Of a stretch of 61,962 nt of DNA, positions 1-61,962 are shown one piece after another (the stretch's first letter is position 1; the number at the start of each line of letters is the position of its first letter). This DNA is from Candidatus Bathyarchaeota archaeon (lineage in GTDB: Archaea; Thermoproteota; Bathyarchaeia; 40CM-2-53-6; RBG-13-38-9). The notes under the pieces are model-generated. The model worked only from the letters and a program-made list of their open reading frames with translations. It was not told where the DNA came from and searched no databases. The DNA is taken from contig JAOZGX010000114.1 of the NCBI GenBank assembly GCA_026015185.1, positions 1 through 61,962 on the forward strand. Direction: 5' to 3'. The translations under genes were made by a program, and so were the position numbers.

Positions 1-117
1 CAATTTTCCAAATTGATAAAAATCCATACTGGATTGGAAATGGATAAGAAAGTCCTCAAATATAACGGCTTGCCATTCTCAATTGAAGAGGTTATGGAAC
101 ATTTGAAGAGTTTATAG
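1..117 (+). CDS. 2-oxoacid:ferredoxin oxidoreductase alpha subunit, C-terminal fragment (5' end outside window)
   Basis: Frame 1 is open from position 1 to TAG at 115-117 (...[22 protein letters not shown]). It ends 8 nt before the beta-subunit gene. The KYxGxPF tail is typical of the alpha subunit C-terminus. Confidence 0.5.
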
Positions 118-124
118 ATATTGG

Positions 125-1000
125 GTGAACAATTTGGATCCAAGTAACTATGATATTGAAAATATTGATATAGCTTGGTGCCCTGGGTGTGGAAATTATG
201 GAATTTTAGAAATCTTGAAGGCGAGTTTAGCTGAACTAAACATTCCTCCAGAAAATCTTGTGATTGTTTCAGGTATTGGTCAAGCAGCCAAAATCCCCCA
301 CTATCTTAGAACGAATTTTTTTAATGGTTTACATGGAAGGTCACTCCCAGTCGCTTCAGCTATAAAAGCTAGCAATCCTGGACTTACAGTATTGGCTGAA
401 AGTGGGGATGGATGTATGTATGGTGAAGGTGGAAATCATTTCGTTCAAGCAATTCGCAGAAATTCTAACATTACTAATATAGTTCATAACAACATGGTTT
501 ATAGTCTAACCAAGGGACAAGCTTCTCCAACAAGCGATATTGGATTTAAAACTCCTATTCAGGTTGATGGAGTATTCCATGAACCTTTTAATCCCTTATC
601 TATTGCAATTGCCCTAGACGCATCATTTGTTGCAAGAGCATATGTAGGAGATTCTGAAAAAACAAAAGCTATTATGAAAAAAGCAATCTTACATAAAGGC
701 TATGCATTAGTGGATATCCTGCAACCATGTGTGGTCTATAATAAAATGAACACCTACAAATGGTTCGCAGAAAATACCTACTATTTAGAGAAATCATATG
801 AATCCACTAATAGAGTAGTAGCTTTTAAAAGAGCTATAGAGAAAGAGAGTATTCCTTTAGGTATTTTCTATACAAATACTAACAAACCAACATTTGAAGA
901 GAATCTGAGTGTCTATCACGTAAATAAAAATCCACTTTACAAAAGGAAAAGGGAATATAAAAAATTACAAAATATAATTGATTCAAAGCGAGTTTCATAA
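125..1000 (+). CDS. 2-oxoacid:ferredoxin oxidoreductase beta subunit (TPP-binding)
   Basis: N-terminal CPGCGNYG motif and TPP-binding [13 protein letters not shown]...[14 protein letters not shown] start. Confidence 0.85.
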
Positions 1001-1016
1001 AAGACTAGTTAAGTCT

Positions 1017-1952
1017 CTATTCTTGAATCTTTAATATCTTTGCTAATTTATCATCTCTCCAACGTACCATATCTTCAAAAGATTTCTTTTTAATCATGGG
1101 AATTTGCTCTAAACCTGCAAAAGCTTTCAAAACAGCATGATAGGGAATTTCCTTCCAATCATTCATACTTTTCAGGTATTCATTAAATCCATGTTGTATG
1201 GTATCTATATGGTATTTTAGACCCTTTGGGCCTCCACCAAGATGGAGGGTTAAAAACGGTCCCATAATACCCCATCTAGCACCAGGTCCAGCCCACACGG
1301 CTTTATCCACATCTTCAACACTCGCTACACCTTCATTCACCAAATTTAGAGCCTCACGCCAAAGCGCTGCTTGAAGTCTATTTCCTATGAAGCCTGGTAC
1401 TTCTTTCTTGACTATAACTGGTATCTTACCAAGTTTTTCAATAAAGTCATAAGTTTTTTGAGTTGTTGTTTGAGCAGTTTTTTTACCAGGTACAATCTCA
1501 ACTAGTTTTAATAATAGCGGGGGATTCCAAGGATGTGCAACTATGCATCTTTCTGGCTTTGCTGCTGCCTTTTGAATCTCTGACATTAGAAGTCCAGATG
1601 TGCTAGAAGCAATTATTGTAGACTCATTCGCTTTATCGATTTCAGAAAAAATCTCTCTTTTTACATCATAACTCTCAAAAGTAGACTCCTGGACATAATC
1701 CGAATCTTTAACACATTCAGATATAGAGTTTGTAAGATTGATTCTTCTTAGAGCATCGCTGGCTTCCTTTTTGGTTATCAAACCTTTTTCAGCTAAGAAA
1801 TTAGTACTGAACCTAATTCTTTCCATAGCGCTTTTGAGGAGTTCTTTACTCATATCATATATCGAAACATCCAATCCTTTAATTGAAAAGAGCGTGGCCC
1901 AACTATGTCCAATTGTCCCTACACCAATACACGAGACATTCTTTATTTCCAA
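1017..1952 (-). CDS. 3-hydroxyacyl-CoA dehydrogenase family protein (NAD-binding)
   Basis: Rossmann motif IGVGTIGHSWA at the N-terminus, HPWNPP and GFIGNRLQ motifs, about 310 aa. TTG start. Confidence 0.75.
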   Translation of the reverse strand: MEIKNVSCIGVGTIGHSWATLFSIKGLDVSIYDMSKELLKSAMERIRFSTNFLAEKGLITKKEASDALRRINLTNSISECVKDSDYVQESTFESYDVKREIFSEIDKANESTIIASSTSGLLMSEIQKAAAKPERCIVAHPWNPPLLLKLVEIVPGKKTAQTTTQKTYDFIEKLGKIPVIVKKEVPGFIGNRLQAALWREALNLVNEGVASVEDVDKAVWAGPGARWGIMGPFLTLHLGGGPKGLKYHIDTIQHGFNEYLKSMNDWKEIPYHAVLKAFAGLEQIPMIKKKSFEDMVRWRDDKLAKILKIQE

Positions 1953-2095
1953 AATCGCGCACCTTTACCATAATCTCAGTAGAACAAATATATAATTTTC
2001 CCCAATTGAAAGATAAGAATTTCAGTAATAACTTTTGCTTTTGCTAAGTTTTTTAATAAGAGTTCTTCAGTTATTGGAGTTACAGAGGCAGTATT

Positions 2096-2524
2096 ATGGA
2101 TTCTAAAAAGAATCAAATAAAATTTCATCATATTAGTATTGTTGTAAAATCAAATACAATCAAAGACTTGCTTTTTACTTTTTTCGATGAATTAAAAGAA
2201 AGTGCACTACCTTTTAATTTTGAGAGCGTAGATCTAACGCTTCTACCTCTTGGCGGAGCCTACTTAGAACTTGTCCATCCACACGGGAATGAACAGATGG
2301 AGAAATTCTTAAAAGTAAGAGGAGAAGCCATACATCATTTTTGTTTTGAAGTTATAGATCTCAATTATTGGTTAGACAGATGCGAGAAAATTGGTTTTAA
2401 AATACATCATAAAGACGATAGATGCTTTTTTATCCACCCCAATTCTTTAGGAGGAATTTTATTGGAATTTATTAGATTTGCTGAAGATGATCCAATGAAA
2501 AGTTCATCCCTATTACAGAATTGA
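2096..2524 (+). CDS. VOC/glyoxalase-family protein (methylmalonyl-CoA epimerase-like)
   Basis: FHHISIVV...LELVHP...HHFCFEV...LLEFI pattern of paired beta-alpha-beta-beta-beta modules. Confidence 0.6.
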   Translation: MDSKKNQIKFHHISIVVKSNTIKDLLFTFFDELKESALPFNFESVDLTLLPLGGAYLELVHPHGNEQMEKFLKVRGEAIHHFCFEVIDLNYWLDRCEKIGFKIHHKDDRCFFIHPNSLGGILLEFIRFAEDDPMKSSSLLQN

Positions 2525-2562
2525 AATTAAATGCCATTGATTTTTTTTGACATATATTTTAA

Positions 2563-3243
2563 TTAATCATCTAATCGAATCAAATTTGTTGTGTAATATT
2601 TAAATCCGGAATCAGGAATGTAAGGCATTCTAAAAATAAAATCTTCCAACTTTAATATAGATACAATTGGAACTCCCTCAATAATATTTCGTCTTGGATC
2701 ACTTAATGTTACTATAACTGGGACAATGAAGATTTTTTTAGAGGATTTTAGGGATAGCTTAGATGATAATATCTGGATTTCATTGGATAACGCCTTTGTT
2801 CTATTCAAATGTGTTTTTACGGCATCCTTAATTCTTGAGAACCAATAAAAATACATCCAATGTTTACAATCTATACTCAATATTGAATTATTTTTAGATG
2901 CTATGACATCCATTTGAAATCTCTTTTTGTTAGAGCTGAATGTAAGGTTATCAATAACTGAGTAACCATTAAGTTGAAAAGCTTCAACACTTAAATTCTC
3001 AAATTCTCTCCAATTCAATAGCTTACAAATTTCAATCGGATCCCCACCTAAATTCAAAGCCTTTAAAGCTAGTTCAATTCTTTCTTCTGAGGATTTTTCT
3101 TCTTGAATAATATTTTCTTCTTGTTCTGGAACTGAGTAATCTTCTAGGGTTGTTGTATGTTTATGATTCAGATGACTGGGTGGCCTAGTTCTTTGTAATT
3201 CTTCTTTTATTATCCTTAATTTGTCGTAATTCATTCTTTCCAA
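2563..3243 (-). CDS. Mrr-like PD-(D/E)xK nuclease-domain protein
   Basis: WREFENLSVEAFQLNGY...QMDVIA...SIDCKHW matches the restriction-endonuclease (Mrr_cat) core D...(D/E)xK. Confidence 0.5.
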   Translation of the reverse strand: MERMNYDKLRIIKEELQRTRPPSHLNHKHTTTLEDYSVPEQEENIIQEEKSSEERIELALKALNLGGDPIEICKLLNWREFENLSVEAFQLNGYSVIDNLTFSSNKKRFQMDVIASKNNSILSIDCKHWMYFYWFSRIKDAVKTHLNRTKALSNEIQILSSKLSLKSSKKIFIVPVIVTLSDPRRNIIEGVPIVSILKLEDFIFRMPYIPDSGFKYYTTNLIRLDD

Positions 3244-3263
3244 CTAAAATATAGACGAATATT

Positions 3264-4826
3264 TTATCTTTCAAGCATGAAAGTTTCTTCATGCTCTGTA
3301 ATAGAGGGAATTCGATCCATTAGCATTCTCTCTTCAGGTTTTTTACTTAACCCGATAGGTAAAAGTTGTTTTGCAAGATTTAATGCTCCATCTAATTTTA
3401 TATTTCTCTCAGCGTATATTTCAAGAAGAATCTCGCCTTTTTTAACATAATCTCCAAGTTTAGTCTTTAGAACGATTCCCGCTCCACTTTCTTTAGGTGC
3501 ACCCGCTTCTTTTGCAATTTGAGCAAGATCTCCATTATTAATCCATAGAACTCTGCCTTCTTTTTCAGATATTACTTCTAACATCTTATTGCCTACTTCT
3601 ATATCGCTTGGGTTAACTCTAGAATCGCCACCTTGAGCCTCAATTATCTCTCTTAATTTTTTCTCTGCCTTTCCTGATTTTATGAGATCTTCTGCCTTCT
3701 GCTTCCCATTCTTAACTCCGACCATTTCAAAGAGTATGCTTGAAATTTCTTTAGCTTTTTCGCGAAGATCTTCAGGGCCATCTCCCATTATAGTAGATAA
3801 AGCCTCTCTAGCCTCCAAAGCTGGACCAATAGCCCTACCTAATGGCTGTTCACCATACGTTACCGCACATTGAACTTTAATTCCTAAAAGTTTTCCAAGG
3901 TCTATAAAATCATGAGCAAGTGAATTTGCTTCTCCTATTGTCTTTATTTTTGCACCCCTGCCCGTAGGAATGTCTATTACTAAATGTGTCGCTCCAATAG
4001 CTTTTTTCTTACTCATTATTGATGGAAGTAAAAGTGGATCAATTGCTAAAGGATATTCGATTTGAATGAATATGTCATCAGCAGGCGCTAGATCTAATGC
4101 ACCTCCCCAGACTAAACATGCGTTTGTTTTATGTACAACCTTTTTTATTTCTTCTATGGCAAGATCCACCGGGCATAAGGTTTCTACTCTATCAGCGGTA
4201 CCCGCAGGTGAAGTCACTGCTCTAGATGAAGTTTTCGGTATTACAAAACCTGCCGCAGCTATTATTGGCACCACAAGAATAGATGTTTTATCTCCAGGAA
4301 TTCCACCAATACTGTGCTTATCAAGAATCTGCTTTTTATTAAGATCTAGAGTATTGCCTGTTTCAACCATGGCTCTTGTTAAAGCCTTAACCTCATTCAT
4401 GCTGATTCCATGAATATGAAGAGAAGTTACAAAGGAAGCGATCTCTATATCACTTAAATGGCGTTCCACTACATCCGTAACAATCTCTTTTATTTCGTTT
4501 TCTCGAAGTCTATGACCTCGAATTTTCGCTCTAACATAACTTAGTCCTTCAGGACGTTTAGCAGGTTGAACTTGAACATTATCTCCCTCCTTCAAGTTCA
4601 GAACTCTAGAGAGCTCTTCAAAAAATCCAACATGATCATGTGGAAATTCTCTGGATAAATTAATAATAGCAATTTTTTTCTTGTCTTTGTAAGTTACACA
4701 GACTCTGTCTGAGGAATGGACACCCAAATAACTAGCAGTTTCATTATCCAAGATTACAATATTTTTACCTGCTGCTTGAATATCAAGGAGTTTGGCCTTA
4801 AGATTCATACAAATCACTTCGACCAT
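3264..4826 (-). CDS. deoA: AMP phosphorylase (thymidine phosphorylase family)
   Basis: About 500 aa with the AMP-phosphorylase-specific N-terminal domain (MNLKAKLLDIQ...), DKHSIGG, and a TSSRAVTSPAGTAD phosphate/nucleoside site. The real start is probably the internal ATG at 4808. Confidence 0.85.
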   Translation of the reverse strand: MVEVICMNLKAKLLDIQAAGKNIVILDNETASYLGVHSSDRVCVTYKDKKKIAIINLSREFPHDHVGFFEELSRVLNLKEGDNVQVQPAKRPEGLSYVRAKIRGHRLRENEIKEIVTDVVERHLSDIEIASFVTSLHIHGISMNEVKALTRAMVETGNTLDLNKKQILDKHSIGGIPGDKTSILVVPIIAAAGFVIPKTSSRAVTSPAGTADRVETLCPVDLAIEEIKKVVHKTNACLVWGGALDLAPADDIFIQIEYPLAIDPLLLPSIMSKKKAIGATHLVIDIPTGRGAKIKTIGEANSLAHDFIDLGKLLGIKVQCAVTYGEQPLGRAIGPALEAREALSTIMGDGPEDLREKAKEISSILFEMVGVKNGKQKAEDLIKSGKAEKKLREIIEAQGGDSRVNPSDIEVGNKMLEVISEKEGRVLWINNGDLAQIAKEAGAPKESGAGIVLKTKLGDYVKKGEILLEIYAERNIKLDGALNLAKQLLPIGLSKKPEERMLMDRIPSITEHEETFMLER

Positions 4827-4892
4827 TAGATACTAAATCTTTAAAATAACTCTTAGGTTTTTTTAAAGAAAAGTAAATAGGTTTGTTTCATT

Positions 4893-6122
4893 TTGAAATA
4901 TTTAGATTTTGTTGACTTGGAGTATAAACCAAAAGAAACTGATATTATTTGCACATTTTATATTGAACCAGAGGGTATCGGAATTAAAGAAGCTGCAGGT
5001 GGAGTTGCTGCTGAAAGTTCGATAGGTACTTGGACTGAGCTTACAACTGCAAAATCTTACATTGACGAATTAGCTGCACATGTCTTTAGCATTGAAGAAA
5101 ACGATGTTAAAATAGCTTATCCTGTAGAGCTTTTTGAATTTGGAAATGTGCCAAATATTCTGAGTAGTGTTTCAGGGAACGTCTTTGGGTTAAAGACACT
5201 TAAGAATTTAAGATTTAATGATATCATGATCCCAAAAGAAATTCAAAAGAGCTTTAGTGGTCCAAAATTTGGGATTGAAGGAATTCGTGAACTTTTTAGA
5301 ATCTATGAAAGGCCCTTAGTAGGGACAATAATCAAACCTAAACTTGGATTGAAGACAGAAGACCATGCAAAAGTTGCTTACGACTCATGGATTGGAGGAT
5401 GCGATATAGTTAAAGATGACGAAAATCTAAGCAGTCAAAAATTCAATCCGTTTAAAGATAGAGTTATTAAGACATTAGAGAGTAGAGATAAAGCCGAAGA
5501 AGAGACTAACGAAAAAAAAGTATATTTAGTAAATGTAACCGCTGAAACCGATGAAATGCTGAAGAGAGCTGAATTTGTACTTGATCAGGGCGGTGAGTAT
5601 GTCATGATTGATATATTAACCTGTGGTTTTGCATCTTTACAAACACTTCGTAAACAAGACTTTGGTTTAGTAATCCACGCTCATAGGGCTGGTCATGCTG
5701 CATTTACAAAAAATCCTAGACATGGAATTTCAATGAAAGTTATTGCAAAGATATCTAGATTGATTGGTGTAGACCAGCTTCATGTAGGTACTATTGTCGG
5801 AAAAATGTTTGAATCAAAAGAGGATGTAATGGCAAATGTAGAGGCCTTAAAAGAAATGATCGATAACCTGAAATCTGTCTTACCTGTAGCCTCTGGGGGG
5901 CTGTTTCCTGGATTGGTTCCATCTTTGATTAAGTATTTTGGAAAAGACTTTGTTATCCAAGCCGGAGGTGGAATTCATGGCCATACTGATGGAACTATCT
6001 CTGGAGCTAGATCGATGAGACAAGCTGTAGATGCAGCACTCAATGGCATAGCTTTAGATGAATATGCTAAATCAAATAAAGAGCTCAAGATTGCTTTGAA
6101 AATTTGGGGTCAAAAAAGCTAA
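4893..6122 (+). CDS. rbcL: RuBisCO large subunit, form III
   Basis: All catalytic motifs are present: KPKLGL, GGCDIVKDDENL (carbamylated Lys), HAHRAGH, LHVGT..GK, PVASGG, QAGGGIHGH. No small-subunit gene is present. TTG start. Confidence 0.9.
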   Translation: MKYLDFVDLEYKPKETDIICTFYIEPEGIGIKEAAGGVAAESSIGTWTELTTAKSYIDELAAHVFSIEENDVKIAYPVELFEFGNVPNILSSVSGNVFGLKTLKNLRFNDIMIPKEIQKSFSGPKFGIEGIRELFRIYERPLVGTIIKPKLGLKTEDHAKVAYDSWIGGCDIVKDDENLSSQKFNPFKDRVIKTLESRDKAEEETNEKKVYLVNVTAETDEMLKRAEFVLDQGGEYVMIDILTCGFASLQTLRKQDFGLVIHAHRAGHAAFTKNPRHGISMKVIAKISRLIGVDQLHVGTIVGKMFESKEDVMANVEALKEMIDNLKSVLPVASGGLFPGLVPSLIKYFGKDFVIQAGGGIHGHTDGTISGARSMRQAVDAALNGIALDEYAKSNKELKIALKIWGQKS

Positions 6123-6125
6123 GTT

Positions 6126-7046
6126 CTAGTCAAAAACCCACGGATATTTCCTTCGTATAATGTCAATTATCGAATGCGGTGGAATGATTCCCACCTCACA
6201 GATTATTCCATGAATAAAATCTCTTCTTGTAATGTCAAAAGCTGGGTTCTTAATTATTAATCCCTTTGGACTATCCTTCCAAATCTCCTCTGGGCTTCTC
6301 TCTTCTATAATTTCATAATCGCCCCGCATTGTCTGTGGGTCGAACTTTAAAAGTTCAGATACTACATAGAATGGAGTTCGTGCTTCATGAGCAGCTAGTG
6401 CAATCGCACTTGTACCGATTTTATTAATAACATTTCCTTCCGAAGTTATGGCATCAGATCCCACTAATACCAGGTCAACATTATTAATATAGTATCGCGC
6501 TGCTGAATCTACAATTAAAGTTGTTTTTATTCCAAGTTCAAGCATTTCTTTTGCTGTTAATCGTCCCTGAAAGCGTGGCCTTGTTTCTGTGCAAATTATA
6601 TCAAAGGATTTTCCATTTTTCTTGGCTATTTTTAATAACTGGGTTACTGTTGAAGAGTGACAATGTGTTAGAATTAGTGAGCTTTCATTAATTCTTCGAG
6701 CACCTATATTTGCGATTTCTTTTTTTGAATTATCAAGAACCTTTAGGAATTCTTGTGTAGCTATGGAAATTATTCTATTGAATTCTTCAATTTCATCACT
6801 TTTACAATTCTTTACTTGATTAATCACACATCTGATTATATTTCGCATTAAAGGCTCGGTTTCTCTCGTCTCAAAAAGGATTTTTTTTGCTTCATTGAGT
6901 TCTTGCAGAAATTCTTCTTTATTTTTTGATTTTGTTTCCTTTGATGAGGTCTCTAAAGCTTTTATCGCCGATATAGCAACATTTCTAGCTCCTTGAATTT
7001 CTAATTTTCTTATTTTTTGAGCAGTCTCTTGGATTAGCTCTAACAT
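6126..7046 (-). CDS. Ribose-1,5-bisphosphate isomerase (eIF-2B alpha/beta/delta-like)
   Basis: eIF-2B-like fold motifs (ILTHCHSS, TETRPRFQGR, VGSDAITSEGNVINKIGT). Lies adjacent to rbcL and deoA. Confidence 0.8.
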   Translation of the reverse strand: MLELIQETAQKIRKLEIQGARNVAISAIKALETSSKETKSKNKEEFLQELNEAKKILFETRETEPLMRNIIRCVINQVKNCKSDEIEEFNRIISIATQEFLKVLDNSKKEIANIGARRINESSLILTHCHSSTVTQLLKIAKKNGKSFDIICTETRPRFQGRLTAKEMLELGIKTTLIVDSAARYYINNVDLVLVGSDAITSEGNVINKIGTSAIALAAHEARTPFYVVSELLKFDPQTMRGDYEIIEERSPEEIWKDSPKGLIIKNPAFDITRRDFIHGIICEVGIIPPHSIIDIIRRKYPWVFD

Positions 7047-7123
7047 AAGTTTTCCTCAGCAGACAAGTTTATTATTCTTTACCTGGGACTATTAAAGATA
7101 TTACAAGTTAAGGTTGATATAAA

Positions 7124-7690
7124 ATGCCAAATGCATTAATGTTGCTAACCACGGGATTTGAAGAGATCGAAGCCATGACCACTATTGATATTCTTAGACG
7201 ATGTAATGTTAAAGTGACTGTTACTGGTTTAGTACCCGAACCCGTTGATGGCGCTCATGAAATAAAAATTATTCCTGATATATCGATCGAAGAAATAAAT
7301 TTGCATGATTTCGATGCAGTAATATTGCCTGGCGGAGCTCCTGGATATCAAAATCTTAGAGATGATCCAAGAGTGATCCAGATTGTAAAAGAAGCATTTG
7401 AGCAGGGTAAGATTGTTGCTGCTATTTGTGGCGCTCCTGCGGTACTTTCTGATGCTGGCATTATCAAAGATAAAAAATGCACAATATATCCTGGCATGGA
7501 AGAAGAGCTAAAGAAAGGTGGAGGCCTACCTCAAAAAGATATCGTTGTGATAGATGGCAATGTGGTCACAAGCAAAGGACCTGCGACAGCTCTTCCATTT
7601 GCTCTAGCTTTGGCAGAAATAATGATGGGAAAAGAAATCGCTCAGAATACTAGAAAGAATACCTTATCTGATCTTGTATTAGCAGATTGA
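7124..7690 (+). CDS. DJ-1/PfpI/ThiJ family protein
   Basis: LPGG...AAICGAP nucleophile-elbow Cys, 188 aa. Confidence 0.8.
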   Translation: MPNALMLLTTGFEEIEAMTTIDILRRCNVKVTVTGLVPEPVDGAHEIKIIPDISIEEINLHDFDAVILPGGAPGYQNLRDDPRVIQIVKEAFEQGKIVAAICGAPAVLSDAGIIKDKKCTIYPGMEEELKKGGGLPQKDIVVIDGNVVTSKGPATALPFALALAEIMMGKEIAQNTRKNTLSDLVLAD

Positions 7691-7727
7691 ATGAGGTTTA
7701 GCTGGCACATATTATGAATTTACATAT

Positions 7728-8024
7728 TCACTCAAGCTTCTTAATAATATGATAACCAAATTTTGTTTTTACAACAGGAGATATTTCGCCTTTCTGTAGT
7801 GAAAATGCAGCTTTCTCAAATTCTTTAACCATCTGTCCTCTACTAAAAGTTCCAAGATCGCCTCCCCGTTTTTTTGATGGGCAAAGTGAAACTTCTTTTG
7901 CAATATTTGCGAACTTATCTCCTTTTTTTAATCTTTCAAGAATATTTTGAGCTTCTTTCTCATTTTTTACTAAAATGTGGGCACAATGAACTTGATTTGA
8001 CATAAGGATTTGATTGCGTAACAT
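7728..8024 (-). CDS. Parvulin-type peptidyl-prolyl cis-trans isomerase (PinA-like)
   Basis: HILV...GGDLG.FSRGQMVKEFE.AAF....GEIS.PVKT.FGYHIIK. The start is probably at the internal Met (about 8003). Confidence 0.85.
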   Translation of the reverse strand: MLRNQILMSNQVHCAHILVKNEKEAQNILERLKKGDKFANIAKEVSLCPSKKRGGDLGTFSRGQMVKEFEKAAFSLQKGEISPVVKTKFGYHIIKKLE

Positions 8025-8110
8025 AGTTAATAATAGTTATCCTGCAATCAATCCAATTTCCTTTGAAATTTTTTAAAGTATATGATAAGTTATTATTAGC
8101 GTGGTAGGAC

Positions 8111-8593
8111 TTGTTTGATTGGTTACCACAAAATCCAATATTTGCCATATTCATTTGGTCTATTTTGGAATCCGCAATTTTACCTATCCCTGCTGAATTA
8201 ATAATAATTCCATATACTGCAGTTTCAAACATCAATCCACTCTTAATTGCGATAGTAGGATCTGTTGGTAGTTTAATAGGTGCCATTATAGCTTATTATA
8301 TCGGATTGAAGGGTATTGATAAATTAAGTAAAATTCTTGGTAAAGATCTAAGGAGTATGGCCACAGGATTCATACAAAAATACAAGAGATTCGGAAAATA
8401 TGGTTTTATGACTGCTCTAGCTTTTGGTAGATTATTTCCTTTAAGCCTTAAACCCTTGATGTTCTATGCTGGGGCTATTCGATTTAAATTGCTTGATTAC
8501 TCAATAGTTATACTCATTTGTAGTTTTATTAGATACTTTATTGCTGCATCAATAGGAGAGAGCATCACAAATTTATTGATATCATTGGGGTAA
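8111..8593 (+). CDS. DedA/SNARE-associated family membrane protein
   Basis: About 160 aa polytopic membrane protein with a DedA-like N-terminal region (ESAILPIPAE). TTG start. Confidence 0.55.
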   Translation: MFDWLPQNPIFAIFIWSILESAILPIPAELIIIPYTAVSNINPLLIAIVGSVGSLIGAIIAYYIGLKGIDKLSKILGKDLRSMATGFIQKYKRFGKYGFMTALAFGRLFPLSLKPLMFYAGAIRFKLLDYSIVILICSFIRYFIAASIGESITNLLISLG

Positions 8594-8598
8594 AAGAG

Positions 8599-9342
8599 AT
8601 GAGGTTTGCCATTATCATTCCTGCATACAATGAAGAAAAGCATATTCGCGAGGTAGTTAGACAGTCAGTTAAATTTGGCAAAACAATAGTTGTCGATGAT
8701 GGCAGTACTGACGCTACAGCTTCAGAAGCTTCTAAAGGTGGTTCAATAGTTCTAAAGAATTCTACCAACCGAGGTAAATGGTCAGCTCTTAAAATTGGGT
8801 TTAATTATGCTTTTGATAATCTTAATGCGGAAGCAATTATTCAACTTGATGGGGATGGTCAACATGATCCCAGTGACATTCCGAAATTTATTCAAGCTTT
8901 AGAATCAGGGGCCATGATTGTTGCCGGCCAAAGAAAATTTGACCCTTCTAGAATGCCGATAGTTAGGATTATTTCAAATTCTATATCTTCCTTTGTTATT
9001 ATGGTACTCTTCTGGGTTTGGGTACCTGACACACAATGTGGTTATCGAGCTTATAGTAAAAAAGCACTAAAAACCATAATGTCCTCATTTAAAAGTAAAG
9101 GCTATGAAGGCGAAACTGAGATAATCATACTAGCAAGAATAAATCGTCTTAAAATTAAAAAAGTAGGAATTCAAACAGTTTACAACGAAGAAGAGTCAAA
9201 TGTTTCGCCTCTTCGAGATATAAGAAGATTTACATTTACAACTGCTAAAATGAGAATCTCATATATAAGACGCCAGATGACTATCAGATATTTGCGATAT
9301 AAATTTAGCATCTTGAAAAAACATTTTCTTAGCAGAAGATAA
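8599..9342 (+). CDS. Family 2 glycosyltransferase (dolichyl-phosphate sugar transferase-like)
   Basis: IIIPAYNEE, VVDDGSTD and QLDGDGQHDP (DxD) motifs. Confidence 0.8.
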   Translation: MRFAIIIPAYNEEKHIREVVRQSVKFGKTIVVDDGSTDATASEASKGGSIVLKNSTNRGKWSALKIGFNYAFDNLNAEAIIQLDGDGQHDPSDIPKFIQALESGAMIVAGQRKFDPSRMPIVRIISNSISSFVIMVLFWVWVPDTQCGYRAYSKKALKTIMSSFKSKGYEGETEIIILARINRLKIKKVGIQTVYNEEESNVSPLRDIRRFTFTTAKMRISYIRRQMTIRYLRYKFSILKKHFLSRR

Positions 9343-9437
9343 ATTAGAAAATAAAATTCTGAAAAAGGATCGATTTTACGACAGCTATTGTTTTTATAGC
9401 CTTGAATTAATATCTATTTGAAGTCTGAGGGAATATT

Positions 9438-11978
9438 ATGAAAGCTCCTCCTGAAAGATTGGGATCATTCTATTTAGGTGCAGAATACGACTTAAAGCTA
9501 AATGAAATTCTTAAAAATCAAATAAATTATGATGCACGTGATTTGACCACTCATGCAGTCTGTGTCGGAATGACTGGAAGTGGTAAAACAGGTTTATGTG
9601 TTGGCCTTTTAGAAGAAGCTGCTTTGGATAGCGTCCCAGCTATTTTGATTGATCCAAAAGGTGACATCACCAATATGCTTCTTCAGTTCCCTAAATTGAA
9701 ACCAGAAGATTTCTTACCATGGATTAATCCGGACGATGCAAGGCGTAAAAATAAAACTAAAGAGCAATATTCAGAATATATTGCTAATTTATGGCAAAAC
9801 GGTCTTAAAAAATGGGGTATTGAACCTAAGCGAATTCAAGCTTTAAAAGAATCTGCTGATTTTACTATTTATACTCCTGGATCAAATTCAGGAATACCTA
9901 TAAGTATTCTGGGAAGCTTAGCGGCCCCTGTTCTAGATTTTGATGATCACGCTGAGATTGTTAGAGAAAGGATCAACGGTACTGTAGCTGCTCTAATGGA
10001 ATTGGCTGGGATAGATGCGGATCCCGTTAGGAGCCGAGAAGCAATTTTGCTTTCCAATATTTTTGAACACTTCTGGCGTAAGAATGAAGATCTTGACCTG
10101 ACCAAGCTTATTATGTCGATTCAAAATCCGCCTGTTAGACAATTAGGTGTTTTTGATGTAGATACATTCTATCCTGAAAAAGATAGGTTTGAGTTAGCGA
10201 TGGCTTTCAATAATCTGGTTGCCTCATCTAGTTTTCAAAGTTGGTTGCAAGGAGATCCTTTAAATGTTGAAAATCTGCTTTACACTGAAGAAGGGAAGCC
10301 AAGGCATAGTATTTTCTACATTGCACACCTTTCTGATCGAGAGCGAATGTTTTTTGTTACATTATTACTCGAAAATATGGTTACATGGATTAGAAAGCAA
10401 AGTGGCACCACAAGTTTACGAGCATTGCTTTATTTTGATGAAGTATTCGGATTCTTCCCACCTGTTGCTGAGCCACCTTCGAAACGACCTTTGCTAACAT
10501 TAATAAAACAAGCAAGAGCTTTCGGTTTGGGTGTGATATTGGTAACACAGAATCCAGTTGATATTGACTATAAAGGTTTAACAAATGCAGGTACATGGTT
10601 TATCGGCAAGCTTCAAACAGAGCGCGATAAAGATCGTGTCCTAAATGGGTTAAAAGGTGCCATCTCTGAAGCAGGTGGCAGTCGTAAGAAAGTAGATTAC
10701 GACACACTTATCAGTAAACTCAAAAGTCGAGTCTTCCTTATGCACAATGTCCACGAAGATAAACCAGTAACTTTCCACACGAGATGGGTTATGTGTTACT
10801 TACGTGGGCCTCTGACTAGACCACAAGTTAAAAAATTGATGAAAGGTAAGAAAGAGATCATATCAAGAATTGAAGAGAAATATGTCAAGACTCCAACTAT
10901 AACCTCAAAAGTTCAAAAATCTGAAATTGCTTTGCAGGAATCTGGAATTCTAACAATTCCACCTGCTTTGGAACCATCTATAACCCAAGTTTATGTGCCT
11001 ATAAAATTTAATGAAAAGGAAGCAATAAATCAACTATCGCAGCAACTTGGAAGGTCACTAGCTACAAAAAATATGCGATTAATATATCAACCTGCAATTC
11101 TAGGCAATGCTGCTATTCGTTTTCTAGATAGAAAACGGAATATAGATGAAAAGATCGAAAAAATAGCTTTTGCATATGTAGATGATAATATATCCGCACT
11201 AGATTGGGATAATTCAGAATCTCTGTTAATGGATATTAATGATCTGCTTAGAAACCCTCAAGAAATTGAGAAAAAATATGGGCCATTTTATTTACCTGTC
11301 CCAGAAAATGCCAATAGTGCTAAAGAAATCGAAAATATGGGTAAAGAATTGGTTAACTGGTTGTACTCTAGTAGTTCCTTAGAGTTGAGAATTCATCCTG
11401 ACTTGAAGATATTCCAGAGGCCTGGTGAAAGCGAACGTGAATTTACAATTAGATTACAGCAAGCCGCAAGGGAACATCGCGATGCAGAGGTGGACAATCT
11501 TGAGAAGAAATATGAAAAGCAACTCGATAAATTAGAAGATAAACTTCGAAAATTGGATAGGGAATTATCTACTCGTGAAGCTGATTATGAAGGAAGAAAA
11601 AGAGAAGAATTGCTAGGCACTGGTGGAACAGTTCTTGGCTATTTTCTTGGTAAAAGAAGTACAAGTAGCCTTGGTACTATTGCAAGGAGACGACGCATGA
11701 CATCCAAAGCAAAAATGAAAGTAGAGGAGACCAAGGAAGAGATATCTGAATTAAAAGAGGATATGGTCAATATAGAAATTGAGCTTAAAGAGGCTACAGA
11801 GGAGATTACCCATAAATGGATGGAATTCTCCGATGACATAATAAAAGAAAAATTGAAACCAAGAAGAACAGATGTGGATTTACAGTTGGTAGCTTTAGCC
11901 TGGTTGCCTTTCTGGAATATGGATTACAAGGATAGAAAAATTACTAAATCTATAGAGGTCCCAGCGTATTCCAAGTAA
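9438..11978 (+). CDS. HerA/FtsK-superfamily P-loop ATPase with long C-terminal coiled coil
   Basis: Walker A GMTGSGKTG followed by LIDPKGD, Walker B-like LLYFDEVFGFFP, VTQNPVDIDYK, and a charged heptad-rich C-terminal third. Confidence 0.65.
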   Translation: MKAPPERLGSFYLGAEYDLKLNEILKNQINYDARDLTTHAVCVGMTGSGKTGLCVGLLEEAALDSVPAILIDPKGDITNMLLQFPKLKPEDFLPWINPDDARRKNKTKEQYSEYIANLWQNGLKKWGIEPKRIQALKESADFTIYTPGSNSGIPISILGSLAAPVLDFDDHAEIVRERINGTVAALMELAGIDADPVRSREAILLSNIFEHFWRKNEDLDLTKLIMSIQNPPVRQLGVFDVDTFYPEKDRFELAMAFNNLVASSSFQSWLQGDPLNVENLLYTEEGKPRHSIFYIAHLSDRERMFFVTLLLENMVTWIRKQSGTTSLRALLYFDEVFGFFPPVAEPPSKRPLLTLIKQARAFGLGVILVTQNPVDIDYKGLTNAGTWFIGKLQTERDKDRVLNGLKGAISEAGGSRKKVDYDTLISKLKSRVFLMHNVHEDKPVTFHTRWVMCYLRGPLTRPQVKKLMKGKKEIISRIEEKYVKTPTITSKVQKSEIALQESGILTIPPALEPSITQVYVPIKFNEKEAINQLSQQLGRSLATKNMRLIYQPAILGNAAIRFLDRKRNIDEKIEKIAFAYVDDNISALDWDNSESLLMDINDLLRNPQEIEKKYGPFYLPVPENANSAKEIENMGKELVNWLYSSSSLELRIHPDLKIFQRPGESEREFTIRLQQAAREHRDAEVDNLEKKYEKQLDKLEDKLRKLDRELSTREADYEGRKREELLGTGGTVLGYFLGKRSTSSLGTIARRRRMTSKAKMKVEETKEEISELKEDMVNIEIELKEATEEITHKWMEFSDDIIKEKLKPRRTDVDLQLVALAWLPFWNMDYKDRKITKSIEVPAYSK

Positions 11979-12086
11979 AAATCAGTAATATCTTAAATTA
12001 TGAATAATTATATCATGCATACTAATGTAAAAAAAATTCTCTATTATCCTAAAAAATAAAAAAAATAATTTGAAAATTTCTAAGAC

Positions 12087-12755
12087 TTACAATCTACTTC
12101 CGCATTCTGAGCAATATTTCATTTTGGATTCGATTGCAGATCCGCATTTTTGACAACGAGGTTGCATGACTTCTGATAATAAGCTTCCTAGAATACCGCC
12201 TCCACTACTAGACCTCGAGCTATCCAAACTCTTAAAAAGCATTCCAGCAACATCGTCGATTATCTGGTCATCCCCATCTTGATCAATTAAGGAAGCGATA
12301 CCCTTAGTACCCACGCCACCTTTATCACGTTTGTTAGTTAATGCGCCTAAAATTAATGGTGCTAACATTACTATTAATTTCATAGCCATGCCTTTATCTA
12401 TATTAAATCTGTTCGACATCATGTCCGCTGCCTGAACACCCGATTCCCCTAAAAGACCACCTAAGCGAGGATCTGACTTTTTTTCTTTTGCACGCGTTGC
12501 TAACTCTTTATCAACATCAGATAGAACGCTAGCTTTACCATATTTATTGAGGATGTGGTTAACTCGATCAGCTCGGGCATTTTGATCAGAACCGCCATGT
12601 TGTGACATTTGTTTTTTCAATCCGGCAAGTATCATTGGTGCGACTACCGGTATCATTTGAAGAATAACGTCTTGTTTTATTCCAAGATTTGAAGAGGCTT
12701 GTTTGCTAACATCACGTCCGTAGTCTTGTAGAAATTCTTCAACAAAATCTGCCAT
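12087..12755 (-). CDS. DUF937-like protein with C-terminal zinc ribbon
   Basis: Repeated LAPLILGAL-type helices and a terminal CQKCGS...CSECGS ribbon. Confidence 0.45.
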   Translation of the reverse strand: MADFVEEFLQDYGRDVSKQASSNLGIKQDVILQMIPVVAPMILAGLKKQMSQHGGSDQNARADRVNHILNKYGKASVLSDVDKELATRAKEKKSDPRLGGLLGESGVQAADMMSNRFNIDKGMAMKLIVMLAPLILGALTNKRDKGGVGTKGIASLIDQDGDDQIIDDVAGMLFKSLDSSRSSSGGGILGSLLSEVMQPRCQKCGSAIESKMKYCSECGSRL

Positions 12756-12862
12756 AAAAACTACTCCTAATTTAAAATTATCTTCTTTAAAATGCCATTT
12801 AATAATTCTTAAACTTTTAATAGAATTCTTTTTAATTCAAATAATTACTTACTATTTAAGGA

Positions 12863-13126
12863 GTGATTTTGATGCTCAAAATAACAAAAAGAGATGGAAG
12901 AAGCGAGGATTTTATTTACGAGAAGATAGTCACCAGCGCTGTTAAATCTGGAGCTACGATAGATGTTGCCCGAAACATCGCTAAGCAAATAGAAGGCAGC
13001 ATTAAGGAAGGCGCTTCAACTAAAGAGATCAAGCAAATGGTTCTTGAAGCTTTAGGAAAAGAGAATCCAGATTGGGAAAATAATTGGCTCACATATGATA
13101 GAGCGGTAAAGAAAAGAGAGGAATAG
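12863..13126 (+). CDS. ATP-cone domain protein
   Basis: ITKRDGRSEDFIYEKI... matches the start of the ATP-cone. 87 aa, stand-alone. Confidence 0.6.
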   Translation: MILMLKITKRDGRSEDFIYEKIVTSAVKSGATIDVARNIAKQIEGSIKEGASTKEIKQMVLEALGKENPDWENNWLTYDRAVKKREE

Positions 13127-13214
13127 AAAATACCAAAATAGAAACTTTAATCGATTCTTTAATCTAGGTGAACAGCTATTTCAAAAATAAATTTGATAAA
13201 GAAGATGAGCTTCA

Positions 13215-13886
13215 ATGGCTGATTCTGCGATAAGTAATGCATTGCGTTTCCTAGATTCTATTCGTGTTGATGATACACGTTCAGAATATTATGAAGTAGC
13301 AGAAAAAAACCACTCTGAATATAGAGTATATAATCAGAGTCAATATCTAATATCTATTTTATTCAATCGAATAGGAAGAAAAGATATCGTTCAAGCGATT
13401 AGAAGTAAGCACCCGCCCGATGAGCGAGATAATGATCCTAGACGAAGGAAGCATAAAGCATTTGATAGATTTTGCATACTTGAAGGTGATACAGAAAATT
13501 TCTATCTTGCAAAGAGGAGAAGCTCATCATATAACGATGAGTTAGCTTTAATAGCTCTGTATTGGCTTGAAAGAGAGAAACCTAAATCTGCAAATAGTTT
13601 ATGGAAGAAGTTATATTCTAAATATGATCTCAATATTGGTTTTCTGAAGATGGATAAAGCCGACTCAAAGAGAAACCTTTACCCTTTATATAAAGTAGCA
13701 CTTCTTGGGATTCTTGCAAAAGGAATGAAAAAAATGGACGTTGTTAATAAAATGCAGAATGACCTAAGAAAATGGCAACATCCACTAGGTGGTTGGGTTA
13801 CTGATCGTACTAAAAAGCTTAGACCAGATGGAGTAGCAAATATAGAAACTACTGTTCTTTGTTCACTAGCTCTAATGCCTGATTGA
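13215..13886 (+). CDS. Hypothetical cytoplasmic protein
   Basis: Long ORF with no antisense competitor and no motif I recognise (one GGW element). Confidence 0.4.
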   Translation: MADSAISNALRFLDSIRVDDTRSEYYEVAEKNHSEYRVYNQSQYLISILFNRIGRKDIVQAIRSKHPPDERDNDPRRRKHKAFDRFCILEGDTENFYLAKRRSSSYNDELALIALYWLEREKPKSANSLWKKLYSKYDLNIGFLKMDKADSKRNLYPLYKVALLGILAKGMKKMDVVNKMQNDLRKWQHPLGGWVTDRTKKLRPDGVANIETTVLCSLALMPD

Positions 13887-13915
13887 ATTTAATTTTTAAT
13901 ATAGGTTGAATATTA

Positions 13916-14635
13916 TTGACAGCTCGTAATAGAATATTGAGAACAATATTTTTTCTTATAATAGTCATGTGTTTTACTTCTATAATCGGTATTTATGGTA
14001 ATGAAAACAAGCTAGTATTGAATGTTATAACACCATCTTGCGGAGAGAATTTAGATCCCGGAGAATACATATACTTTCATGGTCAAGTCACTGTTGATGG
14101 AGATGGTATTTCTGGAGCATCAGTTGTTGTTCATGTAGTAAGTCCAAAAGGTGGATACCATAACGGAACAAGAATATCTGATTCAAATGGATACTTCAAT
14201 TATCCTGTTCGTTTAGGAGAAGATGCAATTTTTGGTAGATGGCCAGTCTTAGTAAAAGCAGATTTAGCTGGATATGAGGGGGATTCTAAAGATTGTTATT
14301 TGGTAGTGGGCGATGAACAGCTTGAACAGCCGGAAGATACAGAGACACCAGAACAACCTGATCAAATTGAGGAGATAATTGGTGAGGAAACAACTGAAAT
14401 TATCAATCAAACTGAAATAAAAGAAACAACTCATGTACCAGAGGAAATTCTAGAAACTGAGAAAGAACCAGAGATTTCATTACCAGAATCAGAAATTAGT
14501 AAACCATTATTACCGACAATTAATTGGACTATGATCCTAGTAGCATTAATTACCTGTATTACAATAATTACAATAGCAGTTATACATTATAAACACAAAG
14601 AAGATAATCCCAAATCCAGAAAGGGTAAAGCTTAA
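13916..14635 (+). CDS. Secreted, C-terminally membrane-anchored protein with acidic PE-rich linker
   Basis: N-terminal signal/TM, beta-rich domain, EQPEDTETPEQPDQ linker, C-terminal TM plus basic tail. Confidence 0.5.
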   Translation: MTARNRILRTIFFLIIVMCFTSIIGIYGNENKLVLNVITPSCGENLDPGEYIYFHGQVTVDGDGISGASVVVHVVSPKGGYHNGTRISDSNGYFNYPVRLGEDAIFGRWPVLVKADLAGYEGDSKDCYLVVGDEQLEQPEDTETPEQPDQIEEIIGEETTEIINQTEIKETTHVPEEILETEKEPEISLPESEISKPLLPTINWTMILVALITCITIITIAVIHYKHKEDNPKSRKGKA

Positions 14636-14722
14636 CCTGACATCAAGTTTAAACAGGAATTACAAATTAAATCAATTGCAGGACAGATATGTCTAATAAT
14701 TAATTATTATGTATAATCATAA

Positions 14723-15238
14723 TTATTCTTGAGTTTGGACTTTAATAGACCAAGACTTTAAATTCCAAGGAGTAATTTCAATATAAAAATCACCTGGCCC
14801 CTCATAAATGTAATAAATGCGTGTTCGTGCTATACCATAACAAGTCTTCTCGCAAGTTTTCGGAGCAATATAACCCTCACCCTCATAATCTACAGGTATA
14901 ATATGCATATTGAAACCTACATATTTTGCCCTTTCTAATGCTTCAGCTTCGAATATGACTCGCCAATAATTTGATGATATGTGAAATTCTTCAGTAGATA
15001 TTGGTTCTTGTGTACCATCTGTCTTAGAAAATTCTTGCATCGTTACCCAATCTTCATCTTGTATTGTTTGAGTTATACTTTCTTGAATTTGTGGAGCGCT
15101 TGGTTCTTGTGTTTCATGTTGTAATCGTTTTTCGAACAAGGTTTGTATTGTAATTCCAGAAACAAGCCCTAGTATGAAAACCAATATAATGATTGATATA
15201 AGAATTCGATTACCAAATAATTTAGAATCTATTTTCAT
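14723..15238 (-). CDS. N-terminally anchored extracytoplasmic hypothetical protein
   Basis: One N-terminal TM helix, then a soluble domain. Confidence 0.45.
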   Translation of the reverse strand: MKIDSKLFGNRILISIIILVFILGLVSGITIQTLFEKRLQHETQEPSAPQIQESITQTIQDEDWVTMQEFSKTDGTQEPISTEEFHISSNYWRVIFEAEALERAKYVGFNMHIIPVDYEGEGYIAPKTCEKTCYGIARTRIYYIYEGPGDFYIEITPWNLKSWSIKVQTQE

Positions 15239-15336
15239 TTGACCTTTTTAATGGTATAACTATTATTTATAACTTAATGAATTGTTACTCCTCTTTGAAC
15301 AGTAAAATTCTGAATATGTTCAGCAAATAGTACGGT

Positions 15337-15963
15337 TTAATGCTCTCGACTTCTAATTTTTTCCAACCAATTATTAAATTCATTATAGAATTCTGTGTTT
15401 AATGTCTTTTCTCTTTCACCATGCCATGCTGTTCTCAACTTGAAATAATCCATTCTTTCGTACTCATCATCATGAACAATTTCTTTATGCGGTTTTACAG
15501 CATTCTTAGTATCACTTATACCATCCCAATCTTCATTCACAGGAAAGCTCTCTCTTTTTAAAGGCAAATCCCAGGTGGCATCAATTATTACCCATTTTTT
15601 ATTTATGTATGCTTTGCATGCGATATGATATCCTGTAGACATTTTTTCCGCTAGTTTTCTAATCTTGGGAGGAATATTTGCCTCTAAATCATTCCAATTA
15701 AATGGATAGGATACGTATTTAATTGGGATATTTAGTTTCTGATACATTATCCCCAATAGAAAGTGCTTTGGTGAACAAGAACCTCTATTTTTTGTTAAAA
15801 TTCCAATTGGGCCTTTCACAGGATCTATAAGCTCTGATACTGTAGCATAAGGAATATCTCTAATATTTTCAAATATCTTTATCCTGCTTTTTATTGGACT
15901 TGAATTCTCGGTCCATTCTTCGAATTTTTTAAGAATGATACTTTTTACCATTTTTTCCCACAA
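15337..15963 (-). CDS. Transglutaminase-like cysteine protease-fold protein (cytoplasmic)
   Basis: GSCSPKHFLL (Cys), ...YHIACKAY (His), ...IIDAT (Asp) in transglutaminase-core order. Confidence 0.6.
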   Translation of the reverse strand: MWEKMVKSIILKKFEEWTENSSPIKSRIKIFENIRDIPYATVSELIDPVKGPIGILTKNRGSCSPKHFLLGIMYQKLNIPIKYVSYPFNWNDLEANIPPKIRKLAEKMSTGYHIACKAYINKKWVIIDATWDLPLKRESFPVNEDWDGISDTKNAVKPHKEIVHDDEYERMDYFKLRTAWHGEREKTLNTEFYNEFNNWLEKIRSREH

Positions 15964-16044
15964 ATTTTCTTAGCGAATTTTCATTTTATTTTTTTTATAA
16001 CACACGCTAAATTCTTCGTATATCTGTAATTAGAAACATCCATT

Positions 16045-17037
16045 TTATGTAAATCCTAGCAGGACAAATTGCAATCCGATACTCGCTACATATAATATTG
16101 AGAGAGTAATTCCGTCAGAAAGCGTTAGTTTCCTATCAAACATTAATGAGACTGCAAGAATAGTGAGAATACCCGTCCAATAAACTTGGAATCTCAAAAG
16201 ACCGTTAGGGTTTATTATCATACCGGCTCCATGGAATAAAGTTGCTCCAAATATCATTACTGATATTAGTAGAGTATTGTTCAGAATTTTAGAGCCTAAC
16301 ACATTGGCTACTGAAATTGAGACCCCTCTTTCACCCTTGCTTGCAAGCAACATTACTGAGATTTTTTCAGGCATCTCACCTGCCAAGGGGCTTAGAATTA
16401 CGGCTATAATCGCAGCTGATACACCTATGCTTCCAGCGAATTGTTCAAGTGAATGGACGAATGGTTCAGCACATAGAAATGTACCCAAAGTTCCAACTAG
16501 AAATAACAGAATAGCTTTGATTCCTAAAGTAAAGGTACCCTTTTTTTTATTTGTTGTTATAGGCCTTATACATCTTGTTTCTTGAAAGGCGAATATTAAA
16601 TATATGATGAAAACTGTTAAGAAGATAAATCCGTCTATGATATCGTAACCGTCAATAAACATCACTACACCAAGAATGGCTGTTAAAATTAAGAAAATTA
16701 AATCTAACTTGAAACTTTCGATATTGATCTCTTTAACAGCTTTCTTTGACAAACGGGTTGTTGCAATCAAAATCATTACCGATAATCCCAAACTCATCAT
16801 CAATATGTTGCTTCCAAGAGCTGAGCCCAAAGCCACCTCATAAAGAGCCATTCTTGCAGCATAGAAAACTATTATTATCTCTGGCAATGTGGTGGCTATA
16901 CTTAGCAAGGTTCTTCCAACAAACTTCCCACTTAGAAAGTGAGATAAAGATTCAGCTCCGCTTGATAAGAAAAAGCTTGCAACTACTAGGCCTCCTAGCC
17001 AAAAGATCATTGAGGTTACAGGTGAACTTACATCCAA
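16045..17037 (-). CDS. Ca2+/cation antiporter (CaCA/NCX family)
   Basis: Two alpha-repeats (ATTLPEIIIV...GSNILMMSLG and LAGEMPEKISV...GSKILNNTLL), about 10 TM. Confidence 0.8.
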   Translation of the reverse strand: MDVSSPVTSMIFWLGGLVVASFFLSSGAESLSHFLSGKFVGRTLLSIATTLPEIIIVFYAARMALYEVALGSALGSNILMMSLGLSVMILIATTRLSKKAVKEINIESFKLDLIFLILTAILGVVMFIDGYDIIDGFIFLTVFIIYLIFAFQETRCIRPITTNKKKGTFTLGIKAILLFLVGTLGTFLCAEPFVHSLEQFAGSIGVSAAIIAVILSPLAGEMPEKISVMLLASKGERGVSISVANVLGSKILNNTLLISVMIFGATLFHGAGMIINPNGLLRFQVYWTGILTILAVSLMFDRKLTLSDGITLSILYVASIGLQFVLLGFT

Positions 17038-17040
17038 AGA

Positions 17041-18015
17041 TCAAGCACCATGTCTTCTTTTTGTTATTGCTATTGACAAACATATTAAAATGAAAGAGAT
17101 GATTCCAACAATGATGAGATAATTATTGACCAATTGGTTTATTATGAATTCAGTTATGAGATTTATTTTTGCTTCGTTAGAATTGGTGTCTTGAATTGGA
17201 AATTCAGTAGGCTGGGGAGTAGGTTGCATATTCTCTGATATAGTTATTGATTCTAAATTCTCGATCTTATATGAAGGAATTTTTATTTTATTGTAATCAA
17301 ACGATTCTGCAAAAGTCTGCAATTCAAGATGTAAATCATCTGGGCTTTCAACGCCATAATCCCACATATCCTTGCCTTTGAGAATAACGTAATACCCTTC
17401 TATTTCATTTTCAGTTTTTATTGGTATAACAGAATTTGAAGAATTGTAATCCATAATAAAATCTCCAGAGGATGGATCTATTAGAATCCATTTTGATGAA
17501 ACATAAGTTTCAACAAATACATGCCCAGCATAATCAGTTCTTGCACCAGCTTTATATTCCGCAGCCCATGAAATGCTTGCCGTATCCACCATAAGAGAAG
17601 GATAGCCCAGGTAGCGAGCTACAGCTGAGAAAATTAGTGCAACATCACTACAACCAGATAATTCTTTTTTATTAAGCAATTTATCAGTTGTGACCTTCCC
17701 AATCAATTTACCTCCACCTTTAAACATTTGAAAATCTCTTTGAATCCAAAGATATAGCTCCCTAAGCCCTTCAAAATTTTCAAACTTTTTGAATCTTTCC
17801 TCTAACTCCTCTATGATTTCTTGTGAGGAAATAATGGATTGTAAACCAGGAGTTAGATATAATTCAGGATCATCATAGTCTATATTCCATCGATTTTTAG
17901 AACAAAAACAGGGATCTATAATTGTGGATCCAATTATCAGTAACGATAAAATCACGACTCTAAGAATCTTACAGTCAAATTCTAGAAAAGCATCGACTTT
18001 CAAAGGATTACTCAT
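17041..18015 (-). CDS. Extracellular transglutaminase-like protein with C-terminal TM anchor
   Basis: Signal/TM at the N-terminus, GCSDVALIF (Cys), GHVFVE (His), LIDPS (Asp), C-terminal TM plus KRRHGA. Confidence 0.6.
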   Translation of the reverse strand: MSNPLKVDAFLEFDCKILRVVILSLLIIGSTIIDPCFCSKNRWNIDYDDPELYLTPGLQSIISSQEIIEELEERFKKFENFEGLRELYLWIQRDFQMFKGGGKLIGKVTTDKLLNKKELSGCSDVALIFSAVARYLGYPSLMVDTASISWAAEYKAGARTDYAGHVFVETYVSSKWILIDPSSGDFIMDYNSSNSVIPIKTENEIEGYYVILKGKDMWDYGVESPDDLHLELQTFAESFDYNKIKIPSYKIENLESITISENMQPTPQPTEFPIQDTNSNEAKINLITEFIINQLVNNYLIIVGIISFILICLSIAITKRRHGA

Positions 18016-18187
18016 TATGTTCTCTCATTAAATTGTTTAATTCTTTCATTATAATTAAAAATTAACAATATAGACCTAGGCTGTAATTGGAGTGGAACTT
18101 TTAACCTACAAACTTTTTGCTTACTTAATGTTAGGTACTTTATTTTTTATATTATGAATTATGTAGAATAGTTTCTTGTAAGAAATT

Positions 18188-19804
18188 ATGAAGGTTAAAA
18201 TTAAGATGTCAAAAGATGAAAAAATTGACTTTTCAAGAAGAAGCTTTCTAAAGACTGTTGGTACTGCAGTTGTTGGCTTGGCAGTAGGTGCAGGGGTTGG
18301 CTATGGAGTTTATCCAACAATCAATCCATCTGGAGCTGAGAGGACAGTCACTGTAACCACTGGAGAAGGACCAGGAGGAATCACTTCTATTCCAGTTGAA
18401 GGTAAGGAGCCCCATGAAAGATTAATGAACGCAATGAAATTTGTGGCTGAAAGAGATGACTTAAAAGGAAAAGATTTTACTCTTATGCATCCTGGAGGAG
18501 GTTCAGCATGTTATGCTGCTGTTAAGGAAGAATTTGAGAGTGAGACTGGATTAAGTTTCGTCAATGCTGAGGTTCCTTTAAACGAGATATTTGATAAAGC
18601 TATGCTTGAAGCAGTTAGTAAAACTGGCGATTACGATGCATTCAGTCTTCAGCCAATGATGTTAGGGGATATTGCAGAGTCTGGTCTTGTAATTCCACTG
18701 GATGATTATATTAAATGGTTTGATAGTCGTTTCCATGGATTGCCCGATGGATACATATATCCTTTGGATTATATAATGGCTGAGTATAAAGGGAAGAAGT
18801 ATTTAACTCCACAAGATGGAGATGTACAAGCTCTTTATGTACGTACGGATTTGTTAAATGATCCCGCTAATCAAGATAACTTTGAAACGCAGTATGGATA
18901 TCCACTTAAACCAGCTAACACGATCCAAGAATATTGGAATCATGGTGAGTTCTTCAATAATCCGGATGAAGACTTTTATGGTATAGTAGAGTTCAGAAGT
19001 GCAGAAAGATGCTACATGGTGTGGTTCATATATTACACTTCAATGAAATATCCGAATATGCTACCATTTGATGAAAACATGGAACCATTGATAGACAGTG
19101 ATGAGGGTATTCAAGCTACTGAGGAATTTGTAGAATCCTTAAAGTACATGCCATCGGAAACCCCATCATGGGACTGGCAAGTAGGATATCAGATGTATTC
19201 AGGTGGACAAATATTCACATCAATGAACTTTCCCTCCTTATCCAATATGAACAATAATCCTGAAATATCTAAAATAATTGGGAAATGGTCAGCCGAAGTT
19301 ATTCCAGGTCATAAAGTCAAAGGTCCAGACGATAAAGAGATAATACTTAGAAGAAGTGTACAAGGAGCAGGATGGGGTATACTTGTTAGTGACTATTCAA
19401 AGATGAAAGATTTTGCAGCTTTATGGGCTTTATGGTTCACTAGTCCAGAAAAGTCATCCATAGCTGTAAGTTATCCTGCTTCATGGATGGATCCAACAAG
19501 ATATAATCATGTTGGGCCTAATGCAGATGAGAGAGTCATAAAAGCGAGAGGTCCTATTCTGCAAAACTTTGAACAAAATGCTAGTATATGTGCCCCTGTA
19601 GTAAGTGGGATCAGAGGTTGCTTCGAATACAATACAACATTAAGCAGAAACCTACACGCAACGATGTCGGGTACAATGGATCCAACAGAGTGTATGGAAA
19701 GAACTGCTGAAGAATGGAATGATATAACTGAGAGAATAGGAAGAGAAAAGCAGGTAGAAGCCTGGAAAGATTTCATGAAAACATATCCAACAACTATAAT
19801 ATAG
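18188..19804 (+). CDS. Tat-signal extracellular solute-binding protein (ABC family-1 type), paralog A
   Basis: SRRSFLK twin-arginine signal followed by a hydrophobic segment. About 540 aa SBP-like. By eye roughly two-thirds identical to 59005..60609. Confidence 0.8.
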   Translation: MKVKIKMSKDEKIDFSRRSFLKTVGTAVVGLAVGAGVGYGVYPTINPSGAERTVTVTTGEGPGGITSIPVEGKEPHERLMNAMKFVAERDDLKGKDFTLMHPGGGSACYAAVKEEFESETGLSFVNAEVPLNEIFDKAMLEAVSKTGDYDAFSLQPMMLGDIAESGLVIPLDDYIKWFDSRFHGLPDGYIYPLDYIMAEYKGKKYLTPQDGDVQALYVRTDLLNDPANQDNFETQYGYPLKPANTIQEYWNHGEFFNNPDEDFYGIVEFRSAERCYMVWFIYYTSMKYPNMLPFDENMEPLIDSDEGIQATEEFVESLKYMPSETPSWDWQVGYQMYSGGQIFTSMNFPSLSNMNNNPEISKIIGKWSAEVIPGHKVKGPDDKEIILRRSVQGAGWGILVSDYSKMKDFAALWALWFTSPEKSSIAVSYPASWMDPTRYNHVGPNADERVIKARGPILQNFEQNASICAPVVSGIRGCFEYNTTLSRNLHATMSGTMDPTECMERTAEEWNDITERIGREKQVEAWKDFMKTYPTTII

Positions 19805-19839
19805 CTTTGAAAAAACGCAATTTCCGTCATTTTTGGAAG

Positions 19840-19885
19840 GTGCGTGCTATAGGATATTTGGAATCAATAGCACGCACTACTTTTT
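19840..19885 (+). terminator. Perfect 11-bp hairpin plus T5 between convergent genes
   Basis: GTGCGTGCTAT (19840-19850) pairs with ATAGCACGCAC (19867-19877). The loop is 16 nt and TTTTT lies at 19881-19885. The arms carry the GCGTGCTATA module seen elsewhere in the window. Confidence 0.5.
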
Positions 19886-19925
19886 AATTTATAAGATATC
19901 AACCAAATTCTAGCTCAAGCTAGTA

Positions 19926-20930
19926 TCAAATCCCTTTGTTGTTCATCACTTCATCGATAAAGGCTACTGCGTTCTCTATTGGGACATCATCAAGCAACCC
20001 TATTCCTGGCGCTATTATAAATCCGCCTCCTCGACCCATCTTTTTAATGGTTTTTTGTACTATGTACCTTATGGTTTCAGGGGATTCATGTGGCAATAAT
20101 TCTTGCGTACTAAAACATCCAAAAAACGAAAGCTCGTCACCAACTTTAGTCTTTAACCGTTCAAGGTCCATGATCTCTGGTTGCACAGGGTGTATCGCAT
20201 CGAACTCCACTTCGATTAAATCGGGTATAATCTCTTTAATATCTCCATCTGAATGTAGAAAAGCATAGAAGCCTAGATTTTTAACTCTATCCACCAAAGT
20301 CTTCAAACGCGGTTTTATAAAACGCCTCCAAAGCTTCGGCGATATTAACAAACCATTTTGATGACCATAATCGTCGCTTAACCACAACCCGTCAACTTCT
20401 AAATGCTGCAATCTGTCAACAACGGATAGGTCATATTCTAAAATTTCATCAAGTAAATTATTAACGAATCTTGGATGCTTATACATATCAACGATAAGAT
20501 TTTTCATTCCACGTAGGAAGTTAGCTCTTTCATAAAAATCTCCGATCTTAACAAGCTTGAATAAATCCTGTTTTTTACCAAGCTCCTTTCTCAATTCATC
20601 AAGCCTCTTTTGTGGTAAAGGCTCTGGAAATTTATATCCTTCCAGACTTGCTTCAATAAGCGGATGAACCATTGGCATTCCCCTTGTTGTACCAACATTT
20701 TCCCATACAACACCGAAAATATCTATATACTTACCTTTAACAACATTTTCTGGAATGTTTTTGACTACACTCGTCCAATAAATATAATTTCTAAGAAATC
20801 TATCTACATCTTCAGTTTGATAATGTTGTTTCAGTTTTTCTTCAATTTTTGAAGTATAATTTAGATAATAGGGGATCGGCGTTGATTCTCGATGTTTCAA
20901 AGCTGAAATAACAAAATCTCTTTTAGTCAT
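19926..20930 (-). CDS. Uroporphyrinogen decarboxylase (URO-D) superfamily protein
   Basis: 334 aa TIM-barrel-like protein with URO-D family arrangement (...LSDDYGHQNGLLISP..., HSDGD...). Specific function unknown. Confidence 0.6.
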   Translation of the reverse strand: MTKRDFVISALKHRESTPIPYYLNYTSKIEEKLKQHYQTEDVDRFLRNYIYWTSVVKNIPENVVKGKYIDIFGVVWENVGTTRGMPMVHPLIEASLEGYKFPEPLPQKRLDELRKELGKKQDLFKLVKIGDFYERANFLRGMKNLIVDMYKHPRFVNNLLDEILEYDLSVVDRLQHLEVDGLWLSDDYGHQNGLLISPKLWRRFIKPRLKTLVDRVKNLGFYAFLHSDGDIKEIIPDLIEVEFDAIHPVQPEIMDLERLKTKVGDELSFFGCFSTQELLPHESPETIRYIVQKTIKKMGRGGGFIIAPGIGLLDDVPIENAVAFIDEVMNNKGI

Positions 20931-21052
20931 TGTTTACAATTAAATTGTTTGTCTAAATAAATTAAATAATTCGCTCACTAAGAATTCCTGCATATATTTA
21001 TGATTAGAAATCTTCCCTCAAACTCAATTTTAATATGATGCGTACCAGATTT

Positions 21053-22216
21053 TCAGATCAACTCTTCTAGCTTTGTCCTACAATCCTTGATTCTCTCCTC
21101 ACAAAAAGTGATATTCTCCTCGATCCTCTTCTTTTCATTCATCGTATTGTCAAGCACTTCATTCTTCTTTTGAAATTTAGTTTTAATATCTTCAAACTCC
21201 GATGTCTTTCCTATAACACCTTCAGCATCTAATTGGTTTTTTTGTTCAGCATACTCATCAAATTTTTTCTTATAATCTCCTAACCTATTCTCCTTCAAGA
21301 TATTTGATATACTTTCTAAACCTTTTTTATTTCTTGATCTTTTCAGATTAAGTTTTTTACTTCGTAATAATTCCTGAAGGTAGATCAAAGCTTCTTCAAT
21401 AGTCTTAACGTCCTTAAGCTCTAAGAGTGCCTTCCTAGGATCCCTAATGAATCTTTCAAGTCTTATGATCTTATGTTGATCTTTCACAATTGATTTATCA
21501 TCAATTAATTTAATTGATTTTAACACAGGCTTCTCAAGATGTCTGAGCTCTGTTTTAATTCGCTCTTCAAATAATTCCTCATTTTTTTTGAATTCTTTTG
21601 CTTTCACTAGATCCTCTTTCTGTCCAAGCACTTTTATCCTCTGATTTTCTCTCTCTATTTGGTTCTTAAGCTCCTTCATCTTATTATCTACTTTTTCAAG
21701 AGTCTTTCTATTGACAAATCTTTCTTCTTCAAGTTTCGATAGCCTTCTAACTATGCTCTCGGCCTTCTTCCATTTTCTTAATTCATTTTGATATTTTGAA
21801 AAAAGAACATTAAGATCTTTTGTAAGATTCAGTACTTGCCTTCGTTTCCACTCAATTTGCTTTATTGAAAGCTTATGCCCAGGGCCGGTCTTTCTAAGCC
21901 ATCGGACCCCATAATAAATTATTTTCTTATGGAATGTTTCTAAAGCATTGATGTAACTCTCAATGTCTTGAAAACTTATCTTATCGGGTTTTTTTAACTC
22001 TGAAATCAAAGAAGTTACTTTTTTTCCAAATTGTTCTGCAAAAGTATCTCCAGAACCCATGAATTTTTTTGAATCAGAAGCCATATCTTCAAGAGCCTCT
22101 TGGATTTCATCCAAAACTTTTTTGAATCTGTTTTCGACATGTTCAAAACTCTGGACAATTTTTTCGTTCAATGCATCAATTTTTAGATCCTTATTGACTG
22201 ACAACGTAAACCTCAA
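21053..22216 (-). CDS. Long K/E-rich coiled-coil protein
   Basis: 387 aa, heptad-rich through most of its length, no enzymatic motif. Confidence 0.5.
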   Translation of the reverse strand: MRFTLSVNKDLKIDALNEKIVQSFEHVENRFKKVLDEIQEALEDMASDSKKFMGSGDTFAEQFGKKVTSLISELKKPDKISFQDIESYINALETFHKKIIYYGVRWLRKTGPGHKLSIKQIEWKRRQVLNLTKDLNVLFSKYQNELRKWKKAESIVRRLSKLEEERFVNRKTLEKVDNKMKELKNQIERENQRIKVLGQKEDLVKAKEFKKNEELFEERIKTELRHLEKPVLKSIKLIDDKSIVKDQHKIIRLERFIRDPRKALLELKDVKTIEEALIYLQELLRSKKLNLKRSRNKKGLESISNILKENRLGDYKKKFDEYAEQKNQLDAEGVIGKTSEFEDIKTKFQKKNEVLDNTMNEKKRIEENITFCEERIKDCRTKLEELI

Positions 22217-22439
22217 CTTTCCTAAATTATTATTAATTTAAGTCATAAAATTGTTTATTTTAAGATGAAGATTTCAAGTATTGTTATAATTATTAATTAG
22301 TATCGAATCATCGATGAAAATTTAATTTTGCCTTGCGTAACACTTTTGCATAGCAAAAAAACACCCTTTTTGACATAGATTTAGTCAAATAAATAAAGAA
22401 AATCTTACAAGAAGATATCTGTATGGCTTAGATGGTGCG

Positions 22440-22480
22440 CGACGACGCTGAGAAAAAATTAAAAAATAGCGCGTGCTATA
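22440..22480. repeat. Left arm of imperfect 41-bp inverted repeat flanking the acyltransferase gene
   Basis: CGACGACG-21 nt-GCGCGTGCTATA. The reverse complement of 23745-23785 has CGACGACG-21 nt... GCGCGCTATTA at the same spacing (26/41 positions identical). Confidence 0.45.
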
Positions 22481-22588
22481 TGTTCGTGTTATTATTGTGA
22501 TGAGAGCCATCTTATATACTGAATAACCAATTCTGTGCACTGGAAATCATTATCTATACAAAGGATATGGGAAAAGGTAAGTTAGAAA

Positions 22589-23746
22589 ATGGCCGAGCGA
22601 GAAAGGGCGAAACCACAGAATAGACTATTTTACTTAGATAATCTTAGGATTTATTTAATTATTTTAGTGATTTTACATCATGCGGCTCTTGCTTATGGCG
22701 GGGTGGGAGCTTGGTTTGTCAGGGACCCTGCAGTTGATGCTATCAGCCCCATTTTCTTAACAATATTCAATGTCATTAATCAAAGCTACTTTATGTCAGC
22801 TTTCTTCCTTCTAGCTGGATATTTCACACCTCGATCGTTGGAAAGAAAAGGCTCCAAACAATTCCTGAAAGATCGTGTGATCCGGTTGGTTATCCCCATA
22901 ATCATTTATACAACCATAATTCAAGCCATTAACGGTTATATGATTGAAAACTTTGTGAATGATGCAAATTTATCGATTTGGGCGATTATAAAATGGCGAA
23001 TTGAGCATCTTGTAACCTCTTACAGCCCGGGGCATCTTTGGTTCCTACAAACATTACTAGTCTTTGCGGTAATTTATGTAATTTATAGAGTATTAGCTGA
23101 TCGAAGTTCGAGGAAGCCAATCCAACTCTACCCGAACACATTTCCCCCAAACACTATTCTATTTCTCTGCATTGGAGTTCTAGCAGTTTTTACGTTTGCT
23201 GTGCGTTTAGTTTTCCCAGTTGATGTTTGGTTCCTATATGTCCAACCGGCCCACTTTGTCCACTACGCTTTCTGCTTTTTTAGCGGTGTTTTGGCGTATC
23301 GGAGCGATTGGTTCCGTCGATTATCAGGATCACAAGCCCGTCCCTGGGGGATTATGTCTCTAGTGGTTGTTCCTCTCTTCCTTGTAATTGTTTTGGGGGG
23401 AGGCTTGGAGAACGCATACAAACTTGTGGGAGGACTGAATTGGCAAGCGTTTACTTATGCAGCCTGGGAATCCTTTCTTATGATAGGGATAATCGTCTTT
23501 CTTCTTTACTTTTTCCGGGAAAGACTCAATAAGACAGGACTTGTCGCTAAATCAATGGCCACAAACGTTTACACTGTCTACATTATTCATGCAACGATCC
23601 TCCTTGCACTTCAAATTTTAATACTGCCTATCAATATCCCTACGATCATGAAGTTCTTCATTGTTTCACTAATCGCCGTACCTCTATGTTTCACGCTTAG
23701 CACTCTCATCCGAAGAATTCCATACGCAAGACGAGTCCTTGGATAA
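22589..23746 (+). CDS. Acyltransferase family 3 integral membrane protein
   Basis: N-terminal R..YLDNLR....LV..HH motif, about 10 TM. Visibly more G+C-rich than its neighbours. Confidence 0.75.
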   Translation: MAERERAKPQNRLFYLDNLRIYLIILVILHHAALAYGGVGAWFVRDPAVDAISPIFLTIFNVINQSYFMSAFFLLAGYFTPRSLERKGSKQFLKDRVIRLVIPIIIYTTIIQAINGYMIENFVNDANLSIWAIIKWRIEHLVTSYSPGHLWFLQTLLVFAVIYVIYRVLADRSSRKPIQLYPNTFPPNTILFLCIGVLAVFTFAVRLVFPVDVWFLYVQPAHFVHYAFCFFSGVLAYRSDWFRRLSGSQARPWGIMSLVVVPLFLVIVLGGGLENAYKLVGGLNWQAFTYAAWESFLMIGIIVFLLYFFRERLNKTGLVAKSMATNVYTVYIIHATILLALQILILPINIPTIMKFFIVSLIAVPLCFTLSTLIRRIPYARRVLG

Positions 23747-23785
23747 TAGCGCGCGTTTTTAGAAGTTATTTTCGTGTCGTCGTCG
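23745..23785. repeat. Right arm of imperfect inverted repeat (overlaps the tRNA-Leu trailer)
   Basis: TAATAGCGCGCG...CGTGTCGTCGTCG. See the left arm at 22440-22480. Confidence 0.45.
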
Positions 23786-23792
23786 GGTATCT

Positions 23793-23928
23793 TGGTGCGG
23801 GGGGTGGGATTCGAACCCACGAAGGGCTACCCCACGGGATATCCTAAAATTAAGAGTTCTTGAGTTTCGCGCATGTAAACTTATGTTTAACATGGCCCGC
23901 GCATTTGACCTGGCTCTGCGACCCCCGC
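23793..23928 (-). tRNA. tRNA-Leu(CAA) with two introns, CCA encoded
   Basis: Manual fold: GCGGGGG/CCCCCGC acceptor, GCA..TGC D-stem, long variable arm, GTGGG-TTCGAAT-CCCAC T-arm. Removing a 30-nt intron at 30/31 and an 18-nt intron at 37/38 gives a perfect CGGGA-CTCAAGA-TCCCG anticodon arm. Confidence 0.8.
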
Positions 23929-23992
23929 TTGAAAGGTACTATTGCTTATTCTAAAAAAGAAGTATTAAAAAATTTCACAATGGTAGAGTAAT

Positions 23993-24301
23993 CTACAACA
24001 ATTCTATCTCAATGAATACATCATCAGGAGTTCTTATTCTCATTAATCTCTTCAAGAAGCGTTCGTTTGGATCCACATCTATTAAACGCTTATGTATCCT
24101 CATTTCCCACCTGTCCCACGTGCGTGTACCTTGCCCACAAGGAGTCTTTCTAGTAGGTACAACAAGTTTCTTTGTAGGTAATGGAATTGGTCCCTTTAAT
24201 TTAACAGCAGTTCTGTCCGCGATCTTTTTTATTTCTTCACAGATCGAGATTACATGCTGGGGATCCTTGCTTGAGAGTCTAATTCTTGCTTTTCCAGGCA
24301 T
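23993..24301 (-). CDS. rps10: 30S ribosomal protein S10 (uS10)
   Basis: ARIRLSS.D...L...C..I...A......GPIPLPTK. 102 aa, downstream of EF-1alpha. Confidence 0.9.
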
Positions 24302-24387
24302 TTAATTTCTAAACTCCAAACTAAAGTATATGTGGACTCCTCTATATTCGTAGTAAGTAGTAAAAAATTTTTAGTAAAAAAGTGAGA

Positions 24388-25713
24388 TTATTTCGCTTTC
24401 TTTGTTTTTTCTGCCTTTTCTGTTATCTCTTTGACTACACCAACACCTATTGTCATTCCCATATCTCTTATTGCAAATCTTCCAAGGTGAGGAATTTCAG
24501 AATATGGTTCAAGGACGATAGGCTTTACTACTCTTATCTTTACTATAGCTGCATCCCCTGCTTTCAAGAATGCTGGATTCTCCTCGATCACTTGTCCACT
24601 TCTTGCATCAATTTTCTGCAAAATCTCGGTGAATGTTGCTGCAATTGTTGTAGTGTGTGCGTGCAAAACTGGTGTATAACCTTTAGCAACAGCAGTTGGA
24701 TGAGATATGATTATCACTTGGCCTAGGAACTCATTGACTACAGAAGGCGGTTTATCAGGATGGCCTGCAACATCTCCACGTCTTATAGCACCTTTTTCGA
24801 GTCCTCTCACGTTGAAACCTATATTATCACCTGGACCTGCTTCAGGAATTTCCGTATGGTGGGTCTCTATTGATTTGCACTCTCCTGCAGCTCCAGCAGG
24901 CTCAAAAACTAATTTGTCTCCTGCCTTTAACACACCTGTTTCTACTCTTCCTACAGGAACGCTACCAATACCTGTAATGGAGTATACGTCCTGTATTGGA
25001 ATTCTTAATGGTTTATCAGTAGGCTTTGGTGGAGGTGTGAATGTATTCAATACGTCTAGCAGAGTAGGTCCTTTGTACCACGACATCTTTTCACTTGGTT
25101 TTGTAAGATTATCACCTGTCCATCCGGAGACCGGCACGAATTGTATTTTAGATGAATCATAACCAACAACTTTTAACAGTGACTCGATCTCTTTCTTACA
25201 TTCTTCATACCTATCTTGAGCGAATTTGACCGTTGTATCGTCCATCTTGGAGATGGCTACCAATAATTGGTTAACACCCAATGTTCTTGCAAGATAAGCA
25301 TGCTCTCTTGCCTGTCCACCTGGACCGATACCAACCTCGAACTCGCCTTTCTTCGCAGATATCGTCAGAATGGCACAATCTGCTTGGCTTGTTCCTGTAA
25401 TCATATTCTTGATAAAGTCTCTGTGGCCTGGAGCGTCAATAATCGTGAAGAATAGTTTATCTGTTTCAAATTTCTTAAACGCAAGGTCTATAGTCACTCC
25501 TCTTTCTCTCTCTTCTTTTATGGTGTCAAGGACCCAAGCGAACTTGAATGTATCACCGGAACCAAGTTTCTCTGACTCCTTTGCATAGGCATCGATAGTC
25601 TTTTGGTCCACATTACCTGTATCAAAGAGAAGATGACCTACTAATGTACTCTTTCCATGGTCCACATGACCAACTACGATCATGTTCAGATGCGGTTTCT
25701 CTGACTTACTCAT
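24388..25713 (-). CDS. tuf: Translation elongation factor 1-alpha
   Basis: GHVDHGKST, DAPGHRDF, NKMD-type (SKMD) G-motifs, 441 aa. Confidence 0.95.
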   Translation of the reverse strand: MSKSEKPHLNMIVVGHVDHGKSTLVGHLLFDTGNVDQKTIDAYAKESEKLGSGDTFKFAWVLDTIKEERERGVTIDLAFKKFETDKLFFTIIDAPGHRDFIKNMITGTSQADCAILTISAKKGEFEVGIGPGGQAREHAYLARTLGVNQLLVAISKMDDTTVKFAQDRYEECKKEIESLLKVVGYDSSKIQFVPVSGWTGDNLTKPSEKMSWYKGPTLLDVLNTFTPPPKPTDKPLRIPIQDVYSITGIGSVPVGRVETGVLKAGDKLVFEPAGAAGECKSIETHHTEIPEAGPGDNIGFNVRGLEKGAIRRGDVAGHPDKPPSVVNEFLGQVIIISHPTAVAKGYTPVLHAHTTTIAATFTEILQKIDARSGQVIEENPAFLKAGDAAIVKIRVVKPIVLEPYSEIPHLGRFAIRDMGMTIGVGVVKEITEKAEKTKKAK

Positions 25714-25802
25714 ATTTTTTCATTCCTTTTCATTTAAGGGTATTTTTTACTTAAGATTGCAACCAGATATTTAAGCCTTAATAAATTAAAAAATATTTTG
25801 CC

Positions 25803-26390
25803 CTATCGTGATGAAAGCGCAATCCTCTCCATTTCATCCTTCTTTTTTATAGAATAGCTCTTACTATCTTTGTTAGCCGCAGCAATTAACTCATCTGCGA
25901 GACATTCATCAATGGTTTTTGGGTTGCTGAAAGTTGCTTGCCTTGTTCCATTTGCTAAAAGTCTCAATGTGATGTCAACTCTACGTTGAGGAGAAACATC
26001 AACGGCGATTGGATAAACAACTCCCCCATATGAGACTCTAGTAACATCTTCGCTTGGAGCAGTATTCTCCATTGCTCTAATCAGAATATCGACAGGATTC
26101 TTGCCAGTCTTTAAATTGATGATTTCCAAAGCGTTTCTGACCATTCCTATGGCTTTTGCTTTTTTTCCACCACATAAACCACGTCTCATCAAGTTGTTTA
26201 CTAGTCTTTCGACAACATTAACTTTGGATTTCCTAAATCTTTGATGTTCATGCCTTCCTCCACTATGAGGAATAAAACAAGGATCAAGGTTTATGTACTC
26301 CTTCAATCCTGGGTCTTGGACCTCTATGCCTTCCATACTCCATTTACCGAAGAGCAAAACTTCGGATTGCTTTTTTTCCGATTTACTCAA
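25803..26390 (-). CDS. rps7: 30S ribosomal protein S7 (uS7)
   Basis: LLFGKW...VERLVN.LMR.G...GKK..A..IV..A.EII; 195 aa. Confidence 0.9.
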   Translation of the reverse strand: MSKSEKKQSEVLLFGKWSMEGIEVQDPGLKEYINLDPCFIPHSGGRHEHQRFRKSKVNVVERLVNNLMRRGLCGGKKAKAIGMVRNALEIINLKTGKNPVDILIRAMENTAPSEDVTRVSYGGVVYPIAVDVSPQRRVDITLRLLANGTRQATFSNPKTIDECLADELIAAANKDSKSYSIKKKDEMERIALSSR

Positions 26391-26475
26391 TTTATCTTGA
26401 CATCCGATATTTTTCGAATTTTTCTATGGTTTGATTACCGTTTGATGATATAAAGTTTAAGTTTTTAATATATAT

Positions 26476-26800
26476 GGCGGTGGTGACATCCCCAAGCAGT
26501 CGATGCACCTTCCAACAACGGTTTCCAATCTGCATCCTCAGCACTGAGATCCTGCTAGCGCCTAAACGTCCGTCTTACGGCTGCTCTCTTCCGAGCCTGG
26601 CCGGGTTCGACGGTAAGAGGAAAAACTCCTTCCTTCGAAGGAATCAACATCTCCGCCGGCCCAACAGGGCAGCGCCTCATTGTCAGCAGTAGGTCCTATT
26701 GTAGGTCGGATACATCTATCCGCCTAAGTTAACGGATCCCCGCGTATAGCCGGTTTCGGGTAACAGGGCACGGCTAGCACCCCGATCCCTCACCACCGCC
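26476..26800 (-). ncRNA. Signal recognition particle RNA (7S/SRP RNA)
   Basis: A G+C-rich island in AT-rich DNA. The 5' GGCGGTGGTGAGGGATCGGGG pairs with the 3' ...CCCCAAG...TCACCACCGCC region. The minus strand contains the helix-8 signature GGCCAGGCTCGGAAGAGAGCAGCC. Length about 325 nt. Confidence 0.8.
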
Positions 26801-26852
26801 AAGATTATCCGTAATAAATCTTATGGATATAAATAATTTGATTATCGTTCAA

Positions 26853-27779
26853 TTATATGCTTACCCTGCAAAGAGTCTTGCACACCTCGCAAATATCGGA
26901 ACTTGAAGGTGATTTACAAATTCTACAATTTTTGATTTCAAGATTTCTAGAATGTTTTTTCAAAACATCGGTTAATCTTTCCTTTGACCTGTAGCAAGAA
27001 TATTTGGCCCCAGGATGTTTTTCCTCTAATTGATTTAACATGCTTCTAATGTCATTTCTAAGACAGTTAGCTGCGTATGGGCATGGAATAGTTTGAAATT
27101 TAAATTCTGAAACGTAAGCATATAAGGCTACTTCCTTTTCATATACTTCACTAAATGGTTTTATTTTCCTAATAAAGGCGTTTTGGCCATTAGGGATCTG
27201 AACATTCAATCTAGCTATTCTTTCGATCCCACCATGGAAGACATTCAATAGAAATGTCTGGATTTCATCGTCTAAGTTATGGGCTGTAGCTATTTTGTTT
27301 GCTTTTACTCTTTTACCTGCTTCGTCCAAGGCTCTTCTTCTTAGAATTCCACAATAAGAACACTCACTTAGCTCGTCTTTCTTTTCTAATACTAGTTCAT
27401 CCAATGTTTTACCAAAAAGCTCTTTAAAAGAAAAAACAAATTGTTCCAATTCCAATTTTTTGCAGAATTCTTCTGCAAGTTTAATGGCCTCTTCTCTATA
27501 ATTTCTTATTCCTTCATCAATGGTTACTGCAATTAATTCTGATCGAGGATGTTTTTTAGATAATTTATGTAAGATTGATAGAAGCGTTAAACTATCTTTA
27601 CCTCCAGATACTCCAACAGCTACTCGATCATCATGTGATAGCATGGAATGCTTTGATATATTTCTGCGGACTTTTTCCTCAATATTTTTCTTGAAGCATT
27701 TTTTACAGAATTTTACTCCCTCATAAGTTCTATTGTAGAAGATGTTTTTGTTTCCGCATAAGTCGCAATGCAATTTCAT
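26853..27779 (-). CDS. PP-loop tRNA 2-thiolation enzyme (TtuA/NcsA-type)
   Basis: SGGKDS PP-loop, N- and C-terminal CxxC zinc fingers, central CSYCG...PCPY Fe-S cysteines. Confidence 0.8.
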   Translation of the reverse strand: MKLHCDLCGNKNIFYNRTYEGVKFCKKCFKKNIEEKVRRNISKHSMLSHDDRVAVGVSGGKDSLTLLSILHKLSKKHPRSELIAVTIDEGIRNYREEAIKLAEEFCKKLELEQFVFSFKELFGKTLDELVLEKKDELSECSYCGILRRRALDEAGKRVKANKIATAHNLDDEIQTFLLNVFHGGIERIARLNVQIPNGQNAFIRKIKPFSEVYEKEVALYAYVSEFKFQTIPCPYAANCLRNDIRSMLNQLEEKHPGAKYSCYRSKERLTDVLKKHSRNLEIKNCRICKSPSSSDICEVCKTLCRVSI

Positions 27780-27789
27780 GGAGTGCTCC

Positions 27790-28953
27790 CTAGAACCTTA
27801 CTAAACCGAATAATAGTATGTAAATAATAATATTGGAAAATAAGATAATGAAGCAAATAACATTGAATGATATTCTTATTGGTTTTGAATACTTGGGAAA
27901 GAACTTCTCAAAAAGAGAATTTAGAAATTTATCACCATCAAATGGGTAAAGGGGCATCATATTAATGGCCGCAAGCGATAACAGTATCATTGAAGTCCAA
28001 GATCCTGTCATTAATAGATGATATGGCAATGACCTGGGCAACCAACTAAATTTTGGCTCATAATTGTCGAATTGCTGAACTCTGATCCCAATAGCTGCTC
28101 TACTAGAATTAGTGGGGTGTGGTTGAGTTTTGATTTCGAAAAATCCAGAACTTGTGTTCGCAATCAGAAGGGCATTTGGGCGGATATTTGTCATATAATC
28201 AGTGAGACCATCTAAGCCTTCTATGCTAGTACCATTTAATGCATATATTATGTCCCATTCCGTTAAACCTGCTTGCTCAGCCGGTCCATCAACAACTAGT
28301 TCAGATATTAGAACTCCAGAGGAATTTGTATCATAGAATGGAGTTATTGCTAAAGTAAAGCCCATTAACAGGAGGGTAACAAAAACGAATGCGATGATGT
28401 TAGCATATGTTCCAGCTGCAAAAACCCTTAATTTAGTCATGAGCTTGGCTTTATTCAAACGTTTCTCATCATACTCGACAAAGGCACCTCCTATAACGGC
28501 AAATAATAATACACCTGAAGATTTTATCGGTATGCCATCAATTGAGCCCGCAATTCCATGTGCTAATTCATGGGTTATTAGGGCAATAAATAAGGCAACC
28601 AAAATATAAGGAAATGTTTTTAGACTTATTGTAAGGCCGGGTACCAAAGGCACAATCGCCATAGCCTGTTCTGGCCTCTCAAACAATAGCCCAAGATTTC
28701 TTAATAAAAGATATAATATGAATATTATCAGACCTGCTCCAACAACGATGCCAAGATTGAATATTTTTCTGCTCAAATTCTTATTATAACTAGCTAATTT
28801 CTTGATCCAGTTGTTAAGACGAGAGGTTCTTATCATTAAATGGAAAGGTTGAACAATGATATTTTTATTCTTCTTTCCAAATCGTTCATATCCTAAGTAA
28901 ATAATTATCCAGATTAGGAAAAAATATAAAATATAATCTATCCATTCAGGCAA
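27790..28953 (-). CDS. Site-2 protease family M50 with PDZ domain
   Basis: HELAHG and NMMPLYPFDGDKF motifs, polytopic, GPAEQAGL PDZ motif. Confidence 0.8.
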   Translation of the reverse strand: MPEWIDYILYFFLIWIIIYLGYERFGKKNKNIIVQPFHLMIRTSRLNNWIKKLASYNKNLSRKIFNLGIVVGAGLIIFILYLLLRNLGLLFERPEQAMAIVPLVPGLTISLKTFPYILVALFIALITHELAHGIAGSIDGIPIKSSGVLLFAVIGGAFVEYDEKRLNKAKLMTKLRVFAAGTYANIIAFVFVTLLLMGFTLAITPFYDTNSSGVLISELVVDGPAEQAGLTEWDIIYALNGTSIEGLDGLTDYMTNIRPNALLIANTSSGFFEIKTQPHPTNSSRAAIGIRVQQFDNYEPKFSWLPRSLPYHLLMTGSWTSMILLSLAAINMMPLYPFDGDKFLNSLFEKFFPKYSKPIRISFNVICFIILFSNIIIYILLFGLVRF

Positions 28954-29040
28954 ATTTCTTCTTAATATTCTGAAATGAGCTCAGTTATAAATATCTCTAA
29001 AGATAATTTGAACCGAATCCATAACTAATTAAGAAATAAA

Positions 29041-30090
29041 TTAATCTTTTAGACTCTTCTCAAAAGATTTGATCCTAGCAGGAAGAAGCTTACGTATTGG
29101 AAGATGATATGGGCACCTAGCTTCACACTCTCCACATTCAATGCATGTAGAAGCCTTGCTTTTGATATCTTGATATAGCTCCTCAAATCTAGAGGAATAA
29201 CCCATCCGTTTTAATATCGTAGCTAAATTTAATGCAAAGGATATGTTTATCTCTTGGGGGCAAGGTTGACAGTAATCGCAAGTTCTGCAGAATTGATTTC
29301 CAAGTTCAGTTTTGTCATTTTCAATAATTTCTAATTCTTCTGAACTGAGATCATAAGAACCTGATGCGATTTTTACGTTTTCCTCAACCTCATAAATGCT
29401 CATCATGCCTGGGATAACAACGTCTACATTTTCTTCTCTAAGTATATATTTTAAAGCAGTACTTGCACTGTTAAAAGCGCCTCCACCAATAGGCTTCATG
29501 ATTATATTACCAATATTCAATTTCTTGCATAAATTTAGTAATTCTTCAGCTGGTAAGGTTGATAGATAATTAAAAGGGACCTGAACTGTCTCGAATATTT
29601 GCTCTTTTATGATTTCTGTTAGAATAGATGTGTTGTGACTTGTGATTCCTATATGCCTTACCTTTCCTTCATCATGTGCTTTATACAAAGCTTCTAAGGC
29701 TCCGTTTTGTGATGTAATCTGTTCCCAAGTTTCTTTTATCGATACATTATGAAGCTGAAAGACATCTATCACATCTGTTCTAAGATCTCTTAGGCTAGTC
29801 TCAAGATCGTTTATTAGATCCTCCTTTGTCCTACCTAAAGACTTTGTTGCAAGGATTACATTATCTCGTACATTCTCTAGAGCTTTGCCGACCCTTTCTT
29901 CACTGACTGTATAACATCTGGCAGTATCAAAAAAATTGATGCCTAGATCATAGCAGTGGTTAATTACCTTAATTGCTTCCTCCTCTGAGATTCTCTGTAT
30001 TGGTATTCCACCGAAACCTAAAACATTAACTTTAATTCTAGTTTTTCCAAGAATTTTTTCTTTCAAAATCAAATCCCTTAGCGAGTACAT
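29041..30090 (-). CDS. Aldo/keto reductase with C-terminal 4Fe-4S ferredoxin domain
   Basis: GFGGIPIQR, DTARCY and LATK motifs, then CRTCDYCQPCP and CIECGECEARCP. Confidence 0.8.
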   Translation of the reverse strand: MYSLRDLILKEKILGKTRIKVNVLGFGGIPIQRISEEEAIKVINHCYDLGINFFDTARCYTVSEERVGKALENVRDNVILATKSLGRTKEDLINDLETSLRDLRTDVIDVFQLHNVSIKETWEQITSQNGALEALYKAHDEGKVRHIGITSHNTSILTEIIKEQIFETVQVPFNYLSTLPAEELLNLCKKLNIGNIIMKPIGGGAFNSASTALKYILREENVDVVIPGMMSIYEVEENVKIASGSYDLSSEELEIIENDKTELGNQFCRTCDYCQPCPQEINISFALNLATILKRMGYSSRFEELYQDIKSKASTCIECGECEARCPYHLPIRKLLPARIKSFEKSLKD

Positions 30091-30160
30091 AATTTGTTTT
30101 TTAGGGCTATTCTTTGATTAAAAAGGAAATATTTGAAAATTTTCAAAAGCTAAATAGAAA

Positions 30161-30297
30161 TGGCGCCGCCGATAGGATTCGAACCTACGACCAACGGGTT
30201 AACAGCTTCAGCCTCAACTTCTAAGTTTGGAGTTGAGTCCGCTGCTCTACCACTGAGCTGTCGCCTGCCAAAATATATCGACGGGGCAAACGGCGGC
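30161..30297 (-). tRNA. tRNA-Asn(GTT) with two introns, CCA encoded
   Basis: Manual fold: GCCGCCG/CGGCGGC acceptor, GCTC-AGTGGTA-GAGC D-arm, GTAGG-TTCGAAT-CCTAT T-arm. A 30-nt insert follows position 8. A 32-nt insert at 30/31, when removed, gives GCGGG-CTGTTAA-CCCGT. Confidence 0.7.
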
Positions 30298-30424
30298 TTC
30301 ATAACCTCGGCGGCTACTTGTTGTTCAAAAGCTTAAACTATATTTAAAGATTAATTTTTTAAAATTATTTTTATAGCGAAATGCTTTAAAATATCTGTAA
30401 AATATGAGATATCTTATTTCATAG

Positions 30425-30559
30425 GGGCCCGTAGCTCAGCATGGTTAAAACGTTAAATAACGTTTCCACAGAGAGCGACAGAAGTATTTGTTGAAGCTCA
30501 TATGCTCATTGAGCTGAGAAACCTGTTGGCCGTGGGTTCAAATCCCTCCGGGCCCACCA
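30425..30559 (+). tRNA. tRNA-Met(CAT), elongator-type, with three introns, CCA encoded
   Basis: Manual fold: GGGCCCG/CGGGCCC acceptor. The D-loop is 35 nt and implies an intron of about 24 nt containing an AACGTT hairpin. Removing 14 nt at 30/31 and 18 nt at 37/38 gives a perfect ACAGG-CTCATAA-CCTGT arm. The T-stem has one T:T mismatch. Confidence 0.7.
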
Positions 30560-30634
30560 TATTTTAGGTTCAGAACCAATACCTTTATTAGCTTTTTTAG
30601 CAAGTTCGCCTTTACATAAATAGGTCGAAATTAA

Positions 30635-30844
30635 ATGTTGTTTGATTTTATCTCTTCATGGATTTTAATAATAATTCCGTTAATGATCTGGAGTTATTTC
30701 TGGAAAATCTTAGGACTTTGGTTTTCAGCAAGAAATAATGAAAAAATTTGGTTCATAATTTTTATCTTCGTTAACCTGTTGGGAATTCTTGAACTATATT
30801 ATCTGTATTCTAGAAAATGCTGGCCATTTAAACCAAAACGATAA
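30635..30844 (+). CDS. Small two-TM membrane protein
   Basis: 69 aa, two hydrophobic helices, basic tail. Confidence 0.4.
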   Translation: MLFDFISSWILIIIPLMIWSYFWKILGLWFSARNNEKIWFIIFIFVNLLGILELYYLYSRKCWPFKPKR

Positions 30845-30911
30845 ATGTAATTTGAAATCCACAAGCGGTTAGTTTTTTATTTCATATATCTACAAAAATA
30901 ATCTGATTCCT

Positions 30912-31931
30912 TTGAATTCCAAACTTTCGCGTAGAAAATTCTTGACAGCAGGAATTGGAATTACAGCTGCAGCTGGAATAGGATATTTAAATAAAGATCA
31001 CTGGAGTCAATTTATCCAAAATATTTATGCTACAACGCCGTCCATGGCACCCGTCCCTGCTCAAACTATAGAACCCTTATCAACAACGGCTTCAGATAAA
31101 GTTGACTTAGAATTATTACTATTCCATGACTATTCTGGAGATGGAGTAAAACAGGATGATGAGCCAGTAATTAAAGATGCTAGTTTTGATGTTATGGATG
31201 AGAATGGCGAAAAGGTTCTTGAAGGAATTGAAGGAAATGGAAATGGAATTTATATATTAGATGATTTGGTAGATGGAAAAAAATATTCAATTCAAATGAC
31301 GGATACCAAATATGGATATATTTCGCTTTCGAATATCGGTTTTGTATCCGTTAATGATTACGATTTTATTGCTAATCAATATGCAGCTAGGGAATCACTT
31401 GGGTTAATGGAGGGATTTTTAACTTTACCATTTAACAAAAGGACTAGAGAATATCGTTCACGACTTTATGTCAACATCAGTCATGCTTCAAAACCAATTG
31501 ATTGGAAAGGAGGCGTACAAACATATCAGAGAGAAGATTATAAACATACAGGAACAGATCTCTTCATAAGGCAAGGAACGCCGGTCTTAGCAGCAGCACC
31601 TGGAAATATTTACTATTTCAAACATGCGAGAAATAACGGAACAGGTGGGCATCTATTAATACTTGAACATATGGATGGATATTATACGGTTTATAATCAC
31701 CTATCAGAAATTCGGAGAGGAATTTTTAGACGTGGTTTATTCACTGGCCGTGGAGAAATAATTGGGTGGTCCGGTATTGGGACAAATGGAGGTCAACATC
31801 TTCATTTCGGAGTACAAAAACCGTATAACAATGGAATTGATCCGTATAGATCACTAGTTCAAGGTTTAGGCAGTAAAGTATCTTTATGGACGAAAGATAA
31901 CGAACCTCAGTATCCAATAACAGAAGATTAG
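30912..31931 (+). CDS. Tat-exported M23 (LytM-type) metallopeptidase
   Basis: SRRKFLTAG twin-arginine signal. HTGTDL (HxxxD) and GGQHLHFGV (HxH) zinc motifs in M23 order. Confidence 0.75.
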   Translation: MNSKLSRRKFLTAGIGITAAAGIGYLNKDHWSQFIQNIYATTPSMAPVPAQTIEPLSTTASDKVDLELLLFHDYSGDGVKQDDEPVIKDASFDVMDENGEKVLEGIEGNGNGIYILDDLVDGKKYSIQMTDTKYGYISLSNIGFVSVNDYDFIANQYAARESLGLMEGFLTLPFNKRTREYRSRLYVNISHASKPIDWKGGVQTYQREDYKHTGTDLFIRQGTPVLAAAPGNIYYFKHARNNGTGGHLLILEHMDGYYTVYNHLSEIRRGIFRRGLFTGRGEIIGWSGIGTNGGQHLHFGVQKPYNNGIDPYRSLVQGLGSKVSLWTKDNEPQYPITED

Positions 31932-31977
31932 ATTATTGCTAATTAGATTGAAAAATAGAATTTGAAGTTCGGTCAAT

Positions 31978-33060
31978 TTAGAGTTGATTATTTTGATTTC
32001 TTTTAGAAAATAGAAGATATAATACAACTGCTACTAAGACAATAACTACTCCTGCTATAAAGGCCATCTCAGCTTTTCCAATGAAATACGTTTTTTGTAG
32101 TGATTCTTGGGCCATCGTCGGAGTTTCTAATGGAGCAGGTATTGGGCCGGTTTCCTCTACTATCGTAGGAGTTGGTTCAGTCACGTTTATCTGTTCGACT
32201 TGTTCCTCCAGTTCTAGTTTTCCAAAAACATTAGTTTCTTTGAGATTCCATGTTTCAATACATACTATAGTATTATCATCTGCATTTCGAGTTTCACATA
32301 CTAGCTTTACTAGGACTCCTGTTTCTCTATCCCAGTGATATGTAGCATTCCATAACCAAATCGGGTGAACTGAGCTAGAATAATGTTTGGCACGCGCACG
32401 AGCGCGTTCAAAATTTGCATAAACGCAATCTCTTTCTCCTGCCGGTGTTTCAATAAGATCAAGACCATCTAGATATACAATAGCATCACCAACCACAATT
32501 TCATTCCCTACGTCGAATTTATCAATGAAACAGATTGCGTATGTATCAGCAACTGAAGAATACCACATGCATCCACGTCCAGAAGATCTACCTTCAACAA
32601 CCGCTACGAATAAAAGTTGGTCTATTCTTGAAATTGATTCATTACCGATCAACAGAGTGCCATTTGTAATATTTACTTTCTTTCTATCAAATAGAATATC
32701 TTCTCCATAAAGAATCCAATCAGAACTAATCTCGGAGCAATAGCGTTCCTCATCAGCATTATACCATGTAATGTAATGCTCATCTGCTTTAGATGGCCAG
32801 ATCGTATTTCCCTTATCTTCCCATTTTATGATTACATAAGAACCATTTACTAAAACGATTTCATATGAGGATTCTATTTTTAATCTAATATTAACTCCTT
32901 TGTCGTTAAGGGGTGGAAAATAATATGTAAATTCTGCATCGTAAACCATTTTCGATCCCTCAAATGGAAAATTCTTGTCGTCTGCATATGCTATTGGATT
33001 TTGCAAATTTAACAATGTATAAAATAACAGCAATATAGTGATAGTATAGGTTGTCCTCAT
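31978..33060 (-). CDS. Secreted protein with C-terminal TM anchor
   Basis: Signal peptide, about 300 aa ectodomain, PT-rich linker, TM plus KRNQNNQL tail. Confidence 0.5.
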   Translation of the reverse strand: MRTTYTITILLLFYTLLNLQNPIAYADDKNFPFEGSKMVYDAEFTYYFPPLNDKGVNIRLKIESSYEIVLVNGSYVIIKWEDKGNTIWPSKADEHYITWYNADEERYCSEISSDWILYGEDILFDRKKVNITNGTLLIGNESISRIDQLLFVAVVEGRSSGRGCMWYSSVADTYAICFIDKFDVGNEIVVGDAIVYLDGLDLIETPAGERDCVYANFERARARAKHYSSSVHPIWLWNATYHWDRETGVLVKLVCETRNADDNTIVCIETWNLKETNVFGKLELEEQVEQINVTEPTPTIVEETGPIPAPLETPTMAQESLQKTYFIGKAEMAFIAGVVIVLVAVVLYLLFSKRNQNNQL

Positions 33061-33269
33061 TGATTATCACTTATTTAATATTTCTATGAATTAATTTAGA
33101 AATTAAGCTTTTTTATAGTTTTTGTCTGTGTTGTCGGAGCTGAGAAACGTAGGTTCTCTCTATAGGAAATAATCTAAAACTTGAACAATCAAAGGACGAA
33201 AATTTATTTAATCTATGCATTATTTAAAAGCAGAATTCTGGTGGTCCCACTATTTAAATAAACACTAAA

Positions 33270-34313
33270 CTACTTGTACCAATCTAAACTCTTCTCAACA
33301 TATTCTATAAAGGATACAAAGAACTCTTTAGCTTCCTTATTTATGGATGTAGATAGAATCAATTTTTTAGCTATTTTGGCATGATCTCTGGAGCAATTTT
33401 TTGCAGCATCTAATGCTCCACAATTAGCTATTATTTCTTCGATATGTTCGAGGTCTCGTAATGAACCTTTTTGAATAGAATCATGGAGGATATCTATTTG
33501 TGATTGATCCCCCATCATATAAGTATAGACAATATGCAATGGTTTCTTACTCTTCAAGATATCTCCCCCAGGCTTTCTACCATATTGCTCTTCTGTTGCA
33601 AATGTATCTATGATATCATCTTGAATATCAAAACAATAACCTATGTTCTCAGCTGCTTCTCTTAATAATTCAATATCTCTTTTTGGGGCATCAGCTAATA
33701 TGGCGCCTATTAGTAAAGAAAATTTGAATAAAGATGCTGCTCTTTTCGAAGCCATTTTGTACCATTCATCAATATCTGGCTTTTTGTACTCGAATAGAAG
33801 ATCTAAAACTTGACTCTCGTTAACCTCTTTAAATCCTTCAATAAATAAATCAGTAACATTGGATATTCTACTCAGATTATAGCCTGATTTCCTAAATGCT
33901 TTAAGAGCTAGCGAATATAGTAAATTACCAGAAAATATCGCTATGCCATTGCCAAATCTAGGATCTTTATCTTTTGAATAGATTTCGTGTATGGTTAAAG
34001 CTCCGCGTCTTAGCTCATCATTATCAACTAAATCATCATGAATTAATATAGAATGTCTAATTAGCTCAATACCTATGCTAATAGCTTTAATGTCATCATC
34101 AATTTCCTTACCAAATCCTTTATAGACTAATAGAGTACTACAGGATGCAAGACGCTTCCCGCCTCTGAATATATAATCATATAATTCTTTGTACAACTTC
34201 TCAATGAAATCATGGTATCTAGCGGATTCAACTATCTCTTTTTCCAAAAAGTCGGTCAGTTCTTTCTCTACTATCTGGCCGTATTCATCAAGAATTTTTT
34301 CCCAACTTTGCAT
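33270..34313 (-). CDS. Polyprenyl diphosphate synthase (GGPP/GFPP synthase-like)
   Basis: First DDxxD-type motif LIHDDLVDND and second FDIQDDIID. Confidence 0.85.
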   Translation of the reverse strand: MQSWEKILDEYGQIVEKELTDFLEKEIVESARYHDFIEKLYKELYDYIFRGGKRLASCSTLLVYKGFGKEIDDDIKAISIGIELIRHSILIHDDLVDNDELRRGALTIHEIYSKDKDPRFGNGIAIFSGNLLYSLALKAFRKSGYNLSRISNVTDLFIEGFKEVNESQVLDLLFEYKKPDIDEWYKMASKRAASLFKFSLLIGAILADAPKRDIELLREAAENIGYCFDIQDDIIDTFATEEQYGRKPGGDILKSKKPLHIVYTYMMGDQSQIDILHDSIQKGSLRDLEHIEEIIANCGALDAAKNCSRDHAKIAKKLILSTSINKEAKEFFVSFIEYVEKSLDWYK

Positions 34314-34480
34314 AATATTTCAACCTCAAAATAAACACTCTCAGATAAGAGCTTATTTCCTCAATTTATATGCTTAAAAAATTACTTTTGCAGCAAATAA
34401 TTGAAAAGTAGTACTACTAAGTTAAGTAGTATTTATTAATGTCCGTTATAGTTATTTGTGGGATAAGGGGTGATATGTAG

Positions 34481-34795
34481 ATGGCATTTATAGGTCCATG
34501 GGAAATCGCTCTAATACTGGCAATAGTACTAATAATATTCGGTCCAAAAAAATTGCCTGAGTTAGCCAAGTCAATGGGAGATGCACTTAAACAATATAGA
34601 GACGCATCATCAGGTAATCTTCCTTCAACTTCAGATACCCAAACCGGAGCTAAGACAAATACTGATGGTGTATTGATTGAAAATGCTAAGAAGCTTGGAA
34701 TAAAAACAGAAGGTAAAACATTAGAGCAGATCTCTGAGGAAATAGTAAAGGTTGCTCAAAAAGCATCTACTAAAAAAACAACAAAGAAAAAATAG
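34481..34795 (+). CDS. tatA: Sec-independent translocase TatA/E
   Basis: GPWEIALILAIVLIIFGPKKLPELAKSMG signature. Confidence 0.85.
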   Translation: MAFIGPWEIALILAIVLIIFGPKKLPELAKSMGDALKQYRDASSGNLPSTSDTQTGAKTNTDGVLIENAKKLGIKTEGKTLEQISEEIVKVAQKASTKKTTKKK

Positions 34796-34861
34796 TTCTC
34801 ATGCAATAAACATTCTACTGGTTTTTTATTTTTATTTAACAATCTTAGGCATGGATAGAAA

Positions 34862-35677
34862 TTGAGTGATGGAAACGAAACCACTGAATCTAGAATGTCC
34901 ATATGGGAACATCTGGGCGAATTACTTTCTAGGCTTAAAATAATACTTTTCTCTGTTTTGATTTCAGGCTTGTTAATAGGATTCTTTCCCACAAATCTTG
35001 AAGAGATACTTTCTTCATTCGATTTCTCTTCTCCAACTATCTTGAATTATACCCCATTCATATCCATCATTATGGAAAGGATGAAGTCTGATCTTCTTCC
35101 AAGCGGTGCAGAGTTGATAGCAGGAAATCTAATGGATACAGCCTACATATACTTGATACTATCGTTTATGGTTGGGATAGTGGTATGTTCCCCACTGATA
35201 GCTTATGAGCTATATACGTTCTTCAACCCAGCATTATTAAAATCTGAAAGGAAAACGATGGGAAAATATATCTTCGCATTCCTCGCTCTATTTGCATTCG
35301 GCATTGTGCTTGGCTATACAATGATATTACCTTTGACTTTTCGAATAATTATGTGGTTCATTTATACAGCTGGGGCATTGCCTTATATCAATATAAAAGA
35401 CTTCTTCATGATGGTCATAACATTGATAATGGGTTCTGGCCTTTTGTATACAGCACCGATCTTTCTTGTACTATTAGCTCAGAAAGGAATAATTACTTCA
35501 AAGCATCTAACTGATAACAGAAAGATGATCTATGTAGGTTTTCTAGTAGTAATAGCCGTTATTACTCCTGATCCTACAATAATCACTGATCTGATTATAA
35601 TGGTACCGTTTATCGCAGTCTTTGAAATGGCGATCGTATTTTCTAGAAGAGTTGAGAAAAAACCGAATAACGAATAA
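34862..35677 (+). CDS. tatC: Sec-independent translocase TatC
   Basis: MSIWEHLGELLSRLK start motif (likely true start ATG 34895), 6 TM, conserved ITPDP-type segment (VITPDPT). Confidence 0.85.
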   Translation: MSDGNETTESRMSIWEHLGELLSRLKIILFSVLISGLLIGFFPTNLEEILSSFDFSSPTILNYTPFISIIMERMKSDLLPSGAELIAGNLMDTAYIYLILSFMVGIVVCSPLIAYELYTFFNPALLKSERKTMGKYIFAFLALFAFGIVLGYTMILPLTFRIIMWFIYTAGALPYINIKDFFMMVITLIMGSGLLYTAPIFLVLLAQKGIITSKHLTDNRKMIYVGFLVVIAVITPDPTIITDLIIMVPFIAVFEMAIVFSRRVEKKPNNE

Positions 35678-35708
35678 ATTAAGTTCGCAATTCATAGACT
35701 ATTCAAAA

Positions 35709-35840
35709 CTATATGCTTACGGGTTTTTGAGTCTTTTTATATCCACAGTTTTTGCACTTAAGAATATACATGTAACTGTATTCCTTTATTGAAGCTTCTT
35801 TTACAAGATCTGCCCCACATTTCGGGCATTTATCTTCCAT
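35709..35840 (-). CDS. Small zinc-ribbon protein (43 aa), not in the ORF track
   Basis: Hand-translated: MEDKCPKCGADLVKEASIKEYSYMYILKCKNCGYKKTQKPVSI*. Two CxxC pairs. Confidence 0.35.
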   Translation of the reverse strand: MEDKCPKCGADLVKEASIKEYSYMYILKCKNCGYKKTQKPVSI

Positions 35841-35910
35841 CTCTTACTAACACCTCCGAATTAAAATTAAAAAATTGATTCAATTAGACTGAAATTATAA
35901 ATACAATTTT

Positions 35911-36132
35911 TTATTTTGAGCGGTTTTTCAAAATATAATAATGGAGTAACATTCCAATTAGAGAAACTCCTGAAATCATCATTATTAATCCACCAATTAG
36001 TTTACCAAAGGCTGTAGAAAACTGCTCTATAACTGGACCTAAATCAGTTAAACCACTAATAAACGCCAAGTACCCACTTGCAATTATTAATATGACTAAT
36101 GTTGCTATTACTACATATATTATATATCGCAT
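35911..36132 (-). CDS. Small two-TM membrane protein
   Basis: 73 aa, two hydrophobic helices. Confidence 0.35.
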   Translation of the reverse strand: MRYIIYVVIATLVILIIASGYLAFISGLTDLGPVIEQFSTAFGKLIGGLIMMISGVSLIGMLLHYYILKNRSK

Positions 36133-36234
36133 CTTATTATATCCAACAAATATTTTAGTCTTACTAAAACATGATTTTTTACTATCTGACGAGATAATTA
36201 ATTTATTCCTTTCTTATCATTTGAATTAATCCAC

Positions 36235-36597
36235 TTAAGATTTAAGATATTCTAGTATTGACGAAATTTCATCCGGTGAAAGTATTTTTTCAAATGAAGG
36301 CATACCTTCATTTAACTTACCCTTTTGTATCGCATCTCTGTCTGCATTGTATGCTAAAAGTGGAGGTGCAATACCCCCTGCCCCTTTCCTTCCATGGCAT
36401 CTCATGCAATGCTCCCTGTATGCCCTTTCGCCCTGCAATAATAAGGATTCATTGTCTGTTTCATAATTTGAATTAAGTTTTGATTCAAATCCAAGCGTTA
36501 TAAAATAATATATCCCAATCGATACAACAAGAATTATAGCAATCCAAATGAATTTACGATTAATCAAAATGAAAACACATTTTTTTAGAATTAACAA
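36235..36597 (-). CDS. Membrane-anchored mono-haem c-type cytochrome
   Basis: N-terminal TM, single CMRCH (CxxCH) haem site, downstream GMPSF (Met ligand) as in class I cytochromes c. Confidence 0.65.
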   Translation of the reverse strand: MLILKKCVFILINRKFIWIAIILVVSIGIYYFITLGFESKLNSNYETDNESLLLQGERAYREHCMRCHGRKGAGGIAPPLLAYNADRDAIQKGKLNEGMPSFEKILSPDEISSILEYLKS

Positions 36598-36638
36598 CTT
36601 ATTGAAAAAAAGCTTATTATTGGTATTAGCTCAAAAAA

Positions 36639-37238
36639 TCATAATGTTAATGGAAATCCTTCTTTCCCAACACATACAAGTCTGGTTCTTCCCAATAGAT
36701 CTTCTTTTCCTGCATTTTCATGGATGTGACCGCAAATATTCAAAAGTGGCTGCTTTTCTTCTATGAATTCTCTTATTGCTTTTGATCCCGCATGTTCACC
36801 TGAAAATGTCCTATCTAATGATGTACCGTAAGGAGGGCAATGAGTAATCAAAATAATTTTATTACTAATTCTTTTGAAATCCTGCAATATACTTTCTAAA
36901 TCATCTTCATCAAATTCAAATGGAGTATTAAATGGAGTAGGGGAAGATCCACCGCAACCACAGAATGTGTAGCTATCATAACTAAAAATTTTACCATGAA
37001 GAAACTTCCAATCATATTTTTGGCAAACAAGTTCTACCTCTTTATCAGTCTCATGATTACCGGGGACTACGAGAAGATTCTCTGCTTTTCCGATTGCATT
37101 TGCAACTTGTTCAACTCTCTCATCGAAGGTAGAAAAGTCTCCACAAAAAATTGCAAAATCAAATTTTTCTATCTCTTTTGCAATAACCTCTGCTGAATGA
37201 GTGTCTCCATGTAAATCAGAAAAAGTTATTATTTTCAT
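36639..37238 (-). CDS. Metallophosphoesterase (calcineurin-like)
   Basis: SDLHGD, GDF, GNHE, THCPP and GHIHE motifs in order. Confidence 0.8.
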   Translation of the reverse strand: MKIITFSDLHGDTHSAEVIAKEIEKFDFAIFCGDFSTFDERVEQVANAIGKAENLLVVPGNHETDKEVELVCQKYDWKFLHGKIFSYDSYTFCGCGGSSPTPFNTPFEFDEDDLESILQDFKRISNKIILITHCPPYGTSLDRTFSGEHAGSKAIREFIEEKQPLLNICGHIHENAGKEDLLGRTRLVCVGKEGFPLTL

Positions 37239-37409
37239 ATTTCAGTTTCAACTGCAAAGCTTAGCTATATAGATTCTCTTCTAAATATTTATTCATAATA
37301 GCGCGCGCACTTAAATCGCTGTGAAATATCAAACAAAAAATATATTAGATTTATTTGAATGTCATTTGGTCTTATTTCAATATATACTAATTGAACAGTG
37401 TAGAGAAAT

Positions 37410-38912
37410 ATGTTAAAACAGCTCATTCACAGTGGTATCATCTTACCAAAATATGAATTCAAGGGATTCAAAATAAGGTTTCGAGGGGACATCCTAAAGC
37501 TCACTCATGAGCAGGAAGAGATGGCAGTTGCATGGGTAAAAAAGTTAGGTACACCATATGTTGAAGATAGCAAATTTGTAAAAAATTTCTTTAAAGACTT
37601 TTGTAACGCATTGGCCATTGAACCAACAATCAATCCATCGGATTTTGATTTTTCCGAGATAGTAAAATGGGTCGAAGATGAAAAAGCTGCCAAAGAGATG
37701 ATGACTAAGGAAGAAAAGAAAAAATTGGCAGAAGAGCGCAAGAAAAAAAGAGAGAAAAACAAAGAAAAATACGGATATGCTATTGTGAATGGGAAGAAAG
37801 TTGAGGTTGCAGCTTACCAAGCTGAGCCTGCTGGAATATTTATGGGTAGAGGTAAACACCCTCTTCGAGGAAGTTGGAAACCTCCAGTAAAATATGAAGA
37901 TATAACTCTTAATCTATCCCCAGATGCGCCAAAACCTAAAGGGAATTGGAAGGAGATAGTTTGGCAATCTGAATTGATGTGGATTGCTAGATGGGATGAT
38001 CCTCTTAGAGGTGAGAAGAAGTATGTTTGGCTGGCGGATACAGCACCTATAAAACAAGAACGTGAAAAGGATAAATTTGATCATGCAAAAAAGCTCGGGA
38101 CGAGGATAGGAAAATTAAGATCCCATATTCAGGAAAATTTAGTAAGTGAAGATCCTAGAAGGCGAAAACTTGCAACTGTGTCTTATCTTATTGATGCCCT
38201 TAAGATTAGGGTAGGCGATGAAAAGGGGGATGATGAAGCTGATACAGTTGGTGCTACAACTTTAAGGGCCAAACATGTGAAATTTTTAGATAATGGTTCA
38301 GTTTTATTTGATTTCTTAGGAAAAGATAGTATACGTTTTAAAAAATCTATTAATCCTCCTCCTGAAGTACTTAATAATCTAAAAGAATTTGTTAAATCAA
38401 ATAACCAATCGATCTTCAATGGAGTGCGGTCAGACACAGTAAGTGAATTTCTATCAGAAGTTGTAGAAGATGTTTCATCTAAAGGTTTCAGAACTTACCA
38501 TGCAACAGAAGCTGTTAAGAAATACCTGTCACATGTAAAGGCATCCCAAGATATGCTTGAGTGGGAAAAAAAGGAAATTATAAGATTGGCAAATCTTCAA
38601 GCCGCTATTCTACTTAACCATAAAAAAGCTATTCCAAAGAATTTCAATAAAACACTGGAAAAAAGAATTGCTCGTTTAGGAGAACTCAAAAAGAAAAAAA
38701 TAACGCCAAAACGTAAAGAAACAATTAGAAAATCACAAAAAAGAATAGAAATAATAAAGAAAACAAAAGAATTCAACCTTAATACCTCACTCAAGAGCTA
38801 CATAGATCCTCGAATAATCTATCGTTGGTCTAAAAAGGTCGGATATAATTGGAGAGATTATTATCCTAAAAGTCTTGAGAGAAAGTTTGAATGGATAGAG
38901 AACACATCTTAA
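37410..38912 (+). CDS. Eukaryote-like DNA topoisomerase IB
   Basis: ADTVGATTLRAKHV, FDFLGKDSIRF and FRTYHAT core motifs. C-terminal TSLKSYIDPRI corresponds to the eukaryotic SKxNYLDPRI active-site Tyr. Confidence 0.9.
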   Translation: MLKQLIHSGIILPKYEFKGFKIRFRGDILKLTHEQEEMAVAWVKKLGTPYVEDSKFVKNFFKDFCNALAIEPTINPSDFDFSEIVKWVEDEKAAKEMMTKEEKKKLAEERKKKREKNKEKYGYAIVNGKKVEVAAYQAEPAGIFMGRGKHPLRGSWKPPVKYEDITLNLSPDAPKPKGNWKEIVWQSELMWIARWDDPLRGEKKYVWLADTAPIKQEREKDKFDHAKKLGTRIGKLRSHIQENLVSEDPRRRKLATVSYLIDALKIRVGDEKGDDEADTVGATTLRAKHVKFLDNGSVLFDFLGKDSIRFKKSINPPPEVLNNLKEFVKSNNQSIFNGVRSDTVSEFLSEVVEDVSSKGFRTYHATEAVKKYLSHVKASQDMLEWEKKEIIRLANLQAAILLNHKKAIPKNFNKTLEKRIARLGELKKKKITPKRKETIRKSQKRIEIIKKTKEFNLNTSLKSYIDPRIIYRWSKKVGYNWRDYYPKSLERKFEWIENTS

Positions 38913-39036
38913 TTATTATCATTAGGAAAAATGCGCATTAAAGCAGATTAACCTGTACCCGCTAGTCATAGACTTTTCATAATTTACAAAAATACTTTCG
39001 ATCATCTGTGTGTAAGTCATCATCATACTCCATTCC

Positions 39037-39044
39037 TTATATAA
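39037..39044 (+). promoter_or_regulatory. Candidate TATA box for the crenactin operon
   Basis: TTATATAA lies about 30 nt upstream of the first candidate start codon (GTG 39075). AGGTG at 39073-39077 could instead serve a GTG at 39087. Confidence 0.35.
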
Positions 39045-39074
39045 CGTTTGATAAAACACATGAGATCTCATTAG

Positions 39075-39251
39075 GTGAATCGTAAGGTGCTTGAGGGTAA
39101 AGCAAGATTTACTATTCCTAGTAAAGGTAGTAATACTGGTGTTGTCTACATCCCAGCAGACATTGTAAAAGATTCAAATTTTCCCTTTCAATCAAACGAG
39201 AAAGTGAAAATTAGAATTCATGGCAAAAGACTCATAATCAAGAGGGATTAA
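39075..39251 (+). CDS. AbrB/SpoVT-like (swapped-hairpin) small DNA-binding protein, not in the ORF track
   Basis: Hand-translated: VNRKVLEGKARFTIPSKGSNTGVVYIPADIVKDSNFPFQSNEKVKIRIHGKRLIIKRD*. The pattern resembles AbrB/MazE-type domains. Its stop TAA (39249-39251) overlaps the next ATG (39251), forming TAATG. Confidence 0.5.
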   Translation: MNRKVLEGKARFTIPSKGSNTGVVYIPADIVKDSNFPFQSNEKVKIRIHGKRLIIKRD

Positions 39252-39808
39252 TGATGAAATCCTCTGGTAAAATTAAAACCTCTATTTCAGGACATATGTC
39301 CTTCACATTCAATTCTAGTGAAAAAATCTATGGAAAATTTGAAGATATTTTTAATTTAATAAAAGAGAAAACTAATTTGCGTTGGGAAAAATCTGGATTT
39401 TACACTTTTTCTGGTGGAGTTATTTCACATTTACATTGTAACAAAATGGAAAACGGAAATTCTAAAGCATCTCTTAGATTTCTAAAAGCAAAACCATATT
39501 TTCTAGATAATTTAACCTGCGCTATTCAACAAAGAGCTACTGATAATACCATATCGTGCAGTATAAAAGGAAATTTAGATTTTGAAAAAATAAAATCATA
39601 TTTACAAAACGAAAGCGATTGGTTTGCTGAATCCGATGTAAATTTTGTTGCCACTCAGAATTCAAACAAACATAAAGTTGAGATCACGGCATATCCAAAA
39701 ATATCTATTTTGAATCTAATGTTTGAATTTAAAGATAAAGTATGTAATTCGAATTTACCAAGTGAAATTATTAGAAATATCTGTAAAATTGGAGGAGGAA
39801 AAATATGA
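39251..39808 (+). CDS. Hypothetical protein, first accessory gene of the crenactin operon
   Basis: 185 aa, no motif recognised. ATGA overlap with the crenactin start at 39805-39808. Confidence 0.5.
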   Translation: MMKSSGKIKTSISGHMSFTFNSSEKIYGKFEDIFNLIKEKTNLRWEKSGFYTFSGGVISHLHCNKMENGNSKASLRFLKAKPYFLDNLTCAIQQRATDNTISCSIKGNLDFEKIKSYLQNESDWFAESDVNFVATQNSNKHKVEITAYPKISILNLMFEFKDKVCNSNLPSEIIRNICKIGGGKI

Positions 39809-41076
39809 ACCAAGATTACAAACAGAAATACACATTTGGAGCAGATTATGGAACTAGTTACTTCAAATATGGATCAATTATCTGTGGCGAAGAACCTAAG
39901 ATCGTAGAAAATAGAGGATATTTCTCAAACAATGAAAGTATTATGCATAAAGCATTTGGTGAAACAAAAGATATCATAGTTGGCGAAGAAGTTCCATTAT
40001 ATCTTCAGGGTAAGGATGATTTAACTACAAATCTAATTTATCCCATGAAAAATGGAATAATTGAGAAAAAGGATGAGAAAGCATGGAAAGTAGTTAATAC
40101 AATCAGCTTACATGCTCTATCTGCTTTTAAACCTGCTGATACCGAATTTCAAGGATTTTATACAGTCGCTTCGCTATCCTCAATTGCACCAAAGTATATG
40201 TATGAAAAACTTTTCCAAACTTATCAAGAAATAAATAACAAAGAGAGATTAATCAAAGCGATAACCATCATACCACAACCTCTGGCCGTTGCTATTGCAC
40301 ATAAAGTTACAACCTGCACAGTTATCGAAAGCGGGCATGGCAACACACAAGTATGCCCAATCTCTCACTATCCAATTAGAAGTGCAATAGTCGCAATAAA
40401 TAGGGGCGGAGGAGATGCCAACTCCATTACTGCAGAAATTTTAAAAGACATCGGTTATTCAGATTTGGCTAGAGAAGAAGCTTTTATCATTAAAGCAAAA
40501 GAGCAATTGGGCCTTATACCCATCGACTTAGATAAATCAATTACCTTAGCCAAAAAAAATCCAAGAAAATTTAAGGCCAAAATCAAAATACCTGGAACAA
40601 GAATAGAAATCGATTTAGAAAATAATGCATGGACAAGATTCCTTATTGGAGAATATGTTTTTAATCCTAACGATGAGATTTTCGAAAGCTATTTTAGAAG
40701 AGGTTTGCCAAAACCTAAAGACGTAAGAATAGGCGATCTTACTTTTCGAGGAATGTTAGATTTCGGAGAAGCTATTGTAGAGTCCGTTGAAAGATGCCCG
40801 GTTGAATTGCAGCCACACTTGTATAGACAAATCCTGCTTTCAGGGGGTAATTTCTGTTGGAGAAACTCACAAGAGGAAATGCCCGGAATTGTTGTTGATG
40901 CTCCTAGAAAGATAAAGCTATTACTTAGAAAAAAAGGCATAACAAATGTCAAAGTAAACATGACCAACTCCCCTCAATTCTCTGTTTGGCGGGGCTGTAC
41001 GATATATGGATACGCTGTTCCTGAAAATTATTCTTGGAATTGGGACCAATTAGAAGGTTGGCTTTCTGTTGGTTAA
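39805..41076 (+). CDS. Crenactin-type archaeal actin
   Basis: Actin-fold motifs with actin spacing: phosphate-1 GADYGTSYFKYG, phosphate-2 VIESGHGNTQVCP, adenosine LLSGGNFCWRN, C-terminal PQFSVWRGCTIYGYA (compare actin YSVWIGGSILA). PQPLAVAIA and NRGGGDANSIT..ILKDIGYSDLAREE match crenactin as I remember it. Confidence 0.85.
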   Translation: MNQDYKQKYTFGADYGTSYFKYGSIICGEEPKIVENRGYFSNNESIMHKAFGETKDIIVGEEVPLYLQGKDDLTTNLIYPMKNGIIEKKDEKAWKVVNTISLHALSAFKPADTEFQGFYTVASLSSIAPKYMYEKLFQTYQEINNKERLIKAITIIPQPLAVAIAHKVTTCTVIESGHGNTQVCPISHYPIRSAIVAINRGGGDANSITAEILKDIGYSDLAREEAFIIKAKEQLGLIPIDLDKSITLAKKNPRKFKAKIKIPGTRIEIDLENNAWTRFLIGEYVFNPNDEIFESYFRRGLPKPKDVRIGDLTFRGMLDFGEAIVESVERCPVELQPHLYRQILLSGGNFCWRNSQEEMPGIVVDAPRKIKLLLRKKGITNVKVNMTNSPQFSVWRGCTIYGYAVPENYSWNWDQLEGWLSVG

Positions 41077-41707
41077 TCCGATTACAACACAATTCATAGA
41101 ATATTTTCAATCTAAAGGAATGAAACTAGTAGAGAAAACGAAATCAGAGAATGAAGAAGACAAAAATACACCGGATTTGATTATGTCTGATAATACAAAC
41201 AGAATATACTTGAAAATAATTCAAAGGGAATCATTAAACGAGCGGAATGAATTATTAAGTTCAATTATGAAATCTGTCAGTTATTTATTTGAAGCAAACA
41301 TAGTATATTTAGCATTGCCAAAATTATATGCTTCAATTCTTGACGGAAAGGTTTTTCGTGAAAATGGTCTAGGATTATTAATTTATGATGACAAAGGGGC
41401 TTTAGAGGAAGTTATCCGACCAAAAATATTTCCAAATAAGCAAATGAGCACGTCGAGTTCTAGTACCATTCCAATCAAGCTGATGGATGAGATTAATTCT
41501 CTCAAAGATAGCTTACATTCTCTTGAAATTGAGGTCAACATGTTAAAAGATCTGGTGAATAATCTTAAGAACAATCAAAAAAGCATTGAGATAGAGCCAC
41601 AAATTAAAAAGGTCAAAGTAGAACAAAAAGTAAACTCAACTGATTTCCCAGAATTTATGAGAGACAATCCATGGGTCGAAATTCTATCAAGAAGAGGAAG
41701 GGGGTAA
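41069..41707 (+). CDS. Coiled-coil protein with conserved-looking C-terminal tail (arcadin-2 position)
   Basis: TTG start overlaps the crenactin end by 8 nt. N-terminal globular part, central heptad region (INSLKDSLHSLEIEVNMLKDLVNNLKNN), tail DFPEFMRDNPWVEILSRRGRG. Confidence 0.5.
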   Translation: MVNPITTQFIEYFQSKGMKLVEKTKSENEEDKNTPDLIMSDNTNRIYLKIIQRESLNERNELLSSIMKSVSYLFEANIVYLALPKLYASILDGKVFRENGLGLLIYDDKGALEEVIRPKIFPNKQMSTSSSSTIPIKLMDEINSLKDSLHSLEIEVNMLKDLVNNLKNNQKSIEIEPQIKKVKVEQKVNSTDFPEFMRDNPWVEILSRRGRG

Positions 41708-41998
41708 GTGAATATCTTGTCTATTAATGTAGAGAATGTGAATCGCGTTTCAATAAGACCTTTAAAAATAGTTTTAGATTTATCCGATCCATTTGGACTT
41801 GAATTACCACTTGAGGATTTTATTAAAATTCGTAAAAAGATACCTGAACCACCTGAGTATAAAATCGTTGGAGTAGAGGTTGTAACTTGTTCTGAGGATA
41901 GTCAACCGGTACTAGTTACTGAGTGTGGACAATGTGCAAGATTTATTCGAAGATTTAATGGACAAATCTTCTGTAAGAAATTCTTACCTATAGAATGA
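41708..41998 (+). CDS. Small Cys-containing protein, last gene of the crenactin operon
   Basis: GTG start lies directly after the preceding stop. 96 aa. C...C..C...C spacing in the C-terminal half. Confidence 0.45.
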   Translation: MNILSINVENVNRVSIRPLKIVLDLSDPFGLELPLEDFIKIRKKIPEPPEYKIVGVEVVTCSEDSQPVLVTECGQCARFIRRFNGQIFCKKFLPIE

Positions 41999-42081
41999 AT
42001 GATTAGGCAATCTTTTTTTCTTTAATTCGTTAGAAACAATAAATAATCAAAACTAGAACAGATTATAATTTGGGAAAATGA

Positions 42082-43092
42082 ATGAAAGAAGCTTTGTTTT
42101 ATAAACATAATGACAATAAATCTGTCACTTGTTTTTTATGCCCTCATAGATGTACGATCCCAGAATCTAAAAGAGGAATATGTAAGGTTCGTGAAAATAG
42201 AGATGGAAAGCTTTACTCTTTAGTCTATGGGAAACTTATCTCTGAAGCTATTGATCCAATTGAAAAAAAACCTCTTTACCATTTCTACCCCGCCTCTCTC
42301 TCATACTCAATAGCAACAGTTGGCTGTAATTTAAGATGTTTTAATTGTCAGAATTACGAAATCTCACAAATGCCAAAAAATAAGGATTTAATTTATGGAG
42401 AACAGACAAAACCGGAAGATGTTATTTCGTCTGCAAAAAAGTATGATTGTTTAAGTATATCTTATACATATACTGAACCAACAATTTTCTTCGAATATGC
42501 ATTTGACACTTCCATAATTGCTCATGAGAAAAATATCAAAAATGTTTTTGTAACTAATGGATACATTACCGAAGAAGCATTAGTTAAAATAAGCCCATTT
42601 TTGGATGGTGTTAATATAGATCTAAAATCGATGTCAGATAAGTTTTACAGAGAAATTTGTGGAGCCGAACTACAACATGTTCTTGATTCAATAAAACTGT
42701 ATAAACGATTAGGTATATGGATTGAAATAACGACATTAATCATTCCCTCTAAGAATGATTCAGAAAAAGAACTTAATGAAATTGCGGACTTCATAAGTGA
42801 TATAGGAAAGGAAATACCTTGGCATGTATCGCAATTTTATCCTACATATAAAATGAATGATCTGCCAAGAACGCCCACCACGACTCTGAAAAAAGCTAGA
42901 ACTATTGGATATGATGCAGGTCTAAAATATGTTTACACTGGAAATATTCCAGGTGATGAGGGCGAAAGTACGTATTGTTATAATTGTGGAGAAATTTTAA
43001 TCAAACGATATGGCTTTCAATTAGCAACTATTAAAATAAAAAATGGAAAATGTTTTCGATGCAATACAAAAATTGATGGTGTTGGGCTATGA
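42082..43092 (+). CDS. AmmeMemoRadiSam-system radical SAM enzyme
   Basis: N-terminal CxxCxxxC cluster, CNLRCFNCQNYEIS radical-SAM motif, C-terminal CYNCG...CFRC. Confidence 0.8.
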   Translation: MKEALFYKHNDNKSVTCFLCPHRCTIPESKRGICKVRENRDGKLYSLVYGKLISEAIDPIEKKPLYHFYPASLSYSIATVGCNLRCFNCQNYEISQMPKNKDLIYGEQTKPEDVISSAKKYDCLSISYTYTEPTIFFEYAFDTSIIAHEKNIKNVFVTNGYITEEALVKISPFLDGVNIDLKSMSDKFYREICGAELQHVLDSIKLYKRLGIWIEITTLIIPSKNDSEKELNEIADFISDIGKEIPWHVSQFYPTYKMNDLPRTPTTTLKKARTIGYDAGLKYVYTGNIPGDEGESTYCYNCGEILIKRYGFQLATIKIKNGKCFRCNTKIDGVGL

Positions 43093-43119
43093 AATTTCTA
43101 TATCTAGTACCTAACTAAA

Positions 43120-43395
43120 TTACTTCTCTAAAATTTCACTTTGTACTTTCTTACTAAATTGTGTAATCTCCCTAAATATGGATTCGATTTGATCGGAATC
43201 CAACTCATGTTCTAATGCAAATTCTTTAACATTATTGTATACTTTTTTCTCTCTTCTTTTGTCAACTACAGGTATATCATATTGTTTTTTTATTAATCCT
43301 ATCTCCTTTACGATCTCTGTCCTCCTCATCAATAGCTGTAGGATCTCTATATCGATTTCATCCAAGTCAGATCTTAACTTCTCAATCTCTTCCAT
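43120..43395 (-). CDS. Chorismate mutase (AroQ class)
   Basis: LR..LDEID.EIL.LL.RR.E.V.EIG..K, 91 aa. Confidence 0.75.
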   Translation of the reverse strand: MEEIEKLRSDLDEIDIEILQLLMRRTEIVKEIGLIKKQYDIPVVDKRREKKVYNNVKEFALEHELDSDQIESIFREITQFSKKVQSEILEK

Positions 43396-43426
43396 TTTTA
43401 ACTCTCCATTGAATTTTAGAAGAATT

Positions 43427-43442
43427 TAGCGCGCGCGCGCTA
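43427..43442. repeat. Perfect 16-bp palindrome TAGCGCGCGCGCGCTA
   Basis: Alternating CG tract in AT-rich divergent intergenic DNA, followed by the AAGTTAACTT palindrome at 43452-43461. Confidence 0.9.
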
Positions 43443-43583
43443 TATACATTCAAGTTAACTTGAAGCTATTGTAGTATAATGCTATATTTGAAATACCTAA
43501 TAAAAGTAAAAAATTTGAGTTATTGATTGACATAATTATTGATAGAAGAAAAAGGGTGAATAAATATTTCGGAGTACGCTTGA

Positions 43584-44861
43584 ATGAAATTGGTTGTCGA
43601 GAATATTAAAGAGATCACAGGAGAGACTAATTTACCGAGTTCAAAGTCGCATACGATTCGTGGGTTTATTTTTGCTTCTTTAGCAGAAGGTGAGTCTACA
43701 TTAAAAAATACATTAGAGTCCGAAGATACAAAGGCAGCTCTCAACGCATGTAGATCATTAGGAGCGGAAATTATCAAAATAGGTGAAGGAGAATACAAAA
43801 TCATAGGTTTTAATGGGCGCCCTAATGTTAAAAATGCTAAAATTAATACGCTTAATTCAGGGACTACAACAAATCTGATTTCTTCGGTTGCAGCTTTGGC
43901 AAATAGAAAAATCATTATCGACGGTGACGATTCAATAAGAAAAAGATCCATTCAACCCCTTTTAGTAGCATTAAAAAATCTAGGAGCAGAAGTTCGATCC
44001 ATCAATAAAAACGGATGTCCTCCAATAGAAATAAAGGGTAAACTGATTGGTGGTAAAACAATTTTAGATTGTAAAAGTTCACAATACCTATCCAGCCTTC
44101 TAATAACTTGTCCTCTATTAGATCAGAATACAGAGATCGAGATCCTTAATGTTTGTGAAACCCCCTATATTGAAATGACTCTTAGATGGTTAGATGAATT
44201 AGGCATAAATTATGAGAAAAAAGATTATGAGAATATCCTAATTTATGGGAATCAAAAATATTCTGCCTTCCAAAAAACCATGCCATCCGATTGGAGTTCT
44301 GCGACATTCTTACTTGTAGCCGCTGCAATGATTGGGAAACAAGTAGTTATAAAAGGACTTGATATGAATGACACTCAAGCTGATAAATTAGTATTGAATT
44401 ACCTCAAAGAAATGGGAGCGAAAATCAAAATAAACGGACAGAAAATAACAGTCAATAAATCTCAATTACGTGGGTGTAAACTTGATCTCAATAACACTCC
44501 GGATGCTCTTCCTTCTATCGCTATTTTAGGATGTTTTGCAGAAGGGAAAACAGTCATAAAGAACGTTGCACATGCTAGGATAAAAGAGACAGATCGGATA
44601 AAAGCAATGACTATGGAATTGTCAAAGATGGGCGCTGAAGTATATGAAACTGATGATGGAATGATTCTTGAGCAAAGTGAATTGAAGGGGACAAAATTAA
44701 ATGGTTATAATGATCATCGTATTGTTATGGCTTTAAGTCTTGCAGGTCTTATCGCTAAAGGGAAAACAGAGATTAATACAGCTGAAGCTATAAAGGTGAC
44801 ATTTCCTAATTATATTGAAGTGATGAATTATTTAGGCGCTAATATGAGAATGGAGGTCTAA
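43584..44861 (+). CDS. aroA: 3-phosphoshikimate 1-carboxyvinyltransferase (EPSP synthase)
   Basis: LPSSKSHTIR, NSGTT, DDSIRKR and KETDR motifs. Confidence 0.9.
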   Translation: MKLVVENIKEITGETNLPSSKSHTIRGFIFASLAEGESTLKNTLESEDTKAALNACRSLGAEIIKIGEGEYKIIGFNGRPNVKNAKINTLNSGTTTNLISSVAALANRKIIIDGDDSIRKRSIQPLLVALKNLGAEVRSINKNGCPPIEIKGKLIGGKTILDCKSSQYLSSLLITCPLLDQNTEIEILNVCETPYIEMTLRWLDELGINYEKKDYENILIYGNQKYSAFQKTMPSDWSSATFLLVAAAMIGKQVVIKGLDMNDTQADKLVLNYLKEMGAKIKINGQKITVNKSQLRGCKLDLNNTPDALPSIAILGCFAEGKTVIKNVAHARIKETDRIKAMTMELSKMGAEVYETDDGMILEQSELKGTKLNGYNDHRIVMALSLAGLIAKGKTEINTAEAIKVTFPNYIEVMNYLGANMRMEV

Positions 44862-44865
44862 TTTC

Positions 44866-46017
44866 ATGTTAGGAAATACATTTGGTAGATTTTTTAGGAT
44901 AACAACAGTTGGTGAATCCTACGGTATAGGAAAAGGAAGTGGTTTAGCAGTAATTGTTGATGGCGTTCCACCTGGACTAAAAATTACTAATGAAATGATT
45001 CAGAAAGAATTAGACAAGAGAAGACCTGGAGTAGGCAAGCTCAATTCTCCAAGAAAAGAGCCCGATCAGGTGCATATATTTGCAGGAATTGGGCCTGATG
45101 AGGTAACAACTGGCGTCCCTATGGGAATGATTGTATATAATGTCGACACAAAAAAGGAACATATAAAGCAATACTATGATTATAAGGACCTAATCAGACC
45201 AGGGCATGCAGAATACACTTTCTTTTTAAAATATGGAGAATATGCTGATTGGTGCGGTGCAGGTAGAGCCTCTGGAAGGGAGACCGTTGGAAGAGTGGCT
45301 GCTGGAGCGATAGCAAAGATCCTTCTTGCACGAGAAAACATCGAGATAGTTGCTTATACCAAAGAATGTATGGGAATTAGAGCTAAGGACATGAGCTTTG
45401 AAGATATAAAAAGAAACTATCGAAAGAATGAGATAAATTGCCCTGATCAAGAAGCCGCTAAAAAGATGATAGAAAGAGTAATTGAAGTGAAAAAAGAAGG
45501 AGATACTGCTGGAGGCATTATAGAATTAGTAATCCATAACATTCCAGCTGGCTTAGGTGAACCTGTATTTGATAAATTCCATGCGATGCTATCGCATGCT
45601 ATAATGAGTATAGGCGCTGTTAAAGGCATAGAACTCGGTGCTGGATTTAATTGTGGTAATATGAAAGGATCTGAATTTAATGATCATCCTTATCTCAAGG
45701 ATGGAAAAGTTAGATTCAAAACTAACAACTCAGGTGGCGTGTTAGGAGGAATTACGACTGGTGAGGATATTATTGCTCGTATAGCTGTAAAACCCACACC
45801 AACAGTTTCAGTTGAGCAACCCTCCATTAACATGAAAACAATGAAAGAAGAAAAATTAAGCCCAATCACCAGAAGAGATGCTACGTTAGTTGGTAGAATA
45901 TATGCTGTAATAGAAGCTATGTCTGCGATTGTTACTGTCGACGCATTATATATGGATCGTGCTTGGGAAGGTATGGCTAAGTTAGACAAAAAGTGGATTG
46001 AATTAAAAAGAAAATAG
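44866..46017 (+). CDS. aroC: Chorismate synthase
   Basis: FRITT.GESYG, RRPG, RPGHA, GRASGRET and GGISNG-like GGVLGG motifs. Confidence 0.9.
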   Translation: MLGNTFGRFFRITTVGESYGIGKGSGLAVIVDGVPPGLKITNEMIQKELDKRRPGVGKLNSPRKEPDQVHIFAGIGPDEVTTGVPMGMIVYNVDTKKEHIKQYYDYKDLIRPGHAEYTFFLKYGEYADWCGAGRASGRETVGRVAAGAIAKILLARENIEIVAYTKECMGIRAKDMSFEDIKRNYRKNEINCPDQEAAKKMIERVIEVKKEGDTAGGIIELVIHNIPAGLGEPVFDKFHAMLSHAIMSIGAVKGIELGAGFNCGNMKGSEFNDHPYLKDGKVRFKTNNSGGVLGGITTGEDIIARIAVKPTPTVSVEQPSINMKTMKEEKLSPITRRDATLVGRIYAVIEAMSAIVTVDALYMDRAWEGMAKLDKKWIELKRK

Positions 46018-46042
46018 ATATGAAATCTCAAACAGCATATTA

Positions 46043-46906
46043 CTATTTTTCTCTACGATTATCAATTTCTTTCTTTATAGCCTCTTTCATCACGTCTATT
46101 GGAGGTTCTCTACCAGTCCAGATTTTGAATGCCATGGCCCCTTGATAAACTAGCATATCAATCCCATCTATCGCCTTTGCACCTATTCTTTTAGCGTTTT
46201 GTATTAACTTTGTTCCATTTGGGCTATACACTATATCAAAAATACAAATTTTAGAAGTTAGCCATTCAGATTTAATTAGATTTTCTGATTTGGGATTCAT
46301 ACCAATACTGGTGGCGTTTATCAAAATATCAGCGTCAATAAGGTTTTGACGAACAGCTTCTTGGGATAAGTGATCCCAAGTTATTTCAATATCAAACATT
46401 AATTTTAGATTATCAGTTAACTTCTTAGCTCTCTCTTCAGTCCTATTTAGTATCATAATTTTTTTAACAAATTTGGATAAAGTGAATGCGATAGATTTAG
46501 CAGAGCCGCCCGCACCAAGCAATAAGATCTTTTTCTCTTTCAGCTCAACTTTATTATCTTTTAATGCCTTAATAGCTCCGATTCCATCTGTATTATAACC
46601 AACTAATTGACTATCTCTATTTACAATTGTATTTACGGAACCTATTTTTTTTGCCTCTGGATCAATCTCGTCTAAGTAATTAATCACATCCTCTTTGTGC
46701 GGTATTGTCACATTCAGGCCATGTATTCCTAGAGAGCGAATACCTGAAATAGATTCATGAAGATGTTCGCTTTCAACTTCAAATGCAATATAAATGAGAT
46801 CTAGACCTAATTCTCTAAATGCAGCATTATGCATAGCTGGACTTAATGTATGATCTATTGGGTGTCCAATTATACCGCAGACTTTGGTATTCCCTGATAT
46901 ATTCAT
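46043..46906 (-). CDS. aroE: Shikimate dehydrogenase
   Basis: GHPIDHTLSP.MHNAAF, NVTIPHK, NTDG and GAGGSAKS motifs. Confidence 0.9.
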   Translation of the reverse strand: MNISGNTKVCGIIGHPIDHTLSPAMHNAAFRELGLDLIYIAFEVESEHLHESISGIRSLGIHGLNVTIPHKEDVINYLDEIDPEAKKIGSVNTIVNRDSQLVGYNTDGIGAIKALKDNKVELKEKKILLLGAGGSAKSIAFTLSKFVKKIMILNRTEERAKKLTDNLKLMFDIEITWDHLSQEAVRQNLIDADILINATSIGMNPKSENLIKSEWLTSKICIFDIVYSPNGTKLIQNAKRIGAKAIDGIDMLVYQGAMAFKIWTGREPPIDVMKEAIKKEIDNRREK

Positions 46907-47584
46907 TCAAGTATTAAATCCTAATTTGTTGTATAATTCCTTCAATTCCCCAATTTCAATTTGACCAGGGCCTGTTTCCTGGCCTTTTTCTAATGAGGCC
47001 ATTGTGAAGAATCCACCAAAGATTGGAGAAAAGATTCTAGATATTTTACCAAATTCACCCATAGCAAAACATACAATTTTTGATTTTTCAAAGTTTTCAT
47101 TAAGAAAACTCAATAATCTTAAATTATCATTGTAATCGTTAGCTGTAGTAACTATCTTGCAAACATCCATATCTATTTTTAACATCTCCTCATAAATCCT
47201 TCGAATTTCATTATTTGAAGGAGTTTTATTGAAATCATGATGCGAAATAATAACATCTGATCCGAGTGAATGTAGATCTTTAGTTATTTTGGCAACATCT
47301 TTTGTGGAAAGCTCAATATCAACATATTTAAAACCGCTTCTAGCTGCATCTAAAAGAATCTTAACTCTAGCATCTTCATCTTCTTTGAAAGAACCACCTT
47401 CGTCTGCTGACCTGTTTGTTGCTATGAGCGGTATTTTAGTTGATTTTACGATATTTTTCATATTATTGAAATCATTAAAATAATCCAATCTTATTTCAAT
47501 TAAATCAGGATTATTCTTCTCAACAGATCTGATTTTCCTAATAGCGTTTTCGATATTATCAGCTAAGATACAAACACATATCAA
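46907..47584 (-). CDS. aroD: 3-dehydroquinate dehydratase, type I
   Basis: EIRLD.. and ...SHHDF... motifs, about 225 aa, contiguous with aroE. Confidence 0.8.
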   Translation of the reverse strand: MICVCILADNIENAIRKIRSVEKNNPDLIEIRLDYFNDFNNMKNIVKSTKIPLIATNRSADEGGSFKEDEDARVKILLDAARSGFKYVDIELSTKDVAKITKDLHSLGSDVIISHHDFNKTPSNNEIRRIYEEMLKIDMDVCKIVTTANDYNDNLRLLSFLNENFEKSKIVCFAMGEFGKISRIFSPIFGGFFTMASLEKGQETGPGQIEIGELKELYNKLGFNT

Positions 47585-47589
47585 AACCT

Positions 47590-48663
47590 TCAGCGCTCAA
47601 TCACCGTTTCTTCCTCGACCCTTGTTCCAAAATGCCTTCCTCCCTCTTCGATCCTCACTTTAACTTTATCCCCTTTCTTCAAATCTGTAACTGATTTTGA
47701 ACCATCATCTGTAACCACCCTAATAGTTTCTGCGTTTTGGACTATCGTCTTAATCATCTTGTTATCTTTTTTAGCCTCTATAAGCAGTAAAGGCCTCAAC
47801 TCGATCTTAACTCTTCCAATATTGCTTAATCTTACATTTCCATCTCTGGCAACTATTGCTACTTCATCGCCCGCTTTCAATTCCGATAAATACTTTGTTT
47901 TATTATCGGAAGATAAAATATACAATGATACTGGGCCAGCATTTACTCTAAAAGGTCTTGTCTCAACATAAGGGCTTTCATGAGTTTCAGACTCTATTAA
48001 GAAAAGGGCCGAGGATTGGCTACCGACAAGCATGCCTTCACCCTTTTTCATTAAATCACAGCTATCTATGCAAACTCTAGCTCCCATGCTTATTGTCTTT
48101 GTATCAACTATTTCTGCATCAGTTAACTCTAGTTCAGTAGAACTTTCCTTGATTATGGAATAAGTTTTGGAGAGATCCTCTGTACTAGGGGCGACTAGCA
48201 TTATCCCATCGGCACCAAGTTCTAATGTCTTAAGTGCAACATTCGCTTCTTCTGGACTAGAGACTTCTGCAATTAAAACACACTTACCGTGTACTTGGGC
48301 TATGATATTCTCTAAAGGTATTATTTTCCAATCTTTACAGCTGATTAAAATATAATCTGCTAATAAATCAACAGCTTTAATGACTAATTCTTCATCTTTT
48401 CGATCTTTGATTTCTATCCTAACAGCTATTTTTCTTCCTGATTTCTTGAAATCGGCAAATAGATCCTCATCTAATTCATCTAATAAGGCTATTTCACTCG
48501 ATTCAAACTTTGAGCATGTTTTTATTTTGTTTTTATGCAATTTTGCAAGTAATTCTTCATCATCTGCTAGAACTATATCACAATATTGAGAAGATGCTTG
48601 AATTAACTCATCTAGATTCTTTGAAGGCAATTCTCTTTGAATATTCAGCCAAAACTTTTTCAC
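47590..48663 (-). CDS. 3-dehydroquinate synthase II (archaeal type)
   Basis: About 357 aa with no NAD/Zn DHQS-I motifs. Its position between ADH synthase and aroD, and its overall pattern, are typical of archaeal DHQ synthase II. Confidence 0.75.
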   Translation of the reverse strand: MKKFWLNIQRELPSKNLDELIQASSQYCDIVLADDEELLAKLHKNKIKTCSKFESSEIALLDELDEDLFADFKKSGRKIAVRIEIKDRKDEELVIKAVDLLADYILISCKDWKIIPLENIIAQVHGKCVLIAEVSSPEEANVALKTLELGADGIMLVAPSTEDLSKTYSIIKESSTELELTDAEIVDTKTISMGARVCIDSCDLMKKGEGMLVGSQSSALFLIESETHESPYVETRPFRVNAGPVSLYILSSDNKTKYLSELKAGDEVAIVARDGNVRLSNIGRVKIELRPLLLIEAKKDNKMIKTIVQNAETIRVVTDDGSKSVTDLKKGDKVKVRIEEGGRHFGTRVEEETVIER

Positions 48664-49461
48664 TTATTCTCCTTCCAAAATACTCATGGCATCCTCAACT
48701 GAAGCTTTATCATGAACTATGGCTGAAAGTGCTTTAGACATCGATGTAGGATTCTCATGCTGAAATACATTCCTACCTACAGAAAGTCCAGATCCTCCTG
48801 CTTTTATTGAATCAAAAACCATCTGTAAAACCTCTTTATCTGTTTTGGCTTTTGGACCGCCTGCAATTACAACAGGGACTGGGCAACATGAAGTTATCTC
48901 TCTAAAAGTTTCAATGCTTCCAGTATAATTAGTCTTAACTACATCTGCTCCTAACTCAGCACCCAATCTTGCTACATGGTTTATGAATTCTGGATCGTGT
49001 TCATTTTTTATATTCGGTCCCCTAGGATACATCATTGCAAGCAACGGCAATCCAAAATGGTCACACTCATCAGCTATCATGCCCATATCCATAAGCATCT
49101 GACTTTCTTCTTCGCAACCGATATTAACATGTATAGAAACGGCATCTGCTCCAAGTTTAATCGCTTCTTCAACTGAACAAACTTGGACCTTCAAATTAGG
49201 TTTCTGGCTTAATTTCGTAGATCCGCTAAGGTGTATTATTAGACCTAAATCTTTTGCGTCAACCGTTTTAGCTATACCTTTATGGATGATGATGGCATCG
49301 GCACCACCTTCAGCAAGCTTATCCAGGATATCTTGCATATTTGTTAGCCCTTTAACAGGCCCGGTTGAAACTCCATGATCCATTGGAACTATGACAGTCC
49401 TATCGTCTTTCCTAAAGATTCTTCTTAATCTTCTTTCCTTTCCCCAATTCAAAAAAAACAC
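48664..49461 (-). CDS. 2-amino-3,7-dideoxy-D-threo-hept-6-ulosonate (ADH) synthase, class I aldolase family
   Basis: VPMDHG and VVKTNYTG (Schiff-base Lys) aldolase pattern, 265 aa, contiguous with DHQ synthase II. Confidence 0.75.
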   Translation of the reverse strand: MFFLNWGKERRLRRIFRKDDRTVIVPMDHGVSTGPVKGLTNMQDILDKLAEGGADAIIIHKGIAKTVDAKDLGLIIHLSGSTKLSQKPNLKVQVCSVEEAIKLGADAVSIHVNIGCEEESQMLMDMGMIADECDHFGLPLLAMMYPRGPNIKNEHDPEFINHVARLGAELGADVVKTNYTGSIETFREITSCCPVPVVIAGGPKAKTDKEVLQMVFDSIKAGGSGLSVGRNVFQHENPTSMSKALSAIVHDKASVEDAMSILEGE

Positions 49462-49462
49462 C

Positions 49463-50500
49463 TTAAAAATACTTCTTAGCTTTCAAATATTCTGCATTTA
49501 GAATTGAGCATCCAGCCGCTCCTCTAATTGTATTATGGCCTAATACCAAATATTTAATTCCATCTAAAGCCGTATCTCTTCTCAATCTGCCAACTACAAC
49601 GGACATTCCGCCTCCAGCCATTCGATCAAGTCTTGGCTGAGGTCTATTGCTTTCCTTTCTAAGAACAATTGGTTTGTTTGGAGCCGTAGGGAGCCTTAAT
49701 TTTTGAGGTTCTCCAGAAAAATTGTTCATTACATCGGTTATGTTTTCTATAGTTGCTTCTTTTTCCGTCTCGAGAAAAACCGCTTCTAAATGGCCATCTA
49801 TAGTTGGAACTCTATGGCAACTTGCAGAAACTTTAAAACTGGCCATGCTCGATGAAGAGCCTAAAATCTTTAAAGTCTCTTGCTGAACTTTTTCTTCTTC
49901 TTTATTTATGAATGGAAGAACGTTATCGATCATATCTAAGGATGATTCCCCTGGATAACCGGCTCCTGAGAGTGCTTGCATGGTAGACACAATAACTCGT
50001 TTTATTCCAAATTCATCAGATATCGGTTTCAATGAGAGAGTGAAAATTGCAGCAGTACAATTAGGATTTGTAATTATCGCACCATCCCATTTTCTTCTTC
50101 TTCTTTGGATATCCAAGAGACTAATATGTTCACCATTTACTTCAGGATTAAGAATTGGGACATCTGGATCCATTCTATGGGAGGAAGCATTACTAAAAAC
50201 TAAAGATCCAGATTTCGCAAAAGACTCTTCTACCTTACCCGCCTCCTCAGAAGGTAGAGCAGAAAAAATAATATCGGCATCATCTAATGCTTTGGGATCA
50301 GTTGGTTTCACTTTGAGTTCGCCAATACTTTCTGGTATAGAATCTAAGAATTTCCATCGAATAGCATCTTGGTATTGTAGTCCTTTGCTCCTATTCGATG
50401 CTGCAACGGCGGATATTTCAAACCAAGGATGATCTAAAAGCAAATGAACGAATCTTTGACCGACTGCTCCTGTTGCACCAAGTATTGCTGCTTTTATCAT
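49463..50500 (-). CDS. asd: Aspartate-semialdehyde dehydrogenase
   Basis: GATGAVGQRF, NPNCTA (active-site Cys), RVPTIDGH. Confidence 0.9.
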   Translation of the reverse strand: MIKAAILGATGAVGQRFVHLLLDHPWFEISAVAASNRSKGLQYQDAIRWKFLDSIPESIGELKVKPTDPKALDDADIIFSALPSEEAGKVEESFAKSGSLVFSNASSHRMDPDVPILNPEVNGEHISLLDIQRRRRKWDGAIITNPNCTAAIFTLSLKPISDEFGIKRVIVSTMQALSGAGYPGESSLDMIDNVLPFINKEEEKVQQETLKILGSSSSMASFKVSASCHRVPTIDGHLEAVFLETEKEATIENITDVMNNFSGEPQKLRLPTAPNKPIVLRKESNRPQPRLDRMAGGGMSVVVGRLRRDTALDGIKYLVLGHNTIRGAAGCSILNAEYLKAKKYF

Positions 50501-51750
50501 GTATTCTCACCTATCGCTTTTTTGATTAATTCTTTAGATTTTTTTGCACTCTTCCAATCGACGAAAACCAATATGCTGGATGTTATAGTTAATATCCCAA
50601 AGATATTGATATCATTAACCATTAAACTTTCTGAAATTCTTCCAATTATGCCAGGAGTCTCTTCAAGACCAGAGCCTTTAATTTTAATAAAACCAAGTTT
50701 TTTACGAATCGTCATAGAGATTAAGTCTTTAGATCTTTTCACCCCATCATGAATGGCTTTTAGTGTAGATTCCAAATTTTGGTTCTCGATCACATATATA
50801 ATGATGGAATTAAAATTTAGTGATAACCCGGCTAAATCTTGATTTCTTTTGATCTTTTTGATCAGCCCATATATTAAATCAGGTTTCTCTGAAATTCTAT
50901 TTCCAATAATTGTAACAGAAGCTATGGAGGAATTATCAAGTTCCACACTCAAATTTGATGTAATCCCTCCTGTTATAATGGTACCATTTGTAGAAAGATC
51001 ACCGTTCATGTGGCTAATTACCTTAACATTTGATTCTGGAGCTTTATATTTTAGTGCTTTTCTATGTATGAATTTTTTTCCAGAATCAGCTAATGAAAGT
51101 AACGAATCTATGCTGATCTCGGGAATCCTTTCAGCATCGGGTATTAATTTTGGATCAGCCGTCATTATTCCATTAGAATCAGTAACCATAATAACTTCAT
51201 TTGATTTCAAAGCTTTAGCTAAAATAAAAGCTGTAGTATCACTACCGCCTCTTCCTATAGTACTTATTTTACCACTTTGAGTCTTTCCGATGAATCCTGC
51301 AATTACTGGAACTATGTTCTTGGATAGAAGCGGTTCAACAAAATCTTTTACTTTCTTTTCACACTCATCCAGTATTGGATTCGCATTTGAATAGTTGTCA
51401 TCAGTTATTATTGGCCATGCTTTATCAGAAGGATCAAAATATTTTGATTTTAATCCTTCTGCTTTTAGAAATGCGGCAAAGATTCTCGCACTAATCCTTT
51501 CTCCCATAGATAGGATGTCATCTTCATCTTCTCTCTCTATCGATTTATTAGTACTATGAAGTATACTTAGCAATTCATCCGTAGTTTTTCCCATAGCGGA
51601 AACAACCACTATGACCTTTTCACCACTTTTTACTGCTTTGACTATAGATGATGCTGCTCTCGTAATTCTCTCAGGATCAGCGATACTTGTACCTCCAAAT
51701 TTAACAATAACTCTTTTACTTGTATCTGCACTGTGACCTGAATCTGGCAA
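50497..51750 (-). CDS. Aspartate kinase
   Basis: VVKFGGTS, GRGGSDTTA and C-terminal ACT repeats. 4-nt overlap with asd. Confidence 0.9.
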   Translation of the reverse strand: MPDSGHSADTSKRVIVKFGGTSIADPERITRAASSIVKAVKSGEKVIVVVSAMGKTTDELLSILHSTNKSIEREDEDDILSMGERISARIFAAFLKAEGLKSKYFDPSDKAWPIITDDNYSNANPILDECEKKVKDFVEPLLSKNIVPVIAGFIGKTQSGKISTIGRGGSDTTAFILAKALKSNEVIMVTDSNGIMTADPKLIPDAERIPEISIDSLLSLADSGKKFIHRKALKYKAPESNVKVISHMNGDLSTNGTIITGGITSNLSVELDNSSIASVTIIGNRISEKPDLIYGLIKKIKRNQDLAGLSLNFNSIIIYVIENQNLESTLKAIHDGVKRSKDLISMTIRKKLGFIKIKGSGLEETPGIIGRISESLMVNDINIFGILTITSSILVFVDWKSAKKSKELIKKAIGENT

Positions 51751-52096
51751 ACTTAGATCTCCCCTAGGATCGGTTCGGAAGGATCTTGAAAGCTATAAAC
51801 GCTTAATGCATATTTTGCAATAGAGCTAGTATCATATTCTCTGCTATGTTTATTAGGGAATATTGTCGAAGCTAGTTGATTTTGATTTTTAGTTTTGAAA
51901 AATACTTGTTTCACTAACGAAATAAACGAAATCACCGAAAATACGGTCACCCAAGTTAATCACCTGATATCTGTCTATAACTCACTTTTCTTTGCTAATT
52001 GGAGATATATTAAGTTAACTCATAAATTACGAATATGTTAATTATTACATTCTAATTCTTCTTTATCCTCTCTTAGTTCATTTGCTATCCTAACGG

Positions 52097-52158
52097 GGTT
52101 CTGTTAACTTATCAAGTGATTGAATGTAAAAATCCTTCTTGTTAACTTTCGAGTGATG
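52097..52158. repeat. Left terminal inverted repeat
   Basis: GGTTCTGTTAACTT-29 nt-TGTTAACTTTCGAGTGATG. Confidence 0.85.
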
Positions 52159-52182
52159 GTAACGCGCATTAAAAAATAGGAA

Positions 52183-52806
52183 TTATTTTTGATTTATTTT
52201 TTTCAAATTAGAAAGAATTTTCAGTATTTGTTTGTCTAATCCTTCCATTAATACTAAAAGAATTTTATCCACATCAGCAAGATGTTTGGGAGGATATAGT
52301 GTACGTGAGTTCTCTCTGATTCCAATTTGAGTATTTAAGACTTCGATTAGATGATAGTTTTCTTCAATTTCCTTAAGTTGCTTATATTTTAGACGTGATA
52401 GAAATCCACTGATCTTTACTAGATCCCAAGCAGAGTTGTGAAGAAATATAGGCGATCCAATTACTTGCCTCTTTTCTTTGGCTATTGCAATATTTTTGTT
52501 ACACAATTCTTTATTCAACTCAATTATTCTTAAATTCTCTTTCAACTCAGTTAGAAGATTACCGATAACCTTCTGTTTCTCTTTAGACTCTCTTTTTCTA
52601 TCTCTCCAAATCTCCCAACTCATAGTAAGAATAAAACCAAAGATGGTAGCGCCCACTCCACTTAGGAATCCAAGCAAGTAATCATTGACCAACAAGAAAA
52701 GCCCAATGGCTAGTGTCCATAATATGATATTTGTTGCAAAGCGAATAAAAATCCTATCAACCGATTTTCTTATCGTGCCATTTCTTAGTAATGAATGATG
52801 CGACAA
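52183..52806 (-). CDS. Membrane protein (2 TM plus helical cytoplasmic domain), cassette passenger
   Basis: 207 aa. Hydrophobic helices at about residues 25-65, then a K/E-rich helical domain. Overlaps the upstream gene by 50 nt. Confidence 0.5.
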   Translation of the reverse strand: MSHHSLLRNGTIRKSVDRIFIRFATNIILWTLAIGLFLLVNDYLLGFLSGVGATIFGFILTMSWEIWRDRKRESKEKQKVIGNLLTELKENLRIIELNKELCNKNIAIAKEKRQVIGSPIFLHNSAWDLVKISGFLSRLKYKQLKEIEENYHLIEVLNTQIGIRENSRTLYPPKHLADVDKILLVLMEGLDKQILKILSNLKKINQK

Positions 52807-53434
52807 TTACGGAACTCAATAGACCAATTGCTATCAGATAAGGTGAAAGCACTTCCAACTTATTTACACTATAGAGATGCCCACCTACCGCAGATACTCG
52901 ATAGAAGCATCCGTAAGCTCTAAGCATAAATTGCGCATCACCATAGTCGAACCAAGTATGTGGCATAAATTCATGTGAGCGCAAAAGGGAAGGTGTATAT
53001 TCTGCATCGAGATCGAAACCAACAGTAAAACTGTCATCTGTCAAGACCTCTAATGCAAGGTAAAAGGAATCTACCACATGGATATCATATCCTAACAAAT
53101 CATAATATGACCAATCTCCTGTAACGGTTGGAATTATGGGTAAAGGTCCAAATATTACCGACTTTCCATCACTATGGAAAATATACAGGTTGAAGGGTTC
53201 TCCGTTGCTATACCAAATAAATAAAGCAACTCTCGATATCTCCCCACGATTGTAGTGTGGGGTTAGACTAAATTTCACACCATAATAATCGCCTGGCGAT
53301 TGACCACTTGCCCCATCAAATTCTCCATCATCATAAAACATCCATTTACAATCTTGTTGTGCATAAACGCTAGGTATGTTGGATATTAAACCAGAAATTA
53401 GAAGAACAATTGGTATGAAGATTTTTAATTCCAT
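52757..53434 (-). CDS. Secreted surface protein with VGG...PY-TM-basic C-terminus, cassette passenger
   Basis: Signal peptide. The C-terminus is AVGGHLYSVNKLEVLSPYLIAIGLLSSVIVASFITKKWHDKKIG. Confidence 0.55.
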   Translation of the reverse strand: MELKIFIPIVLLISGLISNIPSVYAQQDCKWMFYDDGEFDGASGQSPGDYYGVKFSLTPHYNRGEISRVALFIWYSNGEPFNLYIFHSDGKSVIFGPLPIIPTVTGDWSYYDLLGYDIHVVDSFYLALEVLTDDSFTVGFDLDAEYTPSLLRSHEFMPHTWFDYGDAQFMLRAYGCFYRVSAVGGHLYSVNKLEVLSPYLIAIGLLSSVIVASFITKKWHDKKIG

Positions 53435-53521
53435 TAATCCCCACCCCTTAATTACAATTAATGGTATAATTTATTTGTAATAATCAAATAGCATCAAATG
53501 AAAATATAAATGTCGTTATCT

Positions 53522-53583
53522 CATCACTCGAAAGTTAACAGGAGAGATTTCCTATCGCCGTCACGCTAGAAGTTAACAGAACC
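53522..53583. repeat. Right terminal inverted repeat
   Basis: CATCACTCGAAAGTTAACA-29 nt-AAGTTAACAGAACC. Confidence 0.85.
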
Positions 53584-53687
53584 CCTAACGGCCAGATTTG
53601 GATCCCATTCTCATACTTCATTGATGTTCACATCTAAGTTAATTCTTAATTATAACATACTGACTATACATATCTATCGAGTTCTAA

Positions 53688-54005
53688 ATGAATAATTCTC
53701 TAAGGATTGGAATTATTTCTGGTGCAATTGCTGGATTAATTGCGAGCATATTTGTCATTTATGTTAGCATACCTTTGATCTATGAATTAGGTTCTCATTA
53801 TTGGTTTTAGCGCGCGCGCTTTGAGCAGAGAGATTTTGATGGAGCAAATCAGCATGCCAAAAGCTCTATTGAACTCGTAAACATAGCATATACTAAAGAG
53901 GCCGATTTTATCTCCAAGATGAAGATGATAGCGGTTATCCTTGTTGGCTTGTTCATTGCAATTTCTTTAATTGTAGTTTGTAAAAGGAGATCGAGAAAAA
54001 AATAA
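53688..54005 (+). pseudogene. Small two-TM reading frame interrupted by one in-frame TAG
   Basis: MNNSLRIGIISGAIAGLIASIFVIYVSIPLIYELGSHYWF-TAG(53808-53810)-RARFEQRDF...MKMIAVILVGLFIAISLIVVCKRRSRKK*. The TAG is the first triplet of the TAGCGCGCGCGCT motif. Confidence 0.3.
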
Positions 54006-54015
54006 TTACTATTAC

Positions 54016-54237
54016 TCACTTATTATGCTTGAGTTTTTTTAAACTTTCTAAAGTCTTCTGTGTTGGAGCAAGCTTTGATCCCAACCTTGTTTCTAAATCA
54101 TCCAATAACTTTTCAAAAGCAGCCTTATCATTTTTGATTACCTATGTAGATTTAACATATTTCTGATCTTTTGAAGCAAGCTTAGATACCATTTTGGTTT
54201 CTAAAGCAACTAACAATCTCGTTAGGTTAATGTTCAT
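54016..54237 (-). pseudogene. Small repeat-containing reading frame interrupted by one in-frame TAG
   Basis: MNINLTRLLVALETKMVSKLASKDQKYVKST-TAG(54142-54144)-VIKNDKAAFEKLLDDLETRLGSKLAPTQKTLESLKKLKHNK*. The LET.(M/L).SKLA motif occurs on both sides of the stop. Confidence 0.25.
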
Positions 54238-54401
54238 AATCAGACTCAAGCCTATTTGAATTAGAAAATTTTAAATAGAAATATTATGCGTTCTAACTCT
54301 GAGATTCTCTAATATATAGGCAGTTTATCAAGATTTAATAATTCGGAATTAAGCTAACAAAAATTGGAGTGTGCTTTCTTTAATCAAATCTGACAAAATC
54401 G

Positions 54402-56366
54402 ATGATAATGAAGCAGACGAGGAAGAAAGCTGGGAAGAAGAGGATTGGGGCGAGGAAGAAAGCTGGGAAGAAGAAGAGTGGTAAACAGCTAATCCTCACA
54501 ATCTATCTGATTTTTTTTAGAATTGTATTTGTCAAGAATTTAGGTTGGTCGCTATTATTGGCTAGAGTTGCAGTTCTAGACAGGGATAAATGTAAACCAG
54601 ACGATTGTAATCTAATATGCTTAAGATTCTGTCCCAAAGTTAAGAATCGAATAGAAGCCATAAAGATAGATGAAGAAACTGAAAAACCTATAATAATAGA
54701 AAATCTTTGTAGTGGATGTGGCATATGTGTCAAGAAATGCCCATTCAACATAATAAAAATAATTAATGTACCAGAGGAAATAGAGAAGGAATGCAGTCAT
54801 AGATATGGTAGGAATTTATTCAAGCTTTATCGATTACCCATTCCAAAAGATAAAACAATACTTGGTTTATTGGGTAAAAATGGGACTGGAAAGACCACTG
54901 CCCTACAACTTCTTTCTGGTGAAATAAAACCAAATTTAGGTAATTTCGAATCTCCTCCTAGTTGGGTAGAAATACAGAAACATTACCGAGGTACAATTCT
55001 TCAAACATATTTTGGAAAATTATCAAAAGGACAGATAAAGATCGCTCATAAACCTCAGTATATTGATAAAATACCAAAAGTTGTAAGTGGAAAAATAGCT
55101 GATATTTTAGGTAATATAGACGATCGTAGGATATTGAAGAACCTACTAACAACTTTAGAATTAACAAAAATAAAAAATCGCAATATTGACAAATTGAGTG
55201 GAGGCGAACTTCAAAGGGTAGCAATCGCAGCCACTTTATGTCGTGATGCGGACATCTATATTTTTGATGAACCCTCTAGCCATTTGGATATCAGTCAAAG
55301 AATAAACGTAGCAAAAACGATTAGAACATTAGCTGAGGATGGGAAATCTGTTTTAGTTGCTGAACATGACCTTGCTATGTTAGATTATTTATCGGATCAA
55401 ATTTGTTTAATATATGGGGAAGCAGGGGCATATGGCATCGTCTCTCATTCTCATGGCGTCAGGGTTGGAATTAATATATATCTTAATGGATTCATCCCAG
55501 ATGAAAACATGAGATTTAGAGAAGAATCAATAAAATTTCATATAAGACCACCTAGAGAATTCGATGAAATAGATAGCGGAAGTAGGATTTCTTACCCTAA
55601 TTTGTTAAAGAGTTATGAGTCATTTAAATTAAAAGTAACCGAAGGTGAAATCACACCTGGAGAAATTATGGGGATTCTAGGACCAAATGGAATAGGAAAG
55701 ACCACCTTTATTAAATTACTGGCTGGAATTGAGGATCCTGATAACGATGTTGAATCCCCTTTCAAAAATATCTCACTGAGTTACAAGCCTCAATATATAT
55801 ACACAGAATACAAAGGCACAGTCAATTCCTTATTAAAAGAATCTACTGAAGGAAGTTATGATACTGAATTTTTTGAAAATTCGATTATAAGACCATTAAA
55901 ACTATTTAATTTCTTAGATAGAGAGGTGTCAAGTCTAAGCGGGGGGGAGCTCCAAAAAGTCGCTATAGCAACTTGTTTAGGAAAGAAAGCAGAAGTCTAT
56001 TTCATTGATGAACCGAGTGCATATTTGGATGTTGAAGAGAGACTCGCTGTAGCAAGAGCTCTTAGAAAAATAGTTGAAGATAGGGAGGCATATGCTCTTA
56101 TAGTTGAACATGACATTGCGATACAAGACTTCATGGCTGATAGACTTTTAGTCTTTAAAGGATCTCCAGGAATACAAGGTATAGCCGGAAGTCCTATTGA
56201 TCTTCGAAATGGGATGAATGAGTTTCTCGGTTTTATGGAAGTTACATTTCGTAGAGATAAAGAAACTGGAAGGCCGAGAGTAAATAAAAATGGAAGTAAA
56301 ATGGACAGAAAACAGAAGGATTTAGGTGAATACTATTATGTTCCTAAGGAAACTGAAAAAGAATGA
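54402..56366 (+). CDS. ABCE1 / RNase L inhibitor-type ribosome recycling ATPase
   Basis: N-terminal 2x[4Fe-4S] domain (CKPDDC..C...CP; CSGCGICVKKCP) and two ABC cassettes (GKNGTGKT/LSGGELQR, GPNGIGKT/LSGGELQK). The real start is probably TTG 54558 (ARVAVLDRDKC...). The K-rich upstream extension looks like an artefact. Confidence 0.9.
   Translation: MIMKQTRKKAGKKRIGARKKAGKKKSGKQLILTIYLIFFRIVFVKNLGWSLLLARVAVLDRDKCKPDDCNLICLRFCPKVKNRIEAIKIDEETEKPIIIENLCSGCGICVKKCPFNIIKIINVPEEIEKECSHRYGRNLFKLYRLPIPKDKTILGLLGKNGTGKTTALQLLSGEIKPNLGNFESPPSWVEIQKHYRGTILQTYFGKLSKGQIKIAHKPQYIDKIPKVVSGKIADILGNIDDRRILKNLLTTLELTKIKNRNIDKLSGGELQRVAIAATLCRDADIYIFDEPSSHLDISQRINVAKTIRTLAEDGKSVLVAEHDLAMLDYLSDQICLIYGEAGAYGIVSHSHGVRVGINIYLNGFIPDENMRFREESIKFHIRPPREFDEIDSGSRISYPNLLKSYESFKLKVTEGEITPGEIMGILGPNGIGKTTFIKLLAGIEDPDNDVESPFKNISLSYKPQYIYTEYKGTVNSLLKESTEGSYDTEFFENSIIRPLKLFNFLDREVSSLSGGELQKVAIATCLGKKAEVYFIDEPSAYLDVEERLAVARALRKIVEDREAYALIVEHDIAIQDFMADRLLVFKGSPGIQGIAGSPIDLRNGMNEFLGFMEVTFRRDKETGRPRVNKNGSKMDRKQKDLGEYYYVPKETEKE
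54418..54474. repeat. 24-nt exact direct repeat with 33-nt period
   Basis: CGAGGAAGAAAGCTGGGAAGAAGA at 54418-54441 and 54451-54474. Confidence 0.9.
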
Positions 56367-56502
56367 GTTCATTAAGTTCAATTTTATCTATTTTCAATTT
56401 TTGAAATAAGGGGGCAGCAAACGGTTTCATAATAATACTTCCATTAAGTTTAATTAATTTCATTTGTTCTCTTTCTTAGTTCAAAATATATTGAGGTAGT
56501 GT

Positions 56503-56721
56503 GTGTACAGGTTGCCCTATTATTGTCTTGAATGTGGTGGAGAACTCGTTTATGATAAATCTTTAAAGCAATATACATGCAAAAGTTGCGGGCTCACTTT
56601 TACATTTCAACAATTATTGGAGGATAAAGGTAGAGCTTTTAATAGAGATTCAAGCGAGGAAGATGCAAGGAAGAGAAAACAGAAAGAATACTTGAAATGG
56701 TGGCTGTCTAAGAAAACATAA
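56503..56721 (+). CDS. Zinc-ribbon protein with basic C-terminal tail
   Basis: CLECGG...CKSCG ribbon, 72 aa. GTG start. Confidence 0.5.
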   Translation: MYRLPYYCLECGGELVYDKSLKQYTCKSCGLTFTFQQLLEDKGRAFNRDSSEEDARKRKQKEYLKWWLSKKT

Positions 56722-56788
56722 TCATTACAAATTGATAAGGAAAATCTAACAAATTAATGAAAAGCTTAAGGCTTTCGACTGAATATCC

Positions 56789-57562
56789 GTGTATATCGCC
56801 TTGTATATTATACTTTTTATTGGGACCGCTGGATCTGGCAAATCATATTTAACTGCTAGTTTTGGTGAATGGTTAAAATTAAAGAAGCAAAGTGTTAATT
56901 TTGTAAATCTGGACCCTGGTGTAATATCATTACCATATAATCCTGATATCGATGCAAGAAATTATGTAAACATATACTCATTAATGGAAGAATTCAAATT
57001 AGGTCCGAATGGAGCTTTACTAATGGCGGCTGATCTGATTGCAGATCACGCGGAAGAGATCAAAGAAAGTATATATGATATGGGGGCCGATATTATCTTG
57101 GTTGACACCCCAGGTCAAATAGAATTATTCGCTTTTAGAGAAAGTGGCCCGTACATTACTGGAGCTATAGCAGAATGCCCAAAAGCAACAGTCTTTTTAT
57201 TTGATGCTCCTTTCTGTAAGAATCCTCTGAACTATGTCTCGAATGTTTATCTTTCCATAGCAGCGTATACTAGATTAATTCAACCACAGGTTTGTGCCTT
57301 AACAAAAGTAGATTTAATATCGAAGCCAGAACTAGAAAATGTTCTTTTGTGGCAAGAGGATTTAGATAAATTGAGTGAATCATTGAGGACAGGGGGAAAA
57401 ATAGAACAATCTCTGATAAGCGAAGGTCTTATTAGAGCTATAACTGAGACAGGTCTGAATATTCAGCCCATTCCCGTATCATCAAAATTATCTTCAGGAA
57501 TGGATGAGTTGAATGCAGAGTTAACTAGGATTTTAAGTGGAGGAGAGGAAGAAAGACCTTAG
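56789..57562 (+). CDS. GPN-loop GTPase
   Basis: GTAGSGKS P-loop, LGPNGA GPN motif, DTPGQIE, TKVDL. Confidence 0.85.
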   Translation: MYIALYIILFIGTAGSGKSYLTASFGEWLKLKKQSVNFVNLDPGVISLPYNPDIDARNYVNIYSLMEEFKLGPNGALLMAADLIADHAEEIKESIYDMGADIILVDTPGQIELFAFRESGPYITGAIAECPKATVFLFDAPFCKNPLNYVSNVYLSIAAYTRLIQPQVCALTKVDLISKPELENVLLWQEDLDKLSESLRTGGKIEQSLISEGLIRAITETGLNIQPIPVSSKLSSGMDELNAELTRILSGGEEERP

Positions 57563-57685
57563 AATTGAGCTTTCTTCGACAAGTTTTAAATCTGAGAATC
57601 TAATGGTAATTACTCTAAAAGTGCGCTTAAATTGCACCTGAAATTGAATTATCAGGGCTATCAAAGTAAAAAGAGGAAATAAGAA

Positions 57686-58390
57686 ATGAGTGATGAAACT
57701 AATGAGATAATAAATAATGCTTTGAAAGAGGGCAGGGTAAATCTATTAGAACCTGAAGCAAAAACTATTTGCGCCCAATATGACATAACGACTCCAGAGT
57801 TCGATGTAGCATCTAATGCTGAAGAAGCAGTAGAATCTGCAAAAAAAATTGGATATCCTGTTGTAATGAAAATAGTCTCTCAAGACATACTCCATAAAAC
57901 TGATGCTGGCGGGGTAAAAGTGGGCTTAGAGAACGATGCTGAAATAAAAAACGGATTCGAAGAAATACTTCAAAATGCAAAAAAATACAAAAAAGATGCC
58001 AAAATAATCGGCGTACTTATACAGAAAATGGCACCATCCTCAACTGAGGTTATAGTCGGAGCTTTAAAAGATCCACAATTTGGGCAAACATTAATGTTCG
58101 GAATTGGGGGAATTTTTGTAGAAGTACTTAAAGACGTTACATTTCGGATAGCCCCAATTGTTGAAAAAGATGCCAAAGAAATGATTAAAGAAATCAAAGC
58201 TTATCCAATCCTCAAAGGCTATCGTAATACCCCACCAGCGGACGAAGGCGCTATTGTAAATATCCTATTGAATGTTTCAAAACTCATTATGGAACATCCA
58301 GAGATTAATCAAATGGATCTAAATCCAATTATGGTTTATGAAAATGGTGCAAGCGTCGTAGATGCTAGAATAATTCTTGAAAAGCCATGA
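57686..58390 (+). CDS. ATP-grasp protein, acetate-CoA ligase (ADP-forming) beta-subunit-like
   Basis: GYPVVMKIVS..ILHKTDAGGVKVGL and DLNPI motifs, about 234 aa. Confidence 0.7.
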   Translation: MSDETNEIINNALKEGRVNLLEPEAKTICAQYDITTPEFDVASNAEEAVESAKKIGYPVVMKIVSQDILHKTDAGGVKVGLENDAEIKNGFEEILQNAKKYKKDAKIIGVLIQKMAPSSTEVIVGALKDPQFGQTLMFGIGGIFVEVLKDVTFRIAPIVEKDAKEMIKEIKAYPILKGYRNTPPADEGAIVNILLNVSKLIMEHPEINQMDLNPIMVYENGASVVDARIILEKP

Positions 58391-58445
58391 ATTAAAATTT
58401 GAAACTGCCATCCATGATTTGTGATTATAGTAGCTTGAAGACTAC

Positions 58446-58730
58446 ATGATTAGTATTAATGTCAAATTCTTTGGTGTATTAAGGAATTATATAAAAAGAG
58501 GGAATTCAAGAATTTCCTTAGATGAACCTGCTAATGTAGAAACATTAATTATTAAATTGTCTAGGCAATCGAGTCAATTCAAAGAACTTATCGGAATTGA
58601 AACAAAAGAACTAAGCTCCAATATCATTGTAATAGTGAACGGAAAAGAGGTCAGCATTCTTAATGGCATTCAAACGAATTTACATGATGGCGATAATATA
58701 ATCTTAATACCTGCAGTTCATGGTGGCTAG
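58446..58730 (+). CDS. MoaD/ThiS-family ubiquitin-like protein ending in GG
   Basis: 94 aa beta-grasp pattern (VKFFG.LR......, VNG..V......L.DGD.I.L.PAVHGG*). Confidence 0.75.
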   Translation: MISINVKFFGVLRNYIKRGNSRISLDEPANVETLIIKLSRQSSQFKELIGIETKELSSNIIVIVNGKEVSILNGIQTNLHDGDNIILIPAVHGG

Positions 58731-58760
58731 AGATTTATTTTTATGGTAATCAGGAAACGA

Positions 58761-58955
58761 TTATAGTTCTATTTTTTCGCACTTAATCTTATTCAAAACA
58801 TCATCAGATTTTTTTGCATCTAATTTCAAAGTGTATAATTCTTTTGGGGTTCTTAGCTTCAGTTTGATAAATTTTTCGGACCTTTTAATACGGCATTCTA
58901 TAGCGTTATTCGATAATAGAATAAATCCTTTGACGTCTGTTATTTGCTTCGGCAT
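58761..58955 (-). CDS. Ribosomal protein eL38
   Basis: MPKQITDVKGFILL...KFIKLKLRT.KELYTLKL parallels eukaryotic L38 (MPRKIEEIKDFLL...KFKVRCSRYLYTLVI). Confidence 0.7.
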   Translation of the reverse strand: MPKQITDVKGFILLSNNAIECRIKRSEKFIKLKLRTPKELYTLKLDAKKSDDVLNKIKCEKIEL

Positions 58956-59004
58956 AAAAAGACCTTAAGTATTATTTATTAAATAATTAAAAAAAAATGG
59001 TTGG

Positions 59005-60609
59005 TTAGACGATAGCTGTTGGATAGAATTTCATGTAGGCTCTCCAAGCCTCTATTTGCTTCTCCCTTCCTATCCTGTCGGTGATTTCATCCCACTCTTC
59101 TGCAATTCTCTCCATACTCTCAGTCGCATCCATGGTTCCTTGCATTGCTGCGTGTACGTTTCTGCTTAATGTGGTTGCATATTCGTTGCCCCCTCTAATT
59201 CCGCTTCCTACTACCGGAACTGCAATACTAGCGTTTTTCAAAAATGGTGGAATGATAGCTCCCCTAGCCTCAAGTACTCTTGGATCTGCTGATTCTCCCG
59301 CATGATTATATCTACAGGGATCCATCCATGACCCTTTAGCACTAACTGCAACTGTTGACTTTTCTGGGCTTGTTAGCCACATGCAATACAGGGCTGCAAA
59401 ATCTTTCATCTTTGAGTAGTTGCTAACATTGAGGCTCCAACCCGGTCCTTGAACAGTCCTTTTATGGATTATTTCTTTACCAGCCGGTCCCGTTACTTTT
59501 GAACCTGGAACAGTGGCGGCTGTCCAATTGCCTACTATTTTTGACCTTTCAGGATCGTTCAATAAATTGGACATAGATGGGAACTCTATCGACTCGAATA
59601 TTATTCCCTCTCCCATAGTTGCATATACTACGGCAAATTCCCAGTTCAAAACGTCTTGAGGCATATATTTGGTTGCTTCGATAAATTCCTCTGTAGCCTT
59701 TATTCCTTCATCACTGTTTATTAGTGGATTCATATCCCCATCAAAAGGCAACATGGTGGGGTATCTCTTAGACGAGTAATAAACGTGCCAAACAAGATAG
59801 GCTCTTGTGGGATTTCTGAGTTCAACGATACCAAATCTACCTTCATCAGGTCTTGTGAAATACTCTCCTAGATCTAAGTATTCTTCGAAAGTATCTGCAA
59901 TTTTCAATGGATATCCGTATTGTTTTTCGAAACCTTCCTGCTCCGAGGAGTCGTTAAGCATTTGAGTATTTATATAATTAGTCCACACATCTCCATCTTG
60001 GACGATTCCGTATATTTTACCCTGGTACTCAGCCATTGTGTGATCGAGAGGATATATGTAGCCATCAGGCATTCCATAGAAACGATTGTCGAACCATTTA
60101 ACATAATCATCTAATGGTACAATCAGACCAGATTCAGCCAAATCTCCAAATGTATGTGGCATTTGAGAAAATACATCATATTCACCTGTTTTACTTACGG
60201 CCTCCAACATCACTTTCTCGAATATTTCACCTATTGGAGCTTCAGCGTGAGTCAATTTAACTCCCGTCTCTCTTTCGAATTCCTCCTTATTTGAATCATA
60301 AGCCACTGATCCTCCTCCAGGATGCATAATTACAAATTCTTTTCCCTTTAAACCATCTCTCTCAGCAACATACTTCATAGCATTCATTAGTCTTTCGTGA
60401 GCTTCTTTGCCTTCAACTGGTATTGAAAATACTCCTCCAGGTTCCCCTTCTCCCGTTGTAATTGTTACGGTCTTCTCGGCTGCAGATGGATTGATTGCTG
60501 GATATGCGCCATAACCAACTCCTGCACCAACTGCTAATCCAACAACTGCTGTACCTATAGATTTCAAGAAGCTTCTTCTTGAAACTTCATTTTTTTCTTT
60601 TTTTGGCAT
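59005..60609 (-). CDS. Tat-signal extracellular solute-binding protein, paralog B
   Basis: SRRSFLK signal. Collinear with 18188..19804 along the whole length. Confidence 0.8.
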   Translation of the reverse strand: MPKKEKNEVSRRSFLKSIGTAVVGLAVGAGVGYGAYPAINPSAAEKTVTITTGEGEPGGVFSIPVEGKEAHERLMNAMKYVAERDGLKGKEFVIMHPGGGSVAYDSNKEEFERETGVKLTHAEAPIGEIFEKVMLEAVSKTGEYDVFSQMPHTFGDLAESGLIVPLDDYVKWFDNRFYGMPDGYIYPLDHTMAEYQGKIYGIVQDGDVWTNYINTQMLNDSSEQEGFEKQYGYPLKIADTFEEYLDLGEYFTRPDEGRFGIVELRNPTRAYLVWHVYYSSKRYPTMLPFDGDMNPLINSDEGIKATEEFIEATKYMPQDVLNWEFAVVYATMGEGIIFESIEFPSMSNLLNDPERSKIVGNWTAATVPGSKVTGPAGKEIIHKRTVQGPGWSLNVSNYSKMKDFAALYCMWLTSPEKSTVAVSAKGSWMDPCRYNHAGESADPRVLEARGAIIPPFLKNASIAVPVVGSGIRGGNEYATTLSRNVHAAMQGTMDATESMERIAEEWDEITDRIGREKQIEAWRAYMKFYPTAIV

Positions 60610-60821
60610 TAGTCATCAACCGTTAAACCTATTGTCAATAAAAATATAGCATTTTTACTAATATATTAAATCGATTTTCATTATTTATATTATGTCATTT
60701 ATACAGAGTAAAATATAACACGTCGACCGAAAGTATTCATTGCACGAAACATAGATTGATTAGTGCATACATCGATTATGGCAAGAGTTAAGTTCTGTAT
60801 TAGAGTTCAAATTTGGGTGCT

Positions 60822-60845
60822 CGCACCAAGGTACCCGACGACGAC
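60822..60845 (+). repeat. Copy of the tRNA-Leu 3' end plus trailer
   Basis: CGCACCAAGGTACCCGACGACGAC is 23/24 identical to the reverse complement of 23776-23799 (CGCACCAAGATACCCGACGACGAC). Confidence 0.85.
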
Positions 60846-60865
60846 GAAAACCAAGAAAACGGTGC

Positions 60866-60891
60866 TGTTAACTATCGGGTGATAGACGCAT
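60866..60891 (+). repeat. Solo copy of the inner TIR block
   Basis: TGTTAACTATCGGGTGATAGACGCAT compared with 52140-52169 TGTTAACTTTCGAGTGATGGTAACGCGCAT. About 22 matched positions with two 2-nt gaps. Confidence 0.6.
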
Positions 60892-60934
60892 ACTATTGAG
60901 TAAAAAAAGGGATCAAGCTAAAGTTCATTATTTG

Positions 60935-61564
60935 TTAAAGCTTATTCCTTTTCTTGATCATTACAGTCGCTGTTATAGCTACAATCAGGGCCACTAAAGC
61001 AATATGTGGCGCTACTACGGAAAGTCGGCTCGCGGGTATTGAATAACCGCCAACTGCATAGCGAGTCGCAGGAGAATATTGGATAACAGTGGGCTCTTCA
61101 TATTCAAGGGTATATTCGTAAGTATAAATTCCAACAAAGGTTTCGTCCCTATCAAATCTTATAACCGATGCTCCTTGGCCTTCACAGTGAATAGTTAAAG
61201 TTGCAAAGGTAGCACCACCCCATTCATCATCACATCCTACATAAAGCTCAAACCTACCTCCATCAGGGCTAAGGTCGGCATCACCGTCACAGTCACCATC
61301 TAAATATAATGTATAATCTACGATTTTCATATAATTGGTATCTACCACTACCACTAAGTCACACCAGTTAAATTCATCATCGGAATCAATAAGATCTATT
61401 TCTAAATCTACTTGGAATTTTGTACAAACTTGAACTTGAGGGGGGGCTCCATAAATTTCGACCGTACACTCTGCTCCATTTTGAGCATTCACGCTGGGAA
61501 AGGATAGCCCTAGAATACAAAGCGCTACCAAAAATATCGGAAGTATATATCTAAATTTCTTCAT
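60935..61564 (-). CDS. Secreted surface protein with VGG...PH-TM-basic C-terminus
   Basis: Signal peptide, Cys/Asp-rich ectodomain, C-terminus AVGGYSIPASRLSVVAPHIALVALIVAITATVMIKKRNKL. Confidence 0.55.
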   Translation of the reverse strand: MKKFRYILPIFLVALCILGLSFPSVNAQNGAECTVEIYGAPPQVQVCTKFQVDLEIDLIDSDDEFNWCDLVVVVDTNYMKIVDYTLYLDGDCDGDADLSPDGGRFELYVGCDDEWGGATFATLTIHCEGQGASVIRFDRDETFVGIYTYEYTLEYEEPTVIQYSPATRYAVGGYSIPASRLSVVAPHIALVALIVAITATVMIKKRNKL

Positions 61565-61716
61565 TATTATCGGCTAAATAATTATTCAAAATCTTTCCCA
61601 TATTAAAAACTTATTATCATCAATAGTGATAGCTCTACTCTTTTATTTATGGTTGCTCGAATTTTGTATCAGCGTAATCCAATTATTTTTTTATCGCTTT
61701 AGATAATTACCATTTG

Positions 61717-61750
61717 TGTGTGTGTGCGCACCAAGGTACCCACACACACA
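61717..61750 (+). repeat. (TG)n/(CA)n hairpin presenting the CGCACCAAGGTACC core in its loop
   Basis: TGTGTGTGTG (61717-61726) pairs with CACACACACA (61741-61750). The core CGCACCAAGGTACCC at 61727-61741 is identical to 60822-60836. Confidence 0.8.
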
Positions 61751-61790
61751 ATCTAATAAATCAAGCCCTCCAATCCTAGCCATATAATTT

Positions 61791-61962
61791 CTAATCGGAC
61801 TGTCTTTTGCGTTTAATCCTCATAGCTAGGATAGATGATATTGCTCCAAATAATCCTATCAAAACAAAGTAAGGTATTAGAATAGTAAGTTCATTTATCG
61901 GAATTAGAGTTCCTCCTACAATTGAAGAGGTTAGAGGTGGAAATCTACTGACTGCTGGATCT
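61791..61962 (-). CDS. C-terminal fragment of a third surface protein with the same C-terminal signal (5' end outside window)
   Basis: Hand-translated: ...PPLTSSIVGGTLIPINELTILIPYFVLIGLFGAISSILAMRIKRKRQSD*. Confidence 0.45.
   Translation of the reverse strand, partial: DPAVSRFPPLTSSIVGGTLIPINELTILIPYFVLIGLFGAISSILAMRIKRKRQSD

Follow-up and report, generated by a model that had tools for sequence, protein, structure and literature searches.

Within the 61,962-nt stretch of DNA analyzed here (the window), five open reading frames lie on the forward strand between positions 39075 and 41998, and the ORF list together with the sequence indicates that each abuts or overlaps the next (Table 1). The gapless junctions described in the first-pass annotation were all confirmed, namely TAATG at 39249-39253, ATGA at 39805-39808, an 8-nt overlap at 41069-41076, and a TAA stop codon followed without a gap by GTG at 41708. 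On reading the sequence, we found purine-rich, Shine-Dalgarno-like strings 5' of internal starts (GGAGGAGG before 39805 and GGAAGGGGG before 41708). A scan for bacterial-type hairpin terminators returned nothing relevant at the operon. Because the position of the ATG start codon of its relatives reads TAG here, the first gene is assigned a GTG start at 39075 (or 39087). Homologues of all five ORFs adjoin crenactin in the same order in other genomes, and thus the set is beyond chance. Together, the five genes form a real operon that encodes crenactin and its known filament regulator, arcadin-2; the host is an uncultured archaeon of the Bathyarchaeia type.

Table 1. Features of the crenactin locus, numbered from the first letter of the window.
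Feature	Position	Strand	Description
Conserved upstream motif TACTTTCGATCATCTGT	38993-39009	+	17 nt, 27 nt 5' of the TATA box; candidate operator/activator site
TATA-box-like element TTATATAA	39037-39044	+	31 nt 5' of the first start codon (GTG)
p58	39075-39251	+	58 aa, start GTG; small and highly conserved, with a probable SpoVT/AbrB-type swapped-hairpin fold
p185	39251-39808	+	185 aa
crenactin	39805-41076	+	423 aa
arcadin-2	41069-41707	+	212 aa, start TTG
arcadin-2 tail DFPEFMRDNPWVEILSRRGRG	41642-41704	+	residues 192-212, Trp202; predicted plug for the crenactin hydrophobic groove
p96	41708-41998	+	96 aa, start GTG
T-rich run TTTTTTTCTTT	42013-42023	+	15 nt past the last stop codon; similar to the oligo-T terminators of archaea

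Among the other genes of the window are chromosomal housekeeping genes, including those for EF-1alpha, EPSP and chorismate synthases (shikimate), ABCE1, TatC, topoisomerase IB, and SRP RNA. Synteny of the flanking topoisomerase IB and radical SAM genes is limited to the two closest relatives. The nearest relatives are Bathyarchaeia MAGs, which bears out the TACK host proposed earlier. As to the non-thermophilic host suggested earlier, the Zeldovich formula converts the IVYWREL fraction of 0.414 into ~53 °C, an estimate that is not reliable at a GC content of 35%.

The crenactin and arcadin-2 core

Homology identifies the 423-aa product as an orthologue of crenactin. It matched the NCBIfam crenactin model NF053560 (E 1.5e-163) with 544.6 bits, which is under the equivalog cut-off of 630 bits, and aligned over residues 3-419 with PDB crenactin (4cj7/5ly3/5mw1, E 3.4e-109). 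The actin motifs claimed in the first-pass annotation are genuine, as the protein matches Pfam Actin (E 3.7e-15) and the full-length crenactin alignment takes in the PQFSVWRG segment. Its residues Q158 and V333/E334 align with Q164 and V339/E340 of Pyrobaculum crenactin, which are named in PMC5173319. The closest relatives of the protein come from Bathyarchaeia, several of them labeled 'crenactin' by JGI. By homology, it would be an ATP-dependent former of actin-like filaments.

The 212-aa product of the next gene had been taken for an analogue that could not be placed, with a distinct tail. Instead, it matched NCBIfam NF053561 (Rkd2; E 4.5e-7, residues 36-210 on model positions 27-196 of 196), again below the equivalog cut-off. 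Alignment of its family with eight Thermoproteales arcadin-2 sequences by hhalign gave a probability of 99.8% (E 1.4e-30), and the family HMM matched eight of eight Thermoproteales arcadin-2 proteins. The gene stands directly 3' of crenactin in 78 of 81 loci. By these profile comparisons, the protein is a true, diverged arcadin-2 orthologue. Its predicted layout runs from an N-terminal domain through a linker or coiled coil to a crenactin-binding helix at the C-terminus; family scans gave no recognizable DNA-binding domain. The tail (…DNPWVEILSRRG) compares directly with those of Pyrobaculum (…VDNEWVRILRSKT) and Vulcanisaeta (…NNPWVDVLRKKG) and is the canonical groove-binding motif of arcadin-2. 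The pattern [ND]xW[VLIM]xx[LFIM] was present in 81 of 86 homologues; four of the other five end at a contig edge, and the fifth reads DHPWVEVL, so that each complete homologue examined retains the helix. Thus, the arcadin-2 logic proposed for this operon, with a gene directly 3' of the actin and a C-terminal tail peptide, was borne out.

Work on the Pyrobaculum proteins showed that the C-terminal 17 residues of arcadin-2, among which one tryptophan is key, occupy the groove and cause filaments to depolymerize (PMC5173319). By analogy with these proteins, the C-terminal helix (…DNPW202VEILSRRG) would enter the crenactin hydrophobic groove and compete there with the D-loop of the adjacent subunit; monomers would thereby be sequestered and filaments depolymerized. 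The tight translational coupling of the two genes would set the ratio of actin to regulator. As an analogy, this mechanism for the crenactin/arcadin-2 pair has a firm basis.

Three candidate partner families and the promoter region

We compared the neighborhoods of crenactin in 80 independent genome loci (L001-L080; family frequencies are given per 81 loci). Crenactin and arcadin-2 form an invariant core in the 80 genomes, which p58, p185, and p96 join modularly: the p58 family occurs upstream of crenactin in 35 of 81 loci, p185 directly 5' of it in 37, and p96 3' of arcadin-2 in 53. The architectures included p58-cren-arc2-p96 (18 loci), p185-cren-arc2 (15), cren-arc2-p96 (13), the complete set found in the window, p58-p185-cren-arc2-p96 (10 complete and 2 truncated loci), and p185-cren-arc2-p96 (5). 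Matches to the family HMMs were confined to the crenactin-adjacent position, save two weak minus-strand matches to the 212-aa family ~4.9 kb downstream in L009 and L012. The neighborhood check suggested in the first-pass annotation thus showed the flanking genes to be co-conserved with crenactin in related genomes. The module had also been called lineage specific, which does not hold, as the three families recur beside crenactin in Bathyarchaeia, Culexarchaeia/Methanomethylicia, Brockarchaeota, and Nitrososphaeria/Aigarchaeota-type MAGs. As far as sequence comparison goes, three conserved families unnamed in databases stand where arcadin-1, -3, and -4 would, and they add new candidates to the partners of archaeal actin.

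HMMs for arcadin-1, -3, and -4, built from eight Thermoproteales loci with 4 to 8 sequences each and liable to miss very divergent homologues, gave no match across the 62-kb window, nor in the 80 loci up to 6 kb from crenactin. Pfam Arcadin_1 matched neither the five proteins nor their family members. The genes for arcadin-1, -3, and -4 could sit elsewhere in the genome.

The AbrB-like character claimed for the first gene was retained as a resemblance, but a weak one: p58 matched Pfam MazE_antitoxin with E 0.015 and 15.7 bits, under the cut-off of 24.7 bits. The same model was matched by 8 of 32 family members (best E 0.0018), and hhalign against an AbrB/SpoVT/MazE mini-alignment gave a probability of 38%. 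No protein of the AbrB or MazE type came up when the profile was searched against PDB sequences, and PHROGs gave no match. Public records list family members as 'hypothetical protein', with one 'MazE antitoxin' (JGI: 'antitoxin component of MazEF'). Mean pairwise identity within the family is 0.57, as compared to 0.69 for crenactin. We propose that p58 may be an AbrB-like dimeric DNA-binding protein, an assignment that falls under all curated thresholds.

For p185, the confident AF2 model (pLDDT 89.4, pTM 0.84) has the order E-H-E-E-E-E-H twice and predicts two tandem TBP-like (beta-alpha-beta4-alpha) domains. The best Foldseek matches were the TBP chains 9k3b_U, 8iue_U, and 4b0a (probability 0.99, TM ~0.4), along with AdoMetDC and DUF54; the likeness to TBP is topological alone, with an rmsd of ~10 Å. 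A search for a sequence-level repeat between the halves detected none, and no family in Pfam or NCBIfam matched. Among 1.84 billion sequences searched, p185 matched only 18 representatives at E ≤ 1e-3. In sister lineages, the homologues in L004, L005, L006, and L013 bear C-terminal extensions, the profile of which matches the pRN1 RHH protein ORF56 (2k9i, E 4.8e-5) and a CopG-family protein; against Pfam RHH_1, the extensions gave E 6.8e-4. All four of these loci are without p58. Because the distributions of p58 and of the p185-RHH fusion are complementary, we tie p185 to DNA binding, and the two proteins may form the DNA-binding arm of the module.

The last gene encodes a small, conserved alpha/beta protein, whose cysteine cluster (C61, C73, C76, and C89) is conserved in part, with C73 alone invariant. 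Its confident AF2 model (pLDDT 86.4) matched no PDB fold in Foldseek (best E 0.49), and searches of Pfam, NCBIfam, and PDB sequences matched nothing. Named members of the p96 family, whose mean pairwise identity is 0.50, are all 'hypothetical protein'. As a small putative partner protein, p96 may bind filaments or arcadin-2.

The box reported before the operon was partly upheld. As a string it occurs 5 times in the window, which equals the chance expectation of 4.9, but it stands at the same place in relatives (L001, L014, L009, and others). Its distance from the start codon implies a short or absent leader. The motif farther upstream, with the family consensus TA[GC]TTT[CT]AC[TC]NNNCTC, is the sole match of at least 13 bits on either strand of the window. 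It occupied the same position in 7 of 7 held-out loci with a p58 gene and in 12 of 43 held-out loci without one (background 1.5e-5 per nucleotide and strand, binomial P ~1e-20), and upstream alignments place it at a fixed 25 to 27 nt from the TATA box. The motif was not found before Thermoproteales clusters. Since 12 loci without p58 have the motif and the four p185-RHH fusion loci lack it, p58 need not bind it. We consider that the p58/p185 arm most likely autoregulates the operon through this motif, and p185 would couple this regulation to the cytoskeleton.

Alternative readings of the operon

Taken as a whole, the locus is likely a chromosomal crenactin cytoskeleton operon of the arcade type in a Bathyarchaeia-type archaeon; we infer the roles of p58, p185, and p96 from the arrangement of the genes, the logic of the fusions, and similarity of fold. 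The accessory genes could also be read as a ParMRC-like DNA segregation system, in which p58 and p185 (or p185-RHH) act as a ParR-type adaptor that couples a chromosomal site to growing crenactin filaments while arcadin-2 recycles monomers. The operon would then be a machine for actin-based DNA partition, as opposed to a self-repressed cytoskeleton for cell shape or division. The RHH domain fused to some p185 homologues, its mutual exclusion with p58 across loci, the evolution of p58 almost as slowly as crenactin, and a conserved DNA motif that adjoins the operon like parC beside parM all speak for such a system. However, parC consists of arrays of repeats, whereas the promoter region here holds one motif copy and no iterons, and the fixed spacing between motif and TATA box is typical of a transcription-factor site. 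Furthermore, the motif occurs without p58 and is missing from the RHH-fusion loci, and neither p58 nor the p185 of the window shows a C-terminal groove-binding helix like those of ParR and arcadin-2. We therefore regard DNA segregation as unlikely.

Less probable still is that the accessory genes are unrelated to actin and merely co-transcribed with it, p58 and p185 as a toxin-antitoxin or regulatory cassette and p96 as a hitch-hiker. The weak likeness of p58 to MazE/AbrB antitoxins, the single JGI record, and the gain and loss of accessory genes between lineages would fit this, but p58 and p185 are no obligate pair (of the two, 22 loci have p58 alone and 24 have p185 alone), and the fold of p185 is not toxin-like. 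In 80 of 80 loci, the three families occur solely on the crenactin strand and abut crenactin or arcadin-2, an adjacency that persists although the flanking genes are otherwise unrelated between genomes. The strong conservation of the p58 and p96 families is also unlike that of typical mobile toxin-antitoxin cassettes. A last reading would make the actin a protein of the ParM, MreB, or FtsA type, carried by a plasmid or virus, and the cluster part of a mobile element; for this we found nothing beyond weak secondary matches to MamK (E 4.7e-9), as expected of any actin-fold protein. In NCBIfam, MamK reached 35.7 bits as compared to 544.6 for crenactin, and in the PDB eukaryotic actins reached E 3e-11 as compared to 3e-109 for crenactin. 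These scores uphold the original call of crenactin and, with the chromosomal gene context, refute a mobile-element actin, to which we give practically no weight.

Comparison with known actin systems

The arcade cluster of Thermoproteales, with crenactin and arcadin-1 to -4, was reportedly described by Ettema and colleagues in 2011. In that cluster (Izoré et al. 2016, PMC5173319), as here, arcadin-2 directly follows crenactin on the same strand and ends in a conserved Trp-containing helix, and small genes lie just 5' of crenactin and 3' of arcadin-2, at the positions of arcadin-1 and arcadin-3. In contrast, arcadin-1 (PF18653), the helical arcadin-3, and the SMC/Rad50-like arcadin-4 were undetected at this locus; the small genes at the arcadin-1 and -3 positions are unrelated by sequence, and those folds for which a model exists show no match to arcadin-1 in the PDB. 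The TBP-like 185-aa protein and the conserved upstream DNA motif are additional here. The operon is thus a variant of the known arcade cluster.

Outside Thermoproteales, the TACK groups Aigarchaeota/Caldarchaeales and Culexarchaeia have crenactin and arcadin-2, with arcadin-1 (and arcadin-4 in marine Culexarchaeia) assigned from arCOG surveys (bioRxiv 10.1101/2022.04.06.487207). We saw the crenactin/arcadin-2 pair in all Culexmicrobium, Wolframiiraptor, Geocrenenecus, and Pelearchaeum loci compared, whereas our HMMs found no arcadin-1 or -4 within 6 kb of crenactin there. Instead, p185 and p96 flank crenactin in these groups, and the same preprint is silent on both.

With ParMRC, the operon shares an actin-fold filament former beside a small beta-ribbon DNA-binding protein (p185-RHH in some loci, the putatively AbrB-like p58 here), a conserved DNA site, and a partner whose C-terminal helix binds the actin groove, arcadin-2 here and, in ParMRC, the RHH protein ParR on the hydrophobic groove of ParM (PMC5173319). 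It differs in that the cluster is chromosomal and free of iteron arrays, the actin is a crenactin, much closer to eukaryotic actin, and the groove binder lacks a recognizable DNA-binding domain in family scans; moreover, arcadin-2 depolymerizes filaments, whereas ParR caps and stabilizes them. The eukaryotic G-actin sequesterers thymosin beta-4 and WH2 domains fill the cleft that separates subdomains 1 and 3 with a short amphipathic helix, which blocks longitudinal contacts (PMC5173319). Although arcadin-2 has no sequence kinship with them, and its helix is C-terminal and in the opposite orientation to that of thymosin (PMC5173319), it likewise uses a short amphipathic helix in the hydrophobic groove of actin.

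Crenactin and arcadin-2 at the core of the operon

The five plus-strand ORFs and their junctions proved to be exactly as the first-pass annotation had described them. In order, the junctions read TAATG, ATGA, an 8-nt overlap of the arcadin-2 start with the crenactin stop, and a stop codon abutting GTG, while the internal starts are preceded by Shine-Dalgarno-like purine runs lying inside the upstream gene. A T-run lies 3' of the last stop codon. The set is a real operon, and the window, with a GC content of 35%, is chromosomal, carrying EF-1alpha, EPSP synthase, chorismate synthase, ABCE1, TatC, topoisomerase IB, and SRP RNA. From amino-acid composition (IVYWREL fraction 0.414), the Zeldovich formula puts the growth temperature near 53 C, an estimate that is unreliable at this GC content. 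The position of the TATA-like box noted earlier in front of the set, TTATATAA, is kept in upstream alignments of relatives; the bare string, however, occurs in the window only at the chance rate (5 observed versus 4.9 expected). The promoter and terminator scan used bacterial-type models, which are uninformative for an archaeon. At the start of p58 (39072-39077), the window reads TAG-GTG where close relatives have ATG-GTG. With a stop codon in place of the relatives' ATG, the translation start must be GTG 39075 or GTG 39087.

Features of the crenactin operon and its surroundings in the window
Feature	Position	Strand	Remarks
SRP RNA	26478-26798	-	archaeal; Rfam
tRNA	30164-30268	-	105 nt; probably intron-containing, as ARAGORN missed what Rfam found
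Topoisomerase IB	37410-38912	+	eukaryote-type; directly upstream of the operon; matches to three Pfam domains, best E 8e-59
Upstream motif	38993-39009		TACTTTCG…CT; sole match in 62 kb
TATA-like box	39037		31 nt 5' of the first start codon
p58	39075-39251	+	58 aa, GTG start
p185	39251-39808	+	185 aa
Crenactin	39805-41076	+	423 aa
Arcadin-2	41069-41707	+	212 aa, TTG start
p96	41708-41998	+	96 aa, GTG start
Radical-SAM gene	42082-43092		adjoins the 3' end of the operon
Region with aromatic amino-acid biosynthesis genes	43120-51750		Pfam confirms EPSP and chorismate synthases
Six-gene cluster	46043-51750	-	tightly packed, junctions 0-5 nt; beside the aromatic genes

The 423-aa protein matched the NCBIfam crenactin model NF053560 at E 1.5e-163, with residues 5-419 covering model positions 1-421 of 422. 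The score of 544.6 bits is under the 630-bit equivalog cut-off, and the next family, MamK, reached 35.7 bits. Against the PDB, Pyrobaculum crenactin (4cj7/5ly3/5mw1) was retrieved at E 3.4e-109, as compared to 3e-11 for the best eukaryotic actin. Residues Q158 and V333/E334 align with Pyrobaculum Q164 and V339/E340, of which the glutamine is catalytic and the V339/E340 pair is critical for polymerization (PMC5173319); Q158 and E334 are invariant across 24 relatives. The closest relatives are Bathyarchaeia proteins of 98-60% identity, many labeled 'crenactin' by JGI, and crenactin has been on record in MCG/Bathyarchaeota since 2015 (PMC4571567). These comparisons identify the protein as a crenactin orthologue, in agreement with the original actin call, and by homology it would be expected to polymerize. 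A ParM, MreB, or FtsA-type actin, the alternative that the first-pass annotation had kept in view, was excluded by crenactin scores far above those of other actin-fold families.

The product of the next gene, which had been considered unrecognizable, matched NF053561 (Rkd2) at E 4.5e-7, with the match reaching the final position of the model. Because its score of 29.8 bits lies far under the 290-bit cut-off, annotation pipelines would not name this protein. As a reference for the arcadin comparison, we fetched eight Thermoproteales arcade loci, whose genes are ordered arcadin-1 (PF18653), crenactin, arcadin-2, arcadin-3, and the SMC-like arcadin-4. The family of the 212-aa protein aligned with the eight Thermoproteales arcadin-2 sequences at an hhalign probability of 99.8% (E 1.4e-30, 207 columns), and its HMM matched 8/8 of them (E 1.5e-9 to 7.6e-31).

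Scanning one genome per GTDB species with an alignment as the query gave 80 crenactin loci, whereas a single-sequence query had given none. They come from Bathyarchaeia, Brockarchaeota, Culexmicrobium and Methanomethylicota, Nitrososphaeria or 'Thaumarchaeota' MAGs, Geocrenenecus, Pelearchaeum, and Wolframiiraptor. Arcadin-2 lies directly downstream of crenactin in 78 of 81 loci, as it does in 8/8 Thermoproteales loci. Among those remaining, contig ends interrupt two; in the two Pelearchaeum loci, the sole exception to adjacency, arcadin-2 is located about 1.3 kb upstream of crenactin (L071:2850-3500 and L073:5308-5955). The tail in the window, DFPEFMRDNPWVEILSRRGRG, was compared with those of Vulcanisaeta (LPDFLSNNPWVDVLRKKG), Thermofilum (LPSFARDNPWLDFLSRRRG), and Pyrobaculum (VDNEWVRILRSKT). 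Of 86 arcadin-2 homologues, 81 have the tail motif; a contig end truncates four of the remaining five, and the other one reads DHPWVEVL. A conserved Trp-bearing C-terminal helix, joined to the core by a variable linker, is the hallmark of arcadin-2 (PMC5173319). Profile and tail thus mark the 212-aa protein as a diverged yet genuine arcadin-2. The tail that had been singled out as distinct is real, but it corresponds to the canonical arcadin-2 C terminus. The crenactin/arcadin-2 pair with its groove-binding tail is universal across TACK lineages.

In Pyrobaculum, the last 17 residues of arcadin-2 occupy the hydrophobic groove of crenactin (Izoré et al., PMC5173319). Full-length arcadin-2 binds crenactin with a Kd of 31 nM, and the interaction of the peptide itself was termed nanomolar (PMC5173319). 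The tryptophan makes key contacts, and the peptide collides with the D-loop of the next subunit, so that filaments depolymerize (PMC5173319). We have good confidence that this mechanism can be transferred by analogy to the operon in the window. Arcadin-2 would then, via its Trp-containing C-terminal helix, sequester crenactin monomers and depolymerize filaments, and translational coupling would set the crenactin-to-arcadin-2 ratio. The arcadin-2-like logic that the first-pass annotation had proposed downstream of the actin, and with it the overall reading of the operon as crenactin plus a groove-binding partner, is borne out by the homology of both proteins.

Gene neighborhoods and the upstream motif

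The families were placed by iterative HMM searches over all six-frame ORFs of the loci. Across the 80 loci, confident matches of each family HMM were found only beside crenactin and on its strand; the exceptions to this placement are two weak minus-strand matches of the arcadin-2 family HMM in L009 and L012, each some 4.9 kb downstream. We found p96 after arcadin-2 in 53 loci, and p58 and p185 upstream of crenactin in 35 and 37 loci, respectively. Complete loci had the architectures p58-crenactin-arcadin-2-p96 (18), p185-crenactin-arcadin-2 (15), crenactin-arcadin-2-p96 (13), p58-p185-crenactin-arcadin-2-p96 as in the window (10, plus 2 truncated), and p185-crenactin-arcadin-2-p96 (5). The operon architectures are modular around crenactin/arcadin-2. 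The accessory genes are co-conserved with crenactin in related genomes and recur beside it across several TACK groups, which makes the earlier description of the module as lineage-specific too narrow. Over an identical set of nine genomes, pairwise identity averaged 0.69 for crenactin, 0.57 for p58, 0.50 for p96, 0.34 for arcadin-2, and 0.27 for p185.

The radical-SAM gene and topoisomerase IB flanking the operon were rejected as module members, as their synteny is confined to the two closest relatives; the boundaries of the module are therefore p58 and p96. The topoisomerase agrees with a Bathyarchaeia/Nitrososphaerota-type host. Three loci from MAGs labeled Acidoferrum/Acidiferrales (L026, L036) or Thermoplasmata (L074) hold typical Bathyarchaeia crenactin operons (P0439, P0450, P0452), and the Acidobacteriota and Thermoplasmata labels likely reflect binning contamination.

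Alignment of the regions 5' of the first gene revealed a conserved motif, TA[GC]TTT[CT]AC[TC]NNNCTC, whose distance to the TATA-like box downstream of it is 25-27 nt. We derived a PWM from 27 sites; on held-out loci, it detected the motif at the expected place in 7/7 loci with p58 and in 12/43 loci without p58. Motif-bearing loci lacking p58 include Nitrososphaeria-type loci with p185 as the first gene. With a background of 1.5e-5 per nt-strand, the binomial P is about 1e-20 for loci that are not phylogenetically independent. Among L001-L075, the motif precedes crenactin operons of Bathyarchaeia and Nitrososphaeria-type MAGs, and the PWM scan found it neither in the Thermoproteales loci nor in four loci (L004, L005, L006, and L013) that encode a p185 fusion protein. 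The 230-nt promoter region in the window contains a single copy and no iterons.

The accessory families p185, p58, and p96

Public records label p58, p185, and p96 'hypothetical protein', and neither p185 nor p96 falls into any Pfam or NCBIfam family. For p185, a word-index search retrieved no more than 4 close relatives, so an exhaustive search was needed; among 1.84 billion sequences, it yielded just 18 representatives related to p185 at E<=1e-3. An 864-aa repeat protein (P0252) weakly matching the p185 profile was judged spurious. The AlphaFold2 model of p185, based on a 21-sequence alignment, reached a pLDDT of 89.4 and a pTM of 0.84. It predicts the succession beta-alpha-beta-beta-beta-beta-alpha twice, exactly matching the element order of the TBP domain. 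The TBP fold consists of two S1-H1-S2-S3-S4-S5-H2 repeats that form one curved sheet. Top Foldseek matches in the PDB were TBP chains (probability 0.99), AdoMetDC, and DUF54. Superposition on TBP gave TM values of 0.37-0.43 with an rmsd of about 10 A, no internal repeat was found in p185 at the sequence level, and Pfam TBP did not match the p185 family. Because the TM is only about 0.4, we describe the model of p185 as resembling tandem TBP-like domains rather than as a member of the TBP family.

The C-terminal add-ons of p185 homologues differ between lineages. In L004 (298-1068), L005, L006, and L013 (P0239, P0243, P0246), the homologue carries an extension of about 52 aa, whose profile matches the ribbon-helix-helix (RHH) protein ORF56 of pRN1 (2k9i, E 4.8e-5) and a CopG protein, as well as Pfam RHH_1 (E 6.8e-4). 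The profile matches identify this extension as an RHH domain. The four RHH-fusion loci lack p58, whereas the subclade of the window has p58 directly upstream of p185 instead. This complementary distribution is the main reason for thinking that p185 acts with a DNA-binding module. Homologues in Brockarchaeota and Nitrososphaeria-type loci end in short basic tails. Short tails that are strongly basic and somewhat amphipathic, e.g., RKRVFEEFKRILRFKGK and KSSILSRIMGWGR, were seen in L019, L029, L034, L058-L065, L069, L072, L075, and L077-L080. These tails recall membrane-targeting or actin-groove-binding helices. Amphipathic membrane-targeting tails were rejected: the tails are basic, but their hydrophobic moment is mostly not significant against shuffles.

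The p58 family follows the pattern GxxYIPAxxVKDSxFPF…VxVRIxGxxLVIE. Against PF04014 (SpoVT/AbrB), p58 scored 15.7 bits versus a cut-off of 24.7 bits, and 8 of 32 family members matched at E<0.1. hhalign against an AbrB/SpoVT/MazE mini-alignment, composed of three sequences and one more from the arcade-cluster locus L082, gave a probability of 38%. Searches with p58 returned no PDB sequence match and no PHROG match. The AbrB-like character ascribed to the first gene thus recurs consistently, although every match falls below threshold, and we refer to p58 as AbrB-like in that sense. For p96, the model is confident (pLDDT 86.4), its fold found no match in the PDB (best Foldseek E 0.49), and the family alignment shows four partly conserved cysteines.

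The first-pass annotation had suggested comparing the accessory proteins with the arcadins. HMMs of arcadin-1, -3, and -4 gave no match across the 62 kb of the window, nor up to 6 kb from crenactin in L001-L080, and Pfam Arcadin_1 (PF18653) matched 0/5 window proteins and no member of the p58, p185, or p96 families. By hhalign, all three families remained at or below 10% probability against arcadin-1, the best being p58 at 10%, and were also negative against arcadin-3. Arcadin-3 is a helical protein of 48-77 aa and arcadin-4 an SMC/Rad50-like protein of about 800 aa, canonically placed downstream of arcadin-2. In the window, p96 follows arcadin-2 and scored 0.3% against arcadin-3 by hhalign, and the radical-SAM gene comes next. 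We rejected p185 as arcadin-1, given no PDB sequence match, no hhalign signal, and the absence of arcadin-1 (5LY5) from its Foldseek matches. p96 was likewise rejected as arcadin-3 or arcadin-1, with no PDB sequence match, no hhalign signal, and no fold match.

The C-terminal ~25 residues of arcadin-1 (…DVDVGDVVLISVESGEIKLRP; L081:7630-7971, L082:7654-7989) are weakly AbrB/MazE-like (hhalign probability of 63% across 22 columns; E 0.055 with Pfam MazE), and p58 and arcadin-1 have this weak C-terminal motif in common. As p58 occupies the same slot upstream of crenactin, a distant relationship between the two may exist. In Vulcanisaeta (L083:7662-7994) and a related MAG (L085:4677-4958), an unannotated gene of 93-110 aa sits just upstream of crenactin, with arcadin-1 on the opposite strand 0.8-2.4 kb away; these genes are unrelated in sequence to p58, p185, and p96 and were rejected as their homologues. 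Pyrobaculum, Thermoproteus, and a related MAG share, some kb downstream of the arcade cluster, a regulator of the TrmB family and a radical-SAM protein bearing a Zn_ribbon_HMPTM domain (L081:13282-15021, L082:14313-16028, L085:11200-11305, with the TrmB genes adjoining).

Candidate roles and relation to known systems

We propose that the AbrB-like p58 and the TBP-like p185 may form a DNA-binding regulatory arm of the operon, which most likely autoregulates it at the conserved upstream motif as the candidate site. A more exciting rival casts p58/p185 as a ParR-like adaptor coupling DNA to crenactin filaments. It would draw on the same DNA-binding character; the motif, however, is single and promoter-locked and correlates imperfectly with p58, and a ParMRC partition locus has a centromere-like array of adaptor sites, which the promoter region of the window lacks. 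We therefore regard the adaptor as improbable. A toxin-antitoxin or hitch-hiker reading of the accessory genes is unlikely, since p58, p185, and p96 distribute independently yet always adjoin crenactin.

Returning to autoregulation as the preferred reading, a broader proposal can be set beside it, to which we give only a small chance. The crenactin of non-Thermoproteales TACK archaea would have a new partner set (a TBP-fold p185 with lineage-specific add-ons, an AbrB-like p58, and a novel-fold p96) physically tying filaments to DNA and, depending on the lineage, also to the membrane, under the control of a dedicated cis-element conserved across classes. If true, these relatives of the eukaryotic ancestor would have an actin-based system, encoded on the chromosome, that positions or segregates DNA.

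Few prokaryotic proteins are as closely related to eukaryotic actin as crenactin, and to our knowledge arcadin-2 is the only crenactin regulator understood so far, studied in one thermophile. For the cellular role of crenactin, proposals range over shape, division, and segregation (PMC7613921). Nothing in the operon overturns expectations, but the three unannotated families, the RHH fusion, and the promoter element are candidates for archaeal actin regulation or anchoring and provide leads that can be tested. Although the organisms are uncultured, the proposals on the partners are testable with recombinant proteins. As compared to the canonical Thermoproteales arcade cluster, where arcadin-1, -3, and -4 are present and of which none was detected in the window, the operon keeps the known crenactin/arcadin-2 system as its core and surrounds it with a new accessory complement.

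Follow-up and report, generated by a model that had tools for sequence, protein, structure and literature searches.

The analysed stretch of 61,962 nucleotides from a Candidatus Bathyarchaeota archaeon (contig JAOZGX010000114.1, hereafter the window) contains two genes enclosed by inverted repeats and bordered by a short direct repeat, which raises the question of what kind of DNA segment these genes belong to. The first-pass annotation had interpreted it as a non-autonomous element with passenger genes, and this reading is supported by the data presented here, since neither a search for further copies of the ends nor an inspection of the orthologous loci in close relatives, each of which could have refuted it, did so. 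The segment is very probably a non-autonomous derivative, of the mobile insertion cassette (MIC) type, of an archaeal IS6-like "transporter IS." It would presumably be mobilized in trans, perhaps by the IS6-type cointegrate pathway.

Anatomy of the cassette and its passenger genes

The cassette spans positions 52097-53583 of the window (1,487 bp or 1.49 kb), and the blocks, 29-nt spacers, and direct repeat described previously are all present. The outer block GGTTCTGTTAACTT (52097-52110) is the exact reverse complement of 53570-53583 over 14 nt, or over 16 of 16 if an extra GG/CC is counted, and the inner block TGTTAACTTTCGAGTGATG (52140-52158) is that of 53522-53540 over 19 nt, with a repeat search of the window extending the latter inverted repeat to 29 nt at 90%. 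The spacer between outer and inner block measures 29 nt at the left and right end alike, and the spacers of the two ends are identical to each other at about 13 of 29 positions. Both tips read GGTTCTGTT and are flanked by the 8-bp direct repeat CCTAACGG. For the inner 19-mer, 0.02 chance occurrences are expected per window when 3 mismatches are tolerated, and the core TGTTAACTT is found at only four sites in the window, all of them in the cassette ends (0.95 expected). The ends had been described as bipartite, which is correct in that each contains two blocks; these are not unrelated, however, but form a tandem pair of sites of about 20 bp, and the specificity bases AAGTGAT/GAGTGAT are common to both ends. 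The GTTAAC contained in the blocks is a palindrome. The features of the cassette are as follows.

52089..52096, no strand: left target-site duplication CCTAACGG, 8 bp, the length seen in the IS6 family and in the related loci L016, L020, L031, and L017
52097..52158, plus strand: right inverted repeat (IRR), a two-block end, next to where the 3' end of a transposase gene would lie
52097-52120, plus strand: outer site of IRR, GGTTCTGTTAACTT+ATCAAGTGAT, from the sequence
52140-52158, plus strand: inner site of IRR, TGTTAACTT+TCGAGTGATG, from the sequence
52159..52176, minus strand: putative relic of the last transposase codons, reading ...NARYHHSKVN together with the inner block
52183..52695, minus strand: passenger gene 2, coding for a 170-aa protein
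52757..53434, minus strand: passenger gene 1, coding for a 225-aa protein predicted to be secreted
53435..53521, minus strand: leader with putative promoter, reaching from IRL to passenger gene 1 and containing the TATA-like ACATTTATATTTTC
53522..53583, minus strand: left inverted repeat (IRL), an inverted two-site end (outer site 53583-53570, inner site 53540-53522)
53584..53591, no strand: right target-site duplication CCTAACGG, in direct repeat

The product of passenger gene 1 contains a signal peptide, a beta-rich domain, and a C-terminal tail of the form VGGH...NKLEVLSPYL-TM-KK, and is predicted to be a secreted, C-terminally anchored surface protein. In L006-L008 and L011-L012, homologs with 82-86% identity follow the same end. 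The leader in front of the gene contains the TATA-box-like ACATTTATATTTTC as a putative promoter, and its stretch AGATAACGACATTTATATTTTCATT is identical in L011. Passenger gene 2 codes for a protein of 170 aa that is all-helical behind its only TM helix, at the N-terminus. The gene may also be read from a TTG at 52806, which gives 207 aa; the earlier assignment as a small membrane protein holds, but the 170-aa form with a single N-terminal TM helix is likelier than the 207-aa form with two. For this protein, 139 distant relatives were found, about 170-180 aa in length, and it is unlike its counterpart in L006. Scans revealed no Pfam, NCBIfam, or PADLOC family for either cargo protein, and exact look-ups of both passenger proteins and one flanking housekeeping protein returned no other record. 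Single-sequence AlphaFold models of the cargo proteins reached pLDDT values of 41 and 46, too low for a fold search.

An archaeal family sharing the ends

A pattern scan of 185,579 genomes for the two-block end returned 20 loci, compared with about 1 expected by our own estimate. About 16 of them are archaeal and include complete elements with IS6-type transposases and 8-bp duplications, which answers the previously proposed search for other copies of the ends. The archaeal loci belong to the Nitrososphaerales/Thaumarchaeota, Bathyarchaeia, Methanocellaceae, and Nanoarchaeia. As the scan pattern fixed the conserved blocks, their constancy among the loci is in part built in, which does not apply to the transposases, duplications, and covariation described below. 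In viral contigs, the specific end pattern gave zero matches and a simple two-core pattern gave five, all of them chance matches without a GG tip or specificity tail.

The complete elements of the family measure 2.1-4 kb and enclose a transposase of about 370 aa with SWIM, Zn-ribbon, and DDE domains. The transposases within inverted end pairs are 41-47% identical to that of L006, and BLAST comparison revealed homologs of the latter in L016, L018, L020, L031, and L040 (41-68% identity). The L006 transposase scores 134.2 bits against the NCBIfam model NF033587 of the IS6 family (cut-off 125), a test that took in this protein only. Autonomous members are organized in the order IRL, passenger gene(s), transposase, and IRR, with the transposase ORF of the relatives running through the inner block and ending at a stop codon within the outer block of IRR. 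Transposase and passenger genes lie inside one end pair in L018, L020, and L031, and one end is seen together with passenger and transposase genes in L006 and L040. Perfect 8-bp target duplications are present at four of the five end pairs found, namely ACAACTAA in L016, CTATTGGG in L020, CTTTTTTC in L031, and CGCAGTCC in L017, a deletion derivative of 515 bp. Inverted partners for ten further archaeal ends and the L027 repeat array were not found within the stretches examined. Solo ends are common in the family, and its ends are sometimes adjacent to each other.

The site shared by these ends consists of the conserved (GGTT)CTGTTAACTT, followed by 7-9 element-specific bases that recur unchanged from outer to inner site. 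The family ends are about 55-62 bp long and contain two, sometimes three, direct copies of the site of about 20 bp, with spacings of either 28 or 38 nt, two classes that differ by one helical turn. The variable bases of outer and inner sites co-vary, with 6.57 of 9 matching within ends compared with 4.60 of 9 between elements, a value of 6.57 being reached in none of 10,000 permutations. Such covariation is as expected for paired sites to which an element-specific transposase would bind. The cognate transposase may accordingly contact both sites at both ends and thereby pair the ends, and an 8-bp staggered cut on insertion would leave CCTAACGG at both sides.

A close relative of the cassette is found in L006, with 33 of 33 block positions, 17 of 29 spacer positions, and 83% of the CDS identical. 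In L006 and L007, a transposase follows the same IRL and surface-protein gene; that of L006, whose IRR is decayed, is the only one found beside ends of the same specificity, and no intact cognate autonomous partner for the specificity of the cassette was identified. In L011 and L012 this end and gene are again present, and unrelated flanking DNA starts exactly at the GG tip. The right end and gene 1 are known from L006 and L011 as two further contexts, whereas the exact look-ups of the passenger proteins leave the particular two-gene cassette with a single known copy.

These relatives also bear on the view that the inverted repeats serve a local function as regulatory or structural DNA, such as operator sites or a recombinase-flanked invertible switch, instead of transposon ends. 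The right repeat indeed precedes the surface-protein gene, the two being conserved together in relatives, its GTTAAC is palindromic, and inversion switches typically act on surface-protein genes. Still, in distant archaea the same ends delimit elements that carry a transposase and are flanked by 8-bp duplications, the L011 homology stops exactly at the GG tip, the region is missing from close relatives, and the nearest ORFs are housekeeping genes with no adjacent recombinase, which leaves this view hardly any probability. An invertible switch was rejected on anatomy.

Insertion site and missing transposase

The region is absent from strains of 98% (L033) and 92% identity (L034-L039), whose orthologous loci carry neither the cassette genes nor the repeats. 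The segment missing from these relatives comprises 2,191 nt (2.19 kb), compared with 1,487 for the cassette. The CCTAACGG duplication therefore records a transposition into a carrier, not into native intergenic DNA: its assignment as a target-site duplication at the tips stands, whereas the assumed insertion into the native chromosome has to be replaced by one inside the 2,191-nt segment. The cassette sits inside a foreign carrier that would have an insertion mechanism of its own. The features around the cassette and in the remaining window are as follows.

52017..52025, no strand: left copy AACTCATAA of an imperfect direct repeat of 9 nt at the borders of the 2,191-nt insertion, from comparison with the empty site
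52026..52088, no strand: left part of the carrier DNA, absent from relatives and with no match elsewhere
53592..54207, plus strand: right part of the carrier DNA, absent from relatives
54208..54216, no strand: right copy AACTAACAA of the imperfect direct repeat of 9 nt at the borders of the 2,191-nt insertion, from comparison with the empty site
60861..60884, plus strand: slightly degenerate solo end of the family, GGTGCTGTTAACTATCGGGTGATA, inside a second strain-specific islet, from a sequence match
61600..61693, minus strand: transposase C-terminus relic KNNWITLIQNSSNHK* (61693-61652), followed by an eroded IRR, from a motif match

The empty site in the relatives contains a single AACTAATAA. 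The right carrier part harbors a broken small membrane-protein ORF (53688-53810, then a stop, and in frame again to about 54005), and positions 53641-53735 are 76% identical to the L006 flank. The true empty site of the cassette itself would be the uninterrupted carrier sequence ...TTTGCTATCCTAACGGCCAGATTTGG... Three possible origins were considered. An origin of the 63 nt left of the cassette, or of the region to its right, as a diverged native intergenic duplicate was rejected, as local alignment scores were not above those of shuffles. Homologous recombination with a divergent donor as the route of import is not supported, since mismatches to L033 show only a mild rise toward the junctions. 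A simple att-type crossover does not account for the 9-nt repeat, whose two mismatches are placed opposite to what a single crossover would produce.

The empty site also helps to judge whether the two ends might stem from separate events, as solo ends or halves of different elements placed around chromosomal genes, with a coincidental match of CCTAACGG. The differing spacers (about 13 of 29 identical), the frequency of solo ends, and the ability of family ends to adjoin each other would agree with such an origin, which we regard as very improbable: the 8-bp direct repeat lies exactly at both tips (chance 1 in 65,536), the specificity bases are the same at both ends, and the whole region is missing from the relatives, so the enclosed genes are not native.

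As claimed in the first-pass annotation, the cassette does not code for a transposase, and none is encoded anywhere in the 62-kb window, so any movement of the cassette would depend on a matching transposase from another source. A remnant may nevertheless be present at its left end, where the C-termini of the relatives (QNASYEPKVN in L015, QNASHQTKVN in L028, and QNAKTKVI* in L006) resemble the ...NARYHHSKVN read from 52159..52176 and the inner block; the match is short and suggestive of a relic of the last transposase codons. The window copy would then have retained IRL, the promoter region, two passenger genes, IRR, and a few relic codons, with the transposase gone, and its transposase may have been lost after insertion. 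The relic further along the window (61693-61652) is identical to the C-terminal motif NKWITLIQNA of L020 at 8 of 10 positions.

The cassette may also be a dead relic that never moved without a transposase: a complete element would have inserted, producing the CCTAACGG duplication, and later lost its transposase in place by deletion or recombination. This is a serious possibility, to which we give somewhat less than even chances. It is favored by the apparent last codons at the left end, the transposase still present in L006 downstream of the same IRL and surface-protein gene, the single known copy, and the eroded family relics elsewhere in the window. On the other hand, all 33 block positions are intact at both ends, although the spacer and neighboring DNA have diverged, which fits selection for mobility without proving it; moreover, the second gene is unrelated to that of L006, so a simple deletion is insufficient and extra recombination must be assumed.

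Relation to known elements and implications

The preferred reading as an IS6-like, MIC-type derivative agrees with a comparison to known systems. Hallmarks of the IS6 family are a GG tip, a cTGTt motif, G at position 7, and 8-bp repeats (PMC7986276; PMC6807381). The cassette shows the GG tip, an internal cTGTt, G at position 7, and the 8-bp duplication CCTAACGG, with the "caaa" motif absent; these likenesses (the motif as CTGTT) apply to IS6/IS26 including the long zinc-finger clade of ISCpe7. No DDE transposase is encoded, so the cassette is a derivative and not an IS, and neither its 1,487 bp nor the 2.1-4 kb of the autonomous relatives correspond to the compact IS6 format of 700-890 bp with a single TIR of 14-20 bp. 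The closest annotated transposases are those of clostridial ISCpe7 (31% identity), whose ends share TCTGTTAAGTT; the end of IS257 is GGTTCTGTTGCAAAGTT (PMC4856351). Unlike IS6/IS26, the archaeal family adds an N-terminal SWIM finger to its transposases, contains two to three repeated sites in ends of about 55-62 bp instead of a single 14-20-bp repeat, and carries cargo as the rule, not the exception; a 2021 review lists one cargo-carrying IS6 member, ISDsp3 (PMC7986276). According to Harmer and Hall, archaeal "IS6" members perhaps lie outside the IS6 family (PMC6807381).

MICs are defined by IS-type inverted ends, passenger ORF(s), no transposase, and a target duplication (PMC3129680). All of these are found in the cassette, which resembles MIC231 of IS231 from Bacillus cereus and differs in its parent family, here IS6-like and archaeal. 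For MIC231, trans-mobilization and multiple copies have reportedly been demonstrated, compared with a single known copy of the cassette, and Tn3-family MICs of Xanthomonas are also said to carry passenger genes between IS-type ends. Tn7 and Mu likewise contain several transposase-binding repeats per end, an analogy only to the two to three sites of about 20 bp in the cassette family, in which no accessory proteins are evident. The transposases of Tn7 and Mu are unrelated to that of the archaeal family. A transporter IS combines transposase and passengers in one end pair, as seen in L018, L020, and L031 and not in the cassette. Two IS6 MITEs, of 227 and 336 bp, were known in the 2021 review (PMC7986276); they are non-autonomous and keep both ends like the cassette, which is instead 1.49 kb long and codes for two proteins. 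MITEs are non-coding and a few hundred bp in size, whereas the cassette has 1,487 bp and two ORFs with homologs; L017 (515 bp, 8-bp duplication) represents a MITE-like derivative in the archaeal group. An integron attC site (one per cassette, in direct orientation beside an integrase, with a GTTRRRY core) was rejected, as GTTAACT has C at a purine position, the ends are inverted and not direct, and no integrase is present among the neighboring ORFs.

In the widest, speculative and rather unlikely interpretation, the cassette would belong to a large, essentially undescribed archaeal IS6-like branch (at least 1,699 transposase clusters in Bathyarchaeia, Thaumarchaeota, Methanocellales, and others), in which multi-site ends serve as an element-specific address code preventing cross-mobilization among co-resident lineages, cargo is shuttled routinely, and landing exactly beside resident ends is preferred; together with a second process moving the 2.19-kb carrier, this would create strain-specific surface-protein islets, seen twice in the window. 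The value of the finding is descriptive, as the element is of a known kind and the current understanding of transposition stands. It allows a previously anonymous pair of repeats to be classified as a mobile element and gives a first anatomical account of an abundant archaeal IS6-like group, with two- or three-site ends, co-varying bases, a transposase ORF ending inside IRR, frequent cargo, and 8-bp duplications. In the annotation of MAGs of Bathyarchaeia and Thaumarchaeota, the pattern GGTTCTGTTAACTT-N(15-35)-TGTTAACTT can serve as a practical marker to locate element boundaries, solo ends, and derivatives with cargo only, which gene-based IS callers overlook. For this uncultured lineage, it means that surface-protein genes reside on transposon-derived, strain-variable islets.

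Ends and cargo of the window element

The segment at 52097-53583 (1,487 bp) derives from an archaeal IS6-like element whose ends carry several sites each, and is of the MIC type (as defined in PMC3129680), containing cargo but no transposase. The first-pass annotation, which had proposed a non-autonomous element with passenger genes, was essentially right, as the ends are those of a transposon family and a transposase is absent; the mobilisation in trans it had also proposed is putative. The inverted blocks, 29-nt spacers and flanking 8-mer it had listed are all present. GGTTCTGTTAACTT at 52097-52110 recurs as exact reverse complement at 53570-53583, as does TGTTAACTTTCGAGTGATG at 52140-52158 at 53522-53540, with 29 nt between the blocks at either end, and CCTAACGG lies directly outside both tips (52089-52096 and 53584-53591). 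Only 0.02 occurrences of the inner-block 19-mer are expected in the window with three mismatches permitted, and the core TGTTAACTT is confined within the window to the four block positions of the element.

Features of the window element, in the order IRL, leader, gene 1, gene 2, IRR
53583-53522, IRL
52757-53434, minus strand, gene 1, 225 aa, with signal peptide, beta-rich middle and C-terminal hydrophobic anchor
52183-52695, minus strand, gene 2, most likely 170 aa, with one N-terminal TM helix and the rest helical
52158-52097, IRR, left end of the element

The ends thus enclose two minus-strand genes, described previously as coding for a secreted protein, which holds, and a 2-TM membrane protein, which most likely has one TM helix. 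Neither product matches Pfam, NCBIfam or PADLOC. For the secreted protein of gene 1 only a few homologs are found. L006, a contig carrying one of these homologs, has a second gene without relationship to gene 2. Homology among the relatives stops inside a conserved stretch coding for the C-terminal anchor (52781-52894), which is 89% identical to L009 1887-2000 over 114 nt and is shared with the unrelated surface protein P0004; it is plausible as a recombination joint. The otherwise unrelated small secreted proteins P0002, P0004 and P0005 have the tail VGG[H/Y]..NKL[E/D]VLSPYL..-TM-KK in common, which matches no curated family and looks like a lineage-specific surface-anchoring signal.

Transposons with the same ends

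In L006 and L007, whose secreted protein is 82% identical, the same two-block end with identical blocks precedes the gene, and a 371-aa protein encoded about 1 kb downstream scores 134.2 bits with the NCBI curated IS6-family model (cut-off, 125 bits). It also contains an IS1-like Zn ribbon and, as recognized by eye, a CxC...CxH SWIM-like motif; SWIM (PF04434) is on record for several of its homologs. The same gene lies behind the same end in L011 and L012, with a spacer shorter by 10 nt, and their flank diverges from that of the window outward from exactly the GG tip.

A scan of 185,579 species-representative genomes with the pattern GGTTCTGTWAACTT-N(15-35)-TGTWAACTT yielded 20 loci, compared to about one estimated by chance (own calculation). 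End copies in other genomes, which the first-pass annotation had suggested looking for, thus occur at about 16 archaeal loci (Thaumarchaeota/Nitrososphaerales, Bathyarchaeia, Methanocellaceae and Nanoarchaeia), some with transposase and 8-bp duplications; the four bacterial loci are without other family features. An inverted partner end was found at five loci, with four of the pairs enclosing a homolog of the L006 transposase (41-47% identical) and four flanked by perfect 8-bp direct repeats, while the pair at L018 shows no target duplication.

Elements flanked by 8-bp duplications
L016, 2,153 bp, ACAACTAA
L020, 3,318 bp, CTATTGGG
L031, 3,959 bp, CTTTTTTC
L017, 515 bp, internal-deletion derivative, CGCAGTCC

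Cargo is usual in the family, since the transposase-bearing elements hold further ORFs. At the additional transposase locus L040, a proteasome-like (PF00227) passenger gene (186-953) adjoins the transposase. A 249-aa ORF of L020 (5942-6691) occupies the same position and begins similarly.

The aligned ends consist of a conserved (GGTT)CTGTTAACTT, variable bases, a second CTGTTAACTT, and then the same variable bases again. Outer and inner variable 9-mers agree on average at 6.57 of 9 positions within an end vs 4.60 of 9 between elements, and none of 10,000 permutations equalled the within-end agreement. Note that the invariance of the blocks across loci is partly by construction, because the scan pattern itself contained the fixed blocks, whereas the covariation, duplications and transposases are independent evidence. 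Three repeated sites are present at one end of L019 (2020-2163) and L031 (5440-5550). Across the family, site spacing falls into two classes that differ by a helical turn: about 28 nt, which is the usual value, and about 38 nt, which applies to the window and L006. These two are identical at 33/33 block positions, 17/29 spacer positions and 83% of the coding sequence. From these sequences, the repeated sites would be bound in pairs by a transposase specific to the element. In L027 (1004-1079, Nanoarchaeia), tandem 25-nt units each starting with GGTTCTGTTAACTT look more like an end-like array than like a regular element terminus.

The transposase ORF of L015 and L028 crosses the inner block (...QNASYEPKVN... 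and ...QNASHQTKVN..., respectively) and stops at the TAA within the outer GTTAAC; the end read through is therefore IRR. The left end of the window element likewise reads ...NARYHHSKVN, which, the match being short, is only suggestive of a relic of a transposase C-terminus. The L006 transposase ends in ...QNAKTKVI* over a degenerate inner block with the outer block decayed, and this copy is probably immobile.

Insertion sites and carrier DNA

The element is adjoined by archaeal housekeeping genes, namely those for aspartokinase, aspartate-semialdehyde dehydrogenase, the shikimate pathway and ABCE1; the more distant named aspartokinase homologs (about 55-60% identical) are from Bathyarchaeia. 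In close relatives (L033 and L034-L039, aspartokinase 99 and 93% identical, respectively), about 615 nt separate aspartokinase from ABCE1 with the cassette absent, compared to 2,651 nt in the window. Compared base by base, the sequences part at 52025/52026 and 54207/54208, and the empty site contains a single AACTAATAA. The first-pass annotation had suggested looking for empty sites in relatives; the one present lacks a segment of 2,191 nt, which is wider than the element.

Features of the 2,191-nt segment and of a second islet
52017-52025, left imperfect 9-nt direct repeat bounding the segment, AACTCATAA
54208-54216, right imperfect 9-nt direct repeat bounding the segment, AACTAACAA
60861-60884, solo family end in the second islet, slightly degenerate third copy, GGTGCTGTTAACTATCGGGTGATA
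61693-61652, minus strand, transposase C-terminus relic KNNWITLIQNSSNHK* in the second islet, followed by an eroded IRR (relic and IRR together, 61600-61693)

Element and duplication take up 52089-53591 of this segment; the other 679 nt, of which 63 nt precede and 616 nt follow them, are foreign carrier DNA. Since the element sits inside this foreign segment, the CCTAACGG duplication records transposition into the carrier and not into the native chromosome; of the footprint claimed earlier, the 8-bp duplication stands and the target changes. The right part of the carrier contains a broken small membrane-protein ORF, which around its start matches the L006 flank at 76% identity. The TAG at which this ORF stops leads directly into a (GC)5 tract (53808-53820, TAGCGCGCGCGC), beyond which the frame stays open over about 65 further codons.

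The carrier flanks did not arise from native sequence by duplication and divergence; divergence from L033 is raised just mildly at the junctions. The segment has no terminal inverted repeats, and a single att-type crossover does not fit the pattern of two mismatches in the 9-nt repeat. None of the mechanisms considered accounts for its entry.

A second, strain-specific islet (about 60837-61732; about 911 nt within 60822-61747), likewise absent from the relatives, has a 15-nt direct repeat of CGCACCAAGGTACCC on either side and encodes a 209-aa secreted, C-terminally anchored protein. The relatives have one copy of CGCACCAAGGTACCC, directly downstream of which their sequences disagree; the site may be a recombination hot spot. 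The right copy lies within a GTGTGTGTG...CACACACAC palindrome. No intact transposase occurs within the 62-kb window, but the solo end and transposase relic of this islet, which share the same orientation, indicate that the family has been resident in the lineage.

In two of the four target-duplicated elements (L016 840-1000 and L020 6650-6810), a second family end, differing in its specificity bases, faces the first one tip-to-tip at a distance of exactly 8 bp, so that the duplication of the new element abuts a resident end. This suggests that the family prefers insertion beside existing ends.

Relation to the IS6 family

The defining features of IS6 elements are target repeats of 8 bp and short inverted repeats that have GG tips, a cTGTt motif and G at position 7 (PMC7986276, PMC6807381), and the first nine bases of the IS257 end, GGTTCTGTTGCAAAGTT (PMC4856351), are identical to the tips of the window element. 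The archaeal transposase family comprises at least 1,699 clusters (E <= 1e-40), whose members are already labeled by NCBI as 'IS6 family' or 'IS1/IS6 family' transposase. The nearest annotated plasmid transposases are the long clostridial ones of the 'IS6-like element ISCpe7 family' (about 31% identity, residues 58-358), and TCTGTTAAGTT is common to the archaeal tip and the ends of ISCpe7 from Clostridium perfringens (L041). A weak second block may be present about 25 nt inside the ISCpe7 ends (TTCAACTTTTGAG / GCTTAACTAT; L041 480-540 and 1720-1760), a hint that multi-site ends could predate the archaeal group. Both IS6-family reviews (PMC7986276, PMC6807381) leave repeated subterminal sites undescribed and contain two MITEs and one cargo-carrying member, but no cargo-only derivatives.
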